Source: an uncultured Armatimonadia bacterium (GTDB lineage: Bacteria > Armatimonadota > Zipacnadia > CAZGSV01). Taken from it: DNA of 64,000 bases. Each line of letters starts with the position of its first letter. Positions within the stretch are counted from its first letter, which is position 1. Both the position numbers and the translations under genes were made by a program. A model generated the notes under the pieces. It made no database searches and was not told the origin of the DNA. It was given only the letters and a program-made list of their open reading frames with translations. Positions 1 to 64,000 of the stretch are shown one piece after another. The DNA lies in contig CAZGSV010000002.1 in the NCBI GenBank assembly GCA_964528605.1, positions 14,563-78,562 on the forward strand. The letters are read 5' to 3'.

Positions 1-1
1 C

Positions 2-1939
2 GTCTACACCGAGCCGCAGACTTTCTGGTTCCCGCTCGCGCCCGAGATACCGCGGACCTACGAGGCGTGCATGCAGGAGTTGGCCCGCCTCGAGCGCGAG
101 GGCAATCACGTTGAGAAGCGGCGCGCCCTCGCCACGCGCACCTCGGCCATCTTCGACCGCGACGGCAACTCCTTCGTCACCACCCACGACGCGCCTTGGT
201 GCAACGGCGGTGTCTTCGGCCTCAACCCCGACCCGGAGGTTCCCGGCGTTCTGCCGGGCGCCCCGTCGGGCTGCCCGGGCATCAACCAGTACGACGTGGA
301 CTGGGAGCAAGTGTGGTCCGGCTTCGAGCGCGCCGCTCGTGGCGGTATCCCCGGCTGGAACCCATACGGCGACGGAGCGGCGCCCGATGTCAACATGAAG
401 CACGGCGGCGAGCAGTCCGCGCGCTGCTTCTCAGCCGAGCCCGGTGGCAACGCCGGCCTCTCGCGGACCGTGTTTCTGAATCAGACGGAGGCGCGGGCGC
501 TCCACTTCTCCGGCTGGAGCCGCGCCGAGAACGTGACCGGGCAAGCGGACGCGGACTACTCCCTCTACCTTGACCTCGCCTACGCCGATGGCGACCACCT
601 GTTCGCGCAGATCGCGCCCTTTGCGGTCGGCACGCACGATTGGGAGTTCGCGGAGTTCACCGTCCACCCGGCAAAGCCCGTGCAGCAGGCGACGCTCAAC
701 GCGCTTTTCCGGCGCAATCACGCGGGCACGGTCTGGTTCGATGACCTGCGGCTCTCCGCCGCCGGCTCGGAGGAGAACCTGCTCGGCAACCCTGGCTTGG
801 AAGCCGCAGACACGCCCCCCCCTGAACTCGACGGCGCCTACATTGACTCCATCGAGGGCTGGAGTGACATTCCCAACTTCCGCCGCCAGCACTTCGCCGC
901 TGCCGACGTGCCCCTCACTTTCGATACCGAGACGAAGCGCCCCCTCATTCTCAATGTCTTCTCCATCTACGAGGGCGTGGGGGCGCTCGCGGACGAGATG
1001 CATAAGCGCGGCAAGCTGATCATGGCGAATGCCGCGCTGTGGCGCTGGCCGTGGTGGGCGCATTACCTCGACGCAATGGGCACCGAGACCAACTGGCTCG
1101 CCGAGGGCGAGTACCGGCCCGACGACCATTCCGTCTTCGCCTATCGCCGCGCGCTCAGTTACCAGAAGCCGTACCTGCTGCTGCAGAACACGGACTACGA
1201 CCGCTTCGGGTCGGAGTTGGTCGAGCGCTACATGCAGCGGTGCCTTTTCTACGGTTGCTTTCCGGGGTTCTTCAGCCACGATGCGGCGACCGATCCTTAC
1301 TTCGGCAATCCGCGCTGGTACAACCGCGACCGCCACCTGTTCGCGAAGTACGTCCCGCTCATTCAGAGGATTCACAAAGCCGGTTGGGAGCCGGTGACCC
1401 ACGCGCGCGTCCTCCGCGCCAGCCCCGTATCCGCTGGCCTTGCCGGCCTCGGTCGCACATCCACGCCTCGTAGGGGCGGGATCTCATCCCGCCCGCGCAC
1501 CCCGACCCGCGGACGCGATAAGATCGCGTCCCTACCACCCGACGCTGGTGAGACCGCCCGTAGGGGCGAGCCGCTGGCTCGCCCGACCGTAGGAGCGGCA
1601 TTCCTGCCGCGAGCCCTCCTCAGGGCCGCGCCCGATGTGGCCCTCGTGTCTTTCCCCGACCAACGCGATCACGTCTTCGTTGAACGCTGGGGCCCTGGCA
1701 GGGGGGGCGACCTCTACTTCACCGTCTTCAACAATTCGCCCCACGCGGTGCAAGCCGAAATCCCGATAGACTTCGCGGCGCTTGGGCTGGCCCGCCCTGG
1801 TCCGGCAGAACCGTCCCCCTACACCTGCACCGAACTCGTTGCCGGCCGCGACCTGCCCCTTGGGCCCTCCCGCAGCGTCACGGTGCCCCTCGACCCCGAC
1901 TCCGCCGCGCTGCTGGACATCAGGCCGACCACGCCATAG
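2..1939 (+). CDS. Hypothetical secreted/carbohydrate-active-like protein with a CBM-like beta-sandwich region and a TIM-barrel-like region. It is 5'-partial, because the reading frame is open from nt 2.
   Basis: The ORF track gives 71..1939. The same frame is open upstream to the window edge (VYTEPQTFWFPLAPEIPRTYEAC then MQEL...). It carries a CBM4/9-like 'WFDDLRLS' signature and a C-terminal beta-sandwich-like tail. A low-complexity R/P/G-rich segment at codons ~455-525 coincides with a repeat cluster. Confidence 0.55.
   Translation, partial: VYTEPQTFWFPLAPEIPRTYEACMQELARLEREGNHVEKRRALATRTSAIFDRDGNSFVTTHDAPWCNGGVFGLNPDPEVPGVLPGAPSGCPGINQYDVDWEQVWSGFERAARGGIPGWNPYGDGAAPDVNMKHGGEQSARCFSAEPGGNAGLSRTVFLNQTEARALHFSGWSRAENVTGQADADYSLYLDLAYADGDHLFAQIAPFAVGTHDWEFAEFTVHPAKPVQQATLNALFRRNHAGTVWFDDLRLSAAGSEENLLGNPGLEAADTPPPELDGAYIDSIEGWSDIPNFRRQHFAAADVPLTFDTETKRPLILNVFSIYEGVGALADEMHKRGKLIMANAALWRWPWWAHYLDAMGTETNWLAEGEYRPDDHSVFAYRRALSYQKPYLLLQNTDYDRFGSELVERYMQRCLFYGCFPGFFSHDAATDPYFGNPRWYNRDRHLFAKYVPLIQRIHKAGWEPVTHARVLRASPVSAGLAGLGRTSTPRRGGISSRPRTPTRGRDKIASLPPDAGETARRGEPLARPTVGAAFLPRALLRAAPDVALVSFPDQRDHVFVERWGPGRGGDLYFTVFNNSPHAVQAEIPIDFAALGLARPGPAEPSPYTCTELVAGRDLPLGPSRSVTVPLDPDSAALLDIRPTTP
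1425..1640. repeat. Cluster of GC-rich palindromic repeat units (TAGGGGC / CCCTAC-flanked hairpins) lying inside the ORF 2..1939 and read in-frame.
   Basis: The hairpins are GGGCGGGAT-CTC-ATCCCGCCC, GGACGCGAT-AAG-ATCGCGTCC followed by CTAC, and GGGCGAGCC-GCTG-GCTCGCCC. The unit GTAGGAGCGGCATTCCTGCCGCGAG (1589..1613) recurs at ~20699, ~51841 and inverted at ~36439. Confidence 0.6.
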
Positions 1940-1979
1940 GGACTGGGCACGCCGCGCCCCTGCCGAACCGGCGTCACCG

Positions 1980-2366
1980 CTAGCCTAGCAGCGCCTTGAT
2001 CTTCTCGATGAGACCCTCGGCGCTGGCGAGGGATTCCTGCATTTCCTCGCGGCGCAGTTCGGACTCCGGCGTGCCCGGATACCGTTCCTCGAGGTAGTAC
2101 TCAGTGCTCTTCTGACACGCCGCTCGGAACTCCTCTAGGGAGGGCTCGTACGCGATGGCGTCGTCAAGGAGCGCCTCGAGATCGTGGATGCGGCGAAGCG
2201 CCCAGCCCTTGGAGAGCAGATAACCCTTCAGGTACTTCTCCATGGACTGCTGGATGTTGAAGCCCGCACCGATGAGGTCCTCGAGTGCGAGCAGGTTGCG
2301 CGCGCGCTGTAAGTCGCCCTCGGCGATGCGGAACCAGTGTGGCGGATGCAGGGAGTCCTTACGCAT
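1980..2366 (-). CDS. HEPN-domain protein, the toxin partner of the MNT nucleotidyltransferase.
   Basis: It has an internal ATG at 2366 (MRKDSLHPPHWFRIAEGDLQRARNLL...). The HEPN-like motif is ...KGWALRRIHDLEALLD. It overlaps the stop of the upstream MNT gene by 8 nt. The N-terminal 37 codons of the 1980..2477 track ORF overlap the MNT coding sequence and are probably not translated. Confidence 0.75.
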   Translation of the reverse strand: MRKDSLHPPHWFRIAEGDLQRARNLLALEDLIGAGFNIQQSMEKYLKGYLLSKGWALRRIHDLEALLDDAIAYEPSLEEFRAACQKSTEYYLEERYPGTPESELRREEMQESLASAEGLIEKIKALLG

Positions 2367-2691
2367 CGTACAGGACCACTCCCCCTCCGATGATCTCCTC
2401 CACGAACCCCTGGCGCACGACCAGTCGCTGCTCCAGTTCGCGCGGGGTGAGGACAATGGCGTCGAACGGCATGCCACGCCGCGCGTCGGAGACCAGACGC
2501 CTGACCGCCACCCTCCGGTCTATGGGCCGTTCGTCCGTCTCCTTGATGATGAGCAAGTCAATGTCGCTGTCGCGGTCGGGCGTGCCGTAAGCGTAGGAAC
2601 CGAAGAGGATGATCTTCTGCGGCTTGTAGGCGGCGACCAGCCTGTCAACGATCGCCTTGATGGTCTCGCCAACCTCGGTATCGGCCAGCAT
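2359..2691 (-). CDS. Minimal nucleotidyltransferase (MNT, Pol-beta superfamily), the antitoxin partner of HEPN.
   Basis: It has the GSYAYGTPDRDSDIDLLI nucleotidyltransferase motif. It is 110 aa and is translationally coupled to the downstream HEPN gene. Confidence 0.85.
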   Translation of the reverse strand: MLADTEVGETIKAIVDRLVAAYKPQKIILFGSYAYGTPDRDSDIDLLIIKETDERPIDRRVAVRRLVSDARRGMPFDAIVLTPRELEQRLVVRQGFVEEIIGGGVVLYDA

Positions 2692-2848
2692 TTGCGTAGC
2701 ACCAGTCGGGTCCCCGCGTGTCAGCGACTCCCACGCCTCGGCCCGGGCGCATTATATGCGCGAGTGGGACGGGGGGACAAGGAGGGGCGGGAGGGCGGAG
2801 GACCAGCAGGCAGTAGGTGGTAGTCGGTGAGGGGCGGCCACGCCGAGT

Positions 2849-2938
2849 CGCCCCTACGGGCGGGCCGTCCTACGGCGGGTAAACCGGGCCGCGCGCCCCT
2901 ACGAGGTGGGCCCCCGACTGGGTCGGGGCCCCTACGGA
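2849..2938. repeat. Intergenic cluster of tandem CCCTACGG-containing GC-rich hairpin units.
   Basis: The sequence reads gcccctacgggcgg / gccgtcctacggcgggtaaaccgg / gcgcccctacgaggtgg / GGGCCCCGAC-TGG-GTCGGGGCCC / cctacggagg. The stop of CDS 2932..4293 falls inside it. Confidence 0.5.
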
Positions 2939-4293
2939 GGAGGCAGGCGGAGGGAGAGGTTGGTTCGGCCGGCGGGGAGGTCGAAGGTTGCGAGCAGGAC
3001 TTGGCCGCCGATCTCCTTCAACGCGACGTTGGCATCGGGTTTCTGTCTGGCTTCGGCCGAGGCGGCGGCCTTGGGGTAGTCGCCCCAGAGGGCGAGGCCG
3101 TAGCGAATGGGCCGCTCGGCGCGGGCGCACACGTTGATGGTCTCAATGCCTGCGGAGGATGACCGCTCAATCTCAAACTCAGGCAGGGATTCCTCAGCGG
3201 CAAACTCAATTGCCTCGGTGTCGGCCGCCGCCAAGTAGTTGCGCGCGGCAATGGGCAAGGGCTGATCGCGATCGAAGAACAATTGACAACGGTCGTCGCA
3301 GTAGACGAGCACCTCGGGCCAAGGGCCGCGCGGATCGGCCGCGACCGGGATGTCTTCAAAGAGCATGTAGGTCGCGGGCTGGCGAAGGAAGCGGCGCTTG
3401 AACTCCGCGACTGCTCGCGGCAGCGACACCGCTTGCACGTCCGGCAGCGAAGCAACGTAAGCGAAGAGCCGCTCCAGCATCGCCGCCGTGCGATCCACTG
3501 TCTCCTGCGTGAAGCCGTTGTGCACGATGCCCGTCTCCATCTCGTGCGCCTCTTGGTGCTGAAGGAAGGGGATGAAGTCGTTCCACGCCGTGTTGCGGCG
3601 GTACTGATCGAGGAAGGCGCGCCAGTAGGAGATATCGGTCGCGGTGCAGAGGCGGTTGTTGTCGGCGTCGTTGGGATCGGTGGAATAGACCTCGGGCTTG
3701 CCGGTGCGGAAGGCCTTGTTGAGGTCGCGCGCGGTCCACTCGCAGGCGACGACCTTGCCTGGGTAGCAGGCGGGCGCCTTGAAGGCCTCGCGGGAGGCGT
3801 AGTAGAAGCCCCAGGGCGCGCCGCGGTCGGTGATGTTGTCCACGTAGGCCTGCTCCCAGCAGTGACCCCACAAGCCATCGAAACCCAAGTCTTCGAGAGC
3901 GGCGACCATGGTGTTGCTGCGGTAGCCTCCGCCGGCGACGGTGACCCTGGCCCAAGGGAGTGCCTCGACCACACCCCGCGCCTCCCGTTCGATCTTCTCG
4001 CGCATGCCCTCGTAGTCGAGCGAGACGAAGTACTCGCGCTCGGCCTGACCGGTGCGGGCTTCGGGCGGCGCGCCCAGGTAGACTCCGACCTCGTCGCCGA
4101 ACTCTTGGTGCCATCCAGTTAGGGGCTCGGCCATCTCGCGCGCCGAGCGAGGGCTGACGAGCCAGGTGACGGGTATCCGGCGCCCGTGTGCCAGTTCGCC
4201 AAGCAGTTCCATGCCCTGGCGCGGCGTGCCGTAGCCCCAGGAACGCTCCACGAAGTAGGCCGAGGACACAAAGGTGTAGAGGAAATCTCCCAT
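2932..4293 (-). CDS. Hypothetical protein, possibly with a polysaccharide-deacetylase or GH57-like fold.
   Basis: It is a 454-aa ORF starting at the internal ATG 4293 (MGDFLYTFVSSAYFVERSWGY...). The 41 codons upstream are low-complexity P/A/G-rich. There are no conflicting genes. Confidence 0.5.
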   Translation of the reverse strand: MGDFLYTFVSSAYFVERSWGYGTPRQGMELLGELAHGRRIPVTWLVSPRSAREMAEPLTGWHQEFGDEVGVYLGAPPEARTGQAEREYFVSLDYEGMREKIEREARGVVEALPWARVTVAGGGYRSNTMVAALEDLGFDGLWGHCWEQAYVDNITDRGAPWGFYYASREAFKAPACYPGKVVACEWTARDLNKAFRTGKPEVYSTDPNDADNNRLCTATDISYWRAFLDQYRRNTAWNDFIPFLQHQEAHEMETGIVHNGFTQETVDRTAAMLERLFAYVASLPDVQAVSLPRAVAEFKRRFLRQPATYMLFEDIPVAADPRGPWPEVLVYCDDRCQLFFDRDQPLPIAARNYLAAADTEAIEFAAEESLPEFEIERSSSAGIETINVCARAERPIRYGLALWGDYPKAAASAEARQKPDANVALKEIGGQVLLATFDLPAGRTNLSLRLPPP

Positions 4294-4518
4294 GGGCGCT
4301 TCCTGCCTTTCTTGGGCGAGCCCCAGTGTAGCGCGGCAGAGCCAACAGCGGAACGGCCGAGCAGGGCCGCTTGGGGGGGCAGGCGGAGCCGCCGATCCGC
4401 CGCCGGGGGGAAGCATTGCGGCCGCAGGCCGCAGGGGTTAAAATCAGGCGCGCGATGGGAGCAGCAAGGAAAGTCATCGCGCGAAGGCGGCGCTGTCAGC
4501 CGCAGGGCGGGTGGTGCG

Positions 4519-5055
4519 TTGGTGTACGGACTTGTTAACTTCCTAAAGGAACTGGGCAGCGGCACCGTCTTCTTCGTGCTTGTGCCGGCTGCGGTGCTCA
4601 TCGCGGCACTGGTGATCTGGCGGCTGGCGGAGTTGTATGGCGAGGAACTTATCACCATAGGCGAGTTCGTGGTGGTGGTGTCCTTGCTGCTCTCGGTCAT
4701 CATGTACCTGGTGGCCAACTGGCGGGATACCGCGCCCTACATAGCGGCTGCAGCGTATCTCACGTGGTTTCTCATCTACGTCCACTTACGAGAGGGCAGC
4801 CGGAGGCGGGTGAAGGTAAGTTACGAACAGATTAAGGCCAGCTTGACAGAAGTGCGGCAGGCGGGCCTGCGCAAGGAAGCAGAGAAGCGGGCCCGCACGG
4901 CTCGGGCCGAGAGGTCTGCCCGCTCCGCGGACGACAAGGATGCGGAGGAACGGGTCGCAGTCTGCCCGTTCTGCAAGAGGGAAAGCCTTATCGTGCGGGG
5001 CAAGTGCATGGGCTGCGGGCAGAACGTCTCCAAGGCGCGGGAGTTGCTGGATTGA
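4519..5055 (+). CDS. Small membrane protein with a C-terminal coiled coil and a C4 zinc ribbon.
   Basis: A GTG at ~4519 precedes two hydrophobic helices (VYGLVNFLKELGSGTVFFVLVPAAVLIAALVIW...). The zinc ribbon is CPFCKRESLIVRGKCMGCG. The upstream part of the 4186..5055 track ORF is antisense to the previous gene. Confidence 0.4.
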   Translation: MVYGLVNFLKELGSGTVFFVLVPAAVLIAALVIWRLAELYGEELITIGEFVVVVSLLLSVIMYLVANWRDTAPYIAAAAYLTWFLIYVHLREGSRRRVKVSYEQIKASLTEVRQAGLRKEAEKRARTARAERSARSADDKDAEERVAVCPFCKRESLIVRGKCMGCGQNVSKARELLD

Positions 5056-5113
5056 GGTTCGTTGCGCTGCTCGCGCAGGCCCTGCTCAACGCACCCAAGC
5101 GCTGAACGCGACC

Positions 5114-6388
5114 ATGGGGCGCGCGTTGCTGCTTTTCGTGTTGGGGAGCGTTCTCTGCCTCTGCCTGGCGGGGGGGGAGGCGTTGGCCCAGCAGCCGGCG
5201 GCGCCGTCTGACGAGCCCGGCGTAGTCACCACGGTCGTCCTGCGCGCCAATCAGTTCCCCGCCGCGGCCAGAGTCATACGCCTGCGCTGCAAGGAAGAGG
5301 ACACGCAGGGCGCGCCTTACTTCCTGATGCCGGGAGCGCCGCCAGCGGCCGGGCAGGCGCTGTCGCTCGCGCACAAGTGCATCGCCCTGCTGCCCCAGAT
5401 GATGTTCCCCATTCCGCCCGCCTACATGCAGGGCAACCGCATCTCGGTCGCCTTCCCCGACAAGGAGCAGGCCAGCGCGGATGATACGCTGCCGCTGGCC
5501 TATTTGGTGGACCTCTATGCAGCGTTGAGCAAGGCGCCGCTGCTCGCGGGGGTGGCGGTGGTCGGCGCGCTGCGGCCCGATGGCAGCCTGGCAAAGGTCT
5601 CCAACTTCGACCTGTTGGCGCAGGCCGCCGCCCAAGCGAGGATACCGACCTTGGTGGCGCCGGCCGACAATCTGGAGGACTGGAACGCGCTGCCGGCCGA
5701 GGTGCGGCTAGGGCTGCGGGTGGTCTTGGTGCGAAACACCGCGGCCGCGCTGTGGCATGTGCTCGGCCCATACGGTCCCTACGGCCAGGCCTACAACGCC
5801 GCGGCCGAGGCCTACCGCAGCGCCGTCAACCTGGCGCTCAGCGAACGCTACCAGGAGGCCCAGCAGGCGCTGGCGGCCCTGGCGGCCCAGATGCCGGAGG
5901 ACACCTCCCTGGGAGTGTGGCTGCAGTTCGTCCAAGGCCGGCAGCGACTGCTGCAACTGCAGGGCCACCTTCAGAGAGCGCGCGAGGCCCTCGAAGCCGG
6001 CGACCTGGAGGTGGCGCGGCAGGCGATTGACCAGGCTCTGAGCCTGGACCCCAACTCGCAGGAGGCCCGCAGCCTGAAGGAGCAGACGCTGCTGTGCATG
6101 AACGACTTCACCCCCCCCGAGGTCTGGGTCAGCCTAGAGGAGGGCAGCGAGGTCAGCGGCACGGTGCCCATAACGGTGAAAGGCAAGGACGACTACCGCC
6201 TGGTCAAGTTGAGCCTTTTCGTTGACGGAGAGCCGCTGGCGGAGTGGGCCACCTCGCCCGGACAGGTATCTTTGGACACGACCTCTCTCGCGCCCGGCAG
6301 ACACGTCCTCACCCTTGAGGGGCGGGACGTGGCGGGCAACGTGAGCCGGCGGGAAGTCGTGTTCAGCGTAGTCTCCACAGCCGAGTAG
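5114..6388 (+). CDS. Secreted multi-domain protein with a Lon-protease-like C-terminal domain that appears to lack the catalytic Ser, followed by a TPR-like region and a C-terminal bacterial Ig-like domain.
   Basis: Signal peptide MGRALLLFVLGSVLCLCLAGGEALAQQ. The stretch AVVGALRPDGSLAKVSNFDLLAQAAAQARIPTLVAPADN matches the Lon S16 C-terminal pattern (...AMTGEITLRGrvLPIGGLkEKllaA..GIktviiPeeN). The position of the DGPSAG Ser motif reads DDTLPLA. Confidence 0.5.
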   Translation: MGRALLLFVLGSVLCLCLAGGEALAQQPAAPSDEPGVVTTVVLRANQFPAAARVIRLRCKEEDTQGAPYFLMPGAPPAAGQALSLAHKCIALLPQMMFPIPPAYMQGNRISVAFPDKEQASADDTLPLAYLVDLYAALSKAPLLAGVAVVGALRPDGSLAKVSNFDLLAQAAAQARIPTLVAPADNLEDWNALPAEVRLGLRVVLVRNTAAALWHVLGPYGPYGQAYNAAAEAYRSAVNLALSERYQEAQQALAALAAQMPEDTSLGVWLQFVQGRQRLLQLQGHLQRAREALEAGDLEVARQAIDQALSLDPNSQEARSLKEQTLLCMNDFTPPEVWVSLEEGSEVSGTVPITVKGKDDYRLVKLSLFVDGEPLAEWATSPGQVSLDTTSLAPGRHVLTLEGRDVAGNVSRREVVFSVVSTAE

Positions 6389-6414
6389 CACTGCGAAGGA
6401 TCGTCATCAACACA

Positions 6415-7800
6415 ATGCAGACAGCGTCAAAGAGACTGCCGTTCAGGATCGTGTTGCCGGTGGCGGGCGCGGCCGCGGCGGCGGCCATGTTGTGCGGCGC
6501 CGCGGGGGGGGCCGCGGGCGAGGTCTCCAACCTGCTCATCGCCCTCGCCGTCATTCTTGTCGGCGGCCGCATCGCCGGCGAACTCTTCGAGCGCATCCAC
6601 ACGCCCTCGGTGATGGGCGAACTGGTCTTCGGCGTGCTGCTGGGCAACTTGTCGGTGATCGGCATCACACGCCTAGAGTTCATCAAGGCCGACCCCTTGG
6701 TGAGCGCGCTCGCCGATCTGGGGGTAATCCTGTTGCTCTTCTACGTGGGAGTGCAGTCCCGCATCAGGGAAATGCTGGCCGTCGGCTGGTCGGCGTTTGC
6801 CGTGGCCACGCTGGGCATCATTGCCCCCGCGCTGCTCGGCTGGGGCGTTTCCTGGTGGCTGCAGCCGCACGCACCTCCCCTGACGCACGTGTTCGTGGGC
6901 ACGATACTGTGCGCCACCTCCGTGGGCATCACTGCCCGCGTGCTCACCGACCTGGGCTGCCTGCGCACGCCCGAGGCGCGCATCATACTGGGCGCGGCGG
7001 TCATTGACGACGTCCAGGGGCTGGTGGTGCTCGCCATCATGGCGGGCCTGGTACGCGCGGTGGCCGTCGGAGGCGAGAGCAGCGTGGCACTGTCCGCTGT
7101 GCAGGTCACGGCCAAGGCCGCGGTGTTCGTCGTCGGGGCGGTGGCCGTCGGCCGCTACTTGGCTCCGGCGCTGTTCCGCGTGGCGGCCTGGCTGCGGCCC
7201 GCCGGCTCGCGGCTGACGGTGTCTCTAGTCTTCTGCTTCGCCCTCGCCTGGCTGGCTCACGCCGTGGGATTGGCCTTCATCGTGGGCGCGTTTCTGGCCG
7301 GCCTGGTGATCGAGGAGCCCGAGGCGCCTCTAACCCAGGCGCACCCGCAAGGGCGGAATGCCGACACCGGAGCCCACCCGCCCCTGGGGCTCACCGACCG
7401 GCTGCATCCGATCGTGGGCTTTCTCGCCCCGGTGTTCTTCGTGCGCACGGGGGCCATCATGGACTTGTCGGCGTTCGCCTCCAAAGAGGGCGCACTGCTG
7501 GCATTGGCGCTGACCGCGGCTGCCGTCATCGGCAAGCAGGCTTGTGCCCTTGGAGTGCTGCAACGGGGGCTTGACCGCATTAGCGTAGGCATCGGGATGA
7601 TACCGCGCGGCGAGGTTGGGCTGATCTTCGCCACCATGGGGGCGACGCTGCTTCTGCCCGGCGGACAGGCGGTGGTGGACCACACCACCTACGGCGCCGT
7701 CATCGTGGTGGTGGTGGCGACTACGCTCATGGCGCCGCCTGTGTTACGCTGGTCGTTGCAGCGTGGAGCCGGCAAGAGAGCGCCGAGCCCCGACGGATGA
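6415..7800 (+). CDS. Cation:proton antiporter (Na+/H+ exchanger family, CPA1/CPA2-type).
   Basis: It has about 12 predicted TM helices. GELVFGVLLGNL and the IITLGAAVIDDVQGLVVLAI-type motifs are typical of Kef/NhaP-like exchangers. Confidence 0.8.
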   Translation: MQTASKRLPFRIVLPVAGAAAAAAMLCGAAGGAAGEVSNLLIALAVILVGGRIAGELFERIHTPSVMGELVFGVLLGNLSVIGITRLEFIKADPLVSALADLGVILLLFYVGVQSRIREMLAVGWSAFAVATLGIIAPALLGWGVSWWLQPHAPPLTHVFVGTILCATSVGITARVLTDLGCLRTPEARIILGAAVIDDVQGLVVLAIMAGLVRAVAVGGESSVALSAVQVTAKAAVFVVGAVAVGRYLAPALFRVAAWLRPAGSRLTVSLVFCFALAWLAHAVGLAFIVGAFLAGLVIEEPEAPLTQAHPQGRNADTGAHPPLGLTDRLHPIVGFLAPVFFVRTGAIMDLSAFASKEGALLALALTAAAVIGKQACALGVLQRGLDRISVGIGMIPRGEVGLIFATMGATLLLPGGQAVVDHTTYGAVIVVVVATTLMAPPVLRWSLQRGAGKRAPSPDG

Positions 7801-7827
7801 GCCGCGCCTGCACCGACAGGTGAGAGC

Positions 7828-9507
7828 ATGCTCTGGTCGCCGCTGAGGGAACTGAGGGAGGACTACGCCCGCCTGCGGCAGATAGGGCGGGTCCTGCTCA
7901 AGTACCGCTGGCACTACCTGCTGGCGCGCTTGGGGCTCGACCGGCTCGTGCCTCACCGCCGCCCCCGCGAGGCGCCCCGGGTTCCGACCCCGGAGGACTT
8001 GAGGCGGCTGCTGCAGGAACTCGGGCCCACCTTCATCAAGTTGGGGCAACTGCTCAGCACGCGGCCGGACCTGCTGCGCGCCGACTACATCCGCGCTCTG
8101 GAGCAGTTGCAGGACACGGCCCCCCCCATGCCCTTCGACATCGTGCGCAGGGCAATCGAGAAGGAACTGGAGTGCCCGCTGGAGGAGGCCTTTGCGGAAT
8201 TCGAACCCGAGCCGCTGGCGGCCGCCTCGATTGCACAGGTGCATCGGGCTCGCCTGCAGAGCGGCGCGCTGGTTGCGGTGAAGGTGCAGCGTCCCGACGC
8301 GGAGCAGTTGGTGCTGACGGACTTGCGCATTCTGGGTGTGCTGGTGCGCACCGCCGAGCGCGTCGCCGAGATCGCGCGCGTCATCAACATCCGCCAGATC
8401 GTGGAGGAGTTCTCCAACGCGCTGCGCAGCGAACTCGACTACTTCCAAGAGGCGCGCAACATGGAGGAGTTGCGCCGCATACTCCCCGAAGACCGGTTCG
8501 AGATTCCGCGCGTGCATTGGCCGCAGACCACCAGCCGCGTGCTCACCATGAGCCTGGTGCGCGGCGTCAAGATCAACCACTTCGAGGCCCTGCGCGCGCA
8601 GGGCCTTGACCCGCGGGAACTGGCGCGCAGCCTCTTCGCCGGCGCTCTGCGCCAGGTTTGCGTGGGCGGCCTCTTCCATGCCGACTTGCACCCCGGCAAT
8701 GTCTGGGTCACACCGGAGGGCCGCATCGCACTGCTGGACTTCGGTATGGTCGGGCGCCTGGACCAGGAACTGCGCCAGAACCTGGTGGTATTGCTGCTGT
8801 CAGTGATTGACGGCGACCCGGTCACGTACGTTGACGCCATCGCGGACATTACTTCCTTCCCGCCTGACTTCGCGCGCGAACCGCTAGAGCGCGAGATCGG
8901 CAAGATGATGAGCCGCTACCGCGAACTCTCGCCCAAGCAACTGCGCATCGGCGAGGGCATTCGCCAGGCGTTCCGGCTGCTGCAGCGCTACCAGGTCCGT
9001 CCTCCCGCGGAGATCGCCATGATGGGCAAACTGTTCATCAACCTTGAGGGCGTGTGCATGCAACTGGACCCGGACATGGACTTTCTGGGCGTGGCGCGGC
9101 CGGTGCTCTACCAGGCGGTTTTCTCGCGCTTCGATCCTCGGGAGTCGCGCGCCGCCTCGCTGCGTTTCCTGCAGCAGTCGCGCGACCTGGCCGCCACCAG
9201 CCCAGGCCTGTTGCTGCGCAGCCTGCGGCGCTTCGCCTACGGCAGCATCCCGGTGCAATTGGAGCACGGGCGCCTGAACCGCTTCCCCGCGGCTTTTGAG
9301 CAAGGCGCGAATCGTCTGGCGGCCAGCCTGGTCTCCGCCGCCCTGATTATCTCCTCCGCCCTGGTAGCCCTGTCGGGGGCCCAGCCTCGGCTTGCGGGCT
9401 GGCCCGTGGTCTCCGTTGTGGCCGCCGGCCTGGGGCTTTTCCTTGCCGTCCTGGTCGGCATTGACGCCTTCGAGTCCTACCTGCGCGCCCGGCGCGAGCG
9501 GCGGTAG
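7828..9507 (+). CDS. ABC1/UbiB-family atypical protein kinase.
   Basis: It has the ABC1 signature region (LGPTFIKLGQLLSTRPDLL, IAQVHRARL, ALVAVKVQRPD, HADLHPGNVWV) and C-terminal TM helices. Confidence 0.85.
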   Translation: MLWSPLRELREDYARLRQIGRVLLKYRWHYLLARLGLDRLVPHRRPREAPRVPTPEDLRRLLQELGPTFIKLGQLLSTRPDLLRADYIRALEQLQDTAPPMPFDIVRRAIEKELECPLEEAFAEFEPEPLAAASIAQVHRARLQSGALVAVKVQRPDAEQLVLTDLRILGVLVRTAERVAEIARVINIRQIVEEFSNALRSELDYFQEARNMEELRRILPEDRFEIPRVHWPQTTSRVLTMSLVRGVKINHFEALRAQGLDPRELARSLFAGALRQVCVGGLFHADLHPGNVWVTPEGRIALLDFGMVGRLDQELRQNLVVLLLSVIDGDPVTYVDAIADITSFPPDFAREPLEREIGKMMSRYRELSPKQLRIGEGIRQAFRLLQRYQVRPPAEIAMMGKLFINLEGVCMQLDPDMDFLGVARPVLYQAVFSRFDPRESRAASLRFLQQSRDLAATSPGLLLRSLRRFAYGSIPVQLEHGRLNRFPAAFEQGANRLAASLVSAALIISSALVALSGAQPRLAGWPVVSVVAAGLGLFLAVLVGIDAFESYLRARRERR

Positions 9508-9515
9508 CAAGGAAA

Positions 9516-9542
9516 GGGGGCGGGGCAGCCTCTCGCCCCGCC
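9516..9542. terminator. GC-rich hairpin between convergent genes, a possible bidirectional terminator.
   Basis: The hairpin is GGCGGGGC-AGCCTCTC-GCCCCGCC, lying between the stop of 7828..9507 (+) and the stop of 9554..10693 (-). There is no clear U-tract. Confidence 0.3.
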
Positions 9543-9553
9543 GGTGCAAGCCA

Positions 9554-10693
9554 CTAGGAGTAGCAGAGGTAGCGCTGCCGCTGCTCCAGGAACTCAGCCA
9601 GCCCGGCCTGCCACGCGGTCACGATGTCGTATGCAGTCCGGCCGTCCTCAATCCATCGGCGCACCCAGGCGTTCCCGATCAGGTGGCCGAAATGCTCCGC
9701 CTCCCACTGGAACGAGTCGCCCGCCAGGTCCCGCAGCCCCCGCAAGAGGTGAATGCCCGCCGCCACAGGCCTGAAGGCCTGGGGGTCTTCCACCACTAGG
9801 CGGACGCCACCGCAGTGCTCACCCGCCCACTTCGACCGCCTGGGCACGAAGTCAACCGGCTCCCATTTCACGCCCGGAAGCCCTGCTTGCTGAAGGCGTG
9901 CCGCAACGGCGGCGCCCGAAATGAACGGCGCCCCCACCACCTCAAAAGGCGCCTCCGTCCCTCTGCCTTCGGATAGATTCGTGCCCTCGAGCAAACAGGT
10001 TCCCGGATAGACTCGTGCGGTGCTCAGGGTGAGCATCGCCGGGCTAGGCGGGACCCAGGGCAGACCGGTGGCCTCATAGTCCATCGCTCGCCGCCAGCCC
10101 TGCATTCTGACCACGCGCACCTCCGTGTTGAGGCCAAGCCAGTCGCGAGCGAGCAGCGCGAGTTCGCCTATGGTCATTCCGTGGCGCACCGGCACGGGCA
10201 GCGCACCGACGAACGATTCGTGCCCCGCTTCAAGAACCGGCCCCTCCACGACCTCCCCTCCCAGGGGATTGGGCCGGTCGAACACAACGAACGGCAGTCC
10301 GGCCTCGGCGGCGGCCTGCAGGCAATAGCGCATGGTGGTCTCATAGGTGTAGTAGCGGACGCCGATGCTCTGCATGTCGTAGACCAGCAGGTGCGCCCCC
10401 CCCAGCATCTCTGGCGTCGGCTTCAACGCCTCACCGTAGAGGCTGTGGACCGGCACACCCAACTCGGGGTGCACCCCCGAGGGGAACTCCGCGGCCTCCT
10501 TGCCCCAAAAGCCGTGCTCGGGAGCAAGCAGCGCGACCAACTGCACGCCGAGGGATTCGGCCAGCACTTCGGCCAGATGCCGCCCGCGGCACAGCGCGGT
10601 GTGGTTGGCCGCCAGCGCCACTTTCCGGCCGCGGAGGTGGGGGAAATCCGCCCCGGCCTCAAATTCGGCGCCCGCCACCGTCCTGCTTCTCAT
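9554..10693 (-). CDS. DUF1343 family protein (NamZ/YzbB-like exo-beta-N-acetylmuramidase family).
   Basis: It has DUF1343 hallmarks (DMQSIGVRYYTYETT, FVVFDRPNP, GxxxGxEGTNLSEGRGT). Confidence 0.75.
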   Translation of the reverse strand: MRSRTVAGAEFEAGADFPHLRGRKVALAANHTALCRGRHLAEVLAESLGVQLVALLAPEHGFWGKEAAEFPSGVHPELGVPVHSLYGEALKPTPEMLGGAHLLVYDMQSIGVRYYTYETTMRYCLQAAAEAGLPFVVFDRPNPLGGEVVEGPVLEAGHESFVGALPVPVRHGMTIGELALLARDWLGLNTEVRVVRMQGWRRAMDYEATGLPWVPPSPAMLTLSTARVYPGTCLLEGTNLSEGRGTEAPFEVVGAPFISGAAVAARLQQAGLPGVKWEPVDFVPRRSKWAGEHCGGVRLVVEDPQAFRPVAAGIHLLRGLRDLAGDSFQWEAEHFGHLIGNAWVRRWIEDGRTAYDIVTAWQAGLAEFLEQRQRYLCYS

Positions 10694-10831
10694 CGGCTGT
10701 TCCCTGACCTAGGTCTAGGTCTCATTTCCGCCTGCCGCCCCCCTTGTGGGGACGAAAAAACCTGCCCGACTGGTCTGACTCGTCGCCCAAGTACGGCATA
10801 AATAGGCTAGGAATCATACGGAGAGGACCGC

Positions 10832-11329
10832 ATGTCAAGCGAACTAGAACTCAGCAAGGCGCGGAGCCGCGGTTTCACCCTGATCGAGATACTCCTAGTA
10901 GTGGTCATCATCGGCATCTTGGCGGCCCTGGTGCTCACGCGTGTCTTCATCGCCCGCCAGCGCGCTAACGAGACCGCCGTGCGCGGCAACCTGCGCGAGT
11001 TGCGCAGCGCGGTCAGGATGTTCGAGAACGATATGGGCGCCTATCCAGTGAACCTGGCCGACGTTTGCGCCAAGACGGTGGCCGACCAGGGACTCCTGGT
11101 CGCGGGCAACACGATCAAGACCGTTACCTTCACTGAGGAGCAGAAGCTCGACTTCAAAGGCCCCTACTACAACTACCCGACCTGGCAACTGCCCCCTAAC
11201 GCCCTCACCGGCGGCAACGCAGAAGGGACCGATTGGATCTACTTCAAGGAGTCCGCTGCTACCATCGGCACGGTGCAGAACGGGGCCCCCGGCCGCGACT
11301 CCAACGGCCTTCCCTACAGCGAGTGGTAG
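10832..11329 (+). CDS. Prepilin-type N-terminal cleavage/methylation domain protein (type II secretion pseudopilin or type IV pilin-like).
   Basis: The N-terminus RGFTLIEILLVVVIIGILAAL is a class III signal (G^FTLIE). An RBS-like GGAGAGG lies 8 nt upstream of the ATG. Confidence 0.75.
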   Translation: MSSELELSKARSRGFTLIEILLVVVIIGILAALVLTRVFIARQRANETAVRGNLRELRSAVRMFENDMGAYPVNLADVCAKTVADQGLLVAGNTIKTVTFTEEQKLDFKGPYYNYPTWQLPPNALTGGNAEGTDWIYFKESAATIGTVQNGAPGRDSNGLPYSEW

Positions 11330-11357
11330 GCTGCCCCAAGGGCCTCTGACGCCGCCC

Positions 11358-12959
11358 TCAGCGGACAGGCACGGGTAACAGCACGCAGGAGGGATGCTGC
11401 GCATCGTGGTATATGCGCTGCGTGGCAGGGAGAGCGTTGGTCTCGAACCGGGGCGAGTTGCTCGAGGAGATCACCAGGCGGATGCGGTGCCCCGCGTTGA
11501 AGACAATGCTGGTGGACCATAGGTCTATCGTGAGTTCGTAGATCTCTCCTGGCACTACGGGCTCCAACTCCGTGTCGCCCCTGCGGTGGGAGGCGCGCTG
11601 CGCCGCGTCTAGAATGAGCAGCGAGCGGCCGTCCGGATACACATCGCACAGCCGCGCCATGAGGTCGGCGTCCTCCGCAGTGGTGGAGAAGCACGGGCGC
11701 ACGCGAACCCTCCCCGTGACCTCGAGCGGCTCTTTGAGGGGCGCGGTGGTGAGCACCAGCACGTCAGGACGCGACTCGATCGGCCGCTGGTCCATGGGCC
11801 CGGCGGGCAAGTTCAGGTTGTTGCCGCCGATGGTGGGCACGGGATTCGCTGGGTCGTGCCGGTACTCCTCCGGCGCTTCCTCGCTCGCGGGGGGCTCCCA
11901 CGACAGCAGGCCTGCAGCGCGCAGATAAAGGGGCACCTCCCTCGCCGGGGGGGGCCAGGAGGCGGCCGTTCGCCACTCGTTCCCAGGGGCTCCGGGCTCT
12001 CCGCACGCGCCCATCACGTAGTAGTGGACCGCCGGCTGCTCTTCCAGCCCATTCTCCTCGCCCTTAAGCCAGTGGGCGAACCAGTAGTCCTGCCGCGCCA
12101 CCACAGGCATCTCGGCGGCATTCTCGGGGAAGGTGAGTTCGCCGACTTGCCTTTCTCCGACGCCGTGGGGCCAGGGGCCCATCACCAGCCACTGCTTCCC
12201 GCTATGCTGCTGGCGGCGCGCGAAGGCGTCCATCGTGCCCTGGCTGAAGATGTCGAACCAGCCGCCGACGTGCACCGCCGGCGGCACCTTCTTCACCGCC
12301 GGCAGGCGCGCCAGCAAGTCCACCTGCTGCCAGAGCGCGTTGTACAGCCGGTTGCCGCGCATCAGGCGCAGGTTCTCCTCGTCCCAACCCTCCTCCATCA
12401 GCCAGCCATCCACCATGGTCTCGCGGTAAACGCCACCCGGGCGCACGCCGTACTGGTACAGGCTGGGCGCTGCCACAATGAGGTGCTGGCAGACGAGCCC
12501 AGGCGGTTCCGCGCCCGCCAACATGTGTTGCGTCACGCCGAGAGCGGAGGCGCCTGTCGTGCCTATCTTCCCGTTGCACCACGGCTGCTGCAGGATCCAA
12601 ACTGCGGTGTCGTAGCCGTCCTGGCGCTCGCCCCAGCCGCAATCGAAGAAAGCCAGGTCCTTGCCCTCGGAGGCGAAGCGACCGCGCATGTCTTGGGCGA
12701 CCACGGCATATCCACGCTCGGTCCAGGCCTCCGCCTCTTGGCCTGCGCCCTCCTTGCCGTAGGGCGTGCAGGCCAAGATCACCGGCCAGGGCCCCTGCCC
12801 CCGCGGGAGGTAGACATCCGTCGCGAGCCGCACGCCGTCTCGCATCTTCACCATTAGGGTCTCTCTCGCGCTCGCCCGCCTGGCCAGAAGTAGGACCAGT
12901 GCCACAAGGAGCACGATGCCGAGCGCGCCCAGCGCGGCCACGACCTGCAAGCGACTCAT
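11358..12959 (-). CDS. CocE/NonD-family hydrolase (S15 X-Pro dipeptidyl-peptidase-like) with an N-terminal TM anchor.
   Basis: It has the VKMRDGVRLATDVYLP...GYAVVAQDMRGRFASEG...GTTGASALG pattern of the CocE/NonD alpha/beta hydrolase family, and the N-terminus is hydrophobic. Confidence 0.8.
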   Translation of the reverse strand: MSRLQVVAALGALGIVLLVALVLLLARRASARETLMVKMRDGVRLATDVYLPRGQGPWPVILACTPYGKEGAGQEAEAWTERGYAVVAQDMRGRFASEGKDLAFFDCGWGERQDGYDTAVWILQQPWCNGKIGTTGASALGVTQHMLAGAEPPGLVCQHLIVAAPSLYQYGVRPGGVYRETMVDGWLMEEGWDEENLRLMRGNRLYNALWQQVDLLARLPAVKKVPPAVHVGGWFDIFSQGTMDAFARRQQHSGKQWLVMGPWPHGVGERQVGELTFPENAAEMPVVARQDYWFAHWLKGEENGLEEQPAVHYYVMGACGEPGAPGNEWRTAASWPPPAREVPLYLRAAGLLSWEPPASEEAPEEYRHDPANPVPTIGGNNLNLPAGPMDQRPIESRPDVLVLTTAPLKEPLEVTGRVRVRPCFSTTAEDADLMARLCDVYPDGRSLLILDAAQRASHRRGDTELEPVVPGEIYELTIDLWSTSIVFNAGHRIRLVISSSNSPRFETNALPATQRIYHDAQHPSCVLLPVPVR

Positions 12960-13026
12960 TGGTTCCCTCCTCGGCGCGGAGCAAGCGGCGGAGTGGTCGG
13001 CCCCGCGGGCGATGATTGACTCGCCC

Positions 13027-14277
13027 TCAGAGGCCCAGCCTGCGCTCCACGTCCTCTATCGCCATCGGCTGCGGCAAGGGGACGGTCGCGGCCAAGGCGC
13101 TCAGTTCTTTGAGCCCCGAGCCGGACACCAGGAAGACCACTCTGTCCTGGGCGCCGACCACGCCCTCGCGGCGCAGGCGCATCACCGCAGCCAGCGAGGC
13201 TATGCCGGCAGGCTCCGCAAGAATACCTTCACGCTCCGCGGCAAGTGCTTGTGCGCGGTCTATCTCCTCATCGGAGACCGCCAGCGCCGTGCCGCCGGTC
13301 TCCCGAATCGCGCGCAGCGCGGGCACGGCGTCGAGCGGCTCCGGCACCGCTATGGTTATCGCTTTGGTGCCGATCTCCTTGCAGGGGCGCAGCGCCATCC
13401 CGTCCCCGCCTTTGTCGAATTCCCTCACCAGGGGCGCGCATCCGCTCGCCTGCGCTCCCACGAATCCCGGCATCTTGCCGATCCAGCCCAGCGCCAGCCA
13501 TTCCCCGGCGGCACGCCAGAGCGCCGACAGCAATCCCCCCCCGCCGACCGGCGCCACCATCCAGTCGGGAGCGCCGAATCCTAGACTCTCGAAGACCTCG
13601 TAGGCGATGGTCTTGGGCCCCTCCGCCTGATAGGCGTCCGCCACGCCGGCGGTGGTGGTGTGGTACCAGCCGTTGCGGCGGCTGAGCCTTTCCGCCAGTT
13701 CAATGCACTCGTTGATGTCGCCCTCGACCGAGTAGAGGTGCTCAGTGAACATGCGCGTCTGCGCAAACCGCTCGCGGTAGGCGTAGGCGGGCATGAAGAC
13801 GTAGCACGGGACCCCCGCGCGCGCGCAGAAGGCTGCCGTCGCGGGCCCGGCGTTGCCGTCCGAGGCTATGGCCACCGCCGGCGCTCCCACTTGCCTCGCC
13901 CGAGTCACCCCCATAGCCGCCGAGCGATCCTTGAACGTGCCCGTGGGATTAGTGCCCTCGTTCTTGGCGTAGAGTTCGGCGATCCCTAGATGGGCGCCCA
14001 GCCGCTCGCACCGCTGCAGCGGCGTGCCGCCTTCGCCCAGACTCACGAGTTGCTCCGGCGCCTCCACCGGCAGGAACTCCCAGTAGCGGGCCAGCCCGCA
14101 GCCGCGCCCCCTAAGCGCCTCTCGGCTCATTCCCGCCCGCAGCCGGTCCACCAGCAATTCCAGGGCCAGCGCCTTGCCGCACTTATCGCACACGTAGGGC
14201 GCGGCGGCCGCTGCGCGACCGGAGCCGCAGGCCACGCAGACGAACTGGAACCGTTCCGGGGGGGGCAAGGCTGCCAT
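13027..14277 (-). CDS. thrC: Threonine synthase (PLP-dependent) with an N-terminal C4 zinc-ribbon extension.
   Basis: It has the PLP-lysine motif TGTFKDRSAAMGV and a glycine-rich loop VAPVGGGGLLSA. The N-terminus has CVACGSG...CDKCGK. Confidence 0.85.
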   Translation of the reverse strand: MAALPPPERFQFVCVACGSGRAAAAAPYVCDKCGKALALELLVDRLRAGMSREALRGRGCGLARYWEFLPVEAPEQLVSLGEGGTPLQRCERLGAHLGIAELYAKNEGTNPTGTFKDRSAAMGVTRARQVGAPAVAIASDGNAGPATAAFCARAGVPCYVFMPAYAYRERFAQTRMFTEHLYSVEGDINECIELAERLSRRNGWYHTTTAGVADAYQAEGPKTIAYEVFESLGFGAPDWMVAPVGGGGLLSALWRAAGEWLALGWIGKMPGFVGAQASGCAPLVREFDKGGDGMALRPCKEIGTKAITIAVPEPLDAVPALRAIRETGGTALAVSDEEIDRAQALAAEREGILAEPAGIASLAAVMRLRREGVVGAQDRVVFLVSGSGLKELSALAATVPLPQPMAIEDVERRLGL

Positions 14278-14394
14278 TCCATCACCCGCTCCTGCGGGCC
14301 ATTATGCAGCAAGCGACGCGAAAGCGCACCCCGCCCACCCGATGCTCCTTGTTGCGCCTCTCCCGCGACGATATACTCGCACCGTCTTGGTCAA

Positions 14395-15261
14395 ATGCGC
14401 TCATTCAGTCTGAAGCGGGTCGGTATCGGAGTTCTGGTCGGCATCTCGGCCCTCTCACTCTCGTACGGAATCTGGCAAGGCGTCCATGCCTTGCTCGCCA
14501 GGGAGCCGAATCCACACCAGCAGGCCATGGCGGATTGCCGCGCCGTGGATGCTCAGTCCGGCCCCATCCGCACCTACGGCCAGGACAACGTGACCTACTA
14601 CTGCTGGAAAGTGCAGGCCGCCGAGGGAATCATCCCACCCTCCGGCAACGTTCTGGTGCACTTCGACGCGCACGACGACATCTTCCACCAGGCTGTTACT
14701 CCGCCGGTGAAGTTCCCCGAGCCCGGCACCGAGCGCGAGAAGTGGGCGCAGACCGCTGCCAACCTCAACATCGGCAACTGGCTGCTGGGGGCCATGGGCG
14801 ACGGCGTAGTGAAGCAGACCTTCTGGGTGGTGCCGGTGTGGGAATCACCCAGCTTCCAAGGCACCCAGCACACCGGCAAGGCGGCGCGCCGGGCCGCGAG
14901 AGGCAGGAAGCAAGAGCCACCGCTGCGCATCCTGCGTCTGGGGGAACTCTCCACGGCGGGCATTCCGCGCAACGCCCTGCTCCATTTTGACCTAGACTGG
15001 TTCTCCTGCCTAAAGCGAGTTGACGGCACGTCCTTCGTACCCACGAGCGAGATGATCCGCCAGGAGATCGAGCAGGCCGCCGCGGCCTTGGAGAAGATAG
15101 GTCTGAAGCCTCCCAGCATCACGATCGCGAACTCGCCTGACTACTGCCCCCGCGAGCAATGGCAGATGATCCAGCAGGAGTTGCTGGCCGCGCTGCGGCG
15201 TCACGAGGTCATACCGGAATCCGCCCCGTCCGAGTCTCGCGGTCGGAAAGCGCGCCGCTAG
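14395..15261 (+). CDS. Hypothetical membrane-anchored protein.
   Basis: The internal ATG at 14395 (MRSFSLKRVGIGVLVGISALSLSYGIW) gives a signal/anchor. The upstream part of the track ORF is antisense to thrC. The downstream protein is not low-complexity. Confidence 0.5.
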   Translation: MRSFSLKRVGIGVLVGISALSLSYGIWQGVHALLAREPNPHQQAMADCRAVDAQSGPIRTYGQDNVTYYCWKVQAAEGIIPPSGNVLVHFDAHDDIFHQAVTPPVKFPEPGTEREKWAQTAANLNIGNWLLGAMGDGVVKQTFWVVPVWESPSFQGTQHTGKAARRAARGRKQEPPLRILRLGELSTAGIPRNALLHFDLDWFSCLKRVDGTSFVPTSEMIRQEIEQAAAALEKIGLKPPSITIANSPDYCPREQWQMIQQELLAALRRHEVIPESAPSESRGRKARR

Positions 15262-15346
15262 CCTGATGCGGCTGCCCACAAGGTCGCAAGAGCGCATGCT
15301 GGTCATGTGGGGCTGATTGAGCCCAACACTGTGAGGTGACTTCCGA

Positions 15347-16171
15347 ATGTCAGAGAAACTGCGCCTAGGAGTCTTTGTCGGCCTCGGCAAGGAGCCGGAA
15401 GAAGAACTGCGCAAAGTGCGCGACCTCGGCTTGCCCACCTGCCAGGTCGGCTGCTGGAACCCGGACCTCTACACGGAGGAGGCCGCGAAGGACCTGCTGA
15501 AGGCCTGCGAGAAGTTCACCGTCGAGGTGACCGCCATCTGGACCGGCTATCCGGGCCCCGCCGTCTGGAACTTCGTTGACGGCCCCTCCACCATCGGCCT
15601 CGTCCCGCCGGAGTGGCGCGCCGTGCGCGTGCAGGCGCTCAAGAAGGGCGCCGACTTCGCCAAGCGCGTCGGCGTTCCCGACACCATCACCCACGCTGGT
15701 TTCATCCCGGACAACCCGAAGGACCCCCTCTACGAGGGCACCGTGGCCGCGCTCAAAGAGGTCGCGGAGCATTGCCTTTCGCTGGGCCTGCACTTCTGCT
15801 TCGAGACCGGGCAAGAAACGCCGGTTACGCTGCTGCGCGTCTTCGAGGACATCGGCACCGGCAACCTCGGCGTCAATCTCGACCCGGCCAACTTGCTCAT
15901 GTACGGCAAGGCGAACCCCGTTGACGCGCTGGACCTCATCGGCAAGTACGTGCGCGGCGTGCACGCCAAAGACGGCGAGTACCCAACGAACGGACGCGAA
16001 CTGGGCCACGAGCGCCCGCTCGGCGAGGGGCGCGTTAACTTCCCTGTGCTGGTGCCGAAGTTGAAGTCGCTCGGTTATCACGGCGCGCTCACCGTCGAGC
16101 GCGAGATCAGCGGCGAGCAGCAAGTCCACGACATCAAGAAGGCCATCGAGATACTCGGGCCCTTGTGCTAG
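15347..16171 (+). CDS. Sugar phosphate isomerase/epimerase (xylose isomerase-like TIM barrel).
   Basis: It matches the AP endonuclease 2/xylose isomerase-like TIM family (HAGF, LCFETGQE, NLGVNLDPANL, LTVEREI). Confidence 0.85.
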   Translation: MSEKLRLGVFVGLGKEPEEELRKVRDLGLPTCQVGCWNPDLYTEEAAKDLLKACEKFTVEVTAIWTGYPGPAVWNFVDGPSTIGLVPPEWRAVRVQALKKGADFAKRVGVPDTITHAGFIPDNPKDPLYEGTVAALKEVAEHCLSLGLHFCFETGQETPVTLLRVFEDIGTGNLGVNLDPANLLMYGKANPVDALDLIGKYVRGVHAKDGEYPTNGRELGHERPLGEGRVNFPVLVPKLKSLGYHGALTVEREISGEQQVHDIKKAIEILGPLC

Positions 16172-16248
16172 ATACCAGCCCCCTCACGCCGTAGCGGCGA
16201 GCCGCCGGCTCGCCCGTTCTCCCTCGTGGCCTAGGCATCGCCTAGCCC

Positions 16249-17232
16249 CTACCACCGGGGTCCGCTTTGAGGGAAGAACGAGACCAGGAACTTGGGGAGG
16301 GTTCCCTCGTACACGGCCTCGGCCAGGTGCTCGATGCCCTGTTGGTTGCCCCAGGAGTAGTAGATGATCACCTTGCCCTCATATTCGCACAGGTCCACGT
16401 CGGAGTTGTTGAGGTTCACCGCCTGTGCTATGCGCTCCCGCAGCGCGGGGGAGAGCGAGGGATTGGCGATCGCGCGGTCCTCGTCGGAGAACTGCATCAC
16501 CGGATTCAGGGGGCTGCTCTCCCAGGTCACCAGGTCTTTTGACCTGACGATGTGCGGCTCGTAGGTAGGCCCTGGGCGCGCCTCGAGGTAGATCATGTAG
16601 AAGTAGGGATCTAGGAACCGCAGCGCGGGGCAGGCCGTGTAGCGGTCCTTGGAGAAGACGCGGTCCTCCGGCAGCAACCGCCAGTTCAGCAGGTCGTCCG
16701 ATTCGGCAAAGCGCATCGTGAAAGGCTCCCCGACCACCTCGGGCGGCTCGCCCACCTCGAACGCCATGACGTAGCCCTTCAGCCCCTTGCACACGGAGGT
16801 GTTGTAGTTGGCCCAGCCCGGCAAGATCAGAGCCGGCTGGGTGGCCCAGTTCTCCAGGTCGCTGGACCAGAAGACCTGAATCCGCTCGCCGCCCCATTTG
16901 TCCACCGCGAACACATACAGCCTATCGTCCTCGACGTAGGCGCTGCCCAGGTGGTATCCGACGGCGAACGGGGGTGTGGCGTGACCGCTCTCAACCTCAA
17001 TGAAGCGGAAGTAGGAGTCGCCGGTGTTGTTGGCGTGGTAGTTCTCGCGCACGTATTCGAACCGATAGAGGCGACCGCGGTACACCACCGGCGTGGTCTC
17101 GACCATGTCGCAGTCTATCGTGCCCAGTTTACGGATCACCGGCGGGCGAAGAGGCTGCGCGGAATCCCCATTCGCAGCGCACCGACCAATAGCAGCAACC
17201 AACGTCAGAAGCATCATCGTTCTCATCACCAT
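16249..17232 (-). CDS. Secreted hypothetical protein, possibly a beta-propeller glycoside-hydrolase-like fold.
   Basis: It has a signal peptide MRTMMLLTLVAAIGRCAA and shows no antisense conflict. Assigning it to the GH43/GH32 superfamily is inference from sequence composition only. Confidence 0.5.
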   Translation of the reverse strand: MVMRTMMLLTLVAAIGRCAANGDSAQPLRPPVIRKLGTIDCDMVETTPVVYRGRLYRFEYVRENYHANNTGDSYFRFIEVESGHATPPFAVGYHLGSAYVEDDRLYVFAVDKWGGERIQVFWSSDLENWATQPALILPGWANYNTSVCKGLKGYVMAFEVGEPPEVVGEPFTMRFAESDDLLNWRLLPEDRVFSKDRYTACPALRFLDPYFYMIYLEARPGPTYEPHIVRSKDLVTWESSPLNPVMQFSDEDRAIANPSLSPALRERIAQAVNLNNSDVDLCEYEGKVIIYYSWGNQQGIEHLAEAVYEGTLPKFLVSFFPQSGPRW

Positions 17233-17323
17233 TCGTTTCCCGCCCCGTTCCCCGTCGTAGGGGCGTAACGCAATACGCCCCTGCCCTGCTCCGTGAGGGC
17301 GTGCGGCCCCCTACGTGTCGCTC

Positions 17324-18409
17324 CTATCCGTACTGCGCGACCAACTCGCTTATCCGGCGCAGCCGCTCGACCTCGGCGTCGGGAGGCGTGTTGTCGCCCA
17401 GGCCGATGACCACGCGCCCGGCTGCCTTGGCCATCTCCACGGTCTTCACGACGAAGTCCTCGAACTCCTGCTGCGTGGCCCCGTGGCAGAGCAGCGACGC
17501 CGGTATTGCCCCCTGAATCTTGATGTGGGGCGCGAGCGTCTCCAACGCCTGCTCCAGGCTCACGTCGCCCATGGGCTGCGGCGTGAAGGCCTCGATGATG
17601 TCAATCTCGGAGTCGTTTATCAGCGGCAGCAGCGGCTTGACGAAGCCGTCGAAGTGATACTGGTGCAACTTGCCGCGCGCGTGCAGGATGCGCCCGATCT
17701 CCTGAAAGGCCTCGAGCGCGTAGCGCTTGTACGACTCCGGCCCGATGACCTGCGCGTCCATGTTGCCGCCGGAGCAGACGACCTCGGCCGGGCCTTCCGC
17801 CGCGCAGCGGGCAACCCTGAGCGAGCGCTCATGCTCGGCGTGGAGGTAAGCCTCCAGTTGCTGGCGGTAGTCGGCCAGGGCATACGACAAGCCCACGACC
17901 CCCAGCGAGTACCAAGCCTGCATGATGGGGCAGGCGCTGAGCGTCGTGAGCGCAATGCCACCTTCCCCGACCGCCTTCTCCGCCTCCAAGAAGGACTCGC
18001 CATTCGGCTCGTAGTGAGAGGCCTCGGCGATGTAGGTGGCGACGCGCAGATCGCGAGGCCCCTTGACGAGAAACTCGACCCGCATGCGCGCCTGCGTGAA
18101 GTCGTGGCAGATGCGGTGCACCTCGCGCAGGGAGCCCACCGGCGTTTCGATGATAGTGATGACTTCCTCGCCGATCTCCTCGGTGCGCGATCTCACCTCA
18201 TTGGGCAGGCCCCGACACACCCCCGCTCTCTGCCACAGGCCGCAGCCGAGGTCCCGCTGGATGTCGTGCAACGGCCAGTCCCGGTACTTGGCGGGTATGG
18301 TGCCGCGAGCGCGGTTGACACCGTACCAGTGGTCCATGTTCGCCAGCCAAGGAACGTGGTCGGCGGGCCGGCCGCGGAAGATGGCGAAAACTCTCTCCTT
18401 GGTCGTCAT
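17324..18409 (-). CDS. Uroporphyrinogen decarboxylase (URO-D) family protein, MtaA/CmuA-like.
   Basis: The internal ATG at 18409 (MTTKERVFAIFRGRPADHVPW...) is typical of the URO-D family N-terminus. The product is 362 aa. Confidence 0.7.
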   Translation of the reverse strand: MTTKERVFAIFRGRPADHVPWLANMDHWYGVNRARGTIPAKYRDWPLHDIQRDLGCGLWQRAGVCRGLPNEVRSRTEEIGEEVITIIETPVGSLREVHRICHDFTQARMRVEFLVKGPRDLRVATYIAEASHYEPNGESFLEAEKAVGEGGIALTTLSACPIMQAWYSLGVVGLSYALADYRQQLEAYLHAEHERSLRVARCAAEGPAEVVCSGGNMDAQVIGPESYKRYALEAFQEIGRILHARGKLHQYHFDGFVKPLLPLINDSEIDIIEAFTPQPMGDVSLEQALETLAPHIKIQGAIPASLLCHGATQQEFEDFVVKTVEMAKAAGRVVIGLGDNTPPDAEVERLRRISELVAQYG

Positions 18410-18639
18410 AGGCGCCGATTCTAACCGGCCAAGTCCCGCCTCGCCACTCCTCACCGCCGACTGGCGACTGGCCGCTACCCCTATTGAGTCAGCGCGGCTA
18501 GCGCCCTATACTTGTGGTGGCCGTGCTAGACGGGGAATCGGCGACTCCCTGCCCCGCCTTTGGCGGGGAACCCGAGCGCCCAGCGGGGTCGAATTCCCGA
18601 CCGAGGGGCGAGCCGGTCAGGTCTGACTGAGGCAAGTGG

Positions 18640-18755
18640 CGTTGATGGCTGGGTCCTGCGCAACGAGCGCTCGCGAACCCCGTCAGGTCCGGAAGGAAGC
18701 AGCGGTAAGTGAGAATGCTCGTGTGCCGCAGGGGCGCCTGGCCGGAGCCAACTGC
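18640..18755 (+). ncRNA. ffs: Signal recognition particle RNA (4.5S/ffs, small bacterial type).
   Basis: The universally conserved domain IV motif GUCAGGUCCGGAAGGAAGCAGC is at 18682..18703, followed by GUGUGCCG. The 5' end (gttgatggctgggtcctgcgc) and 3' end (gcgcctggccggagccaac) can pair as helix 5. The length of ~115 nt matches E. coli 4.5S RNA. Confidence 0.6.
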
Positions 18756-18993
18756 TTCAGTAACGCTGCCCGGGGACCCTCGAAGCCGGGTGCACGGCCA
18801 TCAGTGCGAGTGGCGAGTGACCAGTAGCCAGTGATCAACGGACAGTGACCAGAGGGAGGGAAGGGCGCGGCGCGGAATTGCGCGTTCAAGTCTATAGGCG
18901 AGTGCAGCAAGCGGCCCTTCTTCGTCCGCTCTCGGCTGACCTTGCTCCGCGGGCCCACCTTGACCTCCCGCACTACCTGCTCAATCTCCGCCT

Positions 18994-20052
18994 TCAGGAC
19001 CGGATAGCACACCTGGAGGATCTCGCGGCCGCCGAGGTGGGAGTACTCGTGGACGATCGCCATCCGCGTTTGCCGGGCGGCCGAGCGGCCAGCGTGAGAG
19101 GTGGCTGCGCGTGCGTTGTCGGAGGCGACTTGGGCGACGCTGGTGCATAGATGGGCCGGTCCATGGGACGGGTCCGGAGAGTTCCGAGCGCCGCCTCGCG
19201 CAGCCTTTGGCGGGCAACCTCCACGTACTCAGGCACGATCTCCGCGCCGACCCCTCGTCTCCCATGCATAAGGGCGGCGGCCAACGTGGTGCCCACGCCC
19301 ATGAAGGGATCGAGCACCCAGTCGCCGGGCCGCGTCAGTGCAAGTATCAGCCGCTCCACTAGTTCCACCGGGAACTGACAGGGATGGATCGTCTTCTCAA
19401 CGTGGTTGTGCTTCACGTTCGGTATGACCCACACGTCTCCTGGGTTCTTACCGAGGGGATGGCTCGAGAGTTGCCCGGCCTTAGGACCCTTGAAGTACTT
19501 TTTCCGAGGGTACTTCTGCGGCACCCGGATCGCGTCCAGGTTGAAGTGGTACTGGTCGCCCTTGGTAAACCAGAGGATGTTCTCGTAGCGCCCTGAGAGC
19601 CGCTTGGAGCAGTGGAGGCCGTGTTCGAAGTGCCACACTATGCGATTGCGGAGCCTGAAACCGAGTTCCTGGAAGATGGGGTACAAGAGTATGTCGAGGG
19701 GGACTATCTCATTCCGGTCAACGTAGTTGCCGACCTGCCAGCAGATGCTGCCGTCCGCGCGCACCGCGCGGGCGCATTCGCGGATCACTTCCTCCTGCTG
19801 CGCGACATATGTGTCCAGCCTCAAGCGCCGCTCATACGGCTTGCCCAGGTTGTAGGGGGGAGAGGTGATCACCAGGGCTAGAGTCTCTGAGGGGATGGTC
19901 CGCAGGAGCGCTCTGCAGTCACCTTGGAACACGACCAGGTCGGCCGAGCCGTCGAACCGGTCGAGTACCGGAGGCCATTCCGGAGACGGATTGCCAGGAA
20001 ACGCCAGCCGCTCGCCCATGGCCGCGATTATAGCACCGGCGGGCGCGGGCAC
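18994..20052 (-). CDS. DNA methyltransferase (N4-cytosine/N6-adenine, beta class, PF01555-like). It is apparently an orphan.
   Basis: It has the catalytic motif IV SPPY (LVITSPPYNLGK) and the SAM motif VLDPFMGVGTTLAAAL. No restriction endonuclease gene is adjacent. The C-terminal ~60 codons are low-complexity and may be read-through. Confidence 0.8.
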   Translation of the reverse strand: MPAPAGAIIAAMGERLAFPGNPSPEWPPVLDRFDGSADLVVFQGDCRALLRTIPSETLALVITSPPYNLGKPYERRLRLDTYVAQQEEVIRECARAVRADGSICWQVGNYVDRNEIVPLDILLYPIFQELGFRLRNRIVWHFEHGLHCSKRLSGRYENILWFTKGDQYHFNLDAIRVPQKYPRKKYFKGPKAGQLSSHPLGKNPGDVWVIPNVKHNHVEKTIHPCQFPVELVERLILALTRPGDWVLDPFMGVGTTLAAALMHGRRGVGAEIVPEYVEVARQRLREAALGTLRTRPMDRPIYAPASPKSPPTTHAQPPLTLAARPPGKRGWRSSTSTPTSAAARSSRCAIRS

Positions 20053-20140
20053 GCGAGTCCCGAACGGGCGGATCGCCTGCGAGGGCTTCGGAGCCCATCC
20101 TCAGTTTCGCCAGGTCCGGCTTGGATGTTAGAATAGAGTC

Positions 20141-20232
20141 GGAGAGGTGGCTGAGCGGCCGAAAGCGCCCGACTCGAAATCGGGTGGTGGGGTCAAAAGC
20201 CTCACCCGTGGGTTCGAATCCCACCCTCTCCG
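20141..20232 (+). tRNA. tRNA-Ser (anticodon CGA), class II with a long variable arm. CCA is encoded at 20233..20235.
   Basis: The acceptor is GGAGAGG/CCTCTCC, the anticodon stem-loop is CCCGA-CUCGAAA-UCGGG, the T-arm is GTGGG-TTCGAAT-CCCAC and the discriminator is G. Confidence 0.85.
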
Positions 20233-20318
20233 CCACCCAGACGCACCGGCGTCTAGTGCGCACCTTGGCATTGCTCTCACTTGTAGGAGCACGCTCCCGC
20301 GTGCGACCGCGCCAGCGC

Positions 20319-20347
20319 GGAGAGGTGTCCGAGTTGGTCTAAGGAAC
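20319..20347 (+). pseudogene. 5' fragment of a tRNA-Ser gene (acceptor 5' strand plus D-arm only), followed by unrelated repeat-family sequence.
   Basis: GGAGAGGTGTCCGAGTTGGTCTAAGGAAC is identical to the first 29 nt of the intact tRNA-Ser(GGA) 94 nt downstream. It then diverges into the hairpin CCCCGCC-TCT-GGCGGGG followed by TAGG. Confidence 0.5.
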
Positions 20348-20412
20348 CCCGCCTCTGGCGGGGTAGGCGGGCCAGCCGAAGAGAACGCCGCATCGCGAGG
20401 TGTCGAGTCAGC

Positions 20413-20504
20413 GGAGAGGTGTCCGAGTTGGTCTAAGGAACGTGACTGGAAATCGCGTAGGCGGGTTAACCCCTGCCTCGTGGGTTCGAATCCCACCCTC
20501 TCCG
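20413..20504 (+). tRNA. tRNA-Ser (anticodon GGA), class II. CCA is encoded.
   Basis: The acceptor is GGAGAGG/CCTCTCC, the anticodon loop is CUGGAAA, the T-arm is GTGGG-TTCGAAT-CCCAC and the discriminator is G, followed by CCA. Confidence 0.85.
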
Positions 20505-20525
20505 CCATCCGCTCAGGGACAACCA

Positions 20526-20600
20526 ATGTGCACTTCCCAGCAACGCTGGTTCGTCTACATCCTGCGCAGCACCAAGACCGGGCGGTACTACGTTCTCGGC
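20526..20600 (+). pseudogene. Remnant of a GIY-YIG nuclease (YhbQ/UPF0213-like) gene, truncated after ~25 codons by repeat-family sequence.
   Basis: MCTSQQRWFVYILRSTKTGRYYVLG matches the GIY-YIG N-terminal block (fVYILrc.dGslYvG). The expected TxDLxRRLxEH block is replaced by the translation of the CGGGCCGATTAAGAATCGGCCC repeat. Confidence 0.5.
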
Positions 20601-20730
20601 GCCTGGCGGCGTCGCGGGCCGATTAAGAATCGGCCCCTACGTCGCCGGGTCGGCGGGGGGTTCCTACAATGGGCGAGGCGGCGGGTCGCCGGGTTTCCTG
20701 TAGGAGCGGCATTCCTGCCGCGAAGCGACG
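20590..20730. repeat. Composite of GC-rich palindromic repeat-family units (motif CGCGGGCCGATTAAGAATCGGCCCCTACG plus CTGTAGGAGCGGCATTCCTGCCGCGA).
   Basis: The 9-bp-stem hairpin GGGCCGATT-AAG-AATCGGCCC followed by CTACG is nearly identical at ~23631..23660 with similar flanks. The second unit matches 1589..1613. Confidence 0.55.
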
Positions 20731-20927
20731 CCTGCCGGCGTCGTTGACGCGTCGCAGTCTGAAGCCTGCTCTACAAACTGCCCAGAAGACTTGACAGCCA
20801 AGACCGTATCTACAGTGGCCGACATCACCGTATGGCTCCCACGTTCCGGACGTCTCGCGGTGGCGCGCACAGCACTCCTGCTCGGTTCGCTTTCCGCGAA
20901 ACCCGGCGCCCAGGTGTCGCTCAGACC

Positions 20928-21557
20928 CTACGTACTCGGCCCTGCGCTCGTCAGGTACTCCCGATAGGACCGCCAGTGCATCCACAATAGGCTCACAAGC
21001 AGCGATCCCAACGGCACCACCAGCAGCAGCACGTTCTGCACGACGTCGAAGACGCCCACCGCCCAATGCAGCCGCGCGTGCACGGGGTCGGCTCTGATGA
21101 TGGGGTCAATCAGGTAATGCAGGCCCAGGTTGTTGGCTCCGGCCCAGTACGACGTCGGTATCACCAGCGCGATGAGCAGGTACGCCCCCAGGACGAGCGG
21201 GCGCTTGCGCGGAAGCACCGTCCGGGAAGCCTGCTCCACGCTCACGTCCCGGCCGTACCAACAGAAGAGCGCGAAACGCCGGAAGGGATAGCCGGGTTCG
21301 GTGGGGAACAGCGAGCGGTAGTTGCGTAGGTAGTACCATTCGCCCAGGACGAGCGCCGCAACGAACAGCGTCTCGAGGGCGGCGATCATCGTCCAAGACC
21401 AGGGTAGGCCGAGCCGCATCCAGACGTTGGTCACGAAGAGGTTGACCTCGGCGCCCAACTTCGGGTCGAGGAGATAGGTGCTCACCTCGTCGGCGGCCCG
21501 CCCGCCGGCGATGAGGAGCGACATCACGAGCAACTTGCGCCAATCGCCCGGCTGCAT
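20928..21557 (-). CDS. Hypothetical integral membrane protein.
   Basis: It is 209 aa with 5-6 hydrophobic helices and no antisense conflict. Confidence 0.5.
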   Translation of the reverse strand: MQPGDWRKLLVMSLLIAGGRAADEVSTYLLDPKLGAEVNLFVTNVWMRLGLPWSWTMIAALETLFVAALVLGEWYYLRNYRSLFPTEPGYPFRRFALFCWYGRDVSVEQASRTVLPRKRPLVLGAYLLIALVIPTSYWAGANNLGLHYLIDPIIRADPVHARLHWAVGVFDVVQNVLLLVVPLGSLLVSLLWMHWRSYREYLTSAGPST

Positions 21558-21616
21558 CGTTGCCCCGAGTCTACAGGATAGCGGCCGCCTTGTGAGCGGG
21601 ATGGCGCGCGGCGGTG

Positions 21617-23446
21617 CTACCCCTTGACGAAGATGGGAAGCACCGGCGCCCGCGGCTCCAGCCCTGTCACCGTGTTCCCGAGCCAGTCTACCAGGTACTC
21701 ATCCACCTGCGGCTCGCTCGTCGGCCGGAACACAAACCGGACGCCGTCCCAGTCCATGGTGTACTCACCGACGCCGACCTCCGCTTTCTGCCGGAAGCGG
21801 ATGAGGGGGTAGGTTATTGTCAGTTCCTCGCCGGGCGCCGCGCCCTTGAACGCGACATAGTCGCGCCGCCATTCGACCGGCACTTCCCGGGCCCCCCGGT
21901 AGGCCTTGACTCCCGCCGGCTCGCAGGAGGCGCTGTGTCGCTCGGCCGCAGCCCAAGCCGGCGGGCGGACAAAAAAGTCACCGGACCGCTTAGCCGTCAC
22001 GGTCAACCGTCCCTGCTCCGGCAAGAATGAAACGACTCCGGCCGCCGGCGCATCTCGGTCGAGCGAGAGATTCACGAACACGCCATCCTTCGACTCGGTG
22101 ACGGCATTCGTCCACGCGGTATAGAGCGCGCGCATTCCCTCGGGCGGGCAGCAGCCCATCATGTCCATATGGTCCGGCCGGTCAAGCCAGGAGTTGGGGA
22201 GCGTGGAGGCGACGAAGCCGCCCTCGAAGTCGCGCATCATCCGCAAGCCCTCGTCGGCTTTGCTCCCGTGCAGGCGGCGGTAATCCGCCTCGTACTCGGG
22301 CTTGATCGCGAACTGCATCTCGCGCAGGTAGTTGCGCACGCATCTCTCGATCCAGTCCCAGTACTCGGCGTAGCCCGCGCGCGCGAGACAGGCGGCGATG
22401 CTCACGGCGTCGCTCACCGCGCACACCTCGGAGCGACCAGTGTTGAACGCGCGCCCGCCCTTGCGGCCGCCGACCCACTCGGCGACCCAGCCGTAGTCGG
22501 TGGCTTGCGTGCGCAGCATGAACTCGAGCACACGCCGGGCCCACTCGAGGTAGCGCCGTTCTCCGGTCACGGCGCCTAGATGAGCCACGCCCCAGACGGC
22601 GTGGCCGTGCGCGTGCACGTGCTGCAGGAAACTGCCGTCGTCGAGAATGCGATTGTCGCCCAGGTTCCTCTGCAGGTCCGCGATGATGCCGTCCCCCAAA
22701 GCCACGGCGAATTCTCCAGCCTCCTCATCGCCGGTGCACTCCCAGTAGCGGACCACCGGCTCGAGCGTGGAGGGCTGGGTCACAGTGACGAAGGAATCAA
22801 TCCACTTGCCGCTGCGCCAGGGGCCGGTGCCGCCCTCGTAGTAGGCGCGGCCGCCGTCCCAGCTGGCCAAGCCCTTGAGCGCGAGGAAGATCTTCCTTGC
22901 CAGCGCCTTGGCCTGAGAGTCGCCCGTCCGCAGATGAGTCTCAGAAAGGCTAAGGAGCGTCTTGTTCGTGGCCCACACGCTGGCGGCCGGTTCCAAGTCC
23001 TTGAGGTCGGGGATGCAGTAGTGATGCATCGGCACCCAACTGAGGCCGTCCTCGCGCAGGTAACTCAGGATGCGGCGCCGCACGCCCTCCTCGACCTCGC
23101 GCCCCTCGCTGCTGCCGCACATCTCGCGCATGTAGAGGTACTCCCAGTCCATGCGGCAGTCGGTGTCGCCCAGGGTGATGGGGTCCGGGCCCTCGGGCGC
23201 TGGCGGGAGGTTGAGGGGAACTATGCTGAAGCGGCACTCCCAGTCGAGATGCCTGCGCGGGTTGTGCGTCAGGTAATGCATGGCCACGGCTGCCATCTCG
23301 ACAAGATCGAGGTCGCGCGGCGGGTTCTCTTCCGCTAGCGGGCGGACCGCGCTGGGCGCGCTGCCCTTGACCGTTTCAACCGCGCCCACCAACTCGCCGT
23401 TGAAGCTGCGCGGCAGGAGCGCTGCGCGGCCGCGGTTTCCGGTCAT
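21617..23446 (-). CDS. Large (alpha/alpha)-toroid-like glycoside hydrolase candidate (DUF1680/GH127-like beta-L-arabinofuranosidase family?).
   Basis: It is 609 aa. It has an adjacent Cys pair (MDMMGCCPPEG) reminiscent of the Zn/nucleophile Cys-Cys of GH127, and several W/Y-rich helical-hairpin segments. The family call is tentative. Confidence 0.45.
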   Translation of the reverse strand: MTGNRGRAALLPRSFNGELVGAVETVKGSAPSAVRPLAEENPPRDLDLVEMAAVAMHYLTHNPRRHLDWECRFSIVPLNLPPAPEGPDPITLGDTDCRMDWEYLYMREMCGSSEGREVEEGVRRRILSYLREDGLSWVPMHHYCIPDLKDLEPAASVWATNKTLLSLSETHLRTGDSQAKALARKIFLALKGLASWDGGRAYYEGGTGPWRSGKWIDSFVTVTQPSTLEPVVRYWECTGDEEAGEFAVALGDGIIADLQRNLGDNRILDDGSFLQHVHAHGHAVWGVAHLGAVTGERRYLEWARRVLEFMLRTQATDYGWVAEWVGGRKGGRAFNTGRSEVCAVSDAVSIAACLARAGYAEYWDWIERCVRNYLREMQFAIKPEYEADYRRLHGSKADEGLRMMRDFEGGFVASTLPNSWLDRPDHMDMMGCCPPEGMRALYTAWTNAVTESKDGVFVNLSLDRDAPAAGVVSFLPEQGRLTVTAKRSGDFFVRPPAWAAAERHSASCEPAGVKAYRGAREVPVEWRRDYVAFKGAAPGEELTITYPLIRFRQKAEVGVGEYTMDWDGVRFVFRPTSEPQVDEYLVDWLGNTVTGLEPRAPVLPIFVKG

Positions 23447-23609
23447 GCCTCATGCCTCCCTGGTTGCGCTGTAAGTGTCGGGCAAGTAAACCGCGCGGGG
23501 GCCGCAAGCGCAACCCGCCCAGGGCGGCGGCGCCAGGCGCTGGTCCGATGGCCGTCACGCGGCGCTCGTGACTTAAGGCCTGAGCGTTGACAGCGATCAG
23601 ACCGGAAGC

Positions 23610-23720
23610 CTCTCGGCACCTCTCAGTGCCGCGGGCCGATTAAGAATCGGCCCCTACGCCGCCCCGCCAACGGCGGGCCGGTAAGAGGGCCGGTCATCAA
23701 CCCGCCCGCTACTCCGGCTG
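23610..23720. repeat. Repeat-family units within a 660-bp intergenic region.
   Basis: gccgcgggccgattaagaatcggcccctacgccgccccgcc is a near copy of the 20611 unit. GGGTAAACCCGGACGCTA (in reverse at ~23745) matches the GGGTAAACCGCGACGCTACC motif at 48551 and 49836. Confidence 0.5.
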
Positions 23721-24109
23721 GCGCAATCCCTGCCACCCCTCGGTAGCGTCCGGGTTTACCCTCTCTGTTGAGAAGGTGCTACAGGAGAAGCACGCCCGGC
23801 ACGATAGCACCGAAATGTAGCGCCCGGACTCTGTGCCAGGCGCAGAATGTCCGGCAGGGACGCCCTCCTCCGGCGGGCAAGCCGGACGCTACAACCCAAA
23901 GCGGGGGTTGGGAGTGCTTTCAACAGAGCAGGATTACCCCCGACGTGCCATCCCTAATGCGTCCGGCGTAAAGCCGGACCCTGCCGCGAGGGCGGAATGG
24001 GAGGCGTGTCAAACTGGTTACTGCCCCTGGCTTCGCGGGCGGCCGTGATTGACGCTAGACGGCGGCGGGAGTATTGATTCCCCCGAGGAGCACAAAGGAG
24101 GCTTGGGCC

Positions 24110-25786
24110 ATGCAACACAGGTTCGCGTTGGCCGCGCTTGCGCTGTTGATGGTGCTCGCGGTTAGCGGCACCGGTTACGCGCAGCAGCCGAGGGCCCTGT
24201 GGGCCGGCGTCGCTGCGGAGAAGATCACGCCCTTCCTCTCGCCGGAGCGCACGGTCTGGCTCGCAGGCTACGAGGAGAACCGTCCGGGGACGAGCGTGTA
24301 CAACGACCTGTGGGCACGCGCCATTGCCGTCCATGACGGCCAGCGTGGCTTCGTGTTGGCGGTGTGCGACCTGATGGCGTTCAACCGTGTGCTCGCGCAG
24401 CGCGTGCGCGCAGGGCTGGTGGAGTCGGAGGCGCTCAGGGCCGCCGGGCTCAAGCCGGAGGACGTGCACATCGCAGCCACCCATACGCATTCCGCCCCAG
24501 ACACCGTCGGCCTCTGGGGTCCCAACCCGGCCACTTCCGGCCTGGACCCCGAGTACATCAACTTCCTCGTCAGCGTGGTGATCAAGTGCGTCAACGAGGC
24601 CGCCGCGGGATTGGCGCCCGCGCGCCTGAAGGTCGCCACCGGCTCAGCACCCGGGCTCTCGCGCAATGATCGTTTCCGCGACATCCTTGAGGCGTGCGAC
24701 GTTAGGGACTACGCCTCCCGGGACATCCCCGCAAACGTGGAGGTTCTCGACCCGGAGTTTGCGGCGCTGCAGGTTCTGGGCCCCGACGGGTCCGTCATGG
24801 CAACGGTCGTCAACTGGGCCTGCCATCCGGAGATGTCACACACCAACGCGATCACCGCCGACTTCCCCCACTGGCTGCGCGACCGCCTCGAGCAGCAGTA
24901 CGGCGGCATCGCCATCTACTGGCAGGGCGCTCAAGGCGGGATGATCACCGGCAACAGTCGCCCCGGCGAGGACATTGACGCCTCCGAGCGCATCGGCCTC
25001 GCCCTGGCCGACCGCGTGGTTGAGGCGCTGGGCAAGGGCGAGGAGGTGGCCGGCGCTCCCATTAGCGCTGAGAGCAAGACCATCAAGGTGAAGATGGAGA
25101 ACGAGGGTTTCAAGGCGGGAATGGAGGCGGGGGTGTTGCCGATGAGGCTCACACCCGAGGGCGAGATCGAGACGGAGGTCACGCACATTACCGTGGGGCC
25201 CATGGAGTTCGTCACCATTCCCGGCGAGGCGCTGCCTAACATCGGCCTCATGCTCAAGCGCCACATGACGGGCCGGCCCAGGTTCATCATCGGCCTGTGC
25301 GACGACGAGTTGGGTTACATTCTCGCGCAGGAGGATTGGGGCCTGGCGCTCTACGAGTACGAGACTAGCATGTCGGTCGGATCCACCATGGGCCGCATCA
25401 TGGGCGACGCGCTCTTGGAGATGATCTCGGCAGCCTCTCTGGCCGCGGCGCCCGCAGCCTTCTCGCCGGAGAAGGTGCAGGCCTTCTTCGCCGACCTGCC
25501 GGCAAAGTTCAAGCGGGAGAAAGCGGAGGGCGTGGACGCCGTCTATCAGATCAACCTAACCGGCGAGGGCGGCGGCCAGTGGAACATTACGGTGCGGAAC
25601 CAGCAATGCGTGGTCGCCCAAGGCGTCGCTGAGAAGCCCAATATGACCATCGAGGCGGACGCCGCAGATTGGCTGAAGATAGTCGCCGGCGAGATGGCCC
25701 CCACGAGTGCGATCCTCCAAGGCAGGCTGAAGTTGCAGCCCCTGGAGCTAGGCCTAGCCGGCAAGTTCGCGGAGTTGTTCCTGTAG
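24110..25786 (+). CDS. Secreted neutral/alkaline ceramidase-like hydrolase fused to a C-terminal SCP2 sterol-carrier domain.
   Basis: Signal peptide MQHRFALAALALLMVLAVSGTGYAQQ. The N-terminal domain has a neutral-ceramidase-like His cluster (AATHTHSAPD). The C-terminal ~110 aa (FSPEKVQAFFADLPAKF...GGGQWNITV...LKLQPLELGLAGKFAELF) fits the SCP2 fold pattern. Confidence 0.6.
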   Translation: MQHRFALAALALLMVLAVSGTGYAQQPRALWAGVAAEKITPFLSPERTVWLAGYEENRPGTSVYNDLWARAIAVHDGQRGFVLAVCDLMAFNRVLAQRVRAGLVESEALRAAGLKPEDVHIAATHTHSAPDTVGLWGPNPATSGLDPEYINFLVSVVIKCVNEAAAGLAPARLKVATGSAPGLSRNDRFRDILEACDVRDYASRDIPANVEVLDPEFAALQVLGPDGSVMATVVNWACHPEMSHTNAITADFPHWLRDRLEQQYGGIAIYWQGAQGGMITGNSRPGEDIDASERIGLALADRVVEALGKGEEVAGAPISAESKTIKVKMENEGFKAGMEAGVLPMRLTPEGEIETEVTHITVGPMEFVTIPGEALPNIGLMLKRHMTGRPRFIIGLCDDELGYILAQEDWGLALYEYETSMSVGSTMGRIMGDALLEMISAASLAAAPAAFSPEKVQAFFADLPAKFKREKAEGVDAVYQINLTGEGGGQWNITVRNQQCVVAQGVAEKPNMTIEADAADWLKIVAGEMAPTSAILQGRLKLQPLELGLAGKFAELFL

Positions 25787-25834
25787 GCGACACGTAACCC
25801 GCGCCGCCAGGGGCCTGATCCCTGGACTTGCCTC

Positions 25835-26509
25835 CTACGACGGCGGTCCCGCCTTGGGCGGGGGCCGGCGGCGCAGCAGTTCGTAGGCAAGGAAGCCGAA
25901 CAGACACACCGCCCCCCCTATCACCAGGAACAGGTGCGAGGCGGGGTACTTCTGCCAGACGTGGATCAGCCGCTGCGATAGAAAGAGGGCGATCACGTTG
26001 AAGATGAAGGACCCGAGCGCGGTCAGCCACACGAAGGGGCCGAGCGGGAACGCCGCGAACCCCGCGACGAAGGACGACCAAGGCCGGACGTAGCCGATGA
26101 AACGCGTGGCGAAGATGGTGGCGGCGCCGTAGCGGCCGTACCAGCGGACCAGCCGATCGTGCGTTTCCGCGAAACGGCCTCCTTTGGCAAGCCTGCGGCG
26201 CACCCAGGCATCGCCGCGCCGGCCGATGACATAGGCGGTCACGCTGCCGGCCAAGTGGCCGACAGTCAGCGCAGCGAGGACGATCAGCGTGCCGTACCCT
26301 CGACCGGCCGCGATGGAGACCGCCGCCAGGTAGCCCAGTTCCGTGGGCAGCGGTATGCCGACGTTCTCGATGAACATGGAGGCGGCGATTCCGGCGAGGC
26401 CGTATCGGCGGAACAGCTCATAAAGGGCAACCGCCGCGTGCTCGATCACAGTGAGACAGTCCGCGGCTGAGGCTGGGCTCGCACGGCTAGTTGCCCGCCC
26501 CGCCTCCAA
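25835..26509 (-). CDS. DedA/SNARE-associated family membrane protein.
   Basis: It has the FIENVGIPLPTE...GRGYG...RFIGYVRPWSSFVAG pattern of DedA proteins. The exact start is uncertain. Confidence 0.7.
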   Translation of the reverse strand: MEAGRATSRASPASAADCLTVIEHAAVALYELFRRYGLAGIAASMFIENVGIPLPTELGYLAAVSIAAGRGYGTLIVLAALTVGHLAGSVTAYVIGRRGDAWVRRRLAKGGRFAETHDRLVRWYGRYGAATIFATRFIGYVRPWSSFVAGFAAFPLGPFVWLTALGSFIFNVIALFLSQRLIHVWQKYPASHLFLVIGGAVCLFGFLAYELLRRRPPPKAGPPS

Positions 26510-26593
26510 GAATGGCGCCGCACCTGCAGGCGCCGGGCAAAGCCCGCGCCCCCCCGGGTTCCCTCTACCCCCAACGCCGCCCGGCCGCTGAGC

Positions 26594-27781
26594 CTAGGCT
26601 CTCCTCTGTCGCCGGAGCGTTTCGTAGACGTCGAGAACATGCCCGTGCATCATCTCTATCCGATGCCTTCCGGCTCTGACCAGGCTCTCGCGCCCGAAAC
26701 GGGCAGCCAGTTCTCGATCGGCGAGCAGCCTGGCGACGCAGTCGGCCAGAGAGGCGCTGTCGCCGGGAGCGAAGAGCAGGCCATTCTCGCCCGGGACCAC
26801 CAGTTCGGTGAGGGCGCCGGCATTGGCGGCCACGATGGGCAGCCCCGCCGCCATGGCCTCCAGGGTAACGATGCTCTGCGATTCCACTGCTGAGGGGATC
26901 ACGAAGACCGTCGCGACCTGGTAGAGTTGCGGCAGGTCGTCCGACTCGTGCGGCACCTCGCCCACCAGCGTGACCGCCTCGGCGACCCCGAGTTGCTCCG
27001 CCCTCTTGACGCACTTGGCGCGGCTCTCGCCCCCCCCGACAAGCACAAAGTGGGCCCGCGTGCGCGCCAGCACCCGCGGCACCGCCTCGATGAGAACCTC
27101 GATGGACTTGTCCCGGTCTATGCGGCCAACGTAGAGCACCAGGGGCACTTGGGTGGGCAGATGGTAGCGGCGCAAGATGGCCGAGGGCGGTGAGTAGGAG
27201 TAGAAGCGCTCGATGGGCACGCCGTTGGAGATCGCCGACACGTTGGTCTTCACGCCCCAGCCGACCAGCATCTTGGCCACGGTCTCCGAGGGCGCGATGA
27301 CGGCATCCGCCTGGTTGTAGAAATCGGTCAGGTAGCGCACCAGCATCCTGCGGGCGACGTTTTTGGCGGGGCCCAGGAAGCCCATGTAGGCAACCACATA
27401 GTCGAGCGTGAAATGGTGCGTTATCACCACGGGAATGCCGAGGGCGCGGGCGCCTGCGAGGGCTCCGGCGGATATACCGGCCGGGTCGTGCAGGTGCACG
27501 ATGTCGGGCTCTATCCGGCGCACGTACTGCGCGGCCCTCTTGCGCCGCAAGAAGGACACCCTGAACCCGGGCCGGAAGGGGTTGCGGATGGCCCGCAGGC
27601 GATGCACGAGCAGCCCGTCCAGGTCGGAGGAACGTTCTTCGCGGTCGGTGAAATCCGTCGAGGGCGCCAGGATGGAGACGCAGTGGCCCTGCTGCACTAG
27701 AGTCTTGGCCAGCAGGAAGGTGGCCACCGAGACGCCGGAGATGTTGGGGTAGTAGGACTCGGTTGCGAGGAGGATTCTCAC
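26594..27781 (-). CDS. Glycosyltransferase family 4 (GT-B).
   Basis: It has the N-terminal ESYYPNISGVS and the C-terminal EGFGLPIVEAMAAGLPIVA-type motif (VTLEAMAAGLPIVAANAGAL). Confidence 0.85.
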   Translation of the reverse strand: MRILLATESYYPNISGVSVATFLLAKTLVQQGHCVSILAPSTDFTDREERSSDLDGLLVHRLRAIRNPFRPGFRVSFLRRKRAAQYVRRIEPDIVHLHDPAGISAGALAGARALGIPVVITHHFTLDYVVAYMGFLGPAKNVARRMLVRYLTDFYNQADAVIAPSETVAKMLVGWGVKTNVSAISNGVPIERFYSYSPPSAILRRYHLPTQVPLVLYVGRIDRDKSIEVLIEAVPRVLARTRAHFVLVGGGESRAKCVKRAEQLGVAEAVTLVGEVPHESDDLPQLYQVATVFVIPSAVESQSIVTLEAMAAGLPIVAANAGALTELVVPGENGLLFAPGDSASLADCVARLLADRELAARFGRESLVRAGRHRIEMMHGHVLDVYETLRRQRRA

Positions 27782-27910
27782 GCTCGGCGAATTGTCCTAG
27801 GTGTGCATGTGCGAACCTACGCGTCGGGCTATCATCTTGCCATATTCACAGCCTGTAGGAAACTGCTCCCCGCCCCGCCGTCTGCGCACCCACCACTAGT
27901 GTTGCTCGTA

Positions 27911-29473
27911 CTAGAGCAGGCCGTCAAGCAGCCCCGCGCGCTTGAGCGGCCTCGCTATCTCAACGGCCCGCGCGAGCAGTTCAGCAGCCCTCGGGCGGTC
28001 AACCTGTCGGAGCGCCAGCGCGCGCGTGGCGAGGGCCCAAACCTCGCCCAGGGGCATCTTGGCCTCCCTTGCCAGCGAGGCGGCCCTGTCCGCTGCCCGC
28101 GCGGCGTCGTTGTGCTGGCGTAAGGCCAGCAGGAGCGTGGCCTTCTCGCCCATGGCCCCCAGTTGGTGCGCCGCCGAACCCTCCCAAGCGGCGCATATCA
28201 GAGCCCGTTCGGCCGCCTCCAGCCCGCGATGCGACATTCCCCAGGCCAGGCAGTGGCGGGCCCACGCCAGATTGGCCTGGAAGCCCTCGCCCCCATGGCG
28301 CGCGCCATGAGTGTGGACGCTCAGAGCCCCGAGCGCGCGAGCAGCCCCTGACGACTCTTGGTTGAGGACCCACTCGCCGGCCTTGTCGTGCAGGGAGGCA
28401 GCCTCGTCGGTGGTCATGGTCACTTGCGCGGCGCTGCGGAAGAGCGGATGGGCAAAGGCGTATTCGCCCTCGCTGGCCCTGCCAAAGAGCGACGAACGCG
28501 ACAACGTCTCTTCCACGCCGGCGGGAGAGCGCACGAGCATTGCGGCGATGAGCCCGGGGGCGAACCAGCCCGGCACCAGCGCCGCGGCCTGCGCCGCTTC
28601 CTTCTCCTCCTCCGCGCACTCCTCTAGGTACAGGCCCGCGGCGAGAAGCGAAGGCTGGGGGTTGGTTCCTTCGCGCTGGAGCCAGGTCATGAGCGCGAAC
28701 GGACTGTCGGTGCGCGCCGCGACCGTTTCGGCGACCCCTGGCGCCAGGGTCCTGCCTCCTCTCTTTGCCGCGGTCTCGCCCACCTCGCGCGATGCTAGCC
28801 GCCCCGGCCTGACGACCCGCAGCCCCGCGGCCTGCGCAACCTCGGCGGGCTCTCCCGCGGCTGGCCCGTCCTCGCACGCCACGGCAAGCCATAAGCCCTC
28901 GGCTTGGATCAGGGCCGCCCAAGGGAGGTCTGGAGCGAGATGCGCTTCGTCCACGACAAGACAGAGCATCTTGCCTTCCGGCTGCCGCCCGCACAGGGAG
29001 ACCACGCCCTCCGCCCAGGCCTGGGGCAAGCGCCGTTCGAGTCTCTCGGAGCGCGCCAGCATCCGCAGGACTTCCAGGCATTCTTCGGTCAGCGTCTCGA
29101 GCATTTGCTTGCCCGAGGGGAGTGGTTCAGCGCTCGCGCGCGTCAGCATCTGCTCGATGTTGAGGCCGGGCCCGGAGGAGGCGTGATGCCTCAACGCTTC
29201 CTGCGCCCAAGCGTTGCCCTCGCCCTCGTCCGCGCGCAGGTCCAGCCATCCGAGGAGCCAACCGTCGGTTTGTGCGCGCGCGACCGCCGCGCCCCGCGCG
29301 GTCGCCTGCCAAGCGGCCCACTCGAGCAGCGAGGACTTGCCCGCTCCCGCCGGGCCGACTATCAACACGCCCCGACCGGAATCCAGCGCCCCCGTTATCG
29401 CTTCGCGCTCGCGCGCGCGTCCGCAGACTTCCGGGGGCCAGCAAGGCAGGAACGGGCTGCGTGCTTCGTTCAT
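27911..29473 (-). CDS. AAA+/STAND-like P-loop ATPase with a C-terminal helical (TPR-like) region. It is an orphan.
   Basis: Walker A is GPAGAGKSSL and Walker B-like is LCLVVDEAH. The alpha-helical Ala/Leu-rich C-terminus resembles MalT/LuxR-type STAND regulators, but no HTH is seen. Confidence 0.55.
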   Translation of the reverse strand: MNEARSPFLPCWPPEVCGRAREREAITGALDSGRGVLIVGPAGAGKSSLLEWAAWQATARGAAVARAQTDGWLLGWLDLRADEGEGNAWAQEALRHHASSGPGLNIEQMLTRASAEPLPSGKQMLETLTEECLEVLRMLARSERLERRLPQAWAEGVVSLCGRQPEGKMLCLVVDEAHLAPDLPWAALIQAEGLWLAVACEDGPAAGEPAEVAQAAGLRVVRPGRLASREVGETAAKRGGRTLAPGVAETVAARTDSPFALMTWLQREGTNPQPSLLAAGLYLEECAEEEKEAAQAAALVPGWFAPGLIAAMLVRSPAGVEETLSRSSLFGRASEGEYAFAHPLFRSAAQVTMTTDEAASLHDKAGEWVLNQESSGAARALGALSVHTHGARHGGEGFQANLAWARHCLAWGMSHRGLEAAERALICAAWEGSAAHQLGAMGEKATLLLALRQHNDAARAADRAASLAREAKMPLGEVWALATRALALRQVDRPRAAELLARAVEIARPLKRAGLLDGLL

Positions 29474-29569
29474 GGCGGAGAACCTGCCTCAATGTAGCGC
29501 ACGGGCGGCGCCCGGCCAAATCCGCCCTCCCTTGCCGAGCGGCGGCGAAAGCCGTAAAGAGTCTAGGCC

Positions 29570-30388
29570 ATGTGGCGGCCCGCATTGATCGCGCTTGACC
29601 TTGACGACACGTTGCTCAACAGCGAGGGCTGCGTCTCACCGCGTTCCGCCGCCGCGGTCAGGGCCGCGGCGCGCGAGGGCCGCCGTGTGGTGGTGGCCAC
29701 GGGCTCGATGCACCATCGCGCGGCGGCGTTTGCCAACGAGTTGGGCGTTCCCGGGCCGGTCATCTCCTACAATGGGGCCATGCTCCGCGAATCGGACGGC
29801 TCGTGGACGTATCACCATCTGCCGCTGACGCCGGAGCAGGCCGCGGCGGTGCTGCGCTTCGCTGATGGGCACGGCGTGCACGCGAACGTCTACGTGGACG
29901 ACGTGCTCTACATTCGCCAGTGCAACCAGTGGTCCGAACTGTACCGCTCCCGCCATCATCCGCAGATGGTCGAGTGTCCCAACATCGAGGAACTCACGGC
30001 TCGGAGCCCCACCAAGATTCTGCTTATCGCCGAGCCCGCAACCATCGCCCGCTTGGAGACAGAGGGCCGGGCGGAGTTCCCCGGCCTCTACGTGACGCGC
30101 TCCAAGCAGGACTATCTGGAGTTCGTCAACCCGCAGGCGAGCAAGGGGAAGGCGCTCCGAGTGCTGACGGAGCAAGTGCTAGGCTTGAGCGCGGATCAGG
30201 TGATGGCGATCGGCGACGCCTACAACGACATTGATATGATCGAGTACGCGGGCCTGGGCGTCGCACCGGCGAACGCGCATCCCGAGGTCCGCGCTCGCGC
30301 CGCGCACGTATGCGCCTCGAATGATGAGGACGGCCCCGCCATCGCCATCGAGGCCGTGCTGGCAGGGGCATTGCAGCCCGGCGCGTAA
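29570..30388 (+). CDS. Cof-type HAD-IIB family hydrolase.
   Basis: Motif I is LIALDLDDTLL, and the C-terminus has GDAYNDIDM (motif IV). Confidence 0.85.
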   Translation: MWRPALIALDLDDTLLNSEGCVSPRSAAAVRAAAREGRRVVVATGSMHHRAAAFANELGVPGPVISYNGAMLRESDGSWTYHHLPLTPEQAAAVLRFADGHGVHANVYVDDVLYIRQCNQWSELYRSRHHPQMVECPNIEELTARSPTKILLIAEPATIARLETEGRAEFPGLYVTRSKQDYLEFVNPQASKGKALRVLTEQVLGLSADQVMAIGDAYNDIDMIEYAGLGVAPANAHPEVRARAAHVCASNDEDGPAIAIEAVLAGALQPGA

Positions 30389-30438
30389 GGGCGTGCGGCT
30401 ATACGCACCTACGTCTTGAGACCGAGCGCCGCTGATGC

Positions 30439-31677
30439 CTAGCCTCTGCGGCGGGTGGCGGGCCTCCTCGTCGCTGCCGGCTTCTTGGTAACCCGCTTCT
30501 TGGCTAGCGGCTTCTTGGTGACCCGCTTCTTGGTCGCGGGCTTCTTCGCTTCCGCCTCCGCGCGCGCCTGCCTGAGCCTCGAGCGCACGGCCCGGGGCGC
30601 GAAGGAGAGGCGCGGGTACGAACCGTAGCTGCCGTAGTAGTAGACCAACTCTATGGTGCGGCAGTAGCGCTTGAAGGAGACGTTGTCCGGGACCGAGTGG
30701 TCGGAATGGTAGATGTAACCGCCGCCGTACTTGGCGTAGGGAATCTTGGTGGCGATCTCCTGCTCGATGGCCCCAGGGTCGTCGCTGGCCATGGCGCGCA
30801 CGTCTATCCCGCCCATGAACGCCATGCGGTCGCCGAAGTTGCGCTTGAGTTCTATCAGGTCCATTCCCGCCTTGACCTCGAGGGGCTGCAGGCAGTCGAA
30901 GCCGGCCTCGACTAGTTGCGGCACCAGTTCGCGCACGCGCCCGCAGGAATGCAGGATGACCGGCAGGCCCTTGCTGTGCGAGAAGTCGCAGAACCGCTTG
31001 TGGGCAGGCAGCAGCAGTTCGCGGTAGCAACGCGGGGAGAACAGAGAGGCGTTGCGGTAGCCCATGTCGTCGTAGACGAAACTGGCGTCGAACACGAACC
31101 CCCTGTCCAGCATCTCGCCCAAGGATTCGATGAGCATCTGAGTGGCGGTGTCGAACATGTCCTTGACCCAGGCGGGGTCGTCGAGCATGGCCATGAGCAG
31201 GTTCTGGGAACCGACAATGCCTTGCGTCTTGTCGTAGCCGAAGGCGCCGCCGTAGGTGATGAAGTGCCCTTCGCGGCGCATGCGCTTGTTGGCCTTGAGG
31301 CCGTTCCAGTCCACCCGGGACTCGTTCCAGGCAAGCCGCGGCTTGTGCTCCTCCCACGTCTTGCGGTCCTTGATGGTGAACTGGAAGTACTCCGGGGTGG
31401 AGGTCGCGTGCTTCCAGTTCTTGGCCAGCGCGCCTTGGGCGTTGCGCACGACGGTGTACTCGCCGGTTTCCTCCACGGTTTCCGAGGGGAACTGGAAGGA
31501 GGTATCGGCGCCGTGGCCCCGGAACTCGTAGTCGAAGTATTCGCCCGGCCCCAGGTTCTTGGGCAAGCCCTCTTCGTGCCAGCGGCGCACGGTCGTGCCC
31601 CAGGGCGCGTCGGTAATGCCCACTCGGTCGGCTTCCTGGTGGCGCAGCGCCCGCAGAATGCGTTCGCGAGAGGTCAA
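30439..31677 (-). CDS. URO-D family protein (MtaA/CmuA-like) with a C-terminal lysine-rich KKPxTKKRVT repeat tail.
   Basis: The N-terminus MTSRERILRALRHQEADRVG is typical of URO-D. The tail is AKKPATKKRVTKKPLAKKRVTKKPAATRRPATRRRG. Confidence 0.7.
   Translation of the reverse strand: MTSRERILRALRHQEADRVGITDAPWGTTVRRWHEEGLPKNLGPGEYFDYEFRGHGADTSFQFPSETVEETGEYTVVRNAQGALAKNWKHATSTPEYFQFTIKDRKTWEEHKPRLAWNESRVDWNGLKANKRMRREGHFITYGGAFGYDKTQGIVGSQNLLMAMLDDPAWVKDMFDTATQMLIESLGEMLDRGFVFDASFVYDDMGYRNASLFSPRCYRELLLPAHKRFCDFSHSKGLPVILHSCGRVRELVPQLVEAGFDCLQPLEVKAGMDLIELKRNFGDRMAFMGGIDVRAMASDDPGAIEQEIATKIPYAKYGGGYIYHSDHSVPDNVSFKRYCRTIELVYYYGSYGSYPRLSFAPRAVRSRLRQARAEAEAKKPATKKRVTKKPLAKKRVTKKPAATRRPATRRRG
30481..30555. 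repeat. 15-bp tandem coding repeat (CTTCTTGGNNNCCCG, 5 copies) encoding the KKxxT basic tail.
   Basis: The copies are cttcttggtaacccg / cttcttggctagcgg / cttcttggtgacccg / cttcttggtcgcggg / cttcttcgcttccgc. Confidence 0.6.
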
Positions 31678-31850
31678 AGGCTCGATTCCCCTTTCTTCCT
31701 CGGAGGAATGGTTTGGGCTAGGCTAGACCGCGGGCGGCGAGCGGTCAAGCCAGGCGCGCGGCCGCGCGGTGGGCCGGTTGGGTTTGCGGTGGTAGAATCT
31801 ATGTGGTTGCCTTGGGCGGTCCTTGGCCCCAGAGGGTGGAGGTGATCCGT

Positions 31851-33311
31851 ATGGCCGAGGCTTTCAGAGGTCCCCTAGAGCAGATTGATCGCTACCGTTG
31901 GCGCATTCCGCGCAAGTACAAGCCCGCGATGCGCACCGACGGCATCATCTACATCAGCCCGGAGTTGCTGGAGGCGATGCGCGGGGACAACGCGCCCGAG
32001 CAGGTGGCTAATGTCGCTTGCTTGCCGGGCATCGTCGGCAATTCCCTCGCCATGCCCGACATCCATTACGGCTACGGCTTCCCCATCGGCGGCGTGGCCG
32101 CCACCTCGGTCGCCGAGGGCGTGATCTCGCCCGGCGGCGTCGGCTACGACATCAACTGCGGCGTGCGACTGTTGAGGACCAATCTGAGCAAGGAGGAATT
32201 GGCCCCACGCCTGGAGCAGTTGCTCGACCAGATCGCGCGCGACGTGCCCTCCGGCGTCGGCTCCGAAGGACGCCTGCGCGTCAACCAGAAAGAACTGGAA
32301 CAGGTCATGGTCAAAGGCGCGAAGTGGGCGGTGGGCAAAGGCTACGGGGACCGCGCCGACTTGGAGGCCTGCGAGGGCAACGGGCAACTACCCAATGCGG
32401 ACCCCGATCAGGTCACCGCGCGCGCCAAGCAGCGCGGCCTGCCGCAACTGGGCACGCTCGGCGCCGGCAACCACTTCCTGGAGGCGCAGGTGGTGGAGGA
32501 GATCTACGAGCCGGAGATCGCGCAGCGCCTGGGCATCACGCACCCGGGCCAGATCACGGTGATGATCCACACCGGCTCGCGCGGCCTGGGCTATCAGGTG
32601 TGCGACGACTCGCTGCTGACCATGCGTGAGGCGGTGCGCAAGTACGGGATCGAGTTGCCGGACCGGGAGTTGGTGTGCGCGCCGGTGCAGTCGCCGGAGG
32701 GGCAGGGCTACCTCGGCGCAATGGCCTCGGCGGCCAACTACGCCTGGGCCAATCGGCAGTGCATCACTCACTGGGTGCGGCAGGCGTTCGAGCGCGTCTT
32801 CGGCGTCGGCGTGGGCAAGTTGGGGCTGGAACTAGTCTACGACGTCGCCCACAACATCGCCAAGATCGAGAAGCACGCGGTGAACGGAAAAGAGGAGACC
32901 TTGTGCGTGCACCGCAAGGGAGCCACGCGAGCCTTTGGGCCAGGCCATCCCGAACTGCCGGAACGCTATCGAGACCTCGGCCAGCCGGTGATCGTCCCCG
33001 GTGACATGGGGCGCGCTTCATTCCTGCTGGTGGGCACGGAGCAGGCAATGCGGGAGACCTGGGGCTCCACCTGCCACGGCGCCGGGAGGGCGATGAGCCG
33101 CACGCAGGCGCTCAAGACCGCCACCTCTCAAGAAGTAATCGCGGAACTCAAGGAAAAGGGCATTCTCATCCGCGCCGCCTCCAAGAAGACCATTGCCGAA
33201 GAAGCCCCGCACGCCTATAAGGACGTCTCCCTGGTCGTGGACGCGTGCGACGGCGCCGGCATCTCCAAGAAGGTAGTCAAGTTCCGGCCGCTGGGAGTGG
33301 TCAAGGGGTAA
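31851..33311 (+). CDS. rtcB: RNA-splicing ligase RtcB.
   Basis: It has RtcB motifs (LPGIVGNSLAMPDIHYGYGFPIGGV, GAGNHF, HTGSRGLG, CHGAGR). The ATG at 31851 gives a canonical N-terminus. Confidence 0.85.
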   Translation: MAEAFRGPLEQIDRYRWRIPRKYKPAMRTDGIIYISPELLEAMRGDNAPEQVANVACLPGIVGNSLAMPDIHYGYGFPIGGVAATSVAEGVISPGGVGYDINCGVRLLRTNLSKEELAPRLEQLLDQIARDVPSGVGSEGRLRVNQKELEQVMVKGAKWAVGKGYGDRADLEACEGNGQLPNADPDQVTARAKQRGLPQLGTLGAGNHFLEAQVVEEIYEPEIAQRLGITHPGQITVMIHTGSRGLGYQVCDDSLLTMREAVRKYGIELPDRELVCAPVQSPEGQGYLGAMASAANYAWANRQCITHWVRQAFERVFGVGVGKLGLELVYDVAHNIAKIEKHAVNGKEETLCVHRKGATRAFGPGHPELPERYRDLGQPVIVPGDMGRASFLLVGTEQAMRETWGSTCHGAGRAMSRTQALKTATSQEVIAELKEKGILIRAASKKTIAEEAPHAYKDVSLVVDACDGAGISKKVVKFRPLGVVKG

Positions 33312-33392
33312 GGGAGCAGGCGCCCGGACCGAGGACCCGTAGGGAGGAGCGGTGCCGGTGCGGAGAGTGACGTCGCTGGTTGGGAGGTTGGT

Positions 33393-34520
33393 CTAGTTCG
33401 TCTTGGCTGGTGGCACCACGGTGAATTGGATAATGGGCGACCAAGGCGTGACGTCGGTGTCGGTTTCCGACCTGACGCGCCAGTAGTACTTGCCTGGGTC
33501 GGGGGGCACCGCAGGGCGGAAGCCCCAAGGCTCGGTGCGATAGGCATCAACTACCAGGTTCTTGAACTCGGGGTCGGTCGCGACCTGGATGTGGTCCCTC
33601 CAGTTCTGCTTCGCCTCCGGCGGGAGGAGAGACAGGGAAGCGGGCCACCGCCAAACGAATTTGGCGCCTTCATCCTCCTGGAAGCTGGCCGTCGCGCCAG
33701 GCCACGGGTAGTGGGGCAACAAGGAGGGCCAGGTGTTCCTCTTCCCCGGGCTGATAGCCTCCGGGAAGTAGATGTCCCAATCCCCGGAGGGGTCTACTGT
33801 CACTTTGCCCGTCTCTCGATCGAAGACGGGCTTGCGGAAGATAGGTCTGCCGATGCTACCGCCATCGGGGTAGACAATCTCGCCGGGCTCCGGGTCCACG
33901 GGAAAAACAGGCCAGCGCATGACCGACAACCCAGTGCGGGAGATCTGCTGGGCAATGGCGGTATCGCGCGAGGCTCCCCAGCAGACATAGTCAACCAGGT
34001 CTTCTTCCCGGCCTTGCTGGGAGGCGTACAGGGCGCACTCCCCCACCGGGCCTCGGAACGCGTGGAACGCTCCCTCCTCGCGGGCGTAAACGTGTGCGAG
34101 GTTGTCTCCCTCGAAGTCTTTGTCGTCTTGCTCCCGGCTCGCAGGCCCTTGGAAGGTGACGAGGATGAGGCCCTGGGCCGGTACGGGAGGGAGGTCCTCG
34201 GGCAAGAGATACCTGATGCCAGTGCTATCCGCCAGGCACCAGCCCCGCATGTCCACGGCCTCCTCCCCGAAGTTGAAGAGTTCGACCCAGGTCGGAGGCT
34301 CCTCCCCAGAAGGTACCCCCGAGACCTCGGGGTACTTGAACCACTCTCGCCAGGGCCTAGTCTCAGGCACCGGGCAGACCTCGCTAATGGCGACAGCCAT
34401 CTCCCAGGCCTTTTGTCGGGCTGGGGCCGGTTGCTGCGCAACAAGGGGACTCCTAAACCCCGACGTGATCAGCGTGATCCACGCCATTAGCGCCACACAC
34501 CTAGGTAAGAAACGCAGCAT
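33393..34520 (-). CDS. Secreted protein with a lamin-tail-domain-like region and a C-terminal Fn3/Ig-like domain.
   Basis: The signal from the ATG at 34520 is MLRFLPRCVALMAWITLI. The LTD-like segment is ELFNFGEEAVDMRGWCLADSTG. The C-terminal domain has YYWRVRSETDTDVTPWS (Fn3-like). Confidence 0.55.
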   Translation of the reverse strand: MLRFLPRCVALMAWITLITSGFRSPLVAQQPAPARQKAWEMAVAISEVCPVPETRPWREWFKYPEVSGVPSGEEPPTWVELFNFGEEAVDMRGWCLADSTGIRYLLPEDLPPVPAQGLILVTFQGPASREQDDKDFEGDNLAHVYAREEGAFHAFRGPVGECALYASQQGREEDLVDYVCWGASRDTAIAQQISRTGLSVMRWPVFPVDPEPGEIVYPDGGSIGRPIFRKPVFDRETGKVTVDPSGDWDIYFPEAISPGKRNTWPSLLPHYPWPGATASFQEDEGAKFVWRWPASLSLLPPEAKQNWRDHIQVATDPEFKNLVVDAYRTEPWGFRPAVPPDPGKYYWRVRSETDTDVTPWSPIIQFTVVPPAKTN

Positions 34521-34643
34521 GCGATCGCCCCCTTCGAACGAAGTCAATGATAACACTGGTTGACTTCCACCTTGTCGAGGATGCCGTCATCGTCGCTATC
34601 CTCGTCGGTCTTGTCGAGCTGGTAACCGAGCTGTGCCGGGATG

Positions 34644-35738
34644 CTACTGCGTTTGGGGGGTGGAGGTGCGTATTCTTACGAGGGCGCGCTGGGCCTCCCG
34701 GCGCGCGGTGGACCAGAGATCGGCCTCCGCGACGGCACCCAAGGCCTGGAGCACGGCTTCCGGCCCACCTTCGCCCTCGAGCGCCTCCCCGAGGGCTGAG
34801 GCAGCGGTCGCCCTGACCTGGTCCGCCTCATCGGAGAGCGCTGTGAGCAGCGGCGGGATCGCCTGCTCGCTCTTGGTCATGCCCAGCCCTCGCGCAGCGC
34901 ACTCCCTGAGTAGCGCGGCCTCATCGGACTGAAGTATCTCGGTGAGCACCTCCACCGCGAGAGGATGCTTGGAGTTGCCAATGAGCAGCGCAGCGTAGCA
35001 TCTGGCCAGCCGAGGGGAGGGCCCACCGCGGCCCACCGGTGGCAAACAGTAACGCACGAAGCGATCGAGGTTCTTCCGGGTAACCGTCGGGCCAGGGCAC
35101 CAGAGCCCGGCCGTTTCCACCCAGTACCTCGCGGTCTCCCTCGTGACATTGAACATGTCAGCTACTTCCTCGACCGTATACACTCTTCCCGGCTCATCTT
35201 CAGGTAGTGGCGGGGTGACAAACAGAGGCTGTGTCAGAGAGGCTTTCATCAGAAGTTCGGCGAGGAAGGGAACCGCGGAGGCCTCCTGTAGTGGCCCGCT
35301 GACGAGGGGGACGCGCCCGCGCATCCGTCTCACCCCCACAACACACCGATACTCCGGCGGCACTACCCCTCTGGCGGCCGCGGCCAGCGTGGGAACTGGG
35401 CCCTCTCTCATCCACCCCGCTCTTACCGTGGGCACAAGCAGTAGCTCCCCGTAGTAACGGCATCTCTGAGGATCACTTATTCGCAGAAGCATTGCCTCCG
35501 CGAGCAAGCGCGTGTGCCAGTCGGGGTCGGCCAGCCTTTGGGATAGGAAAGCAAGTGCCGCGGTGCCCTTCTCGACAATGGTGTCGCGGATAGTGACGTA
35601 CTCGGGGCCCTTGGCCCGGAGGGCCTGGGCGAACTGCTCCTCGAGCGTCGGGGCCTGGGTCTCCTCACTCCAGAGCACCACGTTCCCGCACAGCGCGAGG
35701 ATAACGGCCAACAGAATCCCGAAACTCGGCTTAGCCAT
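34644..35738 (-). CDS. HEAT/PBS-lyase-repeat protein with a signal peptide.
   Basis: The internal ATG at 35738 gives the signal MAKPSFGILLAVILALCGNVVLW. The C-terminus has HEAT-like repeats (IPPLLTALSDEADQVRATAASALGE). Confidence 0.55.
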   Translation of the reverse strand: MAKPSFGILLAVILALCGNVVLWSEETQAPTLEEQFAQALRAKGPEYVTIRDTIVEKGTAALAFLSQRLADPDWHTRLLAEAMLLRISDPQRCRYYGELLLVPTVRAGWMREGPVPTLAAAARGVVPPEYRCVVGVRRMRGRVPLVSGPLQEASAVPFLAELLMKASLTQPLFVTPPLPEDEPGRVYTVEEVADMFNVTRETARYWVETAGLWCPGPTVTRKNLDRFVRYCLPPVGRGGPSPRLARCYAALLIGNSKHPLAVEVLTEILQSDEAALLRECAARGLGMTKSEQAIPPLLTALSDEADQVRATAASALGEALEGEGGPEAVLQALGAVAEADLWSTARREAQRALVRIRTSTPQTQ

Positions 35739-36137
35739 AGTTGAGCCCTCCTTGCGGGCTGTACGTGCCTCGTCATTCCCACCAGTTGACGCCAGTAGGT
35801 GGGTGGCGCTTTGGCGTAGGCCGAGCGCGTGCGCTGGTCCGCCGCTTGTCGGCCGGCGTGTGACATCGACCCAACCCTCTTGACCTGGTCGGGGCGCTAT
35901 CATCCCCTCGCTCAGAAGCCAGCCCCATGCCTCCGCGATCGCCTGGCGCATCTCTTCCTGCAGTTCGCCAGCGTACTCCCTGAACTCACGGTAGGTGAAG
36001 GTCGTGAGGTTCCCCAGGTGCAGCATAACGCTGTCAGGTTTGAGGTGAGCGAGGTAGGGCAGCAACAGCCAGCCAAGTTCCTCGGGCTCCAGAGTGACTG
36101 CCGTCTGGGGATCTGGCAGAGCTTCGTCAAGCCGCAT
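35739..36137 (-). CDS. Hypothetical ~130-aa ORF, in-frame and contiguous with the downstream HEAT-repeat gene with no stop between them.
   Basis: MRLDEALPDPQTAVTLEPEELGWLLLPYLAHLKPDSVMLHLGNLTTFTYREFREYAGELQEEMRQAIAEAWGWLLSEGMI is not low-complexity. It is followed by a linker-like G/T/A-rich stretch before the signal peptide of the next protein. Confidence 0.3.
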
Positions 36138-36426
36138 GGCTACTCACCTCGCGGAGAGCATTCCTCCCGCACTCGCGAGCGGGTACTGAGGTGAGGGCAG
36201 CCGGTCGGAACGCCCCACCAACTCCATGGGCCGTGCATCAGACCAGGGAGCCAGCGACATGGAACCACCCTTCTCTGCGGCATCTTAGCGGAACACCTTC
36301 AGGTCCGCCAGAGGACCGCCCACGGGAGAACGGCGGCTGGGGGGCCAACTCTTGCGGCTCCCCGCCTCTGGCGGGGCGGCCAGGGCTGGCGCCCAGGCCC
36401 TACGATCACGACGGGCGGCGGCGCCG

Positions 36427-36465
36427 ATTCGCGGGCTGTCGCGGCAGGAATGCCGCTCCTACAGG
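36427..36465. repeat. Inverted copy of the GTAGGAGCGGCATTCCTGCCGCGA repeat unit.
   Basis: tcgcggcaggaatgccgctcctacagg is the reverse complement of the units at 1589 and 20699. Nearby hairpins are CCCCGCC-TCT-GGCGGGG (36359) and GGCGACTCG-CC-GAGTCGTCC. Confidence 0.55.
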
Positions 36466-36568
36466 ACACGCGGCGACTCGCCGAGTCGTCCCTGCGGTGA
36501 GGCCGCGCGGCTGACATCAGGTTCGCCGCCGCGCCTGGGGTGTGATACGCTCATGCTCGTGAAAAGGG

Positions 36569-38761
36569 ATGGCTACGCAACAGGTCTCCGCGGCGGAGGC
36601 GTTGTTGGAGAAGGCGCGCACCTATCTGGGTCCGGAGGACCTGGAGTTGGTGCAGCGTGCCTGGCGGGCTGCCCTGGAAGCGCACTCAGCGAGTAAGCCC
36701 CGCGAGAACGGCGAGCCCTTCGTCAGCCATCCCCTGGCAACGGCCGAAATCCTCACCGAGTTACAGGCTGATGCTCCCACCCTGGCAGCCGGCCTGCTGC
36801 ACGACGTGCTCGAGGACTCGTCGGGGCTGACAAAGGATCGGCTCGAGCGGGAGTTCGGGCACCAGGTCACCCGGCTGGTCGAGGGGGTCACCAAACTCAC
36901 GCTCGCCAGCCGCGGCATCCGCCCCCGGGCGCGCCAAGCGGAGAACCTTCGCCGCATGTTGATCGCCATGGCGGAGGACCCCCGCGTGCTCCTCGTCAAA
37001 CTGGCCGACCGCCTGCACAACATGCGCACGCTGGACGCCCTCTCGCCCGAGCGGCGCCGCGCCAACGCCCAGGAGACGCTGCGCATCTACGCGCCACTCG
37101 CGCACCGCTTCGGCGTCTGGACCCTCAAGTGGCAACTGGAGGACCTCGCCTTCCGCGAACTGGAGCCCGAGGCGTATCGGTCGCTGGCCGCGCGTGTGGC
37201 CAGTACGCGCAGAGAGCGGGAGGCCGAGGTGGAAGCCGACCGGCAACTGCTGCAGGAGACCCTCAATCGGCACGGCATCGAGGCGCAGGTGTTCGGCCGT
37301 TCCAAGCACCTCTACAGCGTCTATCGCAAGATGCGCGAGCAGGACGTGGACTTCGACAACATCTACGACCTGTCGGGACTGCGCGTCGTCTGCAACGACC
37401 GCAACACCTGCTACACCATCCTCGCCATCATCCACAACGAGTTGTGGCCGCCGGTGCCGGGGATGTTCAGCGATTTCATTGCCTCGCCCAAGGCGAACGG
37501 CTACCAGTCGCTGCACCTCAAGGCGCTCAAGCCCAACGACCAGATCATCGAGATTCAGATCCGCACTTGGGAGATGCACCAGGTAGCCGAGTTCGGCATG
37601 GCGGCTCACTGGGCCTACAAGGAAGGCGCGCCTGCCGAGAAGCCGGTGCGCGCGCGCGTGCGCGACGCCGCCTACCAAGACAACTTGCGCAAGTGGTTGC
37701 GGCAACTGGGCGAGTTGCAGGACGACGAGGAGTTCCTGGCCGCGGTGGGCGTCGAACTCTCCGAGGCGCAGGTGTTCGTGTTCACCCCGGAGCGCGAGGT
37801 CATCGCCCTGCCGGCCGGCTCCACTCCCATTGATTTCGCCTACCGCGTGCACACCGACATCGGCAACCACTGCCAGCAGGCGAAAGTGAACGGGGCGCTG
37901 GTCGGCCTGGATCATCCGCTCCAAACCGGAGATGTGGTGCGGATAGTGACACACCCGCGCGCCCACCCCAAGGAAGATTGGCTGAGTTACGCGCGCACTT
38001 CGCAGGCGCGGCAGAAGATTCGCCACTGGCTCAGCCGCGAGCACGAGCGCGAGAACATCCGCCTGGGCCGGGAGCGCCTCCAGCGCGAACTCGATCAGGC
38101 GCACATCAGCCAGGAGGAATGGGCCCCTTTCATCGAGTACATCCTGCCGCACCTCAATCTGCGTTCCGAGGAGCGCCTGTTGGAGGCGATCGGCGCCGGG
38201 CAGGTAAGCGGGCGCAGTCTGGTTAACCGGTTCCGTGAGCGGGCCACGCGCGGCGAAGAGGGTGAGATCGTGGGCCGGCCCACGCAAGCCGCGGCGCAGG
38301 CGCTCCCGGTGGCGGTGCTCTCGCCCGACGCGGCGCTGGACAAACTCGAGTACCATTTGGCGCGCTGCTGCTCGCCGATTCCGGGCGATGAGATTGTGGG
38401 CTACGTCTCGCGCGGGCGCGGGCTGGTGGTGCACCAGGCCGAGTGCCGCAACTTGCGCGAGCGGCGCGAGCGCGAGCCCGCGCGCTATCTGCCGCTCCAA
38501 TGGCGCACCGACGCTGCCTCGCCCGCGCTGTTCGAGGCGCAGGCCATCGTCAAGGCGACCGACCGCCCGGGCCTGCTGCGCGACCTCACCGCTCTCGTGG
38601 GCAGCACCAATGCCGACATTGCCGCCGCCCGCATCGTCTCCCGCCAGCCGCCCTTCGCCTTCATCGAACTGGTGCTCAATGTGCGCGACCACCAGCACCT
38701 GTCTCAAGTTCTGAGCAACCTGCTGAAGATGGAAGAAGTTACTTCAGTAGCGCGACATTGA
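36569..38761 (+). CDS. relA: Bifunctional (p)ppGpp synthetase/hydrolase, RelA/SpoT family.
   Basis: It has the HD domain (HDVLEDS), synthetase domain (RVKsfySvyrKM-like KHLYSVYRKM, DLSGLRVV), TGS and ACT regions. It is 730 aa. Confidence 0.9.
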   Translation: MATQQVSAAEALLEKARTYLGPEDLELVQRAWRAALEAHSASKPRENGEPFVSHPLATAEILTELQADAPTLAAGLLHDVLEDSSGLTKDRLEREFGHQVTRLVEGVTKLTLASRGIRPRARQAENLRRMLIAMAEDPRVLLVKLADRLHNMRTLDALSPERRRANAQETLRIYAPLAHRFGVWTLKWQLEDLAFRELEPEAYRSLAARVASTRREREAEVEADRQLLQETLNRHGIEAQVFGRSKHLYSVYRKMREQDVDFDNIYDLSGLRVVCNDRNTCYTILAIIHNELWPPVPGMFSDFIASPKANGYQSLHLKALKPNDQIIEIQIRTWEMHQVAEFGMAAHWAYKEGAPAEKPVRARVRDAAYQDNLRKWLRQLGELQDDEEFLAAVGVELSEAQVFVFTPEREVIALPAGSTPIDFAYRVHTDIGNHCQQAKVNGALVGLDHPLQTGDVVRIVTHPRAHPKEDWLSYARTSQARQKIRHWLSREHERENIRLGRERLQRELDQAHISQEEWAPFIEYILPHLNLRSEERLLEAIGAGQVSGRSLVNRFRERATRGEEGEIVGRPTQAAAQALPVAVLSPDAALDKLEYHLARCCSPIPGDEIVGYVSRGRGLVVHQAECRNLRERREREPARYLPLQWRTDAASPALFEAQAIVKATDRPGLLRDLTALVGSTNADIAAARIVSRQPPFAFIELVLNVRDHQHLSQVLSNLLKMEEVTSVARH

Positions 38762-38773
38762 GGACACGGAGCG

Positions 38774-39229
38774 ATGCGGTGCGTGGTGCAGAGAGTAAGC
38801 GCGGCCTCGGTCTCGGTTGACGGAGAGGTCGTGGCCGCGATAGGGGCGGGCCTGGTCGCCTTCGTGGGCGTCGGGCGCGAGGACAGCCGCGAGCAAATGC
38901 AGTATCTCGCGCGCAAACTGGCGGAGTTGCGCGTCTTCCCCGACGAACAGGCGAAACTGAACCTGTCCTTGCCGGAGGTGAGCGGCGAACTGCTGCTGGT
39001 GCCGAACTTCACCGTGCTCGGGGACTGCGCCAAAGGCCGGCGGCCCTCCTTCGACAAGGCCGCGAGCCCGGAGCAGGCTAACGCTCTCTTTCAGGCTCTA
39101 GCCGAGGCTGCGCGAGGGCAAGGCCTCAAAGTCGGCTGCGGGCGGTTCGGGGCGGTAATGCAAGTGGAGGTGCGTAACCAGGGCCCGGTGACCCTGATAT
39201 TGGAGGGGAAAAGCGGAGCGGAAGGGTGA
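38774..39229 (+). CDS. dtd: D-aminoacyl-tRNA deacylase.
   Basis: MRCVVQRVSAASVSVDGEVVAAIGAGLVAFVGV...SGPVT is a canonical Dtd. The relA-dtd gene order is conserved. Confidence 0.9.
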   Translation: MRCVVQRVSAASVSVDGEVVAAIGAGLVAFVGVGREDSREQMQYLARKLAELRVFPDEQAKLNLSLPEVSGELLLVPNFTVLGDCAKGRRPSFDKAASPEQANALFQALAEAARGQGLKVGCGRFGAVMQVEVRNQGPVTLILEGKSGAEG

Positions 39230-40167
39230 GATTTTCCCACTCGTTTGGTAAACTCATCTGCGCTTGGCCGAGTGAAAAGGAAATGCTCAGGGAACACGAT
39301 CCTTTCATAGAGCAGGACAGCATTCTCGAGGCGCAACCGCCGCAGCCTCAGAATGGTCGCAAGCCCACACCGGCCGAGCAGGCGCGACTAAGCGCATTCC
39401 ACGGGGACCAGTCCATGCGGCGGGGGCAGTTCGACGAAGCGGTGGGCTTCTACAAGCGGGCGGCGGAACTGGACGGCAACGACGGGCGCTGGCAGGTAAG
39501 TCTGGGCGACGCCTACGTGAGCACCGGGTATTACCGCAGGGCGTACAAGGCCTATCAGCGCGCCATCAAGAGGAACCCTCAGGACGCCGACGCCCACTTC
39601 TCGCTGGGCGAGTTGCTGGCTCGCACTGGAGCCTTTGAAGAGGGCATACCCGAGATCAGCGAGGCGATACGGCTGCTGCCCGGGCGACACTACTATCTCT
39701 ACCGCCTTGCCGGCATCTGCTGGGCAGCGGGAATGCGGCAAGAGGCGATCCAGGCGCTGCGCAGCGCGGTGCGGCTCAATCCGCAGGACGCGTTCTACCG
39801 CTACAAACTCGCCCGGTTGCTGGCGGAAGAGGGCCATCACCGGGAAGCCAACGCCCAGTTCCAGCACGCCGCGTCTTGTGCCCCGCAGGACTCTTACTAC
39901 CGCCTCTGGTTGGCCATCTCGTTCGTGCAGCTACGCCGCATAGAGGACGCGCTGGAGGCGGTGCACGAGGCGCTCCGCATCGAGGAATGGCGGGAGCCGA
40001 CCTTGCTGGTGCTGGCGGCGTTGCTCCACCGGCTGCTGGGGCGCCACGACACCGCGCAGGCCTATATGCGTCGCGCCCCCAGGCTAACCGAGTACGACCG
40101 GCACTTCCTGCGCTTCGTCACTCAAGCCGCGGGCCCGCTGGCGGCCCTAGCGACCGAAGGGCTCTAG
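39226..40167 (+). CDS. Tetratricopeptide-repeat protein.
   Basis: It has repeated TPR units (AVGFYKRAAELDGND, AYKAYQRAIKRNPQDADAHFSLGELL...). Confidence 0.6.
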   Translation: MRFSHSFGKLICAWPSEKEMLREHDPFIEQDSILEAQPPQPQNGRKPTPAEQARLSAFHGDQSMRRGQFDEAVGFYKRAAELDGNDGRWQVSLGDAYVSTGYYRRAYKAYQRAIKRNPQDADAHFSLGELLARTGAFEEGIPEISEAIRLLPGRHYYLYRLAGICWAAGMRQEAIQALRSAVRLNPQDAFYRYKLARLLAEEGHHREANAQFQHAASCAPQDSYYRLWLAISFVQLRRIEDALEAVHEALRIEEWREPTLLVLAALLHRLLGRHDTAQAYMRRAPRLTEYDRHFLRFVTQAAGPLAALATEGL

Positions 40168-40230
40168 GCGCCCCGCTCTCGGACCCGTTCCGTCTCAGGT
40201 CGCCGGCAAGGAACCGCGCGGCGTCGGGAC

Positions 40231-40845
40231 TCAGGTCTTGGTGGAGACCAGGCTCCGCACGCGCTCGTAGTTGATGCGGACGGTGCCGTCCTCGGGGTGC
40301 AGGCGGTTGAGTTCGGCCCACAGGTCTAGGGCATCCTGCAGGCGGCCGGCCTTTTCATAGGCGTGCGCCAGCTTCTTCTCGACCTGGTAGCCGTCATGAA
40401 GCCTCTTGACTGCCTCGGTGAAGGCCTCCACGGCCTTGGGGAAGTCCCGGCGGTTGACCGTGTAGTAGTCGCCCAGGTCCTCCCAGACGTCCTCGTTCTC
40501 GGGGTTGGCTAGCGCGCAGCGCAGGTAGACGGCCACGGCGTACTCGTGCTGGTCTGAACTCCACAGCAGATACGCGGCGTCGAGGTAGGCCTGCACGAAG
40601 TAAGGATCAATCCGCGTCGCGGCCAGGTTCAGCACCATCGCGCCTCGGTAGTCGCCTTCGTGGAAGCACTCATCGGCTGCACCCCAGAAGGCGTCCACGA
40701 CCAGCGCGTCCATGACCTGCGCCGGAGCGGGCCCCTGCGCTGCCGCCTCAGCGCAACATGCGGCAAGGCAGACGATGAAAACCACGGTGAAGAGCAGCAA
40801 TGCCCGCATGTCTATGAGTCTAGCCGTGGTTGGCCGCCGAGGCAA
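40231..40845 (-). CDS. Secreted TPR-repeat protein.
   Basis: It has the signal MRALLLFTVVFIVCLAACCAEAAAQ and TPR-like repeats. Confidence 0.6.
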   Translation of the reverse strand: MPRRPTTARLIDMRALLLFTVVFIVCLAACCAEAAAQGPAPAQVMDALVVDAFWGAADECFHEGDYRGAMVLNLAATRIDPYFVQAYLDAAYLLWSSDQHEYAVAVYLRCALANPENEDVWEDLGDYYTVNRRDFPKAVEAFTEAVKRLHDGYQVEKKLAHAYEKAGRLQDALDLWAELNRLHPEDGTVRINYERVRSLVSTKT

Positions 40846-40860
40846 GGGCGGCCCGCCCGC

Positions 40861-41871
40861 TTAGGGCTGGGCGGAGTCAGCCACTTGCTCGAGCAGCGAC
40901 TGGGGCAAAGAGCCGACCACCACAATCCAGAGCGGGCCGCGCTCCCGCACCACCACCATTGGGGTCGTCGGCAAGCCTCGCGTGCCGCCGCCGCCGGTGC
41001 CTTGGCGCTCGAACACCGACACGAAACTGAAGATGTCCGTGTAGCGCAGCCAGGCCACCGGATGGCCGCGGAAGCGCAACAGACAGGCATCCTGCAAGAA
41101 GAAATCCTCGGGCAGCCACTGAGGCGGCGCCAGGTGGAAGTCGAGTCGCTTGGCCACTTCGGCAACGTCGGCGGAGCGGAATACGGGCGTCGGTTCCCGG
41201 CTCACTCGGGTGCCCCGGGGCGGCTCGAAGGCGAACAACTCGTCAGGTGGCGCCTCCGAGGGGAAGGACACCTCGAGATAGCGCTCTTCGCCCAGCGGCG
41301 TCCCGTCCGGCGCGAAGTGCTGCCGCAGCAGGGGAACCCACTGGTCGGCGTCCACCCAGTACTTGCGGTAGGTGCGAGGCGGGCGGCGGCGCACCAGTTG
41401 CACCACGTGCGCGCGCCGGCCGAGGAGCGACCGAATGCCGAAGTAGCGAACAACAAAGGCGTCGGGCACGCGGCTGACCCACTCCGCGCGGCGCCGCGCT
41501 ATCAGTTCAGCGTCCGCCGCCTGCGTCGACATCGCCCAGGCTCCCTGGCGGTCGTAGAGCCACCGAGTCACGCCGTCAGAGATCAGCAGCCGCGTGGGGA
41601 CGCGTTTCTTCCCGAGAAACTCGATGCGGTACTTATGCCCGGGCGCGCGCACGATGCGCTGCACCAAGCGGGCCCGGGGCTGCGGAAGCCCGGTGACGCG
41701 GACACCAGCCAGGTTCACCTGCCCCTCCCTGGCGAAGACTTGGCGCAGGACGTTGAGTCCCTGCTCCTGCTCGCGCTGCAAGTCCTGCCCCAGCGCCAGG
41801 CGTACGCCCAGGGGGACCAGCGCAATGGCGGCGGCCAGTGCTAGGAGCCTAAGGAGCCCTCTGGTCCTCAT
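40861..41871 (-). CDS. RseB/MucB-like (LolA-fold) protein, the third gene of the ECF sigma operon.
   Basis: An internal ATG at 41871 gives the signal/anchor MRTRGLLRLLALAAAIALVP. Its position downstream of the anti-sigma gene suggests an RseB-like role. The family call is tentative. Confidence 0.45.
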   Translation of the reverse strand: MRTRGLLRLLALAAAIALVPLGVRLALGQDLQREQEQGLNVLRQVFAREGQVNLAGVRVTGLPQPRARLVQRIVRAPGHKYRIEFLGKKRVPTRLLISDGVTRWLYDRQGAWAMSTQAADAELIARRRAEWVSRVPDAFVVRYFGIRSLLGRRAHVVQLVRRRPPRTYRKYWVDADQWVPLLRQHFAPDGTPLGEERYLEVSFPSEAPPDELFAFEPPRGTRVSREPTPVFRSADVAEVAKRLDFHLAPPQWLPEDFFLQDACLLRFRGHPVAWLRYTDIFSFVSVFERQGTGGGGTRGLPTTPMVVVRERGPLWIVVVGSLPQSLLEQVADSAQP

Positions 41872-42328
41872 AAGCCGCCGGCATGAAACTCTCGTCCGCG
41901 CCCACCAGCGCCTCACCCTCGGGCAGCGCGGAGTGGTTGGAGACGCAGAAGCCCGCGAACGCCGCCAGGTCGTTTCTCGAGGGAGCAGCAGGCTGGGAAT
42001 GGAAGTAGCCGATGAGGCCGCCCACAATGAGCATGGCGACCACACCCGCCGCGCTCAGGGCGAACCGCCAACTGAGCCTCCGCGAAGGCGCCGCAACCGA
42101 GCCGCTCTCGATCCTCGCCATCACCCGCGCCGTGAGGCCGGGCCGCGGCTCGGGGTGCAGAGCCAGGCTGCTCAGGCGGCGCGCCTGCACGAGGTCCTCC
42201 GCGGCCAGAGCGCACTCCGGGCAGGCCCCGAGGTGCTCCCCCACCGCCCGCGACTGAGGCCGAGGCAGCCGGCTGTCCGTATACTCGAGAAGCATCTTAC
42301 GGGCTTTCCCACAACGCATCCGCTCCAC
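41849..42328 (-). CDS. Zinc-finger anti-sigma factor (single-pass membrane).
   Basis: It has MRCGKARKMLLEYTDSRL...HLGACPECA (the zf-HC2 anti-sigma motif) and a central TM helix. It overlaps the upstream sigma gene. Confidence 0.65.
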   Translation of the reverse strand: MERMRCGKARKMLLEYTDSRLPRPQSRAVGEHLGACPECALAAEDLVQARRLSSLALHPEPRPGLTARVMARIESGSVAAPSRRLSWRFALSAAGVVAMLIVGGLIGYFHSQPAAPSRNDLAAFAGFCVSNHSALPEGEALVGADESFMPAAYEDQRAP

Positions 42329-42917
42329 CTCCTGTCGCAGCAGTCGCCAGCGCCGTCCCCTGCGCTACGTATGGTTCCAGCAGCCGGCGCAGAGCCCGGC
42401 GGGCCGTGAAAAGGCGTGACTTGACCGTGCCCACAGGGCAGTGCTCGACCTCCGCGGCCTCCTGGTAGGAGAGGCCCTCCAGGTCGCACAGCACCAGAAT
42501 GGCGCGAAACCTTTCGGGAAGCGCCGCTATGGCTAGTTCCACCTGCTCGGCGAGTTCCTGTTGGCTCGAGCGGCCGAGCGGATCGGCGGAGGCGCCTTGC
42601 GCGGGATGGTCAACAACAGCGGTAAGCGGCATCAGTCGCCTTCGCCCGCCCTCGCCGCTTCGCTGGTAGTCAATGCACAGGTTTCTGGCGATGCGGTAGA
42701 GCCAGGTCTTGAAGGAACAGGCGGCGCGGAACGCCTTGAGGCTGGCGTAGGCCCGGACAAAGGTGTCCTGCGTTAGGTCCTCAGCGGCCGTGGCGTCCAA
42801 CACGGAGCGCAGAACGTAGCGGTAGATCTGTCCTTGGTACCTCTCCACCAGTTCTTCAAATGCTCGGCGGTCACCGCCTTGCGCCTGCCGAACTAGTGTC
42901 CCATCGTCGCCGGGCAT
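42297..42917 (-). CDS. ECF-subfamily RNA polymerase sigma-70 factor.
   Basis: Region 2 is FEELVERYQGQIYRYVLRSV...DLTQDTFVRAY and region 4 is LPERFRAILVLCDLEGLSYQEAAEVEHCPVGTVKSRL. The start is the internal ATG at 42917. Confidence 0.85.
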   Translation of the reverse strand: MPGDDGTLVRQAQGGDRRAFEELVERYQGQIYRYVLRSVLDATAAEDLTQDTFVRAYASLKAFRAACSFKTWLYRIARNLCIDYQRSGEGGRRRLMPLTAVVDHPAQGASADPLGRSSQQELAEQVELAIAALPERFRAILVLCDLEGLSYQEAAEVEHCPVGTVKSRLFTARRALRRLLEPYVAQGTALATAATGGGADALWESP

Positions 42918-42999
42918 CTGCACCTGCTTTCCTTTTGGGCTGGCAGGCCGCGCGCAACCATATTGACGGCCGGCCAGCACAAAAGTTCGCCCTCATAGG

Positions 43000-44010
43000 T
43001 TACGGTACCAAGTCTATCCCATCCGGGCGCGGTTTGAACCTGACCGCCCGAATGGCAGACCCGGGCCCCTCCTCGTAGTAGACGCAGAGCACCACGCCGT
43101 CCCGCAACTCGACCATGCTCGGATAGGCCCCGCCCACGTGGTCCAGCACGAACGGGCCCTGCCAAGTCTGCCCCAGGTCCGCGCTGAGGTGCAGGCTGGT
43201 TTCAGGCAGGCGGTGGGCCAGAAGCAGAAGGCCGGAGGAGTGGACCAAGGCGTGGGGACAATGGCCCGGAAAGCCCGCCTCCCGCACCGTCCAGGTGTGG
43301 CCCTGGTCGGAGGAGAAGGCCAGGCACATGCAAGGCCGGAGCGCCGTGAACAGCCTGCCGTCGGGCAGGCGGATGATGTGGGGCTCGGCGTCGTGCCGGT
43401 GGGTGCTGGTGGTGTCAATGATGGTCAGTTCGGGCCAGGTGCGGCCCCCGTCGAAGGACCGGAGCAGGCCCGCCTTGGCGCTGGAGGGAATCTCGTAGTA
43501 GACGGGCAGGAGCAACTCGCCCGAGGGCAGTTCCGTGATGGGCGCGGAGCAGGCGAAGTTGCCTTGTTGAGTGACCTCAGGGAAGTGAGGCTCGGACCAG
43601 GTTTTGCCCAGGTCGTTGGACTCCACCACAGCGACATGGAATCCCGCCGCCTCGGTATAGGTGAAGAAGTTGCAGAGCAGCCGGCCGTCGGAGAGTTGCG
43701 TGACAGAGGGGTCCCGGTCGTCGAGCGGAGTGTCCACGACGACGGTGGGGTCGCTCCAGGTGCGACCCTCATCCGACGAGCGAACCGCGCAGATGCGAGC
43801 GCCGCGGGGCAGGCTCTCGTTGGGCAGCGATACGTGGCCATACCCGGCGTAGAACACGCACAGCAGTTCTCCGTTGCTCAGGCGGCAGATATCGGGGAAA
43901 GCCTGATAGCCGCCCGCCCCCGCATCGCGAACCACCACTTGGTAAGGAGGCTGAACCTGACCCACCGCGGCCAAGGCAAACACGCCCGCCGCGCCCAAGA
44001 ATGCGCTCAC
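43000..44010 (-). CDS. Secreted BNR/Asp-box repeat protein (sialidase/GH33-like beta-propeller).
   Basis: It has five Asp-box motifs (SDEGRTWSD, SNDLGKTWS, SFDGGRTWP, SSDQGHTWT, SADLGQTWQ). A GTG start at 44010 gives the signal MSAFLGAAGVFALAAVGQ. The upstream part of the track ORF is antisense to the next gene. Confidence 0.65.
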   Translation of the reverse strand: MSAFLGAAGVFALAAVGQVQPPYQVVVRDAGAGGYQAFPDICRLSNGELLCVFYAGYGHVSLPNESLPRGARICAVRSSDEGRTWSDPTVVVDTPLDDRDPSVTQLSDGRLLCNFFTYTEAAGFHVAVVESNDLGKTWSEPHFPEVTQQGNFACSAPITELPSGELLLPVYYEIPSSAKAGLLRSFDGGRTWPELTIIDTTSTHRHDAEPHIIRLPDGRLFTALRPCMCLAFSSDQGHTWTVREAGFPGHCPHALVHSSGLLLLAHRLPETSLHLSADLGQTWQGPFVLDHVGGAYPSMVELRDGVVLCVYYEEGPGSAIRAVRFKPRPDGIDLVP

Positions 44011-44051
44011 TGCCCTAGCACCGCCTTTCGCCCACGAATCCCGGCCCGACC

Positions 44052-44894
44052 CTAGAAAGCCGCTTGCCACACCTTGAGCAGCGCGGCGCCCGCCGTGGTC
44101 AGCCTTTCCTCTTCCGGTAGGGCCTGCAACTCCTTGCTGAAGGGCTCGGGAGCGACCGGGCCGGTGTAGCCAATCTTCTCCAGCGCCCGCAGGAAGCCGA
44201 CTAAGTCTATGACTCCCGTTTCGCCGGGCAGGCGGCGCACATTGTCCACCTGCTCCTCTATGGGAATGCCGGCGGGCGCGTCGTTGATGTGGACGTAGAC
44301 GACTTGCTCGTCTCTGAGCGTCTCCAACTGTTCCACGGTGCCGCCGGAGGTGTACCAATGCCAGGCGTCGAGCAAGAGGCCGACATTTCCGGTGCCCACG
44401 GCATCGCAGAGTTCTAGCATCTGCTCCATGGTATGAATGAACTCGTACTTGTGGCCCGCACGCGAGGTCTTGGGCCCGAGGAACTCCAGGCCAAGCCAGC
44501 AGCCGTTGTCCGCGAGAATCTCCGCCGCCGGACGCACGCGCTTCATCAGGAAGGCGGCGTTCTCGGCGTAAGGCCTTTCGTCGGACCAAGAGGGAATCCA
44601 GGTTGCGGCGCGCGTGTAGGCGATGGAGGCTGCGGCCGCGGTGACCGGCAGCAGCCGCTCAAGTGCCTCCTCATAGGCCGCCTGCTCATCGAAGAAAGGC
44701 GCCGGCAGCCCCCAGCCGCCCAGGACCATGTCCGCGCGCTCCAAAGCCTCCACCACCTTGTCCCGGAACGCCGGGTCAAGCAGTTGCCGGGCGTCAACGT
44801 CTATCCCTTCGAAGCCCGCGGCGCGCGCCGGCGCCAGCGCCTCAAAGAACGGCTTGCCATATCCGATTGCTCCTGGACTGAGGTTCTTGAACAC
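44052..44894 (-). CDS. Sugar phosphate isomerase/epimerase (xylose isomerase-like TIM barrel).
   Basis: It has the LGLEFLGPKTS...HINDA pattern of the AP_endonuc_2 TIM family. Confidence 0.8.
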   Translation of the reverse strand: MFKNLSPGAIGYGKPFFEALAPARAAGFEGIDVDARQLLDPAFRDKVVEALERADMVLGGWGLPAPFFDEQAAYEEALERLLPVTAAAASIAYTRAATWIPSWSDERPYAENAAFLMKRVRPAAEILADNGCWLGLEFLGPKTSRAGHKYEFIHTMEQMLELCDAVGTGNVGLLLDAWHWYTSGGTVEQLETLRDEQVVYVHINDAPAGIPIEEQVDNVRRLPGETGVIDLVGFLRALEKIGYTGPVAPEPFSKELQALPEEERLTTAGAALLKVWQAAF

Positions 44895-45072
44895 GGCTCA
44901 TTCCTTCCTTGCTGTCTGGGGTTCGGGAGCCCTCCGCCGGCCGGCCCTCGATTGCGCGGCATTGTGGGCTGGCCATGGGCAAAGGTCAAGCGTGACGAGA
45001 CGGCTGCCGTGGCCGCGAGGTGCTGCTATAATCGGGGCTGCCAGCGTCAGCATCTGATGGGAGGTCTCAGCC

Positions 45073-45600
45073 ATGCCAGTGTTGGAGGCTATTCAGAAGC
45101 GGTACAGCGTGCGCGCGTATCAGGACCGTCCGGTTGAGCCCGAGAAACTGGAGCGGATCATGGAGGCGGCCCGCCTCGCGCCCTCGGCGGGCAACAGGCA
45201 GGATTGGCGTTTCATCATCGTGCAGGACCACGCTAGGCGGCAGGCCCTGATGCGCGCGGCCAAGGGACAGGCGTTCGTGGGCCAGGCGCCGGTGGTGATC
45301 GCGGCGTGCGCGGAGGGCCCTGACCACGTGATGACCTGCGGCCAGTCCATGCACGCGATTGACGTTGCCATTGCTTTGGAGCACCTCGCCCTGCAGGCGA
45401 CGGCGGAAGGCTTGGGGACGTGCTGGGTGGGCGCCTTCGACGAGGCCGAGGCGAAGGCGGTCCTCAACGTGCCGGCGGACTCGCGGGTAGTGCAGTTGAT
45501 GCCGCTGGGCTACCCGGCGGACGAGGCGCGCCCCAAGAGCCGCAAGGAACTCAAAGAGATCGTGATGTACGAGGCCTGGGGCGTCCACACGGCACCGTAG
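45073..45600 (+). CDS. Nitroreductase family protein.
   Basis: It has the RYSVRAYQDRPVEPEKLERIMEAARLAPSAGNRQDWRFIIV nitroreductase signature. Confidence 0.85.
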   Translation: MPVLEAIQKRYSVRAYQDRPVEPEKLERIMEAARLAPSAGNRQDWRFIIVQDHARRQALMRAAKGQAFVGQAPVVIAACAEGPDHVMTCGQSMHAIDVAIALEHLALQATAEGLGTCWVGAFDEAEAKAVLNVPADSRVVQLMPLGYPADEARPKSRKELKEIVMYEAWGVHTAP

Positions 45601-45633
45601 GTCGCGGGGGCCATTCAGCACGCGGTCGATTGT

Positions 45634-46089
45634 CTAGGCCTTCATCAGCTCTGGATGGTCTTGCCGCAACCAGCCTATGACCTGCCGCTTGAACTGCCCG
45701 AGGTCACCCACCAATTCCTCAACTTCCCTCTCCGTGGCAGCCGGGATCGCATCGTAGACCACATCGCCGCGTCGTCGCCGGCACCGATGGTAGTAGCGGG
45801 AACGGTCGATCTGCGCGGCGCCCATTATGAGGGGCAACGCTTCCACCACCACCTGATGCTGGCCCTCCCGGCCCACGGCTCTGCAGCCGGCCGCGCGCAG
45901 CGCCACCGTACAGAGCAAGCGCGCCGCGTCCCAGGCCGCAGCGAACCGCCACTCTGCCGACTGGTCAACCTTGGCGTCTTGGATGCGCTCCGTTGCCTTC
46001 CCTAACAGCCCCGCGATCTCCCGTGCGCTTGCCGGCTGCTCGGCCAGTCTTCCTTCTGCTACCAACGCGCTCAAGGTCACCTTCCTCAC
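45634..46089 (-). CDS. HEPN-like protein, a probable toxin partner of the upstream wHTH-MNT gene.
   Basis: It is alpha-helical and has an Rx4H-type motif (RSRYYH). It lies immediately downstream of, and overlaps, the MNT gene (the usual MNT-then-HEPN order). Confidence 0.45.
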   Translation of the reverse strand: MRKVTLSALVAEGRLAEQPASAREIAGLLGKATERIQDAKVDQSAEWRFAAAWDAARLLCTVALRAAGCRAVGREGQHQVVVEALPLIMGAAQIDRSRYYHRCRRRRGDVVYDAIPAATEREVEELVGDLGQFKRQVIGWLRQDHPELMKA

Positions 46090-46771
46090 CCCGCACCATC
46101 AACTTCGGCCCCTTCCAGACCGCGTCCACGAAATGGTCTCGGTTAGCCAGGCGCCCACTGAACTCCTCGCTGCCCATCACCACGGGGCTGATCTGTCGCG
46201 CCAGTGCCTCCTCCAAAGGGCCCAACACTGGCACCAGGTCGCGCAGGCCAGCTTCGCCCACCACAAAGAGATCAATGTCACTGTCAGGCCGCGGTGTGCC
46301 CTCCGCGAAAGAACCATATATGAAGGCGACCCGAATGCCTTCGAGTGCCGCGAGGGCCTCGCGCACCCTGTCGACAAGCCCCACGGTCTTGATCATAATG
46401 GACCGCAACTCGGGCAATATGGGGCAGGAGGTGTTGGCCCGGTACACCACTTCTCGGCCGTGCTTCCTGCGCTCCAGTACGCCCATCGCCGCCAGAGCGC
46501 CGAGATGATAGGAGGCGACCGTGGGAGCCACACCCACCCGGGCTGCGGCCTCCGACATGTAGAACCCGCGATCAGGGTTCAGCAGGAAGAGCCCCAGGAG
46601 TGCCTCTCTGGCTCGTGAGAAAAGGCCAATCCCGGAGGAGCCTCCCTTTCCGGGTGGTCTACCGTGGCCCGGCTTCGCGCGACGCCGGGTGACCCTCACC
46701 AGGCTGCTACGGGCGGGGGCTCGGCCGCGTTTCCCCCCCTGCTCAGCAGACTCCCGCATTCTTGGTGACAA
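45965..46771 (-). CDS. Winged-HTH (ArsR-like) domain fused to a minimal nucleotidyltransferase (MNT).
   Basis: The HTH is LGLFLLNPDRGFYMSEAAARVGVAPTVASYHLGALAAMGVLER. The NTase motif is IYGSFAEGTPRPDSDIDLFVVGE. The exact start is uncertain. Confidence 0.65.
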   Translation of the reverse strand: MSPRMRESAEQGGKRGRAPARSSLVRVTRRRAKPGHGRPPGKGGSSGIGLFSRAREALLGLFLLNPDRGFYMSEAAARVGVAPTVASYHLGALAAMGVLERRKHGREVVYRANTSCPILPELRSIMIKTVGLVDRVREALAALEGIRVAFIYGSFAEGTPRPDSDIDLFVVGEAGLRDLVPVLGPLEEALARQISPVVMGSEEFSGRLANRDHFVDAVWKGPKLMVRGEEGDLERVGSRRKTGRAAGKRTGDRGAVREGNGAHPRRQG

Positions 46772-46867
46772 CTGCGCTCTCCCTTCTCTTTCTGCCGCAG
46801 TCTACTCCAGCGCCGTTCGGCATTCTCTGGAACGATTCAGGGCGAGGTTCCCCAAAAGCACTCGCCC

Positions 46868-47122
46868 ACCATTCACTGCAACTTTCCCGAAAGTATTTCA
46901 GCATTTTTCGTAGGATTCGGTCAACCCTTTCGAAAACATTCGCTACACTCTTCGTACAATTTACTGCAACTTTTCCTAAAATACTTTAGCATTTTTGCAG
47001 AATTGGGGAAGACGGTTTCAAGAACGTCTGCTGCATTGTTCGTACAGTTTACTGCAACTCTTTCTAGAATACTTTAGGATTTCTTGTACAATCTGCTGAG
47101 CTCTTTCGAAAGCATTTGCCGG
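46868..47122. repeat. Three imperfect ~85-bp tandem direct repeats in a sharply AT-rich (~40% GC) tract.
   Basis: The units begin at 46868, 46951 and 47039. They share TTYACTGCAACTYTTYC and ARTAYTTYAGSATTTYT blocks and a TTGTACAA palindrome, in a ~67% GC background. Confidence 0.7.
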
Positions 47123-47287
47123 TTTTGCGGGGTGCTTACCGTAACTCCTGCGCGGATGGTCGGCCTTCTGCGGCAGACGCGCAGTTCTCTACCTGCAACC
47201 GCAAAGAACGATAGAGCAGGCCAAAAGCCTGTGTGCGCCGCGCCAAACCGCCACGCTACCGAGGGATGGAGAGGTTCGGGCCGGCGC

Positions 47288-48487
47288 TCAGGCCTCCGGC
47301 GGGATGAAACCGAAGTAGCGGCCCGACCAGTAGGCGCGCAGGAAGTACCTAGGCACGCCCTCCAACACGACCTCCACCATCCGCTCCTTGCCCGGAAGCC
47401 CCAGGAGCGACGCAGGAAAGGCCTGAACCGAGGAACTGTACTTGGGCACTTCGTGCAGGTACGGCCTCTTCGCCCGCTCGCGCGTGGCCGGCCGACGCGC
47501 CAGCGTGTAGTCGAAGTCACTGACCTCGAATGAATGCAGCCACTCCCAAGTCTCCTCCGCAATGGGCGCCCTGGGGTGAAAGGCCTTGTAGGTCCAGTTG
47601 AAGAGCGCGTCGTGCATATGCCTGGCGCGCGAGCCTCGCCACTGGGCCTGCAGCGCCCGATAGTAGTAGCGAAGGAGCCCGGGATCCGTCTCGTAGCAGA
47701 GGAGAGTGTACAGAGGGCACATGGCGAGGTTGTAGTCCCACTCGGACGGCTCGGGGTTCGTCTCCGTGTTGGCGCGCGCGGCGATCTTGTGGTAGCCCCA
47801 CTCTTGGATCAGACGCTGGTACTCCCTCAGGTAGCCTCGCTTCTTGGTGATCTGGTAAGCGCCGCGCAGATGGCTCAGGGCCTGCAAGGCGTTGAGATTC
47901 TCTTCTAGTACTAGCGGCGACATGTTGCCCCAAAGGGTCATGCGCCCGTCCACGTCCACGATGCGCATGCCCTGGTCCACGATGCGGCGCATGACGAGGT
48001 CCACGTCCTTGGCTATCTGGCGCTTCTCCTTCGCGTCGGCCACCAGGTCGCAGTAGAGTTCGTAGCCGAACATCAGGCCGACGAGAGAATCCGTGCTCGG
48101 GTCGCCCAACCAGCGGTATTCGCCCGCCTGATGCCACTCGCGCGGAAAGAAGAAGGCCTGCTCGTCCCAGGTGGCCCCGTTGCCACGCTTGAAGCCGCGC
48201 GCAAAGCAGCCGTCCGTGCGCGTGACGCGCTGGAGCATGCGCAGCGCGCGAGCGGCCGTGCGAGCGCGCTCCTTCGCCTTGGGATCCCTCGTCGCTGCCC
48301 AACGGAAGGCCTGAGTCGCGAGATACATCCCGGTCGAGAGCGCGTCGCTTTCGTGGTTGCCGGTGGAGTAGTCCGGCAAACCGATCGGCGGCAACACCAC
48401 TAGGGCTCGAATCTGCCCCTGGTAGGTATGACGCTCCTCGAGCATCGCCTCGCACAACATAGCCTTCTCATAGAGAGTCATGGGCAT
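47288..48487 (-). CDS. Uncharacterised conserved protein, paralog A of a four-copy tandem array (399 aa).
   Basis: It shares the blocks MxxTLYEKAxLCEA, LPPxGLPDYSTGNHExDA, FFFPREWHQAG, YRWxGDPSTDSL, VDVDGRMTLWGNM, YYRALxxQW and LRAYWSGRYFGFIPPEA with the three other paralogs. Confidence 0.8.
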   Translation of the reverse strand: MPMTLYEKAMLCEAMLEERHTYQGQIRALVVLPPIGLPDYSTGNHESDALSTGMYLATQAFRWAATRDPKAKERARTAARALRMLQRVTRTDGCFARGFKRGNGATWDEQAFFFPREWHQAGEYRWLGDPSTDSLVGLMFGYELYCDLVADAKEKRQIAKDVDLVMRRIVDQGMRIVDVDGRMTLWGNMSPLVLEENLNALQALSHLRGAYQITKKRGYLREYQRLIQEWGYHKIAARANTETNPEPSEWDYNLAMCPLYTLLCYETDPGLLRYYYRALQAQWRGSRARHMHDALFNWTYKAFHPRAPIAEETWEWLHSFEVSDFDYTLARRPATRERAKRPYLHEVPKYSSSVQAFPASLLGLPGKERMVEVVLEGVPRYFLRAYWSGRYFGFIPPEA

Positions 48488-48635
48488 CCCGCCACCTCAC
48501 AGGGCCCGGGCCCGCAGGTTAGGTCGCGGCAGCCGCGTCGTGGGTAAACCGCGACGCTACCGGGCGTTGGCAACACATCCGCGTCGTGGGTGCACCACGA
48601 CGCTACCGCCAGGATGGAAAGGTTCGGGCCAGCGC

Positions 48636-49790
48636 TCAGGCCTCCGGCGAGATGAAGCCGAAGTAGCGGCCGGACCAGTAGGCGCGCAGAAAGGCTCGCG
48701 GCACTACCTCGGATACCGCCTCGATGACCTTGCGCTTGCCGTTGACCACAAGTTCGAACTTGCGCTCCTGCACCGGCGGCTTGAGGGCGTCCGCCGTGAC
48801 CTTGGCCGGGAACTCCCGCGCCCCTAGGTCCGTCGTCTCCAGCCACTGCCAGGCCTCCGCCCGCATGGGCGCCCGCGGATGGAGCGCCTTGTAGACCACG
48901 TTGAAGAAGGCGTCGTTGGGGCCGTTCGCGTAGGTGCGCTTCCACTGCACCTCCAGAGCGCGATAGTAGTAGCGCAGCAAGTCCCCGTCGGCCTCGTAAC
49001 GGAGGAGCGAGTAGAGGGGCGAGACCGCCAGATTCCAGTCGTGAACCGCGGGCGGCGGGTCGTCCTGCGCATTGGCCAGCGCGGCCCTCTTATGGTAGTC
49101 CCACCCGTCAATCAGGCGGTGATACTCGTCCAGGTAGCGCCGCTTTTTGGTGATGTGATGGGCGGCGCGCAGGTGGCTGAGGGCCTGAAGCGCGTTCAGG
49201 TTCTCCTCGAGAATGTAGGGGTTCATGTTGCCCCACAGCGTCATGCGCCCGTCCACATCGAGCACGCGCATGCCGTTGTCCACGACGTGGCCCATGATGA
49301 GGTCCACGTCCTTGGCGACCTCGGCCTTCTCCTTGGCGTCGGCGACCAGGTCGTGGTACTGCTCGTAGCCGGACATTAGGCCCACGAGGGAATCGGTGCT
49401 GGGGTCCCCGACCCAGCGATACTTCCCGGCCTGATACCACTCACGCGGGAAGAAGAAGAACTGCTCGTCCCAAGTAGGGCCGTCGGCGCGCTTGAAGCCG
49501 CGCGCGAAGCAGCCCTTGCTACCGGTGAGGCGCTGCAGTTTGCGCAGCGCCCGCGCCACCGCTTTCGCTTGGCGCTTGGCCCGCGGATCCTTGGTCGCGG
49601 CCCAGCGGAAGGAGAGAGCCTCTAGATACATCCCGGTGGCCAGGGCATCGCTCTCGTGGTTGCCGGTGGAGTAGTCCGGCAGCCCCGCCGGCGGCAGGAT
49701 GACCTGCTGCCTAACCTGCCCCTCGTAGTAGTGCCTCCCCTGGACCAGGGCCTCGCACAGTATCGCCTTCTGGTAAAGAGTCAGAGCCAT
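48636..49790 (-). CDS. Uncharacterised conserved protein, paralog B (384 aa).
   Basis: It is colinear with A, C and D at about 55-65% identity by eye. Confidence 0.8.
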   Translation of the reverse strand: MALTLYQKAILCEALVQGRHYYEGQVRQQVILPPAGLPDYSTGNHESDALATGMYLEALSFRWAATKDPRAKRQAKAVARALRKLQRLTGSKGCFARGFKRADGPTWDEQFFFFPREWYQAGKYRWVGDPSTDSLVGLMSGYEQYHDLVADAKEKAEVAKDVDLIMGHVVDNGMRVLDVDGRMTLWGNMNPYILEENLNALQALSHLRAAHHITKKRRYLDEYHRLIDGWDYHKRAALANAQDDPPPAVHDWNLAVSPLYSLLRYEADGDLLRYYYRALEVQWKRTYANGPNDAFFNVVYKALHPRAPMRAEAWQWLETTDLGAREFPAKVTADALKPPVQERKFELVVNGKRKVIEAVSEVVPRAFLRAYWSGRYFGFISPEA

Positions 49791-49990
49791 TCTCTCACCT
49801 CATGATTCTCGGTTCGGTGGTTTGCCGTCGCGGGTAAACCGCGACGCTACCGACATGCGCGAGCGGATGCTGCACAAACTCCTTACAGGCGGACGCAGAA
49901 CAGCCACACCGAATCACGCACGAGGCGAATGGCTGCCTCCCTCGGTGCTCCGCGCCACAAGCCAGAGCGGGTACGCCGGGGTCAGACGAC

Positions 49991-50206
49991 CTACCGCGCT
50001 GCGACTAAGTTCTCCAGATGGATCTGCTTGTCCCTCAGGCCGGGGATGACCTCGCTGGCATCGAGAACCTCGATCCCCACCACCCGCTCCCCGGGCCCAA
50101 TGTCAACGGCAACCTGGTCGTTGAGCCGGATAACCTGACACTCGGTCGGCTCCTCGACAAACCGAATGTAGAGCGCGTCCACCGAGGGGTCGTAGGTTAT
50201 CTTCAC
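49991..50206 (-). CDS. DUF2283 family protein, the antitoxin partner of DUF4258.
   Basis: MKITYDPSVDALYIRF... is the canonical DUF2283 N-terminus. It is 71 aa and lies immediately downstream of the DUF4258 gene. Confidence 0.75.
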   Translation of the reverse strand: MKITYDPSVDALYIRFVEEPTECQVIRLNDQVAVDIGPGERVVGIEVLDASEVIPGLRDKQIHLENLVAAR

Positions 50207-50221
50207 GGCTCGCTCACTTCC

Positions 50222-50485
50222 TCAGAAGTAGTATACATGGACCGTGACCACCGTGCATTCGCCGCGCTCCAGAACCACAATAGGCGCCACCTGCTTGACC
50301 GCGCACCACTTCCCACGCCACAGGGCATTGAGCGGGAAGTTCTTGCGAAACATCACGCGGCCCTTGCGGCAGGCCTCGGGCTCTCCTTGGCGTATCGCGG
50401 TGATGACGTCCTCCTCCGAGGCTCCCCGATCAGCCATTCTGACGCGGGCGTGCGGGCTGATCTCTATTGTCACGTCGGCGCTCAA
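50222..50485 (-). CDS. DUF4258 family protein, the toxin of a DUF4258/DUF2283 TA pair.
   Basis: It has HARVRMADRG...VITAI and a C-terminal VVTVHVYY, which is the DUF4258 pattern. It is 87 aa. Confidence 0.7.
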   Translation of the reverse strand: MSADVTIEISPHARVRMADRGASEEDVITAIRQGEPEACRKGRVMFRKNFPLNALWRGKWCAVKQVAPIVVLERGECTVVTVHVYYF

Positions 50486-50523
50486 GGCCTCGCCTCACAA
50501 CACGGCGGGAGAACGACTCACGC

Positions 50524-51678
50524 CTACGCCTCCGGCGGGATGAAGCCGTGATAGCGGCCCATCCAGTACGCGCGCAAGTACCCCGTTGGCGCGCCCTCGA
50601 CCACACCTTCAATCACCCGCGGCCGGCCGTCAATGACCACCTCGAACTTGCGCCTGTGCGCGATGGGCTTAGGAGCGCTCGGCGTCGGTGAACCGGGATG
50701 CTCCGGCTCGCCGATCTCAAAGGCGTGCAGCCAGTCCCAGGTCTGCTTGCGAATGGGAGCGCGCGGGCGCAGCGCCTTGTAGGCCCAGTTGTAGAAGGGA
50801 TCGTCGCGCCCAGCCGCCTGCACGCCCTTCCACTGCACCTCTAACGCGCGGTAGTAGTGGCGGAGCAGGCTCTCGTCCTTCTCGTATTGCAGTAAGAGGT
50901 AGAGAGGGCACGTGGCCAGATTCCAGTCCCAGGGCGAGGGCACCGGAGAGGCCTGCGCGTTCGCCAGGGCCGCCTTCTTATGGTAGTCCCACTTCTCGAT
51001 CAGCCGACGATACTCCCGTAGGAAGAGGCGGTTCTTGGTCATGTGATAGGCGCCCCGGAGGTGGCTGAGCGCCTCCAGCGCGTTCAGATTCTCCTCCAGT
51101 ATGTAGGGGTTCATGTTCCCCCACAGCGTCAAGCGGCCGTCCACGTCCACGATGCGCATCCCCTTCTCCACGATGCGGCCCATGAAGCCCTCGACGTCCT
51201 TCGCCACTTCCTTCTTCTCCTTCGCGTCGGCGACGAGGTCGTAGTACAGTTCGTAGCCGAACATCAGCCCGACCAGCGAGTCGGTGCTCGGATCGCCCAC
51301 CCAGCGATAGTTGCCGGCCTGGTGCCACTCGCGCGGGAAGAAGAAGACCTGCTCGTCCCAGGTCGGCTTGTCGGCGCGCTTGAACCCGCGCGCGAAGCAG
51401 CCTCTGACCCCCGTTACCTGCTGCAACTTCCGCAGGGCGCGCGCGGCCTCTTGCGCGCGTTGCTTTGCCTTGGGCTCACGCGTGACCGCCCAGCGGAAGG
51501 ATTCGGTCCCCAGATAAGTTCCTGTCGAGATCGCATCGTCCTCGTGGTTGCCGGTGGAGAAGTCGGGCAGCCCGGCGGGCGGCAGGATGACGTGATTGCG
51601 CACCTGTCCCTGGTACCCGTGCCGTTCCTCCATTACCGCCTCGCACAGCAGCGCCTTCTCGTACAGACTGAGAGCCAT
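50524..51678 (-). CDS. Uncharacterised conserved protein, paralog C (384 aa).
   Basis: It has the same conserved blocks as paralogs A, B and D. Confidence 0.8.
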   Translation of the reverse strand: MALSLYEKALLCEAVMEERHGYQGQVRNHVILPPAGLPDFSTGNHEDDAISTGTYLGTESFRWAVTREPKAKQRAQEAARALRKLQQVTGVRGCFARGFKRADKPTWDEQVFFFPREWHQAGNYRWVGDPSTDSLVGLMFGYELYYDLVADAKEKKEVAKDVEGFMGRIVEKGMRIVDVDGRLTLWGNMNPYILEENLNALEALSHLRGAYHMTKNRLFLREYRRLIEKWDYHKKAALANAQASPVPSPWDWNLATCPLYLLLQYEKDESLLRHYYRALEVQWKGVQAAGRDDPFYNWAYKALRPRAPIRKQTWDWLHAFEIGEPEHPGSPTPSAPKPIAHRRKFEVVIDGRPRVIEGVVEGAPTGYLRAYWMGRYHGFIPPEA

Positions 51679-51917
51679 CTTGTCACCTCGTAGTGCGGAT
51701 GATTGCGGCCGACGGGCGGCACTGTAGCGCCGCAGACGGTGTCTTTCAAGGCGGTCGTGGGGATGTATGGCCCGCCCCTACTTCCGCGGCGCCGCCAGGG
51801 GCCGCTGCGCAGGGGCGAGGCGCCTGCCTCACCCGCTGTCCTGTAGGAGCGGCATTCTTGTTCACCCGCCTCAGGAGGGCCCCCAGTTCGCAGCGGCGAG
51901 CCGTGGGCTGGCGCGCG

Positions 51918-53072
51918 CTAGGCGTCGGCAGGTATGAACCCGTGGTAGCGGCCCATCCAGTACGCGCGCAGATACGGGGTGGGCGCCCCCTCGACCGCCG
52001 CCTCGATCACCTGCACCTTGCCGCCCACCTCCAACTCGAAGCGCTGCTTCCTGTCCACCAGCGGCGGCGTAAACGGGCTGGGTGAGCCCGGGTGTTCCGG
52101 GTCCCCAGGTTCATAGTCACGCAGCCACTGCCAGGACTCCTTCGGGATGGGCGCCTCCGGGCGATAGGCCTTGTATGCCCAGTTGAAGAAGGGGTCACGC
52201 AGGTGCTCGCGCCGCACCCCGCGCCACTGGATCTCCAACGACCGGCGGTAGTAGGCGAGCAGGCTTGAGTCGGTCTCATACTTCAGCAGCGGGTAAAGGA
52301 TGGACATCGCCAGGTTCCAGTCCCACGGCGACTCGCCTGGCTCCTTGTTCGCATTGGCGCGCCCCGCCCTCTCGTGATAGCCAAAGTCCCGGATCAAGCG
52401 GTGGTACTCCTGCGGGAAGCGGCGCTTCTTGGTGATGTGGTAGGCGCTGCGGAGGAAACTCAACGGCTCCAGCGCGTTCAGGTCTTCCTCAAGGATGACC
52501 GGACACATGTTGCCCCACATGGTCATGCGCCCGTCTGCATCCACGATGCGCATGTTGGCGTCCACGATCTTCCCCATGATGAGGTCAACGTCCTTGGCCA
52601 CTTGCGCTTTTTCCTTCGCATCCGCGACCAGATCGTAGTAGAGCGCATATCCGAAGATGATGCCGGCGAGGGAGTCAGTCATGGCGTCACCCACCCAGCG
52701 GTACTCGCCCGCTTGGTGCCACTCGCCCGGATAGTAGAAGAACTGCTCATCCCAACTGGGGCCCCGGCCGCGCTTGAAGCCGCAAGCGAAGGCGCCGTCG
52801 CTGCCGGTGATGCGCTGCAGTTCGCGCAGCGCCCGCGCCGTCTGCCGCGCGCGTCGCCTGGTCGCAGCATCCTTAGTGACGGCCCAGCGGAAGGACAGGA
52901 CGCCTAGGTAGGTGCCGGTGGAAATGGCGTCGTCTTCGTGGTTGCCGGTGGAGTAGTCGGGCAGCCCGACGGGAGGCAGGAGCACGTGGGTTCTGACCTG
53001 CCCCTCGTAGTTGTGCCGCTCGTCCATTACCGCTTCGCAGTGCAGCGCCTTCTCGTAAAGCGTGTGGGCCAT
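51918..53072 (-). CDS. Uncharacterised conserved protein, paralog D (384 aa).
   Basis: It has the same conserved blocks. It is closest to paralog C in the C-terminal third (GDPEHPGSPxP). Confidence 0.8.
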   Translation of the reverse strand: MAHTLYEKALHCEAVMDERHNYEGQVRTHVLLPPVGLPDYSTGNHEDDAISTGTYLGVLSFRWAVTKDAATRRRARQTARALRELQRITGSDGAFACGFKRGRGPSWDEQFFYYPGEWHQAGEYRWVGDAMTDSLAGIIFGYALYYDLVADAKEKAQVAKDVDLIMGKIVDANMRIVDADGRMTMWGNMCPVILEEDLNALEPLSFLRSAYHITKKRRFPQEYHRLIRDFGYHERAGRANANKEPGESPWDWNLAMSILYPLLKYETDSSLLAYYRRSLEIQWRGVRREHLRDPFFNWAYKAYRPEAPIPKESWQWLRDYEPGDPEHPGSPSPFTPPLVDRKQRFELEVGGKVQVIEAAVEGAPTPYLRAYWMGRYHGFIPADA

Positions 53073-53213
53073 TTCTCAACCGCACCCCTTCCTCGTTGAC
53101 TGGGGACAGCGTGGGGTCAAGTCTAGCGAGGAGGCGGCGGCGGTTCAACGGCAACCCGCGCTCGGCCCCGATAGATCGCGCCAGGCATGGCGCTCCTACG
53201 CGGATGGGCGGGC

Positions 53214-54311
53214 TTAGGCCGGCGACGAGGAGAGCATCTGCGCGATGCGCTGCTCCTCGTCCGCCTGCTGCAGGTGCTGCAGCAGGTCCTCCAACTCACC
53301 ATCGAGGATCTGCTCGAGGTTGTGGGTGGTGTAGTTGATGCGGTGGTCGGTGACGCGGTTCTGCGGGAAATTGTAGGTGCGGATCTTCTCCGAGCGGTCA
53401 CCGGTCTTGATTTGCGCCCGTCGAGTGGCCGCGATCTCCTGCTCCTGCTCCGCCATTTTCTGCTCGAGCAAGCGGGCGCGCAGCCAGCGCATGGCCTTCA
53501 CCTTGTTCTGCAGTTGGCTGCGCTCGTCGCTGCACTGCGCCACCAGGCCCGTGGGCACGTGCGTAATGCGCACGCCGGTCTCGTTCTTCTGCATGTGCTG
53601 CCCGCCCGGGCCGCCCGCGCGGAAGGTGTCTGTGCGCAGGTCGTTGGCCTCTATCTTGACGTCAACTTCCTCCGCCTCCGCCAGCACCGCAACGGAAGCG
53701 GCGGAGGTGTGCATGCGGCCGCTGGCCTCGGTGACCGGCACGCGTTGGACGCGATGCACGCCGCTCTCGAAGGAGAGCAACCCGTAGGCGCCCTTCCCCT
53801 CCACGGCCAGCGTGACTTCCTTGTAGCCGCCGAGGCCGGTCGGGCTGGCGTCGAGCGCTTGCAGTTTCCAGCCCTTGCGTTCGGCGAAGCGCGTGTACAT
53901 CCGACAGAGGTCGGCGGCAAAAAGGGCCGCCTCCTCGCCGCCCGTGCCGGCGCGGATCTCAACGATGGCGTTACGGTCCCAGTTGGGGTCTCTGGGAAGC
54001 AGGCGGCGCCGCAACTCGCTCGCCAGCGACCCCACTTCTCCGTGAAGTTCCTCGAGTTCGCCGCGCGCCATCTCCGCGGTCGCTTCGTCGAGGTCGCCCT
54101 GCCGCAGCATCTCTTCGGTGGTGCGCACTTGGCGCTCGGCTTGCTGGTAGCGGTCGTACAACCCGAGCAGTTCGCTCAGTTCCGCCCGCCGCCGCGCCAG
54201 TTCGCGGTAACGGGGCAGGCCCCCGGTGACCGCCGGGTCAGCCAGGCGCCCCTCGAGTTCTCCGAGTTCCTTGCGCGCCTTCTCTAGTTGCTCGATGAAC
54301 TGGTGCAACAT
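53214..54311 (-). CDS. prfA: Peptide chain release factor 1.
   Basis: It has the PVT tripeptide anticodon motif ([15 protein letters not shown]) and the GGQ motif ([22 protein letters not shown]). Confidence 0.85.
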
Positions 54312-54331
54312 TTCGCTTCTCGACCACCAGG

Positions 54332-55261
54332 TTACCCAGCGGCGCCGGCTTGCTCCGCTGCGCTTTCGCTCCCGACGGCGGCTTGTTCCGCTTCCGCGCG
54401 CCGCACCTCGTTGAACGAGCGGATGGCGACCTCCACCTGCCCGTCATCGGGCGCGCCCGTGGTGAGGCGCTGTAACCACAAGCCGGGCACCACCATCCAG
54501 CGCAACACTCCCAGGTCGGGCCGGCGCGCCGCCGCTTTGATCACTTCGTAGGAGATGCCGCCGATGATCGGCAGCAGCAGCAAGCGCAGCAGTATCCTGC
54601 CAACGAAGTGACCCCAGGGCAGCGCCGCGAACACCACCAAGGTCACCAGCAGCACCACTACAATGAAGTTGGTGCCGCAGCGCTCGTGAATGGAACTGAA
54701 CTGCTGCACGCGCTCAACCTCCAGCGGCACTCCCGCCTCGAAGGCGTTGATGGTGCGGTGCTCCGCGCCGTGGTAGCGGAAGATGCGCCGCACGTCCTTC
54801 AGCCGGGAGACGGCGAGAAAGTAGAGCCCGAAGATGGCGAAGCGGATCAACCCCTCGATAGTGCTCACTTGCCATGAGGCCTGGATGTCGAGCCAGTGCT
54901 TGGTTCCCGCCGCGAGGCGCTCGGGGATGAAGAGGAAGAGGAGCAACGCCAGCAAGGCGGCGGTGATGGAGGTCCAGGGCGAGGTCGGCTTGTCAAGCAG
55001 GGCATTGGCGGACCACTGGATCGCCCAGATGCCCAGCCGGAGCGTGTCATAGAGAGCGACGACCCCACGGAGGACAGGCTTGTTCAGCGACGGGTAGCGC
55101 GTCGCAAGCGAATCAACCGGCCGAACGGTGATGACGATCTCGCCCGACTCCTTCCGGACTGCCACGGCGCACGTCTCGCGGCCTCGCATCATCACTCCCT
55201 CGATCACCGCCTGCCCCCCGTAGGGGGACGGGGCGGGGTGATGCGCGGAGCCCTCCGACAT
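54332..55261 (-). CDS. DUF1385 (YqhQ-like) membrane protein.
   Basis: GGQAVIEGVMMRG...YHGAEH is the DUF1385 signature. It is often found near rpmE and prfA. Confidence 0.75.
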   Translation of the reverse strand: MSEGSAHHPAPSPYGGQAVIEGVMMRGRETCAVAVRKESGEIVITVRPVDSLATRYPSLNKPVLRGVVALYDTLRLGIWAIQWSANALLDKPTSPWTSITAALLALLLFLFIPERLAAGTKHWLDIQASWQVSTIEGLIRFAIFGLYFLAVSRLKDVRRIFRYHGAEHRTINAFEAGVPLEVERVQQFSSIHERCGTNFIVVVLLVTLVVFAALPWGHFVGRILLRLLLLPIIGGISYEVIKAAARRPDLGVLRWMVVPGLWLQRLTTGAPDDGQVEVAIRSFNEVRRAEAEQAAVGSESAAEQAGAAG

Positions 55262-55272
55262 CGGGGAACGGG

Positions 55273-55515
55273 CTAGGACTCGGGAGCAGCGTCCGCTTCG
55301 GCCTCGGGAGCCGCTTTGGCCTTAGCGGCGCGCCGCCGGAACCGCTCCACGCGGCCTTCAGTGTCCACAAGCTTCTGCTTGCCGGTGTAGAAGGGGTGGC
55401 ACTGGGAGCAAACTTCCACCTTGATCTGCGGGACCGTAGAGCGGGTCTCGAAGGTATTGCCGCAGGCGCAAATCACGGTCGCCTTTATGTGCTCGGGATG
55501 AATGCCCTTTTTCAC
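55273..55515 (-). CDS. rpmE: 50S ribosomal protein L31 with a short acidic/Ala-rich C-terminal extension.
   Basis: A GTG start gives [48 protein letters not shown]. The track ORF extends 11 codons upstream to an ATG at 55548. Confidence 0.8.
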
Positions 55516-55578
55516 TGAACCGACCTCCTGGAGCCACCATTTTCGCACATTGCGGACCTTCGCGTCAAAGGGAGCGGG

Positions 55579-56904
55579 TTAGCCGCCGGCTTTGGCGTCC
55601 GAGGCCCGAAACTCAACGGCCGCAGCGTGCCCGCCGAGCCCCTCGGAGCGCGCTAGCGCGGCTGCGGGCCGGCTCAAGGCCGACCCCGCCTCGCGGCTCA
55701 GGGCCACCAAGCCGGTGCGCTTGACGAAATCGTTAACGCTCAGCGGCCCAAAGAATCTCCCGCTGCCGGCGGTAGGCAGCACGTGGCTGGGGCCGGCGAG
55801 GTAGTCACCATAAGCCACCGCGGAATACGGTCCCACAAACACGGCTCCGGCGGCGCGCACCTGTGAGGCGGTGGCCAGTCCGTCCTCCGTAACTATCTGC
55901 GCGTGCTCGGGGGCGAAGGCGTTGAGCAGGTCAACACCCTCCTCCACCTTGCGCACGCGCACCAGCGCCCCGAACTTCTCCAGGCTCTCGCCGGCGTAGC
56001 CTCGCCGCGTCAGTTGCTTCAGTTGCTGCCCCACCTGCTTGCGCACCGCGGTCAGCAGGGCGTCGCTCGGGGATATCAGGATTGCAGGCGATTCGGGCCC
56101 GTGCTCGGCCTGCGCGAGCAGATCGGCCGCCAGCCAAGCCGCGTACGGCAGCGCGGTGTCGTCCGCGAGGATCGCAACCTCGCTCGGCCCAGGCAGCGAG
56201 GAGATGCCCACATCGCCGAACACCAGGCGCATCGCCGCCACCACATAGGGATGCCCGGGCCCGGCTATCTTGTCCGCCTTGGGCACGGACTGAGTACCGT
56301 AAGCGAAGGCCGCGACGGCGTGCGCCCCCCCCGCGCGCAAGACGCCGGCAGCGCCACATGCCTTCGCCGCGAAGAGAATCTCCGCGCGGATCGCACCCGT
56401 CTTCGGGTGCGGTGCGCTGAAGAGGTACACCTCGTCCACCCCGGCCACCTTGGCCGGAATCACGGTCATCACCACACTCGAGGGCGCCGGCGCCAGCCGG
56501 CCCGGGATCGGGCAAGCGACCCTACGCAGCGGCGCTATCTGCTGACCCATGAGGCTGCCGAACTGATCGTTGGCAAACCAGGAACGCGGCCGCTCCGCCT
56601 GGTGGTACGCGCGCACGCGCTCGATCGCCAGCATCAGCGCCTCGCGGAAGCGCCGCGCCAGTTTGCCCTCGGCCTGCCGCAGCTCTCGCTCGCTCACCCA
56701 CAGGTTCCGCTTGGTCACCAGGGGGCAATCGAACTGCCGCACGCAGCGCAGAAGGGCGGCGTCGCCCTCCTGGCGCACGGCCGCCACGATAGCCGATGCC
56801 CTCTCCTGTACCTCTTGGGCGATGGACAACGTCGCGCGGCGAAGGTCGCGCGCTATCGCCGACACCTTTTGCTTTCGCGAATCAAGAGAACGCATAAGTG
56901 GCAC
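55579..56904 (-). CDS. hisD: Histidinol dehydrogenase.
   Basis: It has the LAQAEHGPES and NAFAPEHAQIV motifs of HisD. The product is ~440 aa. Confidence 0.85.
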   Translation of the reverse strand: MPLMRSLDSRKQKVSAIARDLRRATLSIAQEVQERASAIVAAVRQEGDAALLRCVRQFDCPLVTKRNLWVSERELRQAEGKLARRFREALMLAIERVRAYHQAERPRSWFANDQFGSLMGQQIAPLRRVACPIPGRLAPAPSSVVMTVIPAKVAGVDEVYLFSAPHPKTGAIRAEILFAAKACGAAGVLRAGGAHAVAAFAYGTQSVPKADKIAGPGHPYVVAAMRLVFGDVGISSLPGPSEVAILADDTALPYAAWLAADLLAQAEHGPESPAILISPSDALLTAVRKQVGQQLKQLTRRGYAGESLEKFGALVRVRKVEEGVDLLNAFAPEHAQIVTEDGLATASQVRAAGAVFVGPYSAVAYGDYLAGPSHVLPTAGSGRFFGPLSVNDFVKRTGLVALSREAGSALSRPAAALARSEGLGGHAAAVEFRASDAKAGG

Positions 56905-57102
56905 TTCCCTTCGCGCTCTGGCTCACAGGGGCCGTTGGCATCCCAGGTCAATATACGAAACCAGGTGCCTGCCGCCAAAAGGCACGAGTGGGCGAGACGC
57001 GAGCCGTTAGTCACTCGCCTGGACCGCCCGGGCCCTGCTCCGCCAATGAATTCGCCCTCGGCGGGGCCGAGGGCGAATCGGTGGCTATCCGGAAGCCCGG
57101 GG

Positions 57103-58458
57103 TTAGACCTTGGGCACCTTGGCCAAGGACCGCTCGATCTCCTCTTTGGGGTACTCGTAGTCCTCCAATTGCCCCGCCAGATACGCGTCGTAGGCAGCAA
57201 GGTCAAAGTGGCCGTGGCCGCTGAAGTTGAAAGCAATGACGCGCTTCTCGCCGGCCTTCTTCGCCTGCAGCGCCTCGTCCACGACCACGCGGATAGCGTG
57301 CGCCGTCTCCGGGGCGGGGATGATGCCCTCCGTGCGAGCGAAGAGCATGGCCGCCTCGAACACCGGATTCTGATGGCAGGCAACGGCCTCCACGATCCCC
57401 TGATCATACAAAGAGCAAAGCAAGGGGGCGTCCCCATGATAACGCAAGCCGCCGGCGTGGATTCCCGGCGGCACGAAATCGTGACCCAAAGTGTACATCT
57501 TGAGCAACGGCGTCTGCTGGGCAGTGTCGCCGAAGTCGTAGACGTACTTGCCCTTGGTCAAGGTGGGGCAGGCCTCCGGCTCTACCGCAACCGCGCGCAC
57601 CTTGGCGCCCTTGGTCAAGCGGTCCGCGATGAAGGGGAAGGAGAAGCCGCCGAAATTGCTCCCGCCCCCGACACAGCCGATCACCACATCCGGATACTCC
57701 CCCGCCATCTCCATCTGCTTCTTGGTTTCCTGGCCCACGATGGTTTGGTGCAGCAGGACGTGGTTGAGTACGCTGCCGAGAGAGTACTTGGTGTCGTCGT
57801 GGGTGGCGGCGTCCTCAATGGCCTCGCTGATGGCGATGCCCAGGGAGCCGAGCGAATCGGGGTGCTCCTTCAAGACCGCGCGCCCCGCGTTGGTGAGGTC
57901 CGTGGGGCTGGAGAACACCTTAGCGCCCCAGATTTCCATCAGCGAACGCCGGTAGGGCTTCTGGTGGTAGGACACTTTCACCATATAGACCGTGCACTCG
58001 AGCCCGAACATGTTGCAGGCCATGGCGAGGGCGCTGCCCCACTGCCCCGCGCCGGTCTCGGTGGCGATGCGCTTCACGCCCTGCATCTTGTTGTAGTAGG
58101 CCTGCGCGATGGCCGTATTGGGCTTGTGGCTGCCGGGGGGGCTGACGCTCTCGTTCTTGTAGTAGATGTGCGCCGGGGTGTCGAGAGCCTTCTCCAAGGC
58201 TAGCGCGCGCTGCAGCGGCGTCGGCCGATAGAGCAGATACTTCTCCCGTACCTCGTCCGGAATCTCGATCAAGCGCTCCGCGCTGACCTCCTGCTTGATG
58301 AGTTCCATCGGGAAGATGGGGGCCAAGGCCTCGGGGCCAATGGGCTGCTTGGTGGCCGGATTGAGCGGCGGATCGAGTGGCCTCGGCAGGTCCGGGGTGA
58401 TGTTGTACCAATGCGTCGGCAGGTCTCTTTCCTGGAGCAGTATCTTCCTCGGCGCCAT
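57103..58458 (-). CDS. Tryptophan synthase beta-subunit-like PLP enzyme, TrpB2 type.
   Basis: It has the N-terminal extension (LPTHWYNI...) and [17 protein letters not shown] (PLP-lysine) typical of TrpB2. The ATG at 58458 gives MAPRKILL. Confidence 0.8.
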
Positions 58459-58481
58459 GACAATCACTCCTTGTATTGCGG

Positions 58482-61400
58482 TTATTGGCCGGCCAGCGCT
58501 ACGGCGTTCTCGCCGAACAACCCAGCCAGCTGCTGCTGCAACTCCTCGCTACAGGCCACGCGGCAGCCCGCTCCCAGAGAGATCCGCCGCTCCCGACCGT
58601 CCCCGAACCTGACTCGCAGCACCACCGGTGTCTTGCCGGGACAGGTCTCCAGGGCGTCCCGCAAGTCGAGCAGCAACCCCTCGTGGAGCGCGACTGCCGA
58701 GGTAACGATCTGCAGATGCCCCCTGGAGGTTACAGTGCGCTGAGAAGAATCTCCGTTCTTCCTGGGCATGTAGGATCTGTCCGCCTTCGCTTGCTCATAG
58801 GGGAGCACGCGGTCCGCAATCAGTTTGGGCATCGCCGCTCGCCCGCCCCGCCCCTCCCCCTCCTCGGGTGGCTGCGAGCGCCCGGCGACGACCACCAGCC
58901 GGTCGCGGACCACTGCCGTGCCGTAGCGTTTGAACGGGTCGGGGAACAGAACCACGTCCACCGGCCCGGTGGGGTCCTCCAGCGTGAAGAACATCATCGG
59001 CTGGTTGTTGCGCGCGGTGTGGGAGCGCACTTGCGTCACTCGCCCGGTCAGCGCGCATTGCGTGGATTGCCGCAGCGCACCCAGGTCTGCGGCCGAGTGC
59101 GTGCACAACTCCCGCCAGTCCTCGGGGAACAGCGATTCCGCCGAGCCCGAGAGGCAGATGCCGAGCAGTTCTTTCTCAAAGTCGAGCAGTTCTTTGGCGC
59201 TCAACTCGGGCAGATCCTCGACCGTCGGCTGCGCCGCCGCCGCCTGTCCGAACAGGGAGGCTTGCCCGTTGGCGGCCTGGTCGTGGGTGCGCTTGCCGCA
59301 TTCCACCGCGCGCGGCAACGCCGCCAGATGGGCAGCGCGGGTACCGAAGGAATCAAAGGCGCCCGCCTGCACCAGCAGTTCCAGCGTCGAGCGCGTGACC
59401 AGCCCGAGCGGAACGCGCTCGCAGACATCGAACATGCCGGCGAACGGCCCGGCGGCGCGCGCCTCGATGATCCCCTGCACCACGTTCTTGCCGATGCCTT
59501 TGATGGCGCCCAGCCCGAAGCGAATGGTGGAGCCATCCTCTACCGAGAACCCCTCCTGGCTGCGGTTGAGGTCCGGCAGGGCCACCCGCAGCCCCAAGCG
59601 GCGCGCCTCCTCCACGTACTGGGCCGACTTCTCGCGGTCGTGCTCGCAGGTTATCAGCGCCGCCATGTACTCCGCCGGATAGTAAGCCTTCAGGTAGGCC
59701 GTGTAGTAGGATACCAGCGCGTACACTGCCGAGTGCGACTTGTTGAAGCCGTAGGCGCCGAAGTGGGACATGCGGTCGTAGAGTTGCGAGGCGGTTTCCT
59801 CCCTCACCCCGTTGCGCGCGGCCCCCTCCATAAAACGGCCCCGCATTTCCTGCATGACCTCGGGCCTCTTCTTGCTCATCGCCTTCATCAGCATCTCCGC
59901 TTGCCCCATGGTGAAGCCGGCGATGATGTTGGCGATGCTCATCACCTGCTCTTGGTAGAGCATGATGCCATAGGTCTCCGCGAGCACCGGCTCCAAAGCC
60001 GGATGCAAGTACTCCACCGGTTCTTGGCCCTGCCGCCGCTGCACGAAAACGTCGAGGCGGCCCATGGGGCCCGGACGGAAGAGCGCGATGATGTGCATCA
60101 GGTCGCCCAAAGACCGGGGACCGATGCTGCGAAGGAGTTCCCTCATGCCGGGGCTTTCCAGTTGGAAGACCCCCGTGGCCTCGGCCCGGCAGAGCATGTC
60201 AAAGGTCTTGGAGTCGTCCAGAGGGATGGAGTAGAGGTCGAGCCGCTCGCCCCGCCGCCGCTGGATCTCGTCCAGCGCCTGATGGATCGTGTTGAGCGTG
60301 GCCAGGCCCAACATGTCCACCTTGGTCAGCCCCAGGTGCTCCAGGGCGTACTGGTCGTACTGGGTGGTCACGGTGTCGCCCTGGCTGGAGCGCTGGACCG
60401 GCAGGTATTCGGTAAGCGGCTTGTTGGTGATGACGAGCCCGGCGGCGTGGGTGGAGGCGTGCCGGGCGAGGCCCTCCAACCCGATCGAGGTGTCTATCAA
60501 CCGGCGCACGCGCTCGTCGCGGCGGTAGGCATCCGCCAGTTCCAGCACGGTCTCACGCGCTTCGCCCAGGGGCTGGTTGGCGGGCACGAGTTTGGCGATG
60601 GCGTCCACTTCCGCATAGGACATGCCCAGCGCGCGGCCCGCGTCCCTTACGGCGGCGCGAGCGGCCAGCGTTCCGAAGGTCACTATCTGCGCCACGTTCT
60701 CCTCGCCGTAGCGCTCCTTGGCGTAGCGGATCATCTCCTCGCGCCGGTTGTCGGGGATGTCGAGGTCAATGTCCGGCGGGCTCTTGCGCTCGGGGTTGAG
60801 GAAACGCTCGAAGAGCAACCCGTAAGGCAGAGGATTCAGGTGCGTTATGCCCAGCAGGTAAGCGACCAGGCTGCCCGCCGCCGAGCCCCGAGCGCCCACC
60901 ATAATGCCCCGCTCCTTCGCATACCGGGCGAAGTCGTGCACCACCAGGAAGTAGCCCGAGTACCTCTTTTCACTCAACACCGAGAGTTCGTATTCCATGC
61001 GCGCCCGCGCCTGCTCGTCGTTGGCCAGGCCTTGCTCCTCCAGCCCCTGCATGCACAGGTTGTGCAGGTACTCCGACTCGTCCACGCCGGCCGGCAGGTT
61101 GAAGTTGGGCAGGATCAGGTCCTCGCTCTCCCACAGGTCGGTCTCGCAACTCTCGGCGATGGCCAGGGTGTTGCTGAGCGCCTCGGGCAACTCCGCGAAC
61201 ACCTGGCACATTTCCTCCGGCGAACGCAGGTAGAAGAGCGGCACGTCAAATCCCAGGCCGCCGCCTTCGGCCACTGTCTTCTTGGTCTGCACGCACAGCA
61301 GGATGCGCTGCACCTCGTGGTCTTCCTGCCGCAGGTAGTGGACATCGTTCGTCGCCACCACCGGCAGGTTCAGCCGCTTGGCAAGCGCGACTAGTTGCGG

Positions 61401-61970
61401 GTTGGCCCGCGCCTGGTCCTCCAGCCCGTGATCCATCAACTCGATATAGAAACGGCCATCCCTGAAGATCTCGGCGAGGTCCTGTGCGGCGCGCGCGGCC
61501 TTATCCGGCTGGTCACGCAGCACCGCCTGCGCCACTGGCCCCTGCAAGCAGCCCGACAGGCAGATGAGGCCGTCAGCGTAGCGCGCCAGACAGTCCAGGT
61601 CGGCCCGCGGCTTGCGATAGAAACCGCGCAGCCAGGCCTCGGACACCAACTTGATGAGGTTGTGGTAGCCCGCCCGGTTGACGACCAGAAGGGTCAGGTG
61701 GCAGATATCGTCGTCAACCTTGGGGGTGCGCTCCTCCATCGAGCGCGGCGCCAGGTAGATCTCGCAACCGATGATCGGCTTGAGGCCCTGTTCGACCGCG
61801 GCTTGATGAAAGGGCACCACGCCGTGCATGGCGCCGTGGTCGGTGAGGGCCAGGGCCGGCATGCCCATCTCTTTGGCCGCCTCCACCGCCTCGGGGATGC
61901 GCAGGCACCCATCCAGCAGACTGTATTCCGAATGCAAATGCAGATGAACGAACTCTTTAGCGCGCATCAT
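58482..61970 (-). CDS. dnaE: DNA polymerase III alpha subunit.
   Basis: It has an N-terminal PHP domain ([15 protein letters not shown]), polymerase core and OB domain. It is 1162 aa. Confidence 0.9.
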
Positions 61971-62036
61971 GCTCCCGCGCCTAGAAGGTGTATTGCGTTT
62001 TCCGCTCTCCGTAGGCGAGTTCGCAGCAGGCGGACC

Positions 62037-62824
62037 CTACTGCTTGGCCTGCTCGGCAGGCTGTTCGGCCAGCCCCCACTCCGTAGCGAGCGCCTGCAAG
62101 CGCCGCTCCACCTGACCCACATTGGCCGCTGCCACATCCCCCGCGTCGAGACGCAGGGCACCGCTCGCTGCCTCCACAAACTTGGGCATCTCCAGGGCAG
62201 CCTGCTCTGCCGGCCTGGCCTGCACGGCGCGGAGGAGGTTACGCAGCGCGGCTTCGGCTTCGCTGGCGCGTTGGGCCGCAATCGCTCCTAGGGCTGCGGT
62301 CAGCGACTTCTGCGCTTCCGCCACGGGCTCGCCCCAGGTCAACTCGGGCAGCACCTCTTGCAGCGCGGCGGCAGCCGCGCCCGCTTCCTCCATCTTGCCG
62401 TCTTTGAGAGCAGCCAGGGCCCGCTCGATGGTCTGCCTGGCCTGTAACGAGGGCAGTGAGGCCGCCAGTTCAACGCTCGCCCGAAAGAGCTCGTCAAGCG
62501 CCGCCAGCAGGGCTGCCTGCCGCTGTGCGCCGCTCGTCGAGGCGTTCGCGATCTCGGCGCGCACGTCGTCCAGGGCCTGCTGGCAGATGCTCAGGTCCAG
62601 TTCCCGCGTCTGCTTGGCGCTCAGTGCCGGCGGGCGAGGCTTCTCCGCCTGTGGGCGCTCGCCTTCGGTGGTCGTTGCCTCTGGGGGGGTGGCTCCGACC
62701 TGGTTCTGTTCAAAGGAGGAGGGCCCCGGGCCCTGCGTTCCCTGCTCGCTGGTGGGGGGGATGCGCTGGCAGGAGCTGAGGAATAGCAATGCTCCCACGC
62801 AAGCAACGAACAGGCGGTGCACCG
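62037..62824 (-). CDS. Ala/Gln-rich helical lipoprotein.
   Basis: A GTG start at 62824 gives MRASVHRLFVACVGALLFLSSCQ (the lipobox LSSC). The upstream part of the 411-aa track ORF is Arg/Gly-rich and antisense-like. Confidence 0.45.
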
Positions 62825-62965
62825 AGGCCCTCACCTCGTTTGCGGAGTATATCACCGGTCGGCTGCCCCGGCAAGACGATTCCCAAGAAATGTCACCGTG
62901 CGCTGCAACCCCACGCCACAGGTGTCCGCACCACGCGCCCGGAGCCCTCGCGTCCGGCGTCCGCC

Positions 62966-64000
62966 TCAGAACCGCAGGCTGGCCTCCGCCCGCCAGCGGC
63001 CGCTCTCGGGATCGAAACCTGCGATGACCACGGGCCGCTCCCGCTGCGTCTTCCCGTCGAACTGCGGCGGCCGGCTGCCCGGCACGTCCACTATGAGCAG
63101 ATAGCCGCTCAGGAACCCCATGATGGCGCCGTTGCGCGTGGCCACCAGTATGTTGTGGTCCCTCTGGTGGCGGTCCACCCAGCCGGAGCCCTCGTACTGG
63201 AACTGCTCGATGCCGCCGACGAGCAACGATACCCCCCCGGTCCATAGGGCCATGCGAGTGCCCCGCCGCCATCGCTCTCCGCCGCTCAGCGGGCGCGGAC
63301 GAGGCGTGACCACCTCTTTGCGGGCCCAGCGACCGGATGCGTCTTGCTCGTATTCGTCCTCCACGATGTGCCTTATCTGCTCGGTGCGCTTCTCCGAGGG
63401 TGGGTGCGTGGAGAAGATGCCGCCCAGAGCCTGCCCGCTCCCGTAGCGCTGCATCATTTTCTCCTGGAAGCGGATGGCGTCGTGCGGGTCGTAGCTCGCC
63501 TGCACCATCATGTACACCCCGTTGCGGTCGGCGTCGTACTCGTGGATGCGTCCGTAAGAGGTCGCCAGCATCGCCAAGGTGGCGTCTTGCACCACCTCGG
63601 TGGCCTCCACATCGCGCTCGTGGCCCGACTGGTACTCGTAGTCGGAACTGAGCGCCGTGTTGACCACCACTAGGCCGAGCAGCATTCCGTACTGCTTCGC
63701 GATATGGCCACGGATGTTGTGGGCCAGTTCGTGGCCGAGCACGTAGGCGACCTGCCCTTCGGAGTCAACGAAGTCCAGCAGGCCGGTGTAGACGACGACC
63801 TTGGTGCCGTCGGCGTAGGCGTTGATCTCATTGCTCTCCTGCACGTACACCGGGTAGGGAAGCGGGACCTTGGCGTTCTTGAAGGCTTCGTCCACCCGCT
63901 GCAGGCGGTCCACATTGGCAATGTGGCCGGCGTCCACCAAAGGTATCAGCGGCGGGCCCCCCTGGGCCGCCGCCATTCCTGCGCTCAGCAGTAGGAGCAG
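62966..64000 (-). CDS. M48-family zinc metallopeptidase. It is 5'-partial, because the frame is open to the window end.
   Basis: It has the HExxH motif LGHELAHNIRGH plus a downstream E. Upstream of the first M, the frame reads LLLLLSAG (the tail of a signal peptide) to position 64000. Confidence 0.7.
   Translation of the reverse strand: MLLLLSAGMAAAQGGPPLIPLVDAGHIANVDRLQRVDEAFKNAKVPLPYPVYVQESNEINAYADGTKVVVYTGLLDFVDSEGQVAYVLGHELAHNIRGHIAKQYGMLLGLVVVNTALSSDYEYQSGHERDVEATEVVQDATLAMLATSYGRIHEYDADRNGVYMMVQASYDPHDAIRFQEKMMQRYGSGQALGGIFSTHPPSEKRTEQIRHIVEDEYEQDASGRWARKEVVTPRPRPLSGGERWRRGTRMALWTGGVSLLVGGIEQFQYEGSGWVDRHQRDHNILVATRNGAIMGFLSGYLLIVDVPGSRPPQFDGKTQRERPVVIAGFDPESGRWRAEASLRF

Follow-up and report, generated by a model that had tools for sequence, protein, structure and literature searches.

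Within a 64,000-nt stretch of DNA (hereafter the window), the reading frame of a long gene runs unbroken through a cluster of four GTAG-headed hairpins. Judged by their sequence, these hairpins are REPs of the GTAG type and not MITEs, and we consider it probable that the cluster inserted into the interdomain linker of a gene for a secreted, CAZyme-like protein, where it would persist as a tolerated selfish passenger without a function of its own. The initial annotation held that frame-preserving intragenic insertion of such elements is rarely documented. However, REPs of the GTAG and CGTC types, among them clusters that encode 43–82 residues, have been catalogued within genes of Opitutus terrae, Thauera, Rickettsia conorii and other hosts (Di Nocera et al., 2013; PMC3733652), and because intragenic GTAG-REP clusters of this kind have been described, the present one is a further case of a phenomenon already known from other bacteria, involving no new type of element or mechanism.

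The frame of the host gene is open from nucleotide 2 to a stop codon at 1937–1939 and was originally counted as 622 codons. That figure does not stand, as the gene is cut by the window edge and the window holds the C-terminal part of a gene of about 1180 codons. The host protein has 806 homologues, mainly from MAGs of Armatimonadota and Hydrogenedentes, with a length of ~1030 aa. An AF2 model of the window protein (mean pLDDT 87.8) yields Foldseek matches to CBM16/22/4 modules and to GH10/GH66 enzymes, and the complete product, of ~1180 aa, thus resembles a secreted, multidomain carbohydrate-active enzyme. In the initial annotation the insert separated a TIM-barrel-like region from a C-terminal beta-sandwich-like domain. 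A catalytic-like domain on one side and a beta-sandwich on the other are borne out by the AlphaFold model and by a weak Melibiase_C match at residues 564–629 of the window protein. In the model, the insert is a disordered loop between two well-folded domains, with pLDDT values below 50 at residues 482–485 and 491–552 and above 90 in the flanking domains. The features of this part of the window are as follows.

Positions 2–1939, forward strand: 3′ part of the host gene, 645 codons plus stop, with the 5′ side beyond the window edge.
Positions 1413–1664, forward strand: 84 codons in excess of the consensus interdomain linker of the family, comprising a clade-specific native linker of ~20–30 aa plus the REP cluster.
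Positions 1445–1657, forward strand: loop predicted to be disordered, with abundant Arg, Pro, Ala and Gly; residues 482–552 of the window protein.
Positions 1470–1494, forward strand: REP1, a GTAG head followed by stem/loop/stem GGGCGGGAT/CTC/ATCCCGCCC (9-bp stem, 3-nt loop); unit GTAGGGGCGGGATCTCATCCCGCCC.
Positions 1511–1535, reverse strand: REP2, inverted, GGACGCGAT/AAG/ATCGCGTCC followed by CTAC; minus-strand unit GTAGGGACGCGATCTTATCGCGTCC.
Positions 1470–1535, no strand assigned: inverted doublet of REP1 and REP2, with a REPIN-like or 'HH' organisation and the GTAG ends outermost.
Positions 1560–1584, forward strand: REP3, GTAG followed by GGGCGAGCC/GCT/GGCTCGCCC; unit GTAGGGGCGAGCCGCTGGCTCGCCC.
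Positions 1589–1612, forward strand: REP4, a 24-nt unit, GTAGGAGCGGCATTCCTGCCGCGA, of GTAG-1-like type.
Positions 1608–1630, forward strand: extra hairpin lacking a GTAG head, CGCG-A-GCCCT/CCTC/AGGGC-CGCG, which overlaps the REP4 tail and is seen in the RNA fold.
Positions 1665–1936, forward strand: C-terminal beta-sandwich domain, 3′ of the insert and in frame in the window; pLDDT ~88–97.

The three hairpins and additional unit first noticed within the ORF resolve into four GTAG REPs at 1470–1612. Three are hairpins of the GTAGGG(G/A)C type, each with a perfect 9-bp stem and a 3-nt loop, and in the fourth, REP4, GTAG is followed by the unpaired dinucleotide GA, and the unit has a 6-bp stem, a 4-nt loop and a conserved tail. 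The GTAG tetranucleotide is present in all four units (GTAG at 1470, 1560 and 1589; CTAC at 1532–1535). The arms of the REP1/REP2 doublet are 28 nt long, 82% complementary and separated by 10 nt, and they form one long hairpin in the minimum-free-energy fold, while REP3 and REP4 are arranged in tandem 4 nt apart. Of the extra hairpin at 1608–1630, no second copy was found in the window, and an Rfam search of positions 1200–3100 returned no family match, with one chance-level match elsewhere. As originally observed, the frame is unbroken and the three TAG triplets fall outside it: they begin at 1471, 1561 and 1590, whereas codon starts in the ORF are congruent to 2 mod 3. The open frame is nevertheless weak evidence for selection, because in this genome of 67% GC, 31% of all 84-codon windows, taken over every frame, are free of stops; with a further factor of one in three for a length divisible by three, an open, frame-keeping insert has a chance probability of ~0.06–0.1.

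Several properties of these units recur in GTAG REPs, BIMEs and REPINs associated with RAYTs, which are likewise built from units of 21–25 nt, each a GTAG tag joined to a GC-rich stem-loop, vary compensatorily in their stems between copies, and occur as inverted doublets and small clusters; those families are multicopy, and most of their members lie in intergenic DNA or downstream of a gene (Nunvar et al., 2010, PMC2817692; Di Nocera et al., 2013, PMC3733652). REP4 resembles the GTAG-1 family in particular, with its unpaired dinucleotide after GTAG and its conserved tail, and this 24-nt unit adjoins a Y1_Tnp RAYT gene (E = 2.3e-8) in another genome, on a Geomonas contig (L062). Unlike the typical members of these families, the present cluster lies in coding sequence, its host is an uncultured and apparently Armatimonadota-like organism, and the 64 kb contain no RAYT: neither Pfam searches of 20 ORFs nor a six-frame scan for PDH[hydrophobic]H plus Y..NPV motifs detected a RAYT/Y1_Tnp gene in the window. 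The REPIN concept itself is said to go back to Bertels and Rainey in 2011.

The motif GTAGGRGC occurs 18 times in the window versus 4.1 expected, a count reached in 0 of 100 shuffles, and strictly defined copies, in which GTAG is joined to a perfect or near-perfect hairpin, number 13, when 30 shuffles gave 1.3 on average and 5 at most. Ten strict-hairpin copies lie outside the host ORF, and according to the gene map of the window all of them are intergenic.

Positions 16191–16252: intergenic REP-family pair, an example of the other copies (16191–16214 on the forward strand, 16228–16252 on the reverse strand).
Positions 2850–2935, 17257–17280, 20616–20640, 23633–23657, 36378–36403, 46684–46710, 48582–48606 and 49826–49850: remaining intergenic REP-family copies, located by the hairpin scan and the gene map.

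REP3 and the intergenic copy at 16189–16216 share 93% identity. The 24-nt REP4 unit has exact copies at 20700–20723 (forward) and 36439–36462 (reverse), is partially repeated at 51843 and occurs as a variant at 53176–53200, amounting to ~5 copies in 64 kb, and the exact 24-mer is present in at least 111 genome stretches from many phyla. Within these 64 kb the units are therefore multicopy, as had been anticipated. Their earlier designation as REP/MITE-like holds in its first half, given the GTAG heads and hairpins, and fails in its second. Bacterial MITEs that can be found in frame, such as Correia/NEMIS and the cyanobacterial Nezha, are small non-autonomous repeats able to join ORFs, and MITEs are recognised by IS-derived terminal inverted repeats and target-site duplications. 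At the present insert there are no terminal inverted repeats of 15–30 bp bounding an element of 70–300 bp and there is no target-site duplication; direct repeats flanking the insert are absent, and its sole long inverted repeat is the internal REP1/REP2 pair.

That the cluster is an insertion is evident from comparison with related proteins. The spacing between the GWxPxx and ERxG motifs is 10–14 residues in 108 of 110 homologues, versus 94 in the window protein and 36 in a near relative (P0001), and an orthologue that is 78% identical (L115) has 20 residues between THAR and VYVERWG, encoded by a hairpin-free sequence with coding-like third positions. The gap predicted for orthologues is accordingly found at this site. 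The insert had been delimited at 1425–1640, which is correct as to its position in the ORF, although the extra segment is wider, at about 1413–1664, and the REP cluster proper occupies 1470–1612. The base composition of the insert is flat across codon positions (GC 0.75/0.70/0.73), in contrast to 0.65/0.47/0.87 upstream and a third-position value of 0.81 downstream. Flanking the cluster, the segments 1413–1469 and 1613–1664 have no other copies that we could find in the window.

A native low-complexity linker that merely resembles REPs, or a misjoining induced by repeats during assembly, might in principle produce the same picture, and in this clade the linker at the site is indeed variable and longer than usual, by 25 aa in P0001 and 15 aa in L115, the two nearest relatives. 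The identity of one unit (100%) and the near identity of another (93%) to intergenic copies, the architecture of GTAG plus hairpin, the flat codon-position GC and the hairpin-free linker of L115 all oppose a native origin, leaving it with scarcely any probability. The same cluster is present at the same place in two contigs of other metagenome assemblies (L114 and L117), such that in three independent assemblies the same gene borders it on either side, with its parts correctly ordered, and it is therefore not an assembly artefact. As far as sequence analysis goes, both versions of this reading are refuted. The converse proposal, that the P0001 and L115 linkers are decayed REPs, is unsupported, as L115 has no inverted repeat and P0001 has weak palindromes without a GTAG head.

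In the explanation that we favour, a cluster composed of an inverted doublet followed by two tandem units, and thus resembling a small BIME, would have arrived through the activity of a RAYT (Y1/HUH) transposase, by which such REPs are thought to be propagated on single-stranded DNA. Its landing site would have been the linker between the catalytic-like domain and the C-terminal beta-sandwich, already variable and 20–30 residues long in this clade, and it is this position that would make the cluster tolerable. Stop codons are scarce in GC-rich REP stems, and the cluster as a whole has, by coincidence, a length that leaves the frame intact, so ribosomes should translate across the cluster, adding a disordered loop of ~60–70 residues and presumably leaving both folded domains intact; the protein may then have kept its function.

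The three alleles bear on this explanation in different ways. L114 keeps the frame through the cluster and has a full, intact ORF of 1182 codons with a signal-peptide-like N-terminus. In L117, the inner stem of REP2 has been replaced, yielding a variant, GGACCCCGCCGAGGCGGGGTCC, that is 1 nt longer and shifts the frame to a stop 13 codons later; in this allele a glycine that is invariant across the family is also altered (G461R). Life without the C-terminal domain, or without the gene, must therefore be at least transiently viable. It is accordingly possible, though rather unlikely, that the cluster disrupted the gene, the second of the two alternatives put forward in the initial annotation, or uncoupled its C-terminal domain, and that the gene is a young pseudogene whose open frame is a coincidence not yet decayed. 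Besides the two lesions of L117, such a history would fit the even spread of variable sites over codon positions in the three alleles (6/5/5), the 7 nonsynonymous versus 1 synonymous differences (omega about 2.6) in the downstream domain of the two in-frame alleles, and the far from negligible chance of an open insert. Set against this are the maintenance of the frame across 84 extra codons in two of three alleles, the dN/dS of 0.18 (dS = 0.057) between the window and L114 over the 470 codons upstream of the insert, the integrity of the L114 ORF and of its start, and the state of the sequence 3′ of the insert, in which third-position GC remains 0.81 and the family-invariant residues E561, R562 and G564 are retained. 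In addition, the C-terminal domain evolves rapidly in any case: it is 51% identical to that of L115, versus 83% for the upstream part, and on this comparison is intrinsically fast evolving.

The upstream and downstream omega values of the window and L114 differ (Fisher P = 0.008 on codon counts). We do not use dN/dS as a test of gene function here, because the contrast is confounded both by the fast evolution of the C-terminal domain and by a near-identical insert region that suggests recent recombination. Within the insert, the window and L114 differ at 1 of 252 nt, where ~14 differences would be expected at a dS of 0.057; this low divergence reaches into the non-REP flanks (1343–1732), and divergence along the whole gene is patchy and recombination-like. 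The insert region may thus have spread recently by recombination; if it did, the upstream dN/dS is hardly informative on selection since the insertion. A protein search for further alleles with the C-terminal 216 residues returned six ordinary short-linker fragments of the family and no new allele.

The same paucity of differences might instead reflect constraint on a nucleic-acid element, the cluster having been co-opted as a hairpin that stabilises or processes mRNA, a translational pause site separating the domains, or a binding site for gyrase or IHF. Roles at the RNA or DNA level have been reported for REPs elsewhere (Di Nocera et al., 2013; PMC3733652), and the RNA fold of 1440–1640 is more stable than shuffles (z = −2.6). 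We nonetheless regard co-option as very improbable, as the low divergence also covers the non-REP flanks and fits the recombination-like pattern of the whole gene, REP2 has been freely replaced in L117 with loss of the frame, an Rfam match is absent, and L115 and more than 100 homologues are without the cluster.

A more dynamic reading, which strikes us as unlikely, views the cluster as a site of ongoing turnover, with whole hairpins being swapped between alleles by ectopic gene conversion or RAYT-mediated exchange and the frame being toggled as a result. The replaced inner stem of the L117 REP2 has fully compensated arms, and the L117 REP3, identical to the intergenic copy at 16189–16216 (hairpin unit 16191–16214), would have been converted to the sequence of that copy. 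Exchanges between REP variants whose lengths differ by 1 nt would move the C-terminal domain in and out of frame. If so, a REP cluster would act as a crude heritable on/off or domain-architecture switch in a natural population, and the variable linkers found at this site in the clade could likewise have been built from REP insertions.

Returning to the tolerated passenger, close parallels are the intragenic REPs surveyed by Di Nocera et al. (2013; PMC3733652), in which dimers or clusters are likewise read in frame within otherwise conserved genes, and for which a location in flexible linkers or loops of modular proteins was proposed. Whereas those cases come mainly from DNA replication and repair genes in single reference genomes, the present host encodes a secreted CAZyme-like protein and is represented by three population alleles, one of them frame-broken by a REP swap. 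With an orthologue whose site is empty, a model of the fold and three alleles from nature, the cluster provides a clean record of REPs absorbed into the coding sequence of an interdomain linker in a poorly studied lineage.

The classic case of frame-preserving intragenic palindromic insertion is that of the Rickettsia RPEs, single AT-rich elements of 100–150 bp that are restricted to Rickettsia and mostly lack a GTAG tag. Ogata et al. in 2000 reportedly described RPEs as selfish palindromic repeats occurring in frame in apparently functional genes, outside the conserved fold. The resemblance extends to the phenomenon of an in-frame intragenic palindromic repeat only, since the present insert consists of four clustered GC-rich GTAG REPs of 24–25 nt, and membership in the families RPE-1 to RPE-8 is implausible because of the host taxon and the GC-rich GTAG units.

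These observations support the idea that GC-rich REPs are compatible with ORFs and able to lengthen protein linkers, and the L117 allele indicates that such clusters stay mutable and can break the host gene. Tryptic peptides predicted from a continuous translation include IASLPPDAGETAR and GEPLARPTVGAAFLPR. As a caution for annotation, low-complexity stretches with much Arg, Pro and Gly in the proteins of GC-rich MAGs may be REPs that are translated.

The initial annotation described a GC-rich palindromic repeat cluster inside the host gene, and the sequence itself matches that description, with four hairpin units, designated REP1 to REP4, residing within 1470-1612:

1470-1494, + strand: REP1, GTAG-GGGCGGGAT-CTC-ATCCCGCCC
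1511-1535, inverted: REP2, GGACGCGAT-AAG-ATCGCGTCC-CTAC
1560-1584, + strand: REP3, GTAG-GGGCGAGCC-GCT-GGCTCGCCC
1589-1612, + strand: REP4, GTAGGAGCGGCATTCCTGCCGCGA
1608-1630: a fifth hairpin, lacking the GTAG head, that overlaps the end of REP4

The stems of REP1, REP2 and REP3 are perfect over 9 bp and enclose 3-nt loops. REP1 and REP2 together constitute a larger inverted repeat (28-nt arms, 82% complementarity, 10-nt gap), and RNA folding of 1440-1640 predicts a single long hairpin for this pair (z = -2.6 vs shuffles). As had also been proposed, the reading frame remains open through the cluster, with the host ORF uninterrupted between nt 2 and its stop codon (1937-1939), and all three TAG triplets (1471, 1561 and 1590) fall out of frame. 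The cluster region has no family match in Rfam.

That these units are multicopy is borne out within the 64-kb window. The motif GTAGGRGC occurs 18 times against 4.1 expected, a count reached by no shuffle, and a stricter scan for GTAG with an immediately adjoining perfect or near-perfect hairpin returned 13 sites compared with a shuffle mean of 1.3. On a gene map of the window based on ORF length and third-position GC, the 10 strict-scan sites outside the host ORF are all intergenic or at gene ends. Identical copies of REP4 are found at 20700-20723 and 36439-36462, and REP3 is 93% identical to 16189-16216. Stem sequences vary among copies while complementarity is kept, which is the pattern expected of REPs. 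A search of the window for other copies of the cluster flanks, 1413-1469 and 1613-1664, found none.

According to Di Nocera et al. (2013; PMC3733652), GTAG REPs have stems of 6-13 bp, loops of mainly 2-3 nt and compensatory stem variants, and are arranged in clusters and in dimers whose GTAG ends face outward ('HH'). Members of the GTAG-1 family, Pseudomonas REPs among them, leave a dinucleotide unpaired after GTAG and have a 3-bp tail that is conserved. The window units match these descriptions, and REP4 resembles the GTAG-1 family in both its unpaired dinucleotide and its conserved tail. An exact-match search using one genome per species located the REP4 24-mer in at least 111 stretches (loci L003-L113), frequently with many copies per genome. 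Among the matches listed, the hosts are Geobacter, Geomonas, Geomesophilobacter, Armatimonadia, Verrucomicrobiota, Thermoanaerobaculia, Gammaproteobacteria, Zipacnadia, Latescibacterota and others, and the distant phyla represented include Desulfobacterota, Armatimonadota, Acidobacteriota, Spirochaetota and Bacillota. REP families common to distant organisms have been mentioned previously (Di Nocera et al., 2013). Perfect 24-nt identity across phyla is nevertheless an awkward fit with vertical inheritance of RAYTs. Pfam scans of 20 ORFs and a motif scan of all six frames turned up no RAYT in the window. On a contig of a Geomonas sp. MAG (L062, CAZFMI010000108.1), copies of the REP4 unit in the region 3150-3880 flank a gene that matches Pfam Y1_Tnp (E = 2.3e-8) and contains the motifs PDHFH and YVVMNPVRAGLV, typical of RAYTs. 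An inverted copy of the unit (3551-3574) also lies in frame within this RAYT's own coding sequence, inside the span of the Y1_Tnp match, and encodes ...YRGRNAAPTR....

The host ORF encodes 645 C-terminal residues of a protein whose family consists of hypothetical proteins ~1030 aa long, chiefly from Armatimonadota and Hydrogenedentes MAGs. The gap predicted for homologues at the position of the insert is present in their alignment: the spacing between GWxPxx and ERxG is 10-14 residues in 108 of 110 homologues, compared with 94 in the window protein and 36 in P0001, the closest database protein. A metagenome scan identified a 78%-identical orthologue (L115) whose 20-residue linker (AVSATPVGLTEGAPGDLSTQ) has GC-rich third positions and no inverted repeats, and which represents the empty site. 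The window protein exceeds L115 by 67 residues, of which 143 nt are the REP cluster proper. Over the three codon positions, GC content is 0.65/0.47/0.87 in the window ORF upstream of the insert and 0.71/0.55/0.81 beyond it, and is flat (0.75/0.70/0.73) across 1413-1664, the segment that is extra relative to the family-consensus linker. These comparisons of sequence show the REP cluster to be an insertion, which landed in a linker that was already variable in this clade, at 20-30 residues. The two nearest relatives have extended linkers exactly at the REP insertion site (P0001, L002:1745-1835, +25 residues; L115, 485-545, +15 residues), and no REP remnants could be demonstrated in either. In more than 100 more distant homologues the linker is fixed at 4-5 residues. 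The junction is a hotspot of length variation specific to this clade.

An AlphaFold2 model of the window protein, built on 121 sequences (mean pLDDT 87.8), assigns pLDDT values below 50 to residues 482-552 (nt 1445-1657), with a confident helix (437-460) and strand (472-475) before the insert and a likewise confident beta-sandwich from residue 554 after it. Foldseek matches comprise CBM16/22/4 modules and GH10 and GH66 enzymes, and Pfam Melibiase_C matches weakly at residues 564-629. By these predictions, the insert is a loop that separates two domains of a CAZyme-like protein and leaves both intact. The loop's encoded sequence has a high content of Arg, Pro, Ala and Gly.

An exact-protein look-up of a neighbouring gene matched only a 924-bp Logan contig (ERR4334732; 99.9% identical), and the metagenome scan added two alleles of the host gene besides that of the window, L114 (Ga0315289_10026455) and L117 (Ga0315282_10291939). 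Both carry the cluster in independent assemblies, which rules out an assembly artefact. L114, 98% identical to the window in DNA, contains a complete gene of 1182 codons with a signal-peptide-like start, and its in-frame cluster differs solely by one change in the REP3 loop. In the near-identical allele L117 (1-1072, compared with window 1500-1580) the cluster is altered: the inner stem of REP2 is swapped on both arms (GGACCCCGCC-GAG-GCGGGGTCC rather than GGACGCGAT-AAG-ATCGCGTCC), fully compensated and 1 nt longer, with changes at 1507 and 1537 on either side of the replaced unit, and REP3 equals the intergenic copy at 16189-16216 of the window. The L117 changes look like whole-unit conversion rather than point mutation, and show that REPs of the cluster are swapped as whole units, probably and most simply through ectopic conversion from other copies.

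The additional nucleotide in L117 shifts the frame, leading to a stop 13 codons on with no compensating indel, and the same allele carries G461R at a glycine invariant among 121 sequences. A tolerated read-through linker is the most likely reading, with a young pseudogene as a serious rival, and evidence on host-gene function points both ways. In favour of function, the frame is kept in two of the three alleles, L114 has the entire ORF intact, upstream of the insert the window and L114 differ with a dN/dS of 0.18 (dS = 0.057), and the downstream domain retains a coding-like GC pattern and its invariant residues. Against it stand the frameshift of L117 and the 7 nonsynonymous changes and 1 synonymous that separate the window from L114 in the downstream domain (Fisher P = 0.008 vs the upstream ratio), although this domain evolves fast by nature (51% identical to L115 vs 83% for the upstream part). 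Between the window and L114 the insert region is nearly identical, with a single difference over 252 nt and likewise one over the 390 nt of 1343-1732, which suggests recent spread by recombination, and the flanking divergence may therefore predate the insertion. Because 31% of all 84-codon windows in this GC-rich genome are stop-free, an open, in-frame insert would arise by chance with a probability of ~0.06-0.1.

The kind of element and the phenomenon are already known. Di Nocera et al. (2013; PMC3733652) described intragenic GTAG and CGTC REPs in several species, more than half as dimers or groups encoding 20-30 residues, with clusters in Thauera and R. conorii encoding 43-82 residues and Rickettsia RPEs as the classic in-frame case; they argue that such inserts may be neutral because the flexible linkers of modular proteins are where they fall. 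The window locus resembles these cases in all tested respects, and differs only in host lineage, host gene and the population alleles at hand.

Elsewhere in the window, three GTAG REPs on the - strand (2848-2935) lie directly 3′ of the gene 2932..4416 (-), whose TAG stop (2934-2932) coincides with the TAG in the GTAG head of the first REP, so that its stop codon is supplied by the REP. At 20141-20723, tRNA-Ser CGA (20141-20235) and tRNA-Ser GGA (20413-20507) are situated amid REPs at 20283, 20616-20640 and 20700-20723. The first 29 nt of tRNA-Ser(GGA) recur at 20318-20346 without the rest of the tRNA, and this partial duplicate may be a remnant of integration or rearrangement. A short reading frame (20537-20640; ...QQRWFVYILRSTKTGRYYV...), which presumably resembles the N-terminus of small GIY-YIG (UPF0213-type) proteins, runs directly into the REP at 20616-20640 and may represent a second window gene truncated by a REP. 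Adjoining the host gene downstream is a nucleotidyltransferase/HEPN pair (1980-2691, -; NTP_transf_2/Polbeta 2359-2691, HEPN 1980-2477), a composition typical of toxin-antitoxin modules.

What the first reader, a model, noticed from the sequence alone, without database searches (positions are those of the whole stretch)
2849..2938. Pervasive family of short TAGG/CCTA-bounded GC-rich hairpin repeats (REP/MITE-like) across the window
Related units recur at 1425..1640, 2849..2938, ~16190..16250, ~17245..17320, ~18535..18625, ~20340..20365, 20590..20730, 23610..23720, ~25835..25860, ~33330..33370, 36355..36500, ~45596..45612 and 51841..51880. The shared architecture is CGTAGG or CCTACG immediately flanking a 7-10-bp-stem hairpin. 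Examples are GGGCCGATT-AAG-AATCGGCCC, GGACGCGAT-AAG-ATCGCGTCC, CCCCGCC-TCT-GGCGGGG, GGGCGAGCC-GCTG-GCTCGCCC and GCGAGCC-GCCG-GCTCGCC. Two longer units (CTGTAGGAGCGGCATTCCTGCCGCGA, and CGCGGGCCGATTAAGAATCGGCCCCTACGYCGCC) are near-identical at distant sites. They occur mostly between convergent genes or in long intergenic regions. They also occur inside or at the ends of genes (see separate findings). No RAYT/IS200-like transposase gene is present in this window. Whether these behave as REPIN-like mobile units, terminators or recombination hot spots is open.
Basis: seen in the sequence. Interest (0 to 1): 0.6.

Follow-up and report, generated by a model that had tools for sequence, protein, structure and literature searches.

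The report
GTAG-headed REP hairpin repeats
The short GC-rich hairpins are ordinary members of the well-known bacterial REP/REPIN repeat class (a GTAG tag followed by a palindrome, spread by a RAYT transposase), here in a probable Armatimonadota chromosome, where they still differ between near-identical strains.

Summary
The window holds about 25 short hairpins carrying a 5' GTAG tag. GTAG is the most enriched 4-mer directly 5' of 8-bp hairpins (13 of 434 occurrences, 9.4-fold). GTAGGGGC occurs 11 times against 2.2 expected.

The units fall into three families:
- A: GTAG-GGGC-N5-loop3-N5'-GCCC.
- B: GTAG-GA-GCGGCA-TTCC-TGCCGC-GA.
- C: GTAG-CGTCGCGG-TTTAC-CCGCGACG.

Four or five listed sites are not members: an SRP RNA, a pseudo-tRNA-Ser, and two or three weak GTAGG sites. 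The flagged span itself has one intact hairpin plus three degenerate heads.

No RAYT gene lies in the window. Elsewhere, RAYT genes that pass NCBI's curated cut-off are flanked by the exact family A 25-mer (metagenome contigs L184/L192) and the exact family B 22-mer (L017, L061).

Contigs from strains 97-99% identical to the window differ from it at four REP sites, including the flagged cluster. A whole REP doublet at 16191-16252 is present only in the window.

TAG-stop donation, an in-frame 82-aa REP cluster inside a gene, and several families per genome are all already described for GTAG REPs. Verdict: a new member of a known kind, of low to moderate interest.

The parts
1470..1494 (+). Family A REP: GTAG GGGCGGGAT ctc ATCCCGCCC. 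Forms a head-out doublet with 1511-1535. Lies inside ORF 71-1939.
   Evidence: in-frame insertion relative to homologs
1511..1535 (-). Family A REP: GTAG GGACGCGAT ctt ATCGCGTCC.
1560..1584 (+). Family A REP: GTAG GGGCGAGCC gct GGCTCGCCC.
1589..1612 (+). Family B REP: GTAG-GA-GCGGCA-TTCC-TGCCGC-GA.
2909..2935 (-). Family A REP: GTAG GGGCCCCGAC cca GTCGGGGGCC, one mismatch. Its TAG (2934-2932) is the stop codon of gene 2932-4416(-).
2841..2902 (-). Three degenerate or truncated GTAGG-headed units, with heads at 2902, 2873 and 2857. The 2857 unit is the 5' arm and loop of GTAGGGGCGACTCGGCGAGTCGCCC, which is intact in related strains. The window lacks 75 bp here.
16191..16214 (+). Family A REP: GTAG CGGCGAGCC gcc GGCTCGCC. 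Left half of a head-out doublet that is absent from four related strains.
16228..16252 (-). Family A REP: GTAG GGGCTAGGC gat GCCTAGGCC. Right half of the doublet. Its TAG is the stop codon of gene 16249-17232(-).
17257..17314 (.). Head-out doublet: an intact family A unit at 17257-17282(+) and a degenerate unit headed at 17314(-). Conserved in related strains.
20283..20306 (+). Family B variant with compensated stem: GTAG-GA-GCACGC-TCCC-GCGTGC-GA. Not present in relative L196.
20616..20640 (-). Family A REP 'A8': GTAG GGGCCGATT ctt AATCGGCCC. A degenerate GTAGG unit follows at 20641-20667(-).
20700..20723 (+). Family B REP, exact 24-mer.
23633..23657 (-). Family A REP 'A8', second exact copy. 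Conserved in L155, L196 and L199.
23743..23767 (+). Family C-like unit with a degenerate 3' arm: GTAG CGTCCGGG TTTAC CCTCTCTG. Coordinates approximate.
   Evidence: (I4)
23865..23983 (-). Two family C-like units: GTAGCGTCCGGC..GCCGGA at 23869-23892, and a GCAG-headed copy around 23958-23983. In L155, L196 and L199 a single clean unit replaces them, a 111-bp indel.
36378..36403 (-). Family A-like REP: GTAG GGCCTGGGC gcca GCCCTGGCC, one mismatch.
36439..36462 (-). Family B REP, exact 24-mer. A degenerate GCAG-headed A-type unit lies next to it at about 36466-36497.
   Evidence: (I1, I14)
47236..47259 (-). Degenerate family C unit about 30 nt downstream of paralog 47288-48487(-). Coordinates approximate.
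   Evidence: (I4)
48536..48606 (-). Two family C REPs in tandem: GTAG CGTCGCGG tttac CCACGACG, and GTAG CGTCGTGG tgcac CCACGACG. They lie downstream of paralog 48636-49790(-).
   Evidence: (D15)
49826..49850 (-). Family C REP: GTAG CGTCGCGG tttac CCGCGACG.
51843..51860 (+). Truncated family B unit: GTAGGAGCGGCATTCTTG, the 5' half only. A degenerate A-type remnant lies at 51880-51915.
   Evidence: D14, D17, I24
53176..53199 (-). Family B variant with compensated stem: GTAG-GA-GCGCCA-TGCC-TGGCGC-GA. It sits 14 nt after the stop of the release-factor gene 53214-54311(-).

Best explanation
These are repetitive extragenic palindromes (REPs) of the GTAG-tagged super-family, partly arranged as inverted head-out doublets (REPINs). 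At least three sequence families share one chromosome, probably of an Armatimonadota bacterium.

Shown here:
- Each unit is a 5' GTAG followed directly by a 6-9-bp perfect or near-perfect stem and a 3-5-nt loop. Family B has a GA spacer between tag and stem.
- The identical unit sequences flank bona fide RAYT (TnpA-REP, HUH/Y1) genes in other contigs.
- The units are gained, lost or truncated between strains that are 97-99% identical.

Inferred from published work on E. coli, S. maltophilia and Marinomonas RAYTs (PMC8266576):
- One or more single-copy RAYTs encoded elsewhere in this genome bind the folded single-stranded hairpin.
- They use the GTAG tag to position cleavage at a nearby CT dinucleotide. 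They then copy or move units on single-stranded DNA.

Once in place the hairpins are passengers that can have side effects. In most cases they lie in sense orientation just 3' of genes, so they could shape mRNA 3' ends. Their TAG supplies the stop codon of two genes. A four-unit cluster is translated as an 82-aa linker inside a glycosidase-like protein.
For: Enrichment of the GTAG tag next to hairpins.

Shared family A consensus, GTAG-GGGC-N5-YTY-N5'-GCCC-G, across 53 distinct units from the window and 508 kb of metagenome contigs.

Family B layout (GA spacer, 3' GA[C/T]) matches the description of GTAG-1/2 in PMC3733652. Family A layout (perfect stem, 3-nt loop) matches group-3 REPs in PMC8266576.

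REPtrons:
- The L184/L192 RAYT is flanked on both sides by doublets that contain the exact A8 25-mer.
- The L125 RAYT is flanked by GTAGGGCG-type units.
- The L017 and L061 RAYTs are flanked by the exact family B 22-mer.
- The L184, L125 and L017 RAYTs exceed the 80-bit NCBIfam NF047646 cut-off, at 98, 96 and 127 bits. These three and the L061 RAYT also hit Pfam Y1_Tnp.

Dispersal: A8 was found 87 times in at least 62 distinct flanks, and family B 131 times in 131 distinct flanks.

T is the commonest base immediately 5' of GTAG (55-96% for A8, B and one partner variant) and C the commonest before it (47-71% for those three), so the two bases 5' of GTAG most often read CT.

Strain polymorphism at REP sites (2821-2840, 16171-16285, 20236-20318, 23865-23975) accounts for 4 of 8 structural differences in about 27 kb.

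TAG-stop donation. In-frame intragenic cluster.
Against: - No RAYT lies in the window or in about 45 kb of related-strain contigs. The rest of the source genome could not be read, so RAYT dependence in this genome is inferred, not shown.
- Most A8-bearing metagenome contigs lack family B, and the window lacks the A8 partner unit. The RAYT contigs L184 and L125 therefore probably belong to other organisms.
- Two of the four polymorphisms could be RAYT-independent deletions between or within palindromes.
- Several family C copies sit in DNA duplicated together with paralogous genes, so not every copy reflects transposition.
- The pairing percentage is circular, because the units were selected for pairing.
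Confidence: 0.88

Rival explanations
1. The hairpins are host-selected RNA elements: factor-independent terminators or 3'-end mRNA stabilisers. Each would have evolved in place, and the GTAG would simply reflect the common TAG stop codon of this genome rather than a transposase tag.
For: - Most units lie in sense orientation just downstream of genes.
- TAG is the commonest stop codon in my gene calls (27 of 47), and 10 of those stops are in GTAGG context.
Against: - No T-run follows any unit.
- Units also occur in divergent promoter regions (23633, 36378-36462), antisense to the nearest gene (17257, 51843), and inside a coding sequence (1470-1612).
- Identical 22-25-mers recur at dozens of unrelated loci and in unrelated organisms.
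- The same units flank RAYT genes.
- Independent in-place evolution cannot produce exact 25-mers repeatedly.
Confidence: 0.05
2. They are miniature inverted-repeat transposable elements (MITEs) derived from a DDE-type insertion sequence.
For: They are short, dispersed, palindromic and non-coding, and presence/absence polymorphism exists.
Against: - Units are only 24-25 nt.
- No terminal inverted repeats separate from the hairpin, and no target-site duplications at the polymorphic sites.
- The genes found between copies are HUH/Y1 RAYTs, not DDE transposases.
Confidence: 0.02
3. They are chance GC-rich palindromes in a 66% GC genome with no shared origin.
For: - My back-of-envelope estimate is that about one exact 17-mer match is expected by chance in a 64-kb, 66% GC window, so the two copies of CCCCGCCTCTGGCGGGG are not significant.
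- The flagged span as a whole folds no better than shuffles.
Against: All enrichment tests, the shared consensus, and the exact multi-copy 22-25-mers.
Confidence: 0.01

Closest known systems
GTAG-tagged REP super-family (Di Nocera, De Gregorio & Rocco 2013, PMC3733652), in particular the short perfect-palindrome REPs of Stenotrophomonas maltophilia (SMAG; group-3 REPtron Sm of Corneloup et al. 2021, PMC8266576)
   Same: - Family A is GTAG + perfect stem + 3-nt loop, with no spacer. REPSm is 23 nt with an 8-bp stem; family A is 25 nt with a 9-bp stem.
- There are sub-families with complementary stem changes.
- Units occur as singles, head-out dimers and clusters, and several families coexist in one genome.
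- TAG of the tag is used as a stop codon.
- Intragenic clusters encode up to 82 aa.
- RAYT genes are flanked by the units.
   Different: - The stem sequences differ from any family consensus I could read (the paper's figures are not held).
- The host appears to be Armatimonadota, a phylum not among those listed in 2013.
- Inner-stem diversity is high: 8 different inner stems among 10 units in 64 kb.
GTAG-1/GTAG-2 REPs of Pseudomonas, Xanthomonas, Thauera and Thioalkalivibrio (PMC3733652)
   Same: Family B has the two features said to set GTAG-1/2 apart. These are an unpaired dinucleotide (GA) between GTAG and the stem, and a conserved 3-nt motif (GA[C/T]) after the stem.
   Different: - I could not compare the exact sequence with the published consensus.
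- The identical 22-mer occurs in MAGs labelled Geobacter/Geomonas, Verrucomicrobiota, Acidobacteriota, Armatimonadota, Gammaproteobacteria and Latescibacterota.
- The two RAYTs flanked by it are only 33% identical to each other.
REPINs (Bertels & Rainey 2011, PMC3116915)
   Same: - Head-out inverted doublets with 13-16-nt spacers occur at 1470/1535, 16191/16252 and 17257/17314.
- In L184 the RAYT is flanked by tandem doublets (A8 + partner) with a 13-nt spacer.
   Different: - In the window most units are singletons or mixed-family clusters.
- The polymorphic doublet at 16191-16252 looks like two separate unit gains around a retained host 8-mer rather than one doublet insertion.
E. coli REP/BIME with RayT (YafM)
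   Same: GTAG tag, intergenic hairpins, and a single-copy HUH/Y1 partner. The RAYTs found here align with E. coli RayT through the HUH and Y motifs.
   Different: E. coli REPs are longer, with a bulged imperfect stem (group 2). The units here are short perfect palindromes (group-3-like). Protein identity to RayT is only 20-29%.

Membership tests
GTAG-tagged REP super-family | Conserved GTAG tetranucleotide immediately 5' of the palindrome | tested here: met
   GTAG is the most enriched 4-mer 5' of 8-bp hairpins: 13 of 434 occurrences, 9.4-fold. It is invariant in 53 distinct family A-type units, though those were collected by a GTAG seed.
GTAG-tagged REP super-family | Short (20-40 nt) palindromic unit able to form a stem-loop | tested here: met
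   Units are 24-27 nt, with stems of 6-10 bp and loops of 3-6 nt. The cluster 1460-1620 folds at z = -3.4.
GTAG-tagged REP super-family | High copy number, dispersed over the genome, mostly intergenic | tested here: inconclusive
   There are about 25 units in 64 kb, all but one cluster intergenic. The exact units occur at at least 62 (A8) and 131 (B) distinct sites in public contigs. The rest of the source genome could not be read.
GTAG-tagged REP super-family | A cognate RAYT gene flanked by the same units (REPtron) | tested here: inconclusive
   Met in other contigs: L184/L192 for the exact A8 unit, L017 and L061 for the exact B unit, and L125 for a related A-type unit. Not found in the window or in 45 kb of sister-strain DNA.
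GTAG-tagged REP super-family | RAYT binds and cleaves the single-stranded unit in a GTAG-dependent way | not testable with these tools
   This needs biochemistry. The only indirect hint is that the two bases 5' of GTAG most often read CT.
REPIN | Two REPs in inverted orientation separated by a short spacer, replicating as one unit | tested here: inconclusive
   Three head-out doublets lie in the window, and clear doublets occur in L184, L133 and L146. Most window units are single, and the polymorphic doublet does not look like a single insertion event.
MITE (DDE-derived) | Terminal inverted repeats plus target-site duplication | tested here: not met
   No target-site duplication or separate terminal inverted repeats at the polymorphic sites.
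Intrinsic (Rho-independent) terminator | GC-rich hairpin followed by a T-run | tested here: not met
   The 10 nt after every unit contain no run of 4 or more T (sequences).
Rfam-curated structured RNA | Match to a curated covariance model | tested here: not met
Only an SRP RNA and two tRNAs reach gathering scores in the window.

The most novel reading that the evidence does not exclude
Exact REP units are shared by very different hosts. The family A 25-mer occurs as a GC-rich doublet inside 39-42% GC contigs as well as in 67-70% GC contigs from related metagenome samples. The family B 22-mer occurs in MAGs of at least five phyla, next to RAYTs that are only 33% identical to each other. The most novel reading is that REP/RAYT systems, usually described as vertically inherited single-lineage residents, spread horizontally among co-occurring bacteria. 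The alternative is that the unit sequence is conserved far more strongly than its transposase. Either way, the window would record an active, multi-family invasion of an Armatimonadota lineage.
Probability: 0.3. Interest if true: 0.5.

Novelty: new member of a known kind. Interest (0 to 1): 0.28.

Why it matters
The finding confirms a textbook class of bacterial repeat in a poorly studied phylum. It also gives a clean natural example of turnover. Between strains 97-99% identical, REP units account for half of all structural differences seen. One gain rewrites the C-terminus and stop codon of a protein. A four-unit cluster is carried in frame inside an enzyme gene.

For annotation, the practical points are these:
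- The units create spurious small ORFs, for example 36299-36517.
- They break metagenome assemblies: contigs L200 and L201 end in the flagged cluster.
- They should not be mistaken for terminators or new RNA genes.

The sharing of exact units across phyla is worth a dedicated survey. Otherwise nothing here changes what is known about REPs.

Tried and rejected
- Exact-protein look-ups for five window ORFs and for the 100%-identical hit P0121 found nothing. The source assembly (an 89.5-kb NCBI contig) could not be read, so no genome-wide count or RAYT search was possible.
None of the 111 loci is from the window's own lineage.
- The first RAYT search, with E. coli RayT alone and then with 3- and 5-sequence HMMs, found no hit in the window.
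- The pairing count on family A is not independent evidence, because units were selected for pairing. I replaced it with the unselected 4-mer test.
- The more distant relative L195 (77% nt identity) has a different gene order and no REPs at the comparable junctions. It is too diverged to polarise gains and losses.
- Look-ups of the MNT protein and of P0139 returned only 0.9-1.5-kb contigs that end in the flagged cluster.
- Tandem Repeats Finder found nothing at 46000-47400, although repeat finder shows three 88-bp-spaced copies there.
- One pattern search used the wrong spacer length and was repeated.
- Integron attC sites, CRISPR arrays and DDE MITEs were considered and dropped. There is no regular spacing, no terminal inverted repeats or target-site duplications, and the flanked genes are RAYTs.

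Full report
WHAT IS IN THE SEQUENCE

The window is 64-70% GC throughout. It is chromosomal: it carries DnaE, RelA/SpoT, a class-I release factor, two tRNA-Ser genes and a large SRP RNA.

I searched for GTAG followed within a few bases by a hairpin. This gave 26 sites against 8.6 +/- 3.1 in third-order Markov simulations. Of 42 distinct perfect hairpins with stems of at least 7 bp, 11 carry a GTAG head.

A test that does not pre-select on GTAG is cleaner. Over all 256 4-mers preceding an 8-bp hairpin, GTAG ranks first. It precedes a hairpin in 13 of its 434 occurrences, 9.4-fold over the background rate. The one-base-shifted TAGG and TAGC come next. GTAGGGGC occurs 11 times against 2.24 +/- 1.3 expected. 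GTAGGAGC-N12-GC occurs 5 times against 0.25 expected. The core observation is therefore real and non-random.

ANATOMY: THREE FAMILIES

Family A is GTAG directly followed by a 9-bp stem whose outer four pairs are GGGC/GCCC. The inner five pairs vary, the loop is 3 nt (mostly pyrimidines), and a G follows the hairpin.
- Copies lie at 1470, 1511, 1560, 2909, 16191, 16228, 17257, 20616, 23633 and 36378.
- The same template fits 53 distinct units when 508 kb of metagenome contigs are added.

Family B is GTAG-GA-GCGGCA-TTCC-TGCCGC-GA.
- Exact copies lie at 1589, 20700 and 36439, with a truncated copy at 51843.
- Two variants have both stem arms changed in a compensating way, at 20283 and 53176.

Family C is GTAG-CGTCGCGG-TTTAC-CCGCGACG.
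- Copies lie at 48536-48606 and 49826-49850.
- Degenerate or related copies lie at 47236, 23743 and 23865-23983.

Three pairs form head-out inverted doublets with 13-16-nt spacers: 1470/1535, 16191/16252 and 17257/17314.

WHAT IS NOT PART OF IT

- Site 18535-18625 lies inside the SRP RNA at 18521-18797.
- Site 20340-20365 belongs to a 94-bp pseudo-tRNA unit that repeats the first 29 nt of tRNA-Ser(GGA). Its hairpin precedes the GTAG rather than following it.
- Sites 25835-25860, 33330-33370 and 45596-45612 have GTAGG, often as a stop codon, but no REP-type hairpin next to it.
- The flagged span 2849-2938 has four CCTAC heads in 90 bp. Only 2909-2935 is an intact hairpin, and the span as a whole folds no better than shuffles, z = -0.44.
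- By contrast the cluster 1460-1620 folds at z = -3.4.

LINK TO A TRANSPOSASE

No RAYT is encoded in the window.

The exact family B 22-mer was found in at least 111 stretches of GTDB genomes. In L017, two B-containing doublets upstream and one B unit downstream flank a 163-aa HUH/Y1 gene. In the Geomonas locus L061, several B copies surround another such gene.

The exact family A 25-mer (A8) was found in 81 metagenome stretches. In L184, which is identical to L192, a 164-aa gene is flanked on both sides by doublets made of A8 and a partner unit, GTAGGGGCCCAATCTYATTGGGCCC. In L125 another such gene is flanked by GTAGGGCG-type units.

The L184, L125 and L017 proteins exceed the curated 80-bit cut-off of NCBIfam NF047646, 'REP-associated tyrosine transposase', at 98, 96 and 127 bits. 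These three and the L061 protein also hit Pfam Y1_Tnp. This is the classical REPtron arrangement.

These contigs are probably not from the window's organism. The A8-selected contigs contain no exact B unit, and the window contains no A8 partner. A RAYT in the source genome is therefore inferred, not shown.

Protein searches found 100%-identical proteins on an 89.5-kb NCBI contig that could not be read. Their 90% clusters led to contigs from five other samples that are 97-99% identical to window positions 1-27416: L155, L196-L199 and L202-L205.

Eight structural differences are visible. Four sit on REP units:
1. At the flagged cluster the relatives carry 95 bp where the window has 20 bp. The extra DNA completes a perfect unit, GTAGGGGCGACTCGGCGAGTCGCCC, that is truncated in the window, and adds a longer composite palindrome.
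2. The whole doublet at 16191-16252 is present only in the window. All four relatives have 46 unrelated bp instead of 115. In the window the right-hand unit supplies a new stop codon and C-terminus to gene 16249-17232.
3. The family B variant at 20283 is absent from L196.
4. Window positions 23865-23975 hold two family C-like units, where L155, L196 and L199 hold one clean unit.

The other four differences do not involve GTAG units:
- a microsatellite-like repeat at 18452-18472;
- a 925-bp loss of a BglII-like endonuclease region next to the methylase;
- copy number of the pseudo-tRNA unit;
- a 27-bp indel in a convergent spacer.

REP units cover only a few per cent of the DNA, so they are strongly over-represented among the differences. 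Without an outgroup I cannot polarise gain against loss. Differences 1 and 4 could be palindrome-mediated deletions that need no transposase.

SIDE EFFECTS ON GENES

The cluster at 1425-1640 (three A units and one B unit) lies in frame inside ORF 71-1939. Seven homologs align on both sides and lack about 82 residues there. The closest homolog has a shorter insert at the same point. The sister strains carry the cluster too.

The TAG of the REP head is the stop codon of genes 2932-4416 and 16249-17232.

No unit is followed by a T-run. Units also occur in divergent promoter regions and antisense to the nearest gene. A terminator-only explanation therefore does not fit.

COMPARISON WITH WHAT IS KNOWN

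Di Nocera et al. 2013 (PMC3733652) define the GTAG-tagged REP super-family. They describe:
- 24 families, and several families per genome, each with its own REPtron;
- sub-families with complementary stem changes;
- head-out dimers and clusters;
- preferential location 3' of genes;
- donation of TAG stops;
- intragenic clusters encoding 43-82 aa.

They single out GTAG-1/2 by an unpaired dinucleotide after GTAG and a conserved 3-nt motif after the stem. That is exactly the family B layout.

Corneloup et al. 2021 (PMC8266576) show that group-3 RAYTs act on short perfect palindromes. Their S. maltophilia example is GTAG + 8 bp + 3 nt. GTAG is needed for cleavage at a nearby CT.

Family A has this layout. 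The two bases 5' of GTAG most often read CT in A8, B and one partner variant.

Every feature seen here is thus already described. What is new is the host and the particular sequences. Homologs of two window proteins are labelled Armatimonadota/Armatimonadetes, and Ca. Zipacnadia MAGs carrying family B belong to that phylum. A full-text search found no paper linking RAYTs to Armatimonadetes.

WHAT REMAINS MILDLY SURPRISING

Exact units are shared by very different hosts. A8 doublets sit as GC-rich islands in 39-42% GC contigs. The B 22-mer occurs in MAGs of at least five phyla. The two RAYTs flanked by it are only 33% identical. The 2013 paper already notes families shared by distant organisms, so this is a lead rather than a finding.

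VERDICT

- The interpretation as REP-like is supported.
- The elements are a new member of a known kind.
- Interest is low to moderate.

Noticed in passing
window 20319-20412: A 94-bp pseudo-tRNA unit. Its first 29 nt are identical to the 5' end of tRNA-Ser(GGA) at 20413, and the anticodon arm is replaced by CCCGCCTCTGGCGGG. ARAGORN does not call it. The sister strain L196 has two tandem copies, so copy number varies between strains.
   Followed up: partly
window, all 47 gene calls: TAG is the commonest stop codon in my GC3-based gene calls: 27 TAG, 10 TGA, 10 TAA. This is unusual for a 66% GC genome. Ten TAG stops are in GTAGG context, but only two belong to recognisable REP units. The gene calls are not curated.
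   Followed up: partly
window 18834-18866 versus L196 8595-9519: Relatives carry a BglII-like endonuclease gene and a 162-aa ORF next to the N6/N4 DNA methylase. At this breakpoint the window has about 31 bp where L196 has about 925 bp, so the methylase at 18994-20052 looks orphaned in this strain.
   Followed up: partly
window 46868-47084 and 47288-53072: Three copies of an AT-rich 41-67-nt motif lie at 88-bp spacing in the lowest-GC part of the window (61%). They sit next to four tandem paralogous genes of 384-399 aa (65-79% nt identity) with no Pfam match. Tandem Repeats Finder did not report the array.
   Followed up: no
window 1980-2691 (-): A HEPN/minimal-nucleotidyltransferase (MNT) gene pair lies immediately downstream of the flagged REP cluster. 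The short contigs L200 and L201 from run ERR4334732 end inside that cluster, which suggests the repeats break assemblies.
   Followed up: partly
L061 about 3255-3749 (Geomonas MAG): The RAYT gene flanked by family B units also contains a reverse-oriented B unit in frame inside its own coding sequence. It is translated as RGRNAAPT, within the roughly 12-residue insertion this RAYT shows relative to the other four.
   Followed up: no
L133, L141, L146, L159, L166, L176, L182 (metagenome contigs, 39-42% GC): GC-rich family A doublets, including the exact A8 25-mer, are embedded in AT-rich contigs. In L146 and L182 they abut a truncated RAYT-like C-terminal fragment. The same REP therefore occurs in organisms of very different base composition.
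   Followed up: partly
window 15347-18454 versus L195 (GCA_964567035.1, 77% nt identity): In this more distant relative, the orthologs of window 13373-15194 are followed directly by the URO-D-like gene in inverted orientation. Genes 15347-17232, which REP doublets bracket in the window, are missing, and no REPs are seen at the junctions.
   Followed up: partly
window 18452-18472 versus L196 9903-9937: A GGCGACTGGC-type short tandem repeat between the URO-D-like gene start and the SRP RNA differs in length between strains.
   Followed up: no
window 18521-18797 (+): A large (Alu-domain-containing) bacterial SRP RNA, 175 bits against Rfam RF01854.
   Followed up: no

Follow-up and report, generated by a model that had tools for sequence, protein, structure and literature searches.

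A polycationic, repeat-containing C-terminal tail of variable length on an MtaA-like enzyme of the UroD superfamily

Basic, "sticky" tails similar to the one described here are already well known on DNA-binding proteins. The PAKKA repeats of Ku and Hlp bind DNA and evolve rapidly, and for the lysine-rich extensions of mycobacterial Hlp/HupB, M. smegmatis Ku, and Deinococcus HU, it has been suggested that they "evolved repeatedly" (PMC3553676). In Pseudomonas, the KPAA tail of AlgP associates with polyphosphate granules, and fragments of the AlgP C-terminal domain as well as KPAA peptides bind DNA in vitro (PMC9239181). Among enzymes, one of the closest described groups is that of the MtaA-like proteins (Mlps, encoded in widespread mlp gene clusters), which show >25% identity to a characterized CoM methyltransferase (Kountz and Balskus, PMC10418091). 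Mlps are UroD-superfamily proteins of non-methanogens whose genes are clustered with those of corrinoid proteins, as is also the case at one locus (L012) of a relative of the protein studied here. The window (the whole stretch of 64,000 nucleotides that was analyzed) encodes a UroD-superfamily protein that differs from Mlps in its identity of only ~16% and in the location of its gene outside any mlp-type cluster, and that ends in a polycationic tail (Table 1).

Table 1. Positions of the tailed gene, its parts, and related genes in the window
Feature	Position	Strand	Description	Basis
Tailed UroD-superfamily CDS	30439..31677	-	412 aa plus stop; TTG start at 31677	ORF list
Catalytic core, aa 1-351	30625..31677	-	UroD/MtaA-type TIM barrel with N-terminal beta-rich elaboration	PF01208, AF2, Foldseek
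H243-S-C245-G246 motif	30940..30951	-	Candidate metal (Zn) site	Homolog alignment
H324-S-D326-H327-S328 motif	30694..30708	-	Near C-terminal end of barrel	Homolog alignment
Proximal tail, aa 352-378	30544..30624	-	GSYPRLSFAPRAVRSRLRQARAEAEAK	Conserved only within tailed clade
Distal polycationic tail, aa 379-412	30442..30543	-	Net charge +16	
In-frame tandem repeat	30477..30546	-	30-bp unit x 2.3; 15-bp sub-period x 4.7	TRF
Repeat units	30517..30546, 30487..30516, degenerate 30457..30486	-	30-bp unit	
Cof-type HAD hydrolase	29570..30388	+	Convergent neighbor	Pfam Hydrolase_3, E 2e-53
Distant untailed URO-D paralog	17324..18454	-	376 aa	Pfam URO-D, E 1.7e-10; ORF list

The core of the protein resembles enzymes of the UroD superfamily, with Pfam PF01208 (URO-D) matching residues 156–343 (E 1e-19; 71.3 bits against a gathering cut-off of 23.9). 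In the AF2 model (pLDDT 89; pTM 0.83), residues 1–350 have pLDDT values of >90, and the highest structural similarity found by Foldseek is to Methanosarcina mazei methylcobamide:coenzyme M methyltransferase MtaA (4ay7; E 6e-12; TM 0.60/0.72), followed by HemE structures; the first 26 matches in the PDB are all MtaA or UROD (probability 1.00; TM up to 0.72), and MtaA is the sole PDB match of the family profile. The HSCG motif was aligned with H-I-C-G of MtaA (4ay7) in single-sequence and profile searches alike; its H243 and G246 never vary among 121 homologs, and its C245 is found in 118 of them, being replaced by Asp in the other 3. In the second motif, no variation is seen at D326, H327, or S328, and 119 of the 121 homologs have H324. 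This H324–S328 segment was aligned with "NLGHG" of HemE and may be a candidate for the third metal ligand. The alignments with MtaA stop short of the region that holds the downstream Cys (third zinc ligand), and the corresponding ligand is not identifiable in the window protein. In spite of the best structural match and the shared position of H-x-C-G, the protein differs from MtaA (PDB entries 4AY7/4AY8) also in the structure-based identity of only 16%, in an extra five-strand beta region predicted by AF2 within the N-terminal 150 residues, and in the basic tail, which MtaA lacks. With HemE/UROD it shares PF01208 and the TIM-barrel fold, but its H-x-C motif is characteristic of metal-dependent alkyl transferases and not of HemE, and the protein is devoid of heme-pathway neighbors.

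The original prediction had considered MtaA/CmuA-type methyltransferase or decarboxylase homologs more likely than a role in heme biosynthesis. The structure and profile searches with the catalytic domain, the H-x-C-G motif, and the gene context of the relatives indeed favor an MtaA-like enzyme over HemE, but the scores stay below the curated cut-offs: 59.7 bits against 235.4 for TIGR01463 (MtaA/CmuA), which leaves membership in that family putative, and 44.2 bits against 400 for NF040654 (MtaA equivalog). TIGR01464 (hemE equivalog) gave no match to the tailed protein and 15.9 bits, against a cut-off of 302.95, for the paralog. The tailed protein is an uncharacterized UroD-superfamily enzyme, closest to the zinc-dependent MtaA and probably acting in corrinoid-dependent methyl transfer, a role assigned by analogy because no corrinoid gene adjoins the tailed gene in the window.

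As also predicted, a Pfam scan of 49 window ORFs found no tetrapyrrole or heme biosynthesis gene, and the second URO-D paralog (20% identity to the tailed protein; BLASTP E 1e-6) is free of the tail, its longest ORF running to 18454 as compared with the claimed 17324..18409. Neither a corrinoid protein nor a substrate-specific methyltransferase was found among the scanned ORFs. Three untailed relatives adjoin corrinoid genes, namely MtaB and a B12-binding protein (L012), MttB (L002), or RACo (L004), one corrinoid cluster including a covalent fusion of URO-D and B12-binding domains; such linkage is absent at the relative loci L010, L006, and L001. Members of the tailed clade have an isolated gene, flanked by RtcB or DUF6785 on one side and by the HAD hydrolase on the other. 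The stop codons of the hydrolase gene and the tailed gene are 50 bp apart, and this convergent arrangement recurs in L015, L016, and L001.

The C-terminal basic tail is real, in-frame, and encoded in part by a repeat, as predicted; the window ORF reproduces exactly the ending quoted earlier (...AKKPATKKRVTKKPLAKKRVTKKPAATRRPATRRRG), and its sequence runs directly from YGSY, the ancestral end, into GSYPR.... The N-terminus (MTSRERIL...) is kept in >100 homologs. In its public NCBI copy (P0123), the protein begins at an internal GTG (V19) and shows no other difference from the window protein; in practical terms, the public annotation of the start codon makes the tailed gene too short. That a frameshift, a chimeric contig, or a misannotation hides a true protein end at ...YGSY is exceedingly improbable. 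Assemblies can break at repeats and at strain heterogeneity, and two contigs of one sample (L017 and L039) do terminate inside the tail region; assemblers thus break contigs at the tail, a point of practical concern. Against an artefact, however, at least seven independent contigs (ENA, JGI, NCBI, and Logan) share the reading frame and the proximal sequence, and the untailed P0071 (...YGSY) terminates at a TGA for which its tailed relative P0042 has sense codons. The basic tail is encoded in the same frame by independent assemblies of orthologs with 78–97% identity (L014, L015, L016, L039, L001, L009, and P0004), and an assembly or annotation artefact is effectively refuted.

The tail comprises ~60 residues past the ancestral ...YGSY, of which the last ~34–35 are rich in Lys and Arg. 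The pattern GSYP(R/V)xSF(A/S)PxAVR(S/T)RL(R/K) in the proximal part is common to the window protein and P0001–P0004, and a helix is predicted by AF2 at residues 361–377 (pLDDT about 60–67). The distal 34 residues (Lys 26%, Arg 21%, Ala 15%, Thr 15%, and Pro 12%) are predicted to be disordered, with pLDDT values of <50 for residues 383–412, as compared with >90 in the core. Although the tail lies in DNA of 66% GC, lysine makes up 26.5% of its distal part, against a share of 2.9% in 39 further proteins predicted from the window. The tail is specific to this gene: no other K-rich 30-aa stretch occurs in any ORF of the 64-kb window, no other K/R-rich stretch was found in the window or in 16 related loci (L001–L016), and no lysine-rich tail was found in other genes in about 230 kb examined. 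The tail shifts the net charge of the whole protein from about −5 to +16, and all five clade members carry tails of +16 to +21 and of 49–61 aa that differ in sequence. A database search with the 65-aa tail as sole query returned no match at E ≤ 1e-3, nor is the tail covered by a family of Pfam or NCBIfam; a weak NCBIfam match to a ValRS model (E 0.004; 15 bits against 1783) was put down to composition. Several other accounts of the tail were rejected. It does not offset a more acidic core, since tailed cores have charges of −1 to −9 as compared with a mean of −13.8 for untailed ones; it is not a fused small basic gene, as there is no small basic ORF downstream at untailed loci; and, on sequence reading and general knowledge, its lack of a hydrophobic helix and of any such motif argues against a sorting signal of the encapsulin, microcompartment, or PEP-CTERM type.

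Within the distal tail, Tandem Repeats Finder gave 4.7 copies at period 15 (76% matches; score 77) and 2.3 copies at period 30 (90% matches; score 106), the latter being the better reading. At the protein level, the repeat reads KKPATKKRVT / KKPLAKKRVT / KKPAATRRPA / TRRRG. Five tandem CTTCTTGGNNNCCCG units had been claimed originally; a repeat phased at 15 bp is present, but it contains only four exact cores (CTTCTTGG, at 30481, 30496, 30511, and 30526 in exact phase) plus one CTTCTTCG, so that the count of five is slightly generous. In the whole 64-kb window, CTTCTTGG was observed 11 times against 1.63 expected, a number reached in none of 100 shuffled sequences. The view of the tail as a mere local repeat expansion does not hold, since a basic tail with the conserved proximal segment of ~27 aa predates the repeat and is found in a clade of orthologs down to 78% identity, of which most have no tandem repeat. 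The tails of P0002 and P0003 lack it, and the tail was therefore not created by the repeat.

The distal tail evolves much faster than the enzyme core. In comparison with L015, a fully syntenic strain ~97% identical to the window across the core, 78–90 of 90 nt are identical in each block of nt 1–1170 (mostly ≥86), whereas at the tail end only 44 of 87 alignment columns match and 18 are gap columns; indels of 18, 3, 7, 1, and 3 nt together restore the frame. The tail has a dN/dS of ~1.3 (7 non-synonymous and 2 synonymous changes) as compared with 0.2–0.3 in the core, and the 3′ intergenic DNA next to the tailed gene is likewise rich in indels. Among ~97% DNA-identical orthologs (P0121/L015, L016, and L039), the distal tail is 6 aa longer than in the window protein and largely different in sequence (40 versus 34 residues, counted from K379). 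The second 30-bp unit is missing from the L015/P0121 allele, the duplication being seen only in the window/P0001 lineage, and the predicted variability in length is borne out.

The tail shares with those of histone H1 and AlgP a predicted disorder, a strongly basic composition, an end rich in Lys, Ala, and Pro, and length variation between isolates. Like the KPAA tails of Pseudomonas AlgP and PhaF, it is a C-terminal, K/P/A-containing segment with short in-frame tandem repeats, which in those proteins, too, are mutational hot spots that vary among isolates (PMC9239181). The tail of AlgP, however, is built from a 4-aa unit, measures ~154 aa, and belongs to a DNA-binding protein, whereas that of the window protein has 34 aa with a 10-aa unit (KKPxxKKRVT x 2.3) on an enzyme core. 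The window tail is also richer in Arg, which is about equal to Lys, and in Thr, and contains no tandem KPAA, PAKKA, or (S/T)PKK-type units. As in the PAKKA tails of Hlp/HupB and Ku and in Deinococcus HU, its lysine-rich low-complexity sequence is restricted to a lineage, evolves faster than the core, and is absent from close homologs. Those carriers themselves bind DNA, and their tails modulate an existing interaction; in contrast, the core of the window protein has no known nucleic-acid function.

The subfamily has ~3,000 database homologs, the named ones mostly from Armatimonadota-type metagenome-assembled genomes, and ~95% of the homologs (roughly 353 aa) end without a tail at ...YG(S/T)Y; homologs are thus not commonly tailed. 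A scan of genome contigs found only six loci, none of them tailed. With release factor 1 as query, only four close relatives (70–99% identity) were retrieved, followed by matches of ≤59% identity from many phyla, which leaves the organism as a member of an uncultured, sparsely sampled lineage. The original prediction knew of no such tail on a URO-D-fold enzyme; the tail is indeed rare, but at least two further K-rich tails occur in the subfamily. In a neighbor-joining tree of 121 homologs, tails rich in lysine but not homologous to one another had at least three origins in this MtaA-like subfamily, since beside the window clade there are those of P0042 and of a third clade (P0126, P0135, and P0167), neither homologous to the window tail. 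The nearest relatives of P0042 are untailed, and its own tail contains a separate 18/36-bp repeat; a possible origin of this tail in read-through from an untailed relative into its 3′ flank was examined, and DNA homology simply ends at the stop codon of the untailed locus. The third clade has other K-rich tails, those of P0126 and P0167 showing repeated KK-(hydrophobic)-FG-KK motifs and ending in ...KKSVFGFLKGKKK and ...KKKKFKLPFGKK, respectively.

By analogy with the tails described above, the function of the tail is most likely that of an electrostatic tether to a polyanion, be it nucleic acid, polyphosphate, or membrane. The fuller reading, in which an MtaA-like enzyme uses a clade-specific extension of ~60 residues as a non-specific electrostatic tether to a cellular polyanion, is held here with about even confidence. 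In one small clade, the C-terminus would have been extended beyond ...YGSY by a clade-conserved segment of ~27 aa with a predicted helix and by a disordered K/R/P/A/T stretch retained for its charge and composition, not for its sequence. The distal stretch would turn over quickly through in-frame, slippage-type duplications and small indels, of which the present repeat (30 bp x 2.3) may represent one event, so that near-identical strains hold different alleles of the tail. From general TIM-barrel topology, the tail presumably emerges from the side of the barrel that faces away from the active site, and it would concentrate the enzyme on a polyanion, with nucleic acid or the nucleoid as the first candidate and polyphosphate as the second, binding of this kind having been shown experimentally for histone-H1-like KPAA and PAKKA tails. 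The target of binding, any advantage for the cell, and the catalytic activity of the tailed protein are all inferred. Against a tether, the tail is much shorter than those of AlgP or H1, richer in Arg and Thr, and free of KPAA/PAKKA units; the core is not nucleic-acid-binding, unlike almost all characterized carriers of such tails, and ~95% of the homologs work without one; furthermore, a dN/dS near 1 and a fast turnover of indels are equally expected of a tolerated extension with no function. Such an essentially functionless low-complexity extension, exposed as downstream sequence by a lost or shifted stop codon and then inflated and deflated by replication slippage, is an unlikely alternative; the tail would persist because a disordered segment on the non-catalytic face of the barrel is harmless. 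The dN/dS above 1 in the tail, the several indels and ~50% column identity between strains 97% identical elsewhere, the indel-rich intergenic DNA nearby, the rarity of tails among the homologs, and the empty search with the tail alone are all consistent with neutrality. It is opposed by the nine-fold enrichment of lysine against the GC-driven amino-acid bias of the genome, by the charge of +16 to +21 and the open frame kept in every allele and clade member despite several non-triplet indels, by the conservation of the proximal 27 aa down to 78% identity, and by the three or more independent origins of lysine-rich tails in one subfamily, with none in other genes of the 230 kb.

Two further alternatives concern the partner of the tail. 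A polybasic stretch could bind anionic phospholipids and so attach the methyltransferase to the cytoplasmic membrane from the inside, which seems quite doubtful for the window protein. The KK-(hydrophobic)-FG-KK repeats of the distant tailed relatives P0126 and P0167 point to a membrane and speak against a nucleic-acid target, the ends of these tails presumably resembling the amphipathic membrane-targeting sequence of MinD, and the charge reversal of the whole protein would favor an anionic surface. The window tail, however, with no aromatic and only three aliphatic residues in 34 aa and a proline every 6–10 residues, cannot form an amphipathic helix; polybasic stretches that lack a hydrophobic or lipid anchor are usually weak membrane binders, which also counts against this alternative, and known MtaA-type enzymes are soluble. 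It is improbable, and an entirely speculative idea, that the tail serves as a fly-casting electrostatic arm for an acidic partner such as a corrinoid protein, replacing domain fusion or the co-assembly that an operon allows, in a lineage whose gene became isolated from its partners. The isolation of the tailed-clade gene between RtcB or DUF6785 and the HAD hydrolase would fit this idea, as would the placement of untailed relatives within corrinoid clusters, one with the B12-binding fusion. No partner was found in the window, however, specific protein recognition is rare for tails unconstrained in sequence, and the untailed close relatives of P0042 also lie outside corrinoid clusters.

Returning to the tether to a polyanion, it is possible, though rather unlikely, that the repeated, independent gain of tails in this one subfamily, and in no neighboring gene, reflects a real need for the enzyme to work where polyanions are exposed, whether on the nucleoid or RNA, on polyphosphate granules, or on a membrane. 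If so, an unknown substrate or methyl acceptor would be located at that surface; at its most extreme, the idea would have a UroD-fold enzyme act on a methyl group bound to nucleic acid or another polymer. Without a function, the tail would offer a tidy case of the birth and turnover of low-complexity extensions on bacterial proteins, and no major concept is altered in either case. If functional, it would be a clear natural case of a metabolic enzyme relocalized by a charge-only disordered appendage that evolves through repeat slippage, and would give a handle on the cellular location of a large, completely uncharacterized MtaA-like subfamily.

The C-terminus of the URO-D family protein reads ...AEAKKPATKKRVTKKPLAKKRVTKKPAATRRPATRRRG in the ORF list, exactly as quoted in the original prediction. 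The DNA encoding this tail contains a tandem array that Tandem Repeats Finder describes with a 15-bp period (4.7 copies, 76% matches), and that fits better as 30 bp × 2.3 copies (90% matches; score, 106), corresponding in the protein to the units KKPATKKRVT, KKPLAKKRVT, and a degenerate KKPAATRRPA followed by TRRRG. Four copies of the core octamer CTTCTTGG are placed in exact 15-bp phase, whereas 1.63 are expected across the entire window. Lysine accounts for 26.5% of the distal tail versus 2.9% in the 39 other predicted window proteins, in DNA of 66% G+C, and the tail is the sole lysine-rich 30-residue stretch among all window ORFs of at least 80 aa; a lysine-rich, repeat-encoded tail far from chance is confirmed. 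At the other end of the gene, translation from the TTG at 31677 yields MTSRERILRAL... as the N-terminus, a sequence kept in >100 homologs. In the NCBI copy of the protein (P0123; 394 aa, 89.5-kb contig) the call begins at an internal GTG (V19), with no other difference, which shows that the window belongs to a deposited MAG; because the upstream TTG restores the conserved N-terminus, the deposited start is probably 18 codons too short.

Features of the window and of related loci (coordinates are those of the window unless a locus is named)
Feature	Location	Strand	Description
Tailed URO-D gene	30439..31677	-	412 aa
N-terminal segment missing from the P0123 call	31624..31677	-	comparison with homolog N-termini
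Tandem array	30477..30546		single array inside the tailed ORF; Tandem Repeats Finder
Spacer between convergent URO-D and HAD genes	30389..30438		50 bp
Same spacer in L015	L015, 7258..7447		~190 bp
Second URO-D paralog	17324..18454	-	376 aa; only 20% identical to the tailed protein
SRP RNA, large bacterial type	18521..18797	+	175 bits
Mechanical ORF	18683..19063	-	probably spurious, because it overlaps the SRP RNA
tRNA	20141..20232	+	92 nt
tRNA	20413..20504	+	92 nt
Tandem paralog 1	47288..48487	-	399 aa
Tandem paralog 2	48636..49790	-	384 aa
Tandem paralog 3	50524..51678	-	384 aa
Tandem paralog 4	51918..53072	-	384 aa
HEPN-domain protein	1980..2477	-	Pfam E, 1e-23
Cluster around P0005	L012, 410..9730		MtaB-like, URO-D+B12-binding fusion, B12-binding, URO-D, aldo-keto reductase with Fe-S domains, NIR_SIR, two more URO-D
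Homolog with H-S-D-G motif	L002, 5998..8501		Planctomycetota-labelled MAG; 58% identical; MttB-family methyltransferase gene directly next

Besides UROD and MetE, the UroD superfamily takes in many corrinoid methyltransferases (PMC10418091). Pfam URO-D covers residues 156–343 of the tailed protein (71 bits; cut-off, 23.9), the NCBIfam MtaA/CmuA match remains below threshold (59.7 vs 235.4 bits), and the HemE model gave no match in the NCBIfam search; assignment to MtaA/CmuA or HemE was rejected, since the curated thresholds were not reached. An AlphaFold2 model built from 121 homologs is confident over residues 1–350 (pLDDT >90; overall pLDDT, 89; pTM, 0.83), and its top match among solved structures is MtaA from Methanosarcina mazei (4ay7; E, 6e-12; TM, 0.60/0.72; identity, 16%), followed by HemE structures and then MetE. 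MtaA was also the only match when PDB sequences were searched with the family profile. In both sequence alignments, H243-S-C245-G246 is aligned to the MtaA zinc motif H-I-C-G; among the 121 homologs His243 and Gly246 are invariant, Cys245 is present in 118, the Cys-to-Asp form (H-S-D-G) occurs in three, and a second motif, H324-S-D-H-S328, is nearly invariant. The named relatives of the enzyme are mostly from Armatimonadota. For release factor 1, the window gene has only a few close relatives, and the next matches, at 59% identity or less, are spread over many phyla.

The absence of a heme-biosynthesis context, as originally predicted, holds for the 49 window ORFs scanned, none of which is a corrinoid or heme gene, and the second URO-D paralog does lack the tail. 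The closest untailed relative (P0005; 70% identity) shares a cluster with MtaB, a fusion of URO-D to a B12-binding domain, a B12-binding protein, and three further URO-D genes; this cluster with four URO-D-domain genes is a candidate corrinoid methyltransferase system in an uncultured bacterium. Of two other untailed homologs, the one in L002 (58% identity) directly precedes the MttB-family gene, and the other (52% identity) has a RACo corrinoid activator two genes away. The genomic context of the untailed relatives thus appears to point the same way as the MtaA-like reading, and on the basis of profile, fold, zinc-motif alignment, and this context, we place the tailed protein in the UroD superfamily as a putative, uncharacterised MtaA-like protein.

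Elsewhere in the window, four tandem paralogous ORFs (60–67% identical pairwise), none with a Pfam match, form an expanded family. The window also encodes a HEPN-domain protein, and a nucleotidyltransferase/HepT pair comes after a tailed ortholog (P0003) in the related locus L009; toxin-antitoxin-type genes are therefore scattered in these genomes.

About 95% of homologs are 351–355 aa long and terminate in ...YG(S/T)Y, and the window protein runs 61 residues further. The proximal segment, residues 352–378 (GSYPRLSFAPRAVRSRLRQARAEAEAK), is conserved across the window protein and its tailed orthologs P0001–P0004, proteins that are 78–97% identical and form one group in a neighbour-joining tree, and is predicted to contain a helix at 361–377 (pLDDT ~60–67). 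Residues 379–412, with a net charge of +16, are predicted to be disordered (pLDDT <50 over 383–412); the entire tail carries +21 and the core −5. Each of the five clade members ends in a basic distal tail (+16 to +21; 49–61 residues), but these sequences cannot be aligned, and those of P0002 and P0003 are free of tandem repeats. Because basic tails are common to the whole clade and those two lack the repeat, the tail predates the repeat, which is a secondary in-frame duplication within a basic tail already present. Of the originally predicted local expansion, the repeat itself stands, but the basic tail is older and clade-wide.

The tail also differs between strains. The retrieved part of L015 (JGI, 88-kb contig) has the window gene order RelA, HEAT, RtcB, URO-D, HAD, AAA_16, GT4, VTT, and ceramidase. 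Over nucleotides 1–1170 of the gene, 78–90 positions per 90 nt are identical to the window (at least 86 in most blocks), versus 44 matches and 18 gaps in the last 87 alignment columns. The L015 tail is six residues longer and without the second 30-bp unit, through indels of 18, 3, 7, 1, and 3 nt that in sum restore the frame. Contigs L016 and L039 carry this allele, and the allele in L014 (P0001) is that of the window apart from three distal-tail substitutions (five across residues 352–412). The suspected length variability is thereby borne out by two alleles only, those of the window and L015 types. The dN/dS ratio is ~1.3 in the tail (7 non-synonymous and 2 synonymous) versus 0.2–0.3 in the core. 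Contigs L017 and L039, from the same JGI sample (Ga0315289), are broken inside the linker/tail, the former ending at residue 367 and the latter starting at residue 340. Breaks of this kind are expected where strain variants tangle the graph, which hints that the assembly is fragmented by co-existing tail alleles. The spacer behind the gene differs in length between the window and L015, which are otherwise 97% identical, and the hypervariable zone therefore reaches past the coding tail.

Tails also occur outside this clade. An exhaustive search over 1.8 billion cluster representatives gave 8,858 family members. P0042 (58% identity) has a 69-aa tail (charge, +25) made of KRS(T/A)A(A/P)-type units from a different repeat (18 bp × 5.3 or 36 bp × 2.4). 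Because its nearest relatives (P0071, P0073, and P0065) have no tail and DNA homology to the P0071 locus ends at the P0071 stop codon, this tail is an independent gain. The best 150 of the 8,858 members include a third group with tails (P0126, P0135, and P0167; mutual identity, 52–60%), which has K/E/P-rich tails of 76–234 aa with repeated KK-hydrophobic-FG-KK motifs, such as KKKKFGFGRKK and SVFGFLKGKKK. These motifs resemble amphipathic membrane-targeting sequences, and in that group the tail may have another role. No comparable K/R-rich stretch was found in the other genes of the window or of 16 related loci (L001–L016).

The tail is real, in frame, polycationic, and gene-specific; an artefact is effectively excluded by its recovery in at least seven independent contigs. 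Sequence comparison shows turnover by slippage-type indels, several gains within the subfamily, and maintenance of charge and composition while the sequence varies freely. The tail shifts the net charge of the protein from about −5 to +16. It starts where the last barrel helix ends, and by general TIM-barrel topology this would place it on the side away from the catalytic face. Because of the charge reversal and this exit, the tail would most likely tether the protein to a polyanion through non-specific electrostatic contacts. Rival readings are a neutral extension that the protein tolerates, an arm that reaches an acidic protein partner, and a membrane anchor, the last suggested mainly by the motifs of the P0126/P0135/P0167 group.

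Analogous tails have been studied experimentally: in mycobacteria, Ku and Hlp have PAKKA tails that bind DNA and evolve rapidly, with repeated origin proposed (PMC3553676), and the KPAA tail of AlgP associates with DNA and polyphosphate granules and is a mutational hot spot (PMC9239181). The likeness of the window tail to these is one of kind, not membership, since it has another repeat unit and abundant arginine and threonine, is short, and is carried by an enzyme. In our literature search, no UroD-superfamily protein was described as having a lysine-rich tail. Basic low-complexity tails are already familiar, and the novelty here is mostly descriptive; it is conceivable, though rather unlikely, that the recurrent gain means that this putative MtaA-like methyltransferase genuinely needs a polyanionic surface as its site of action.
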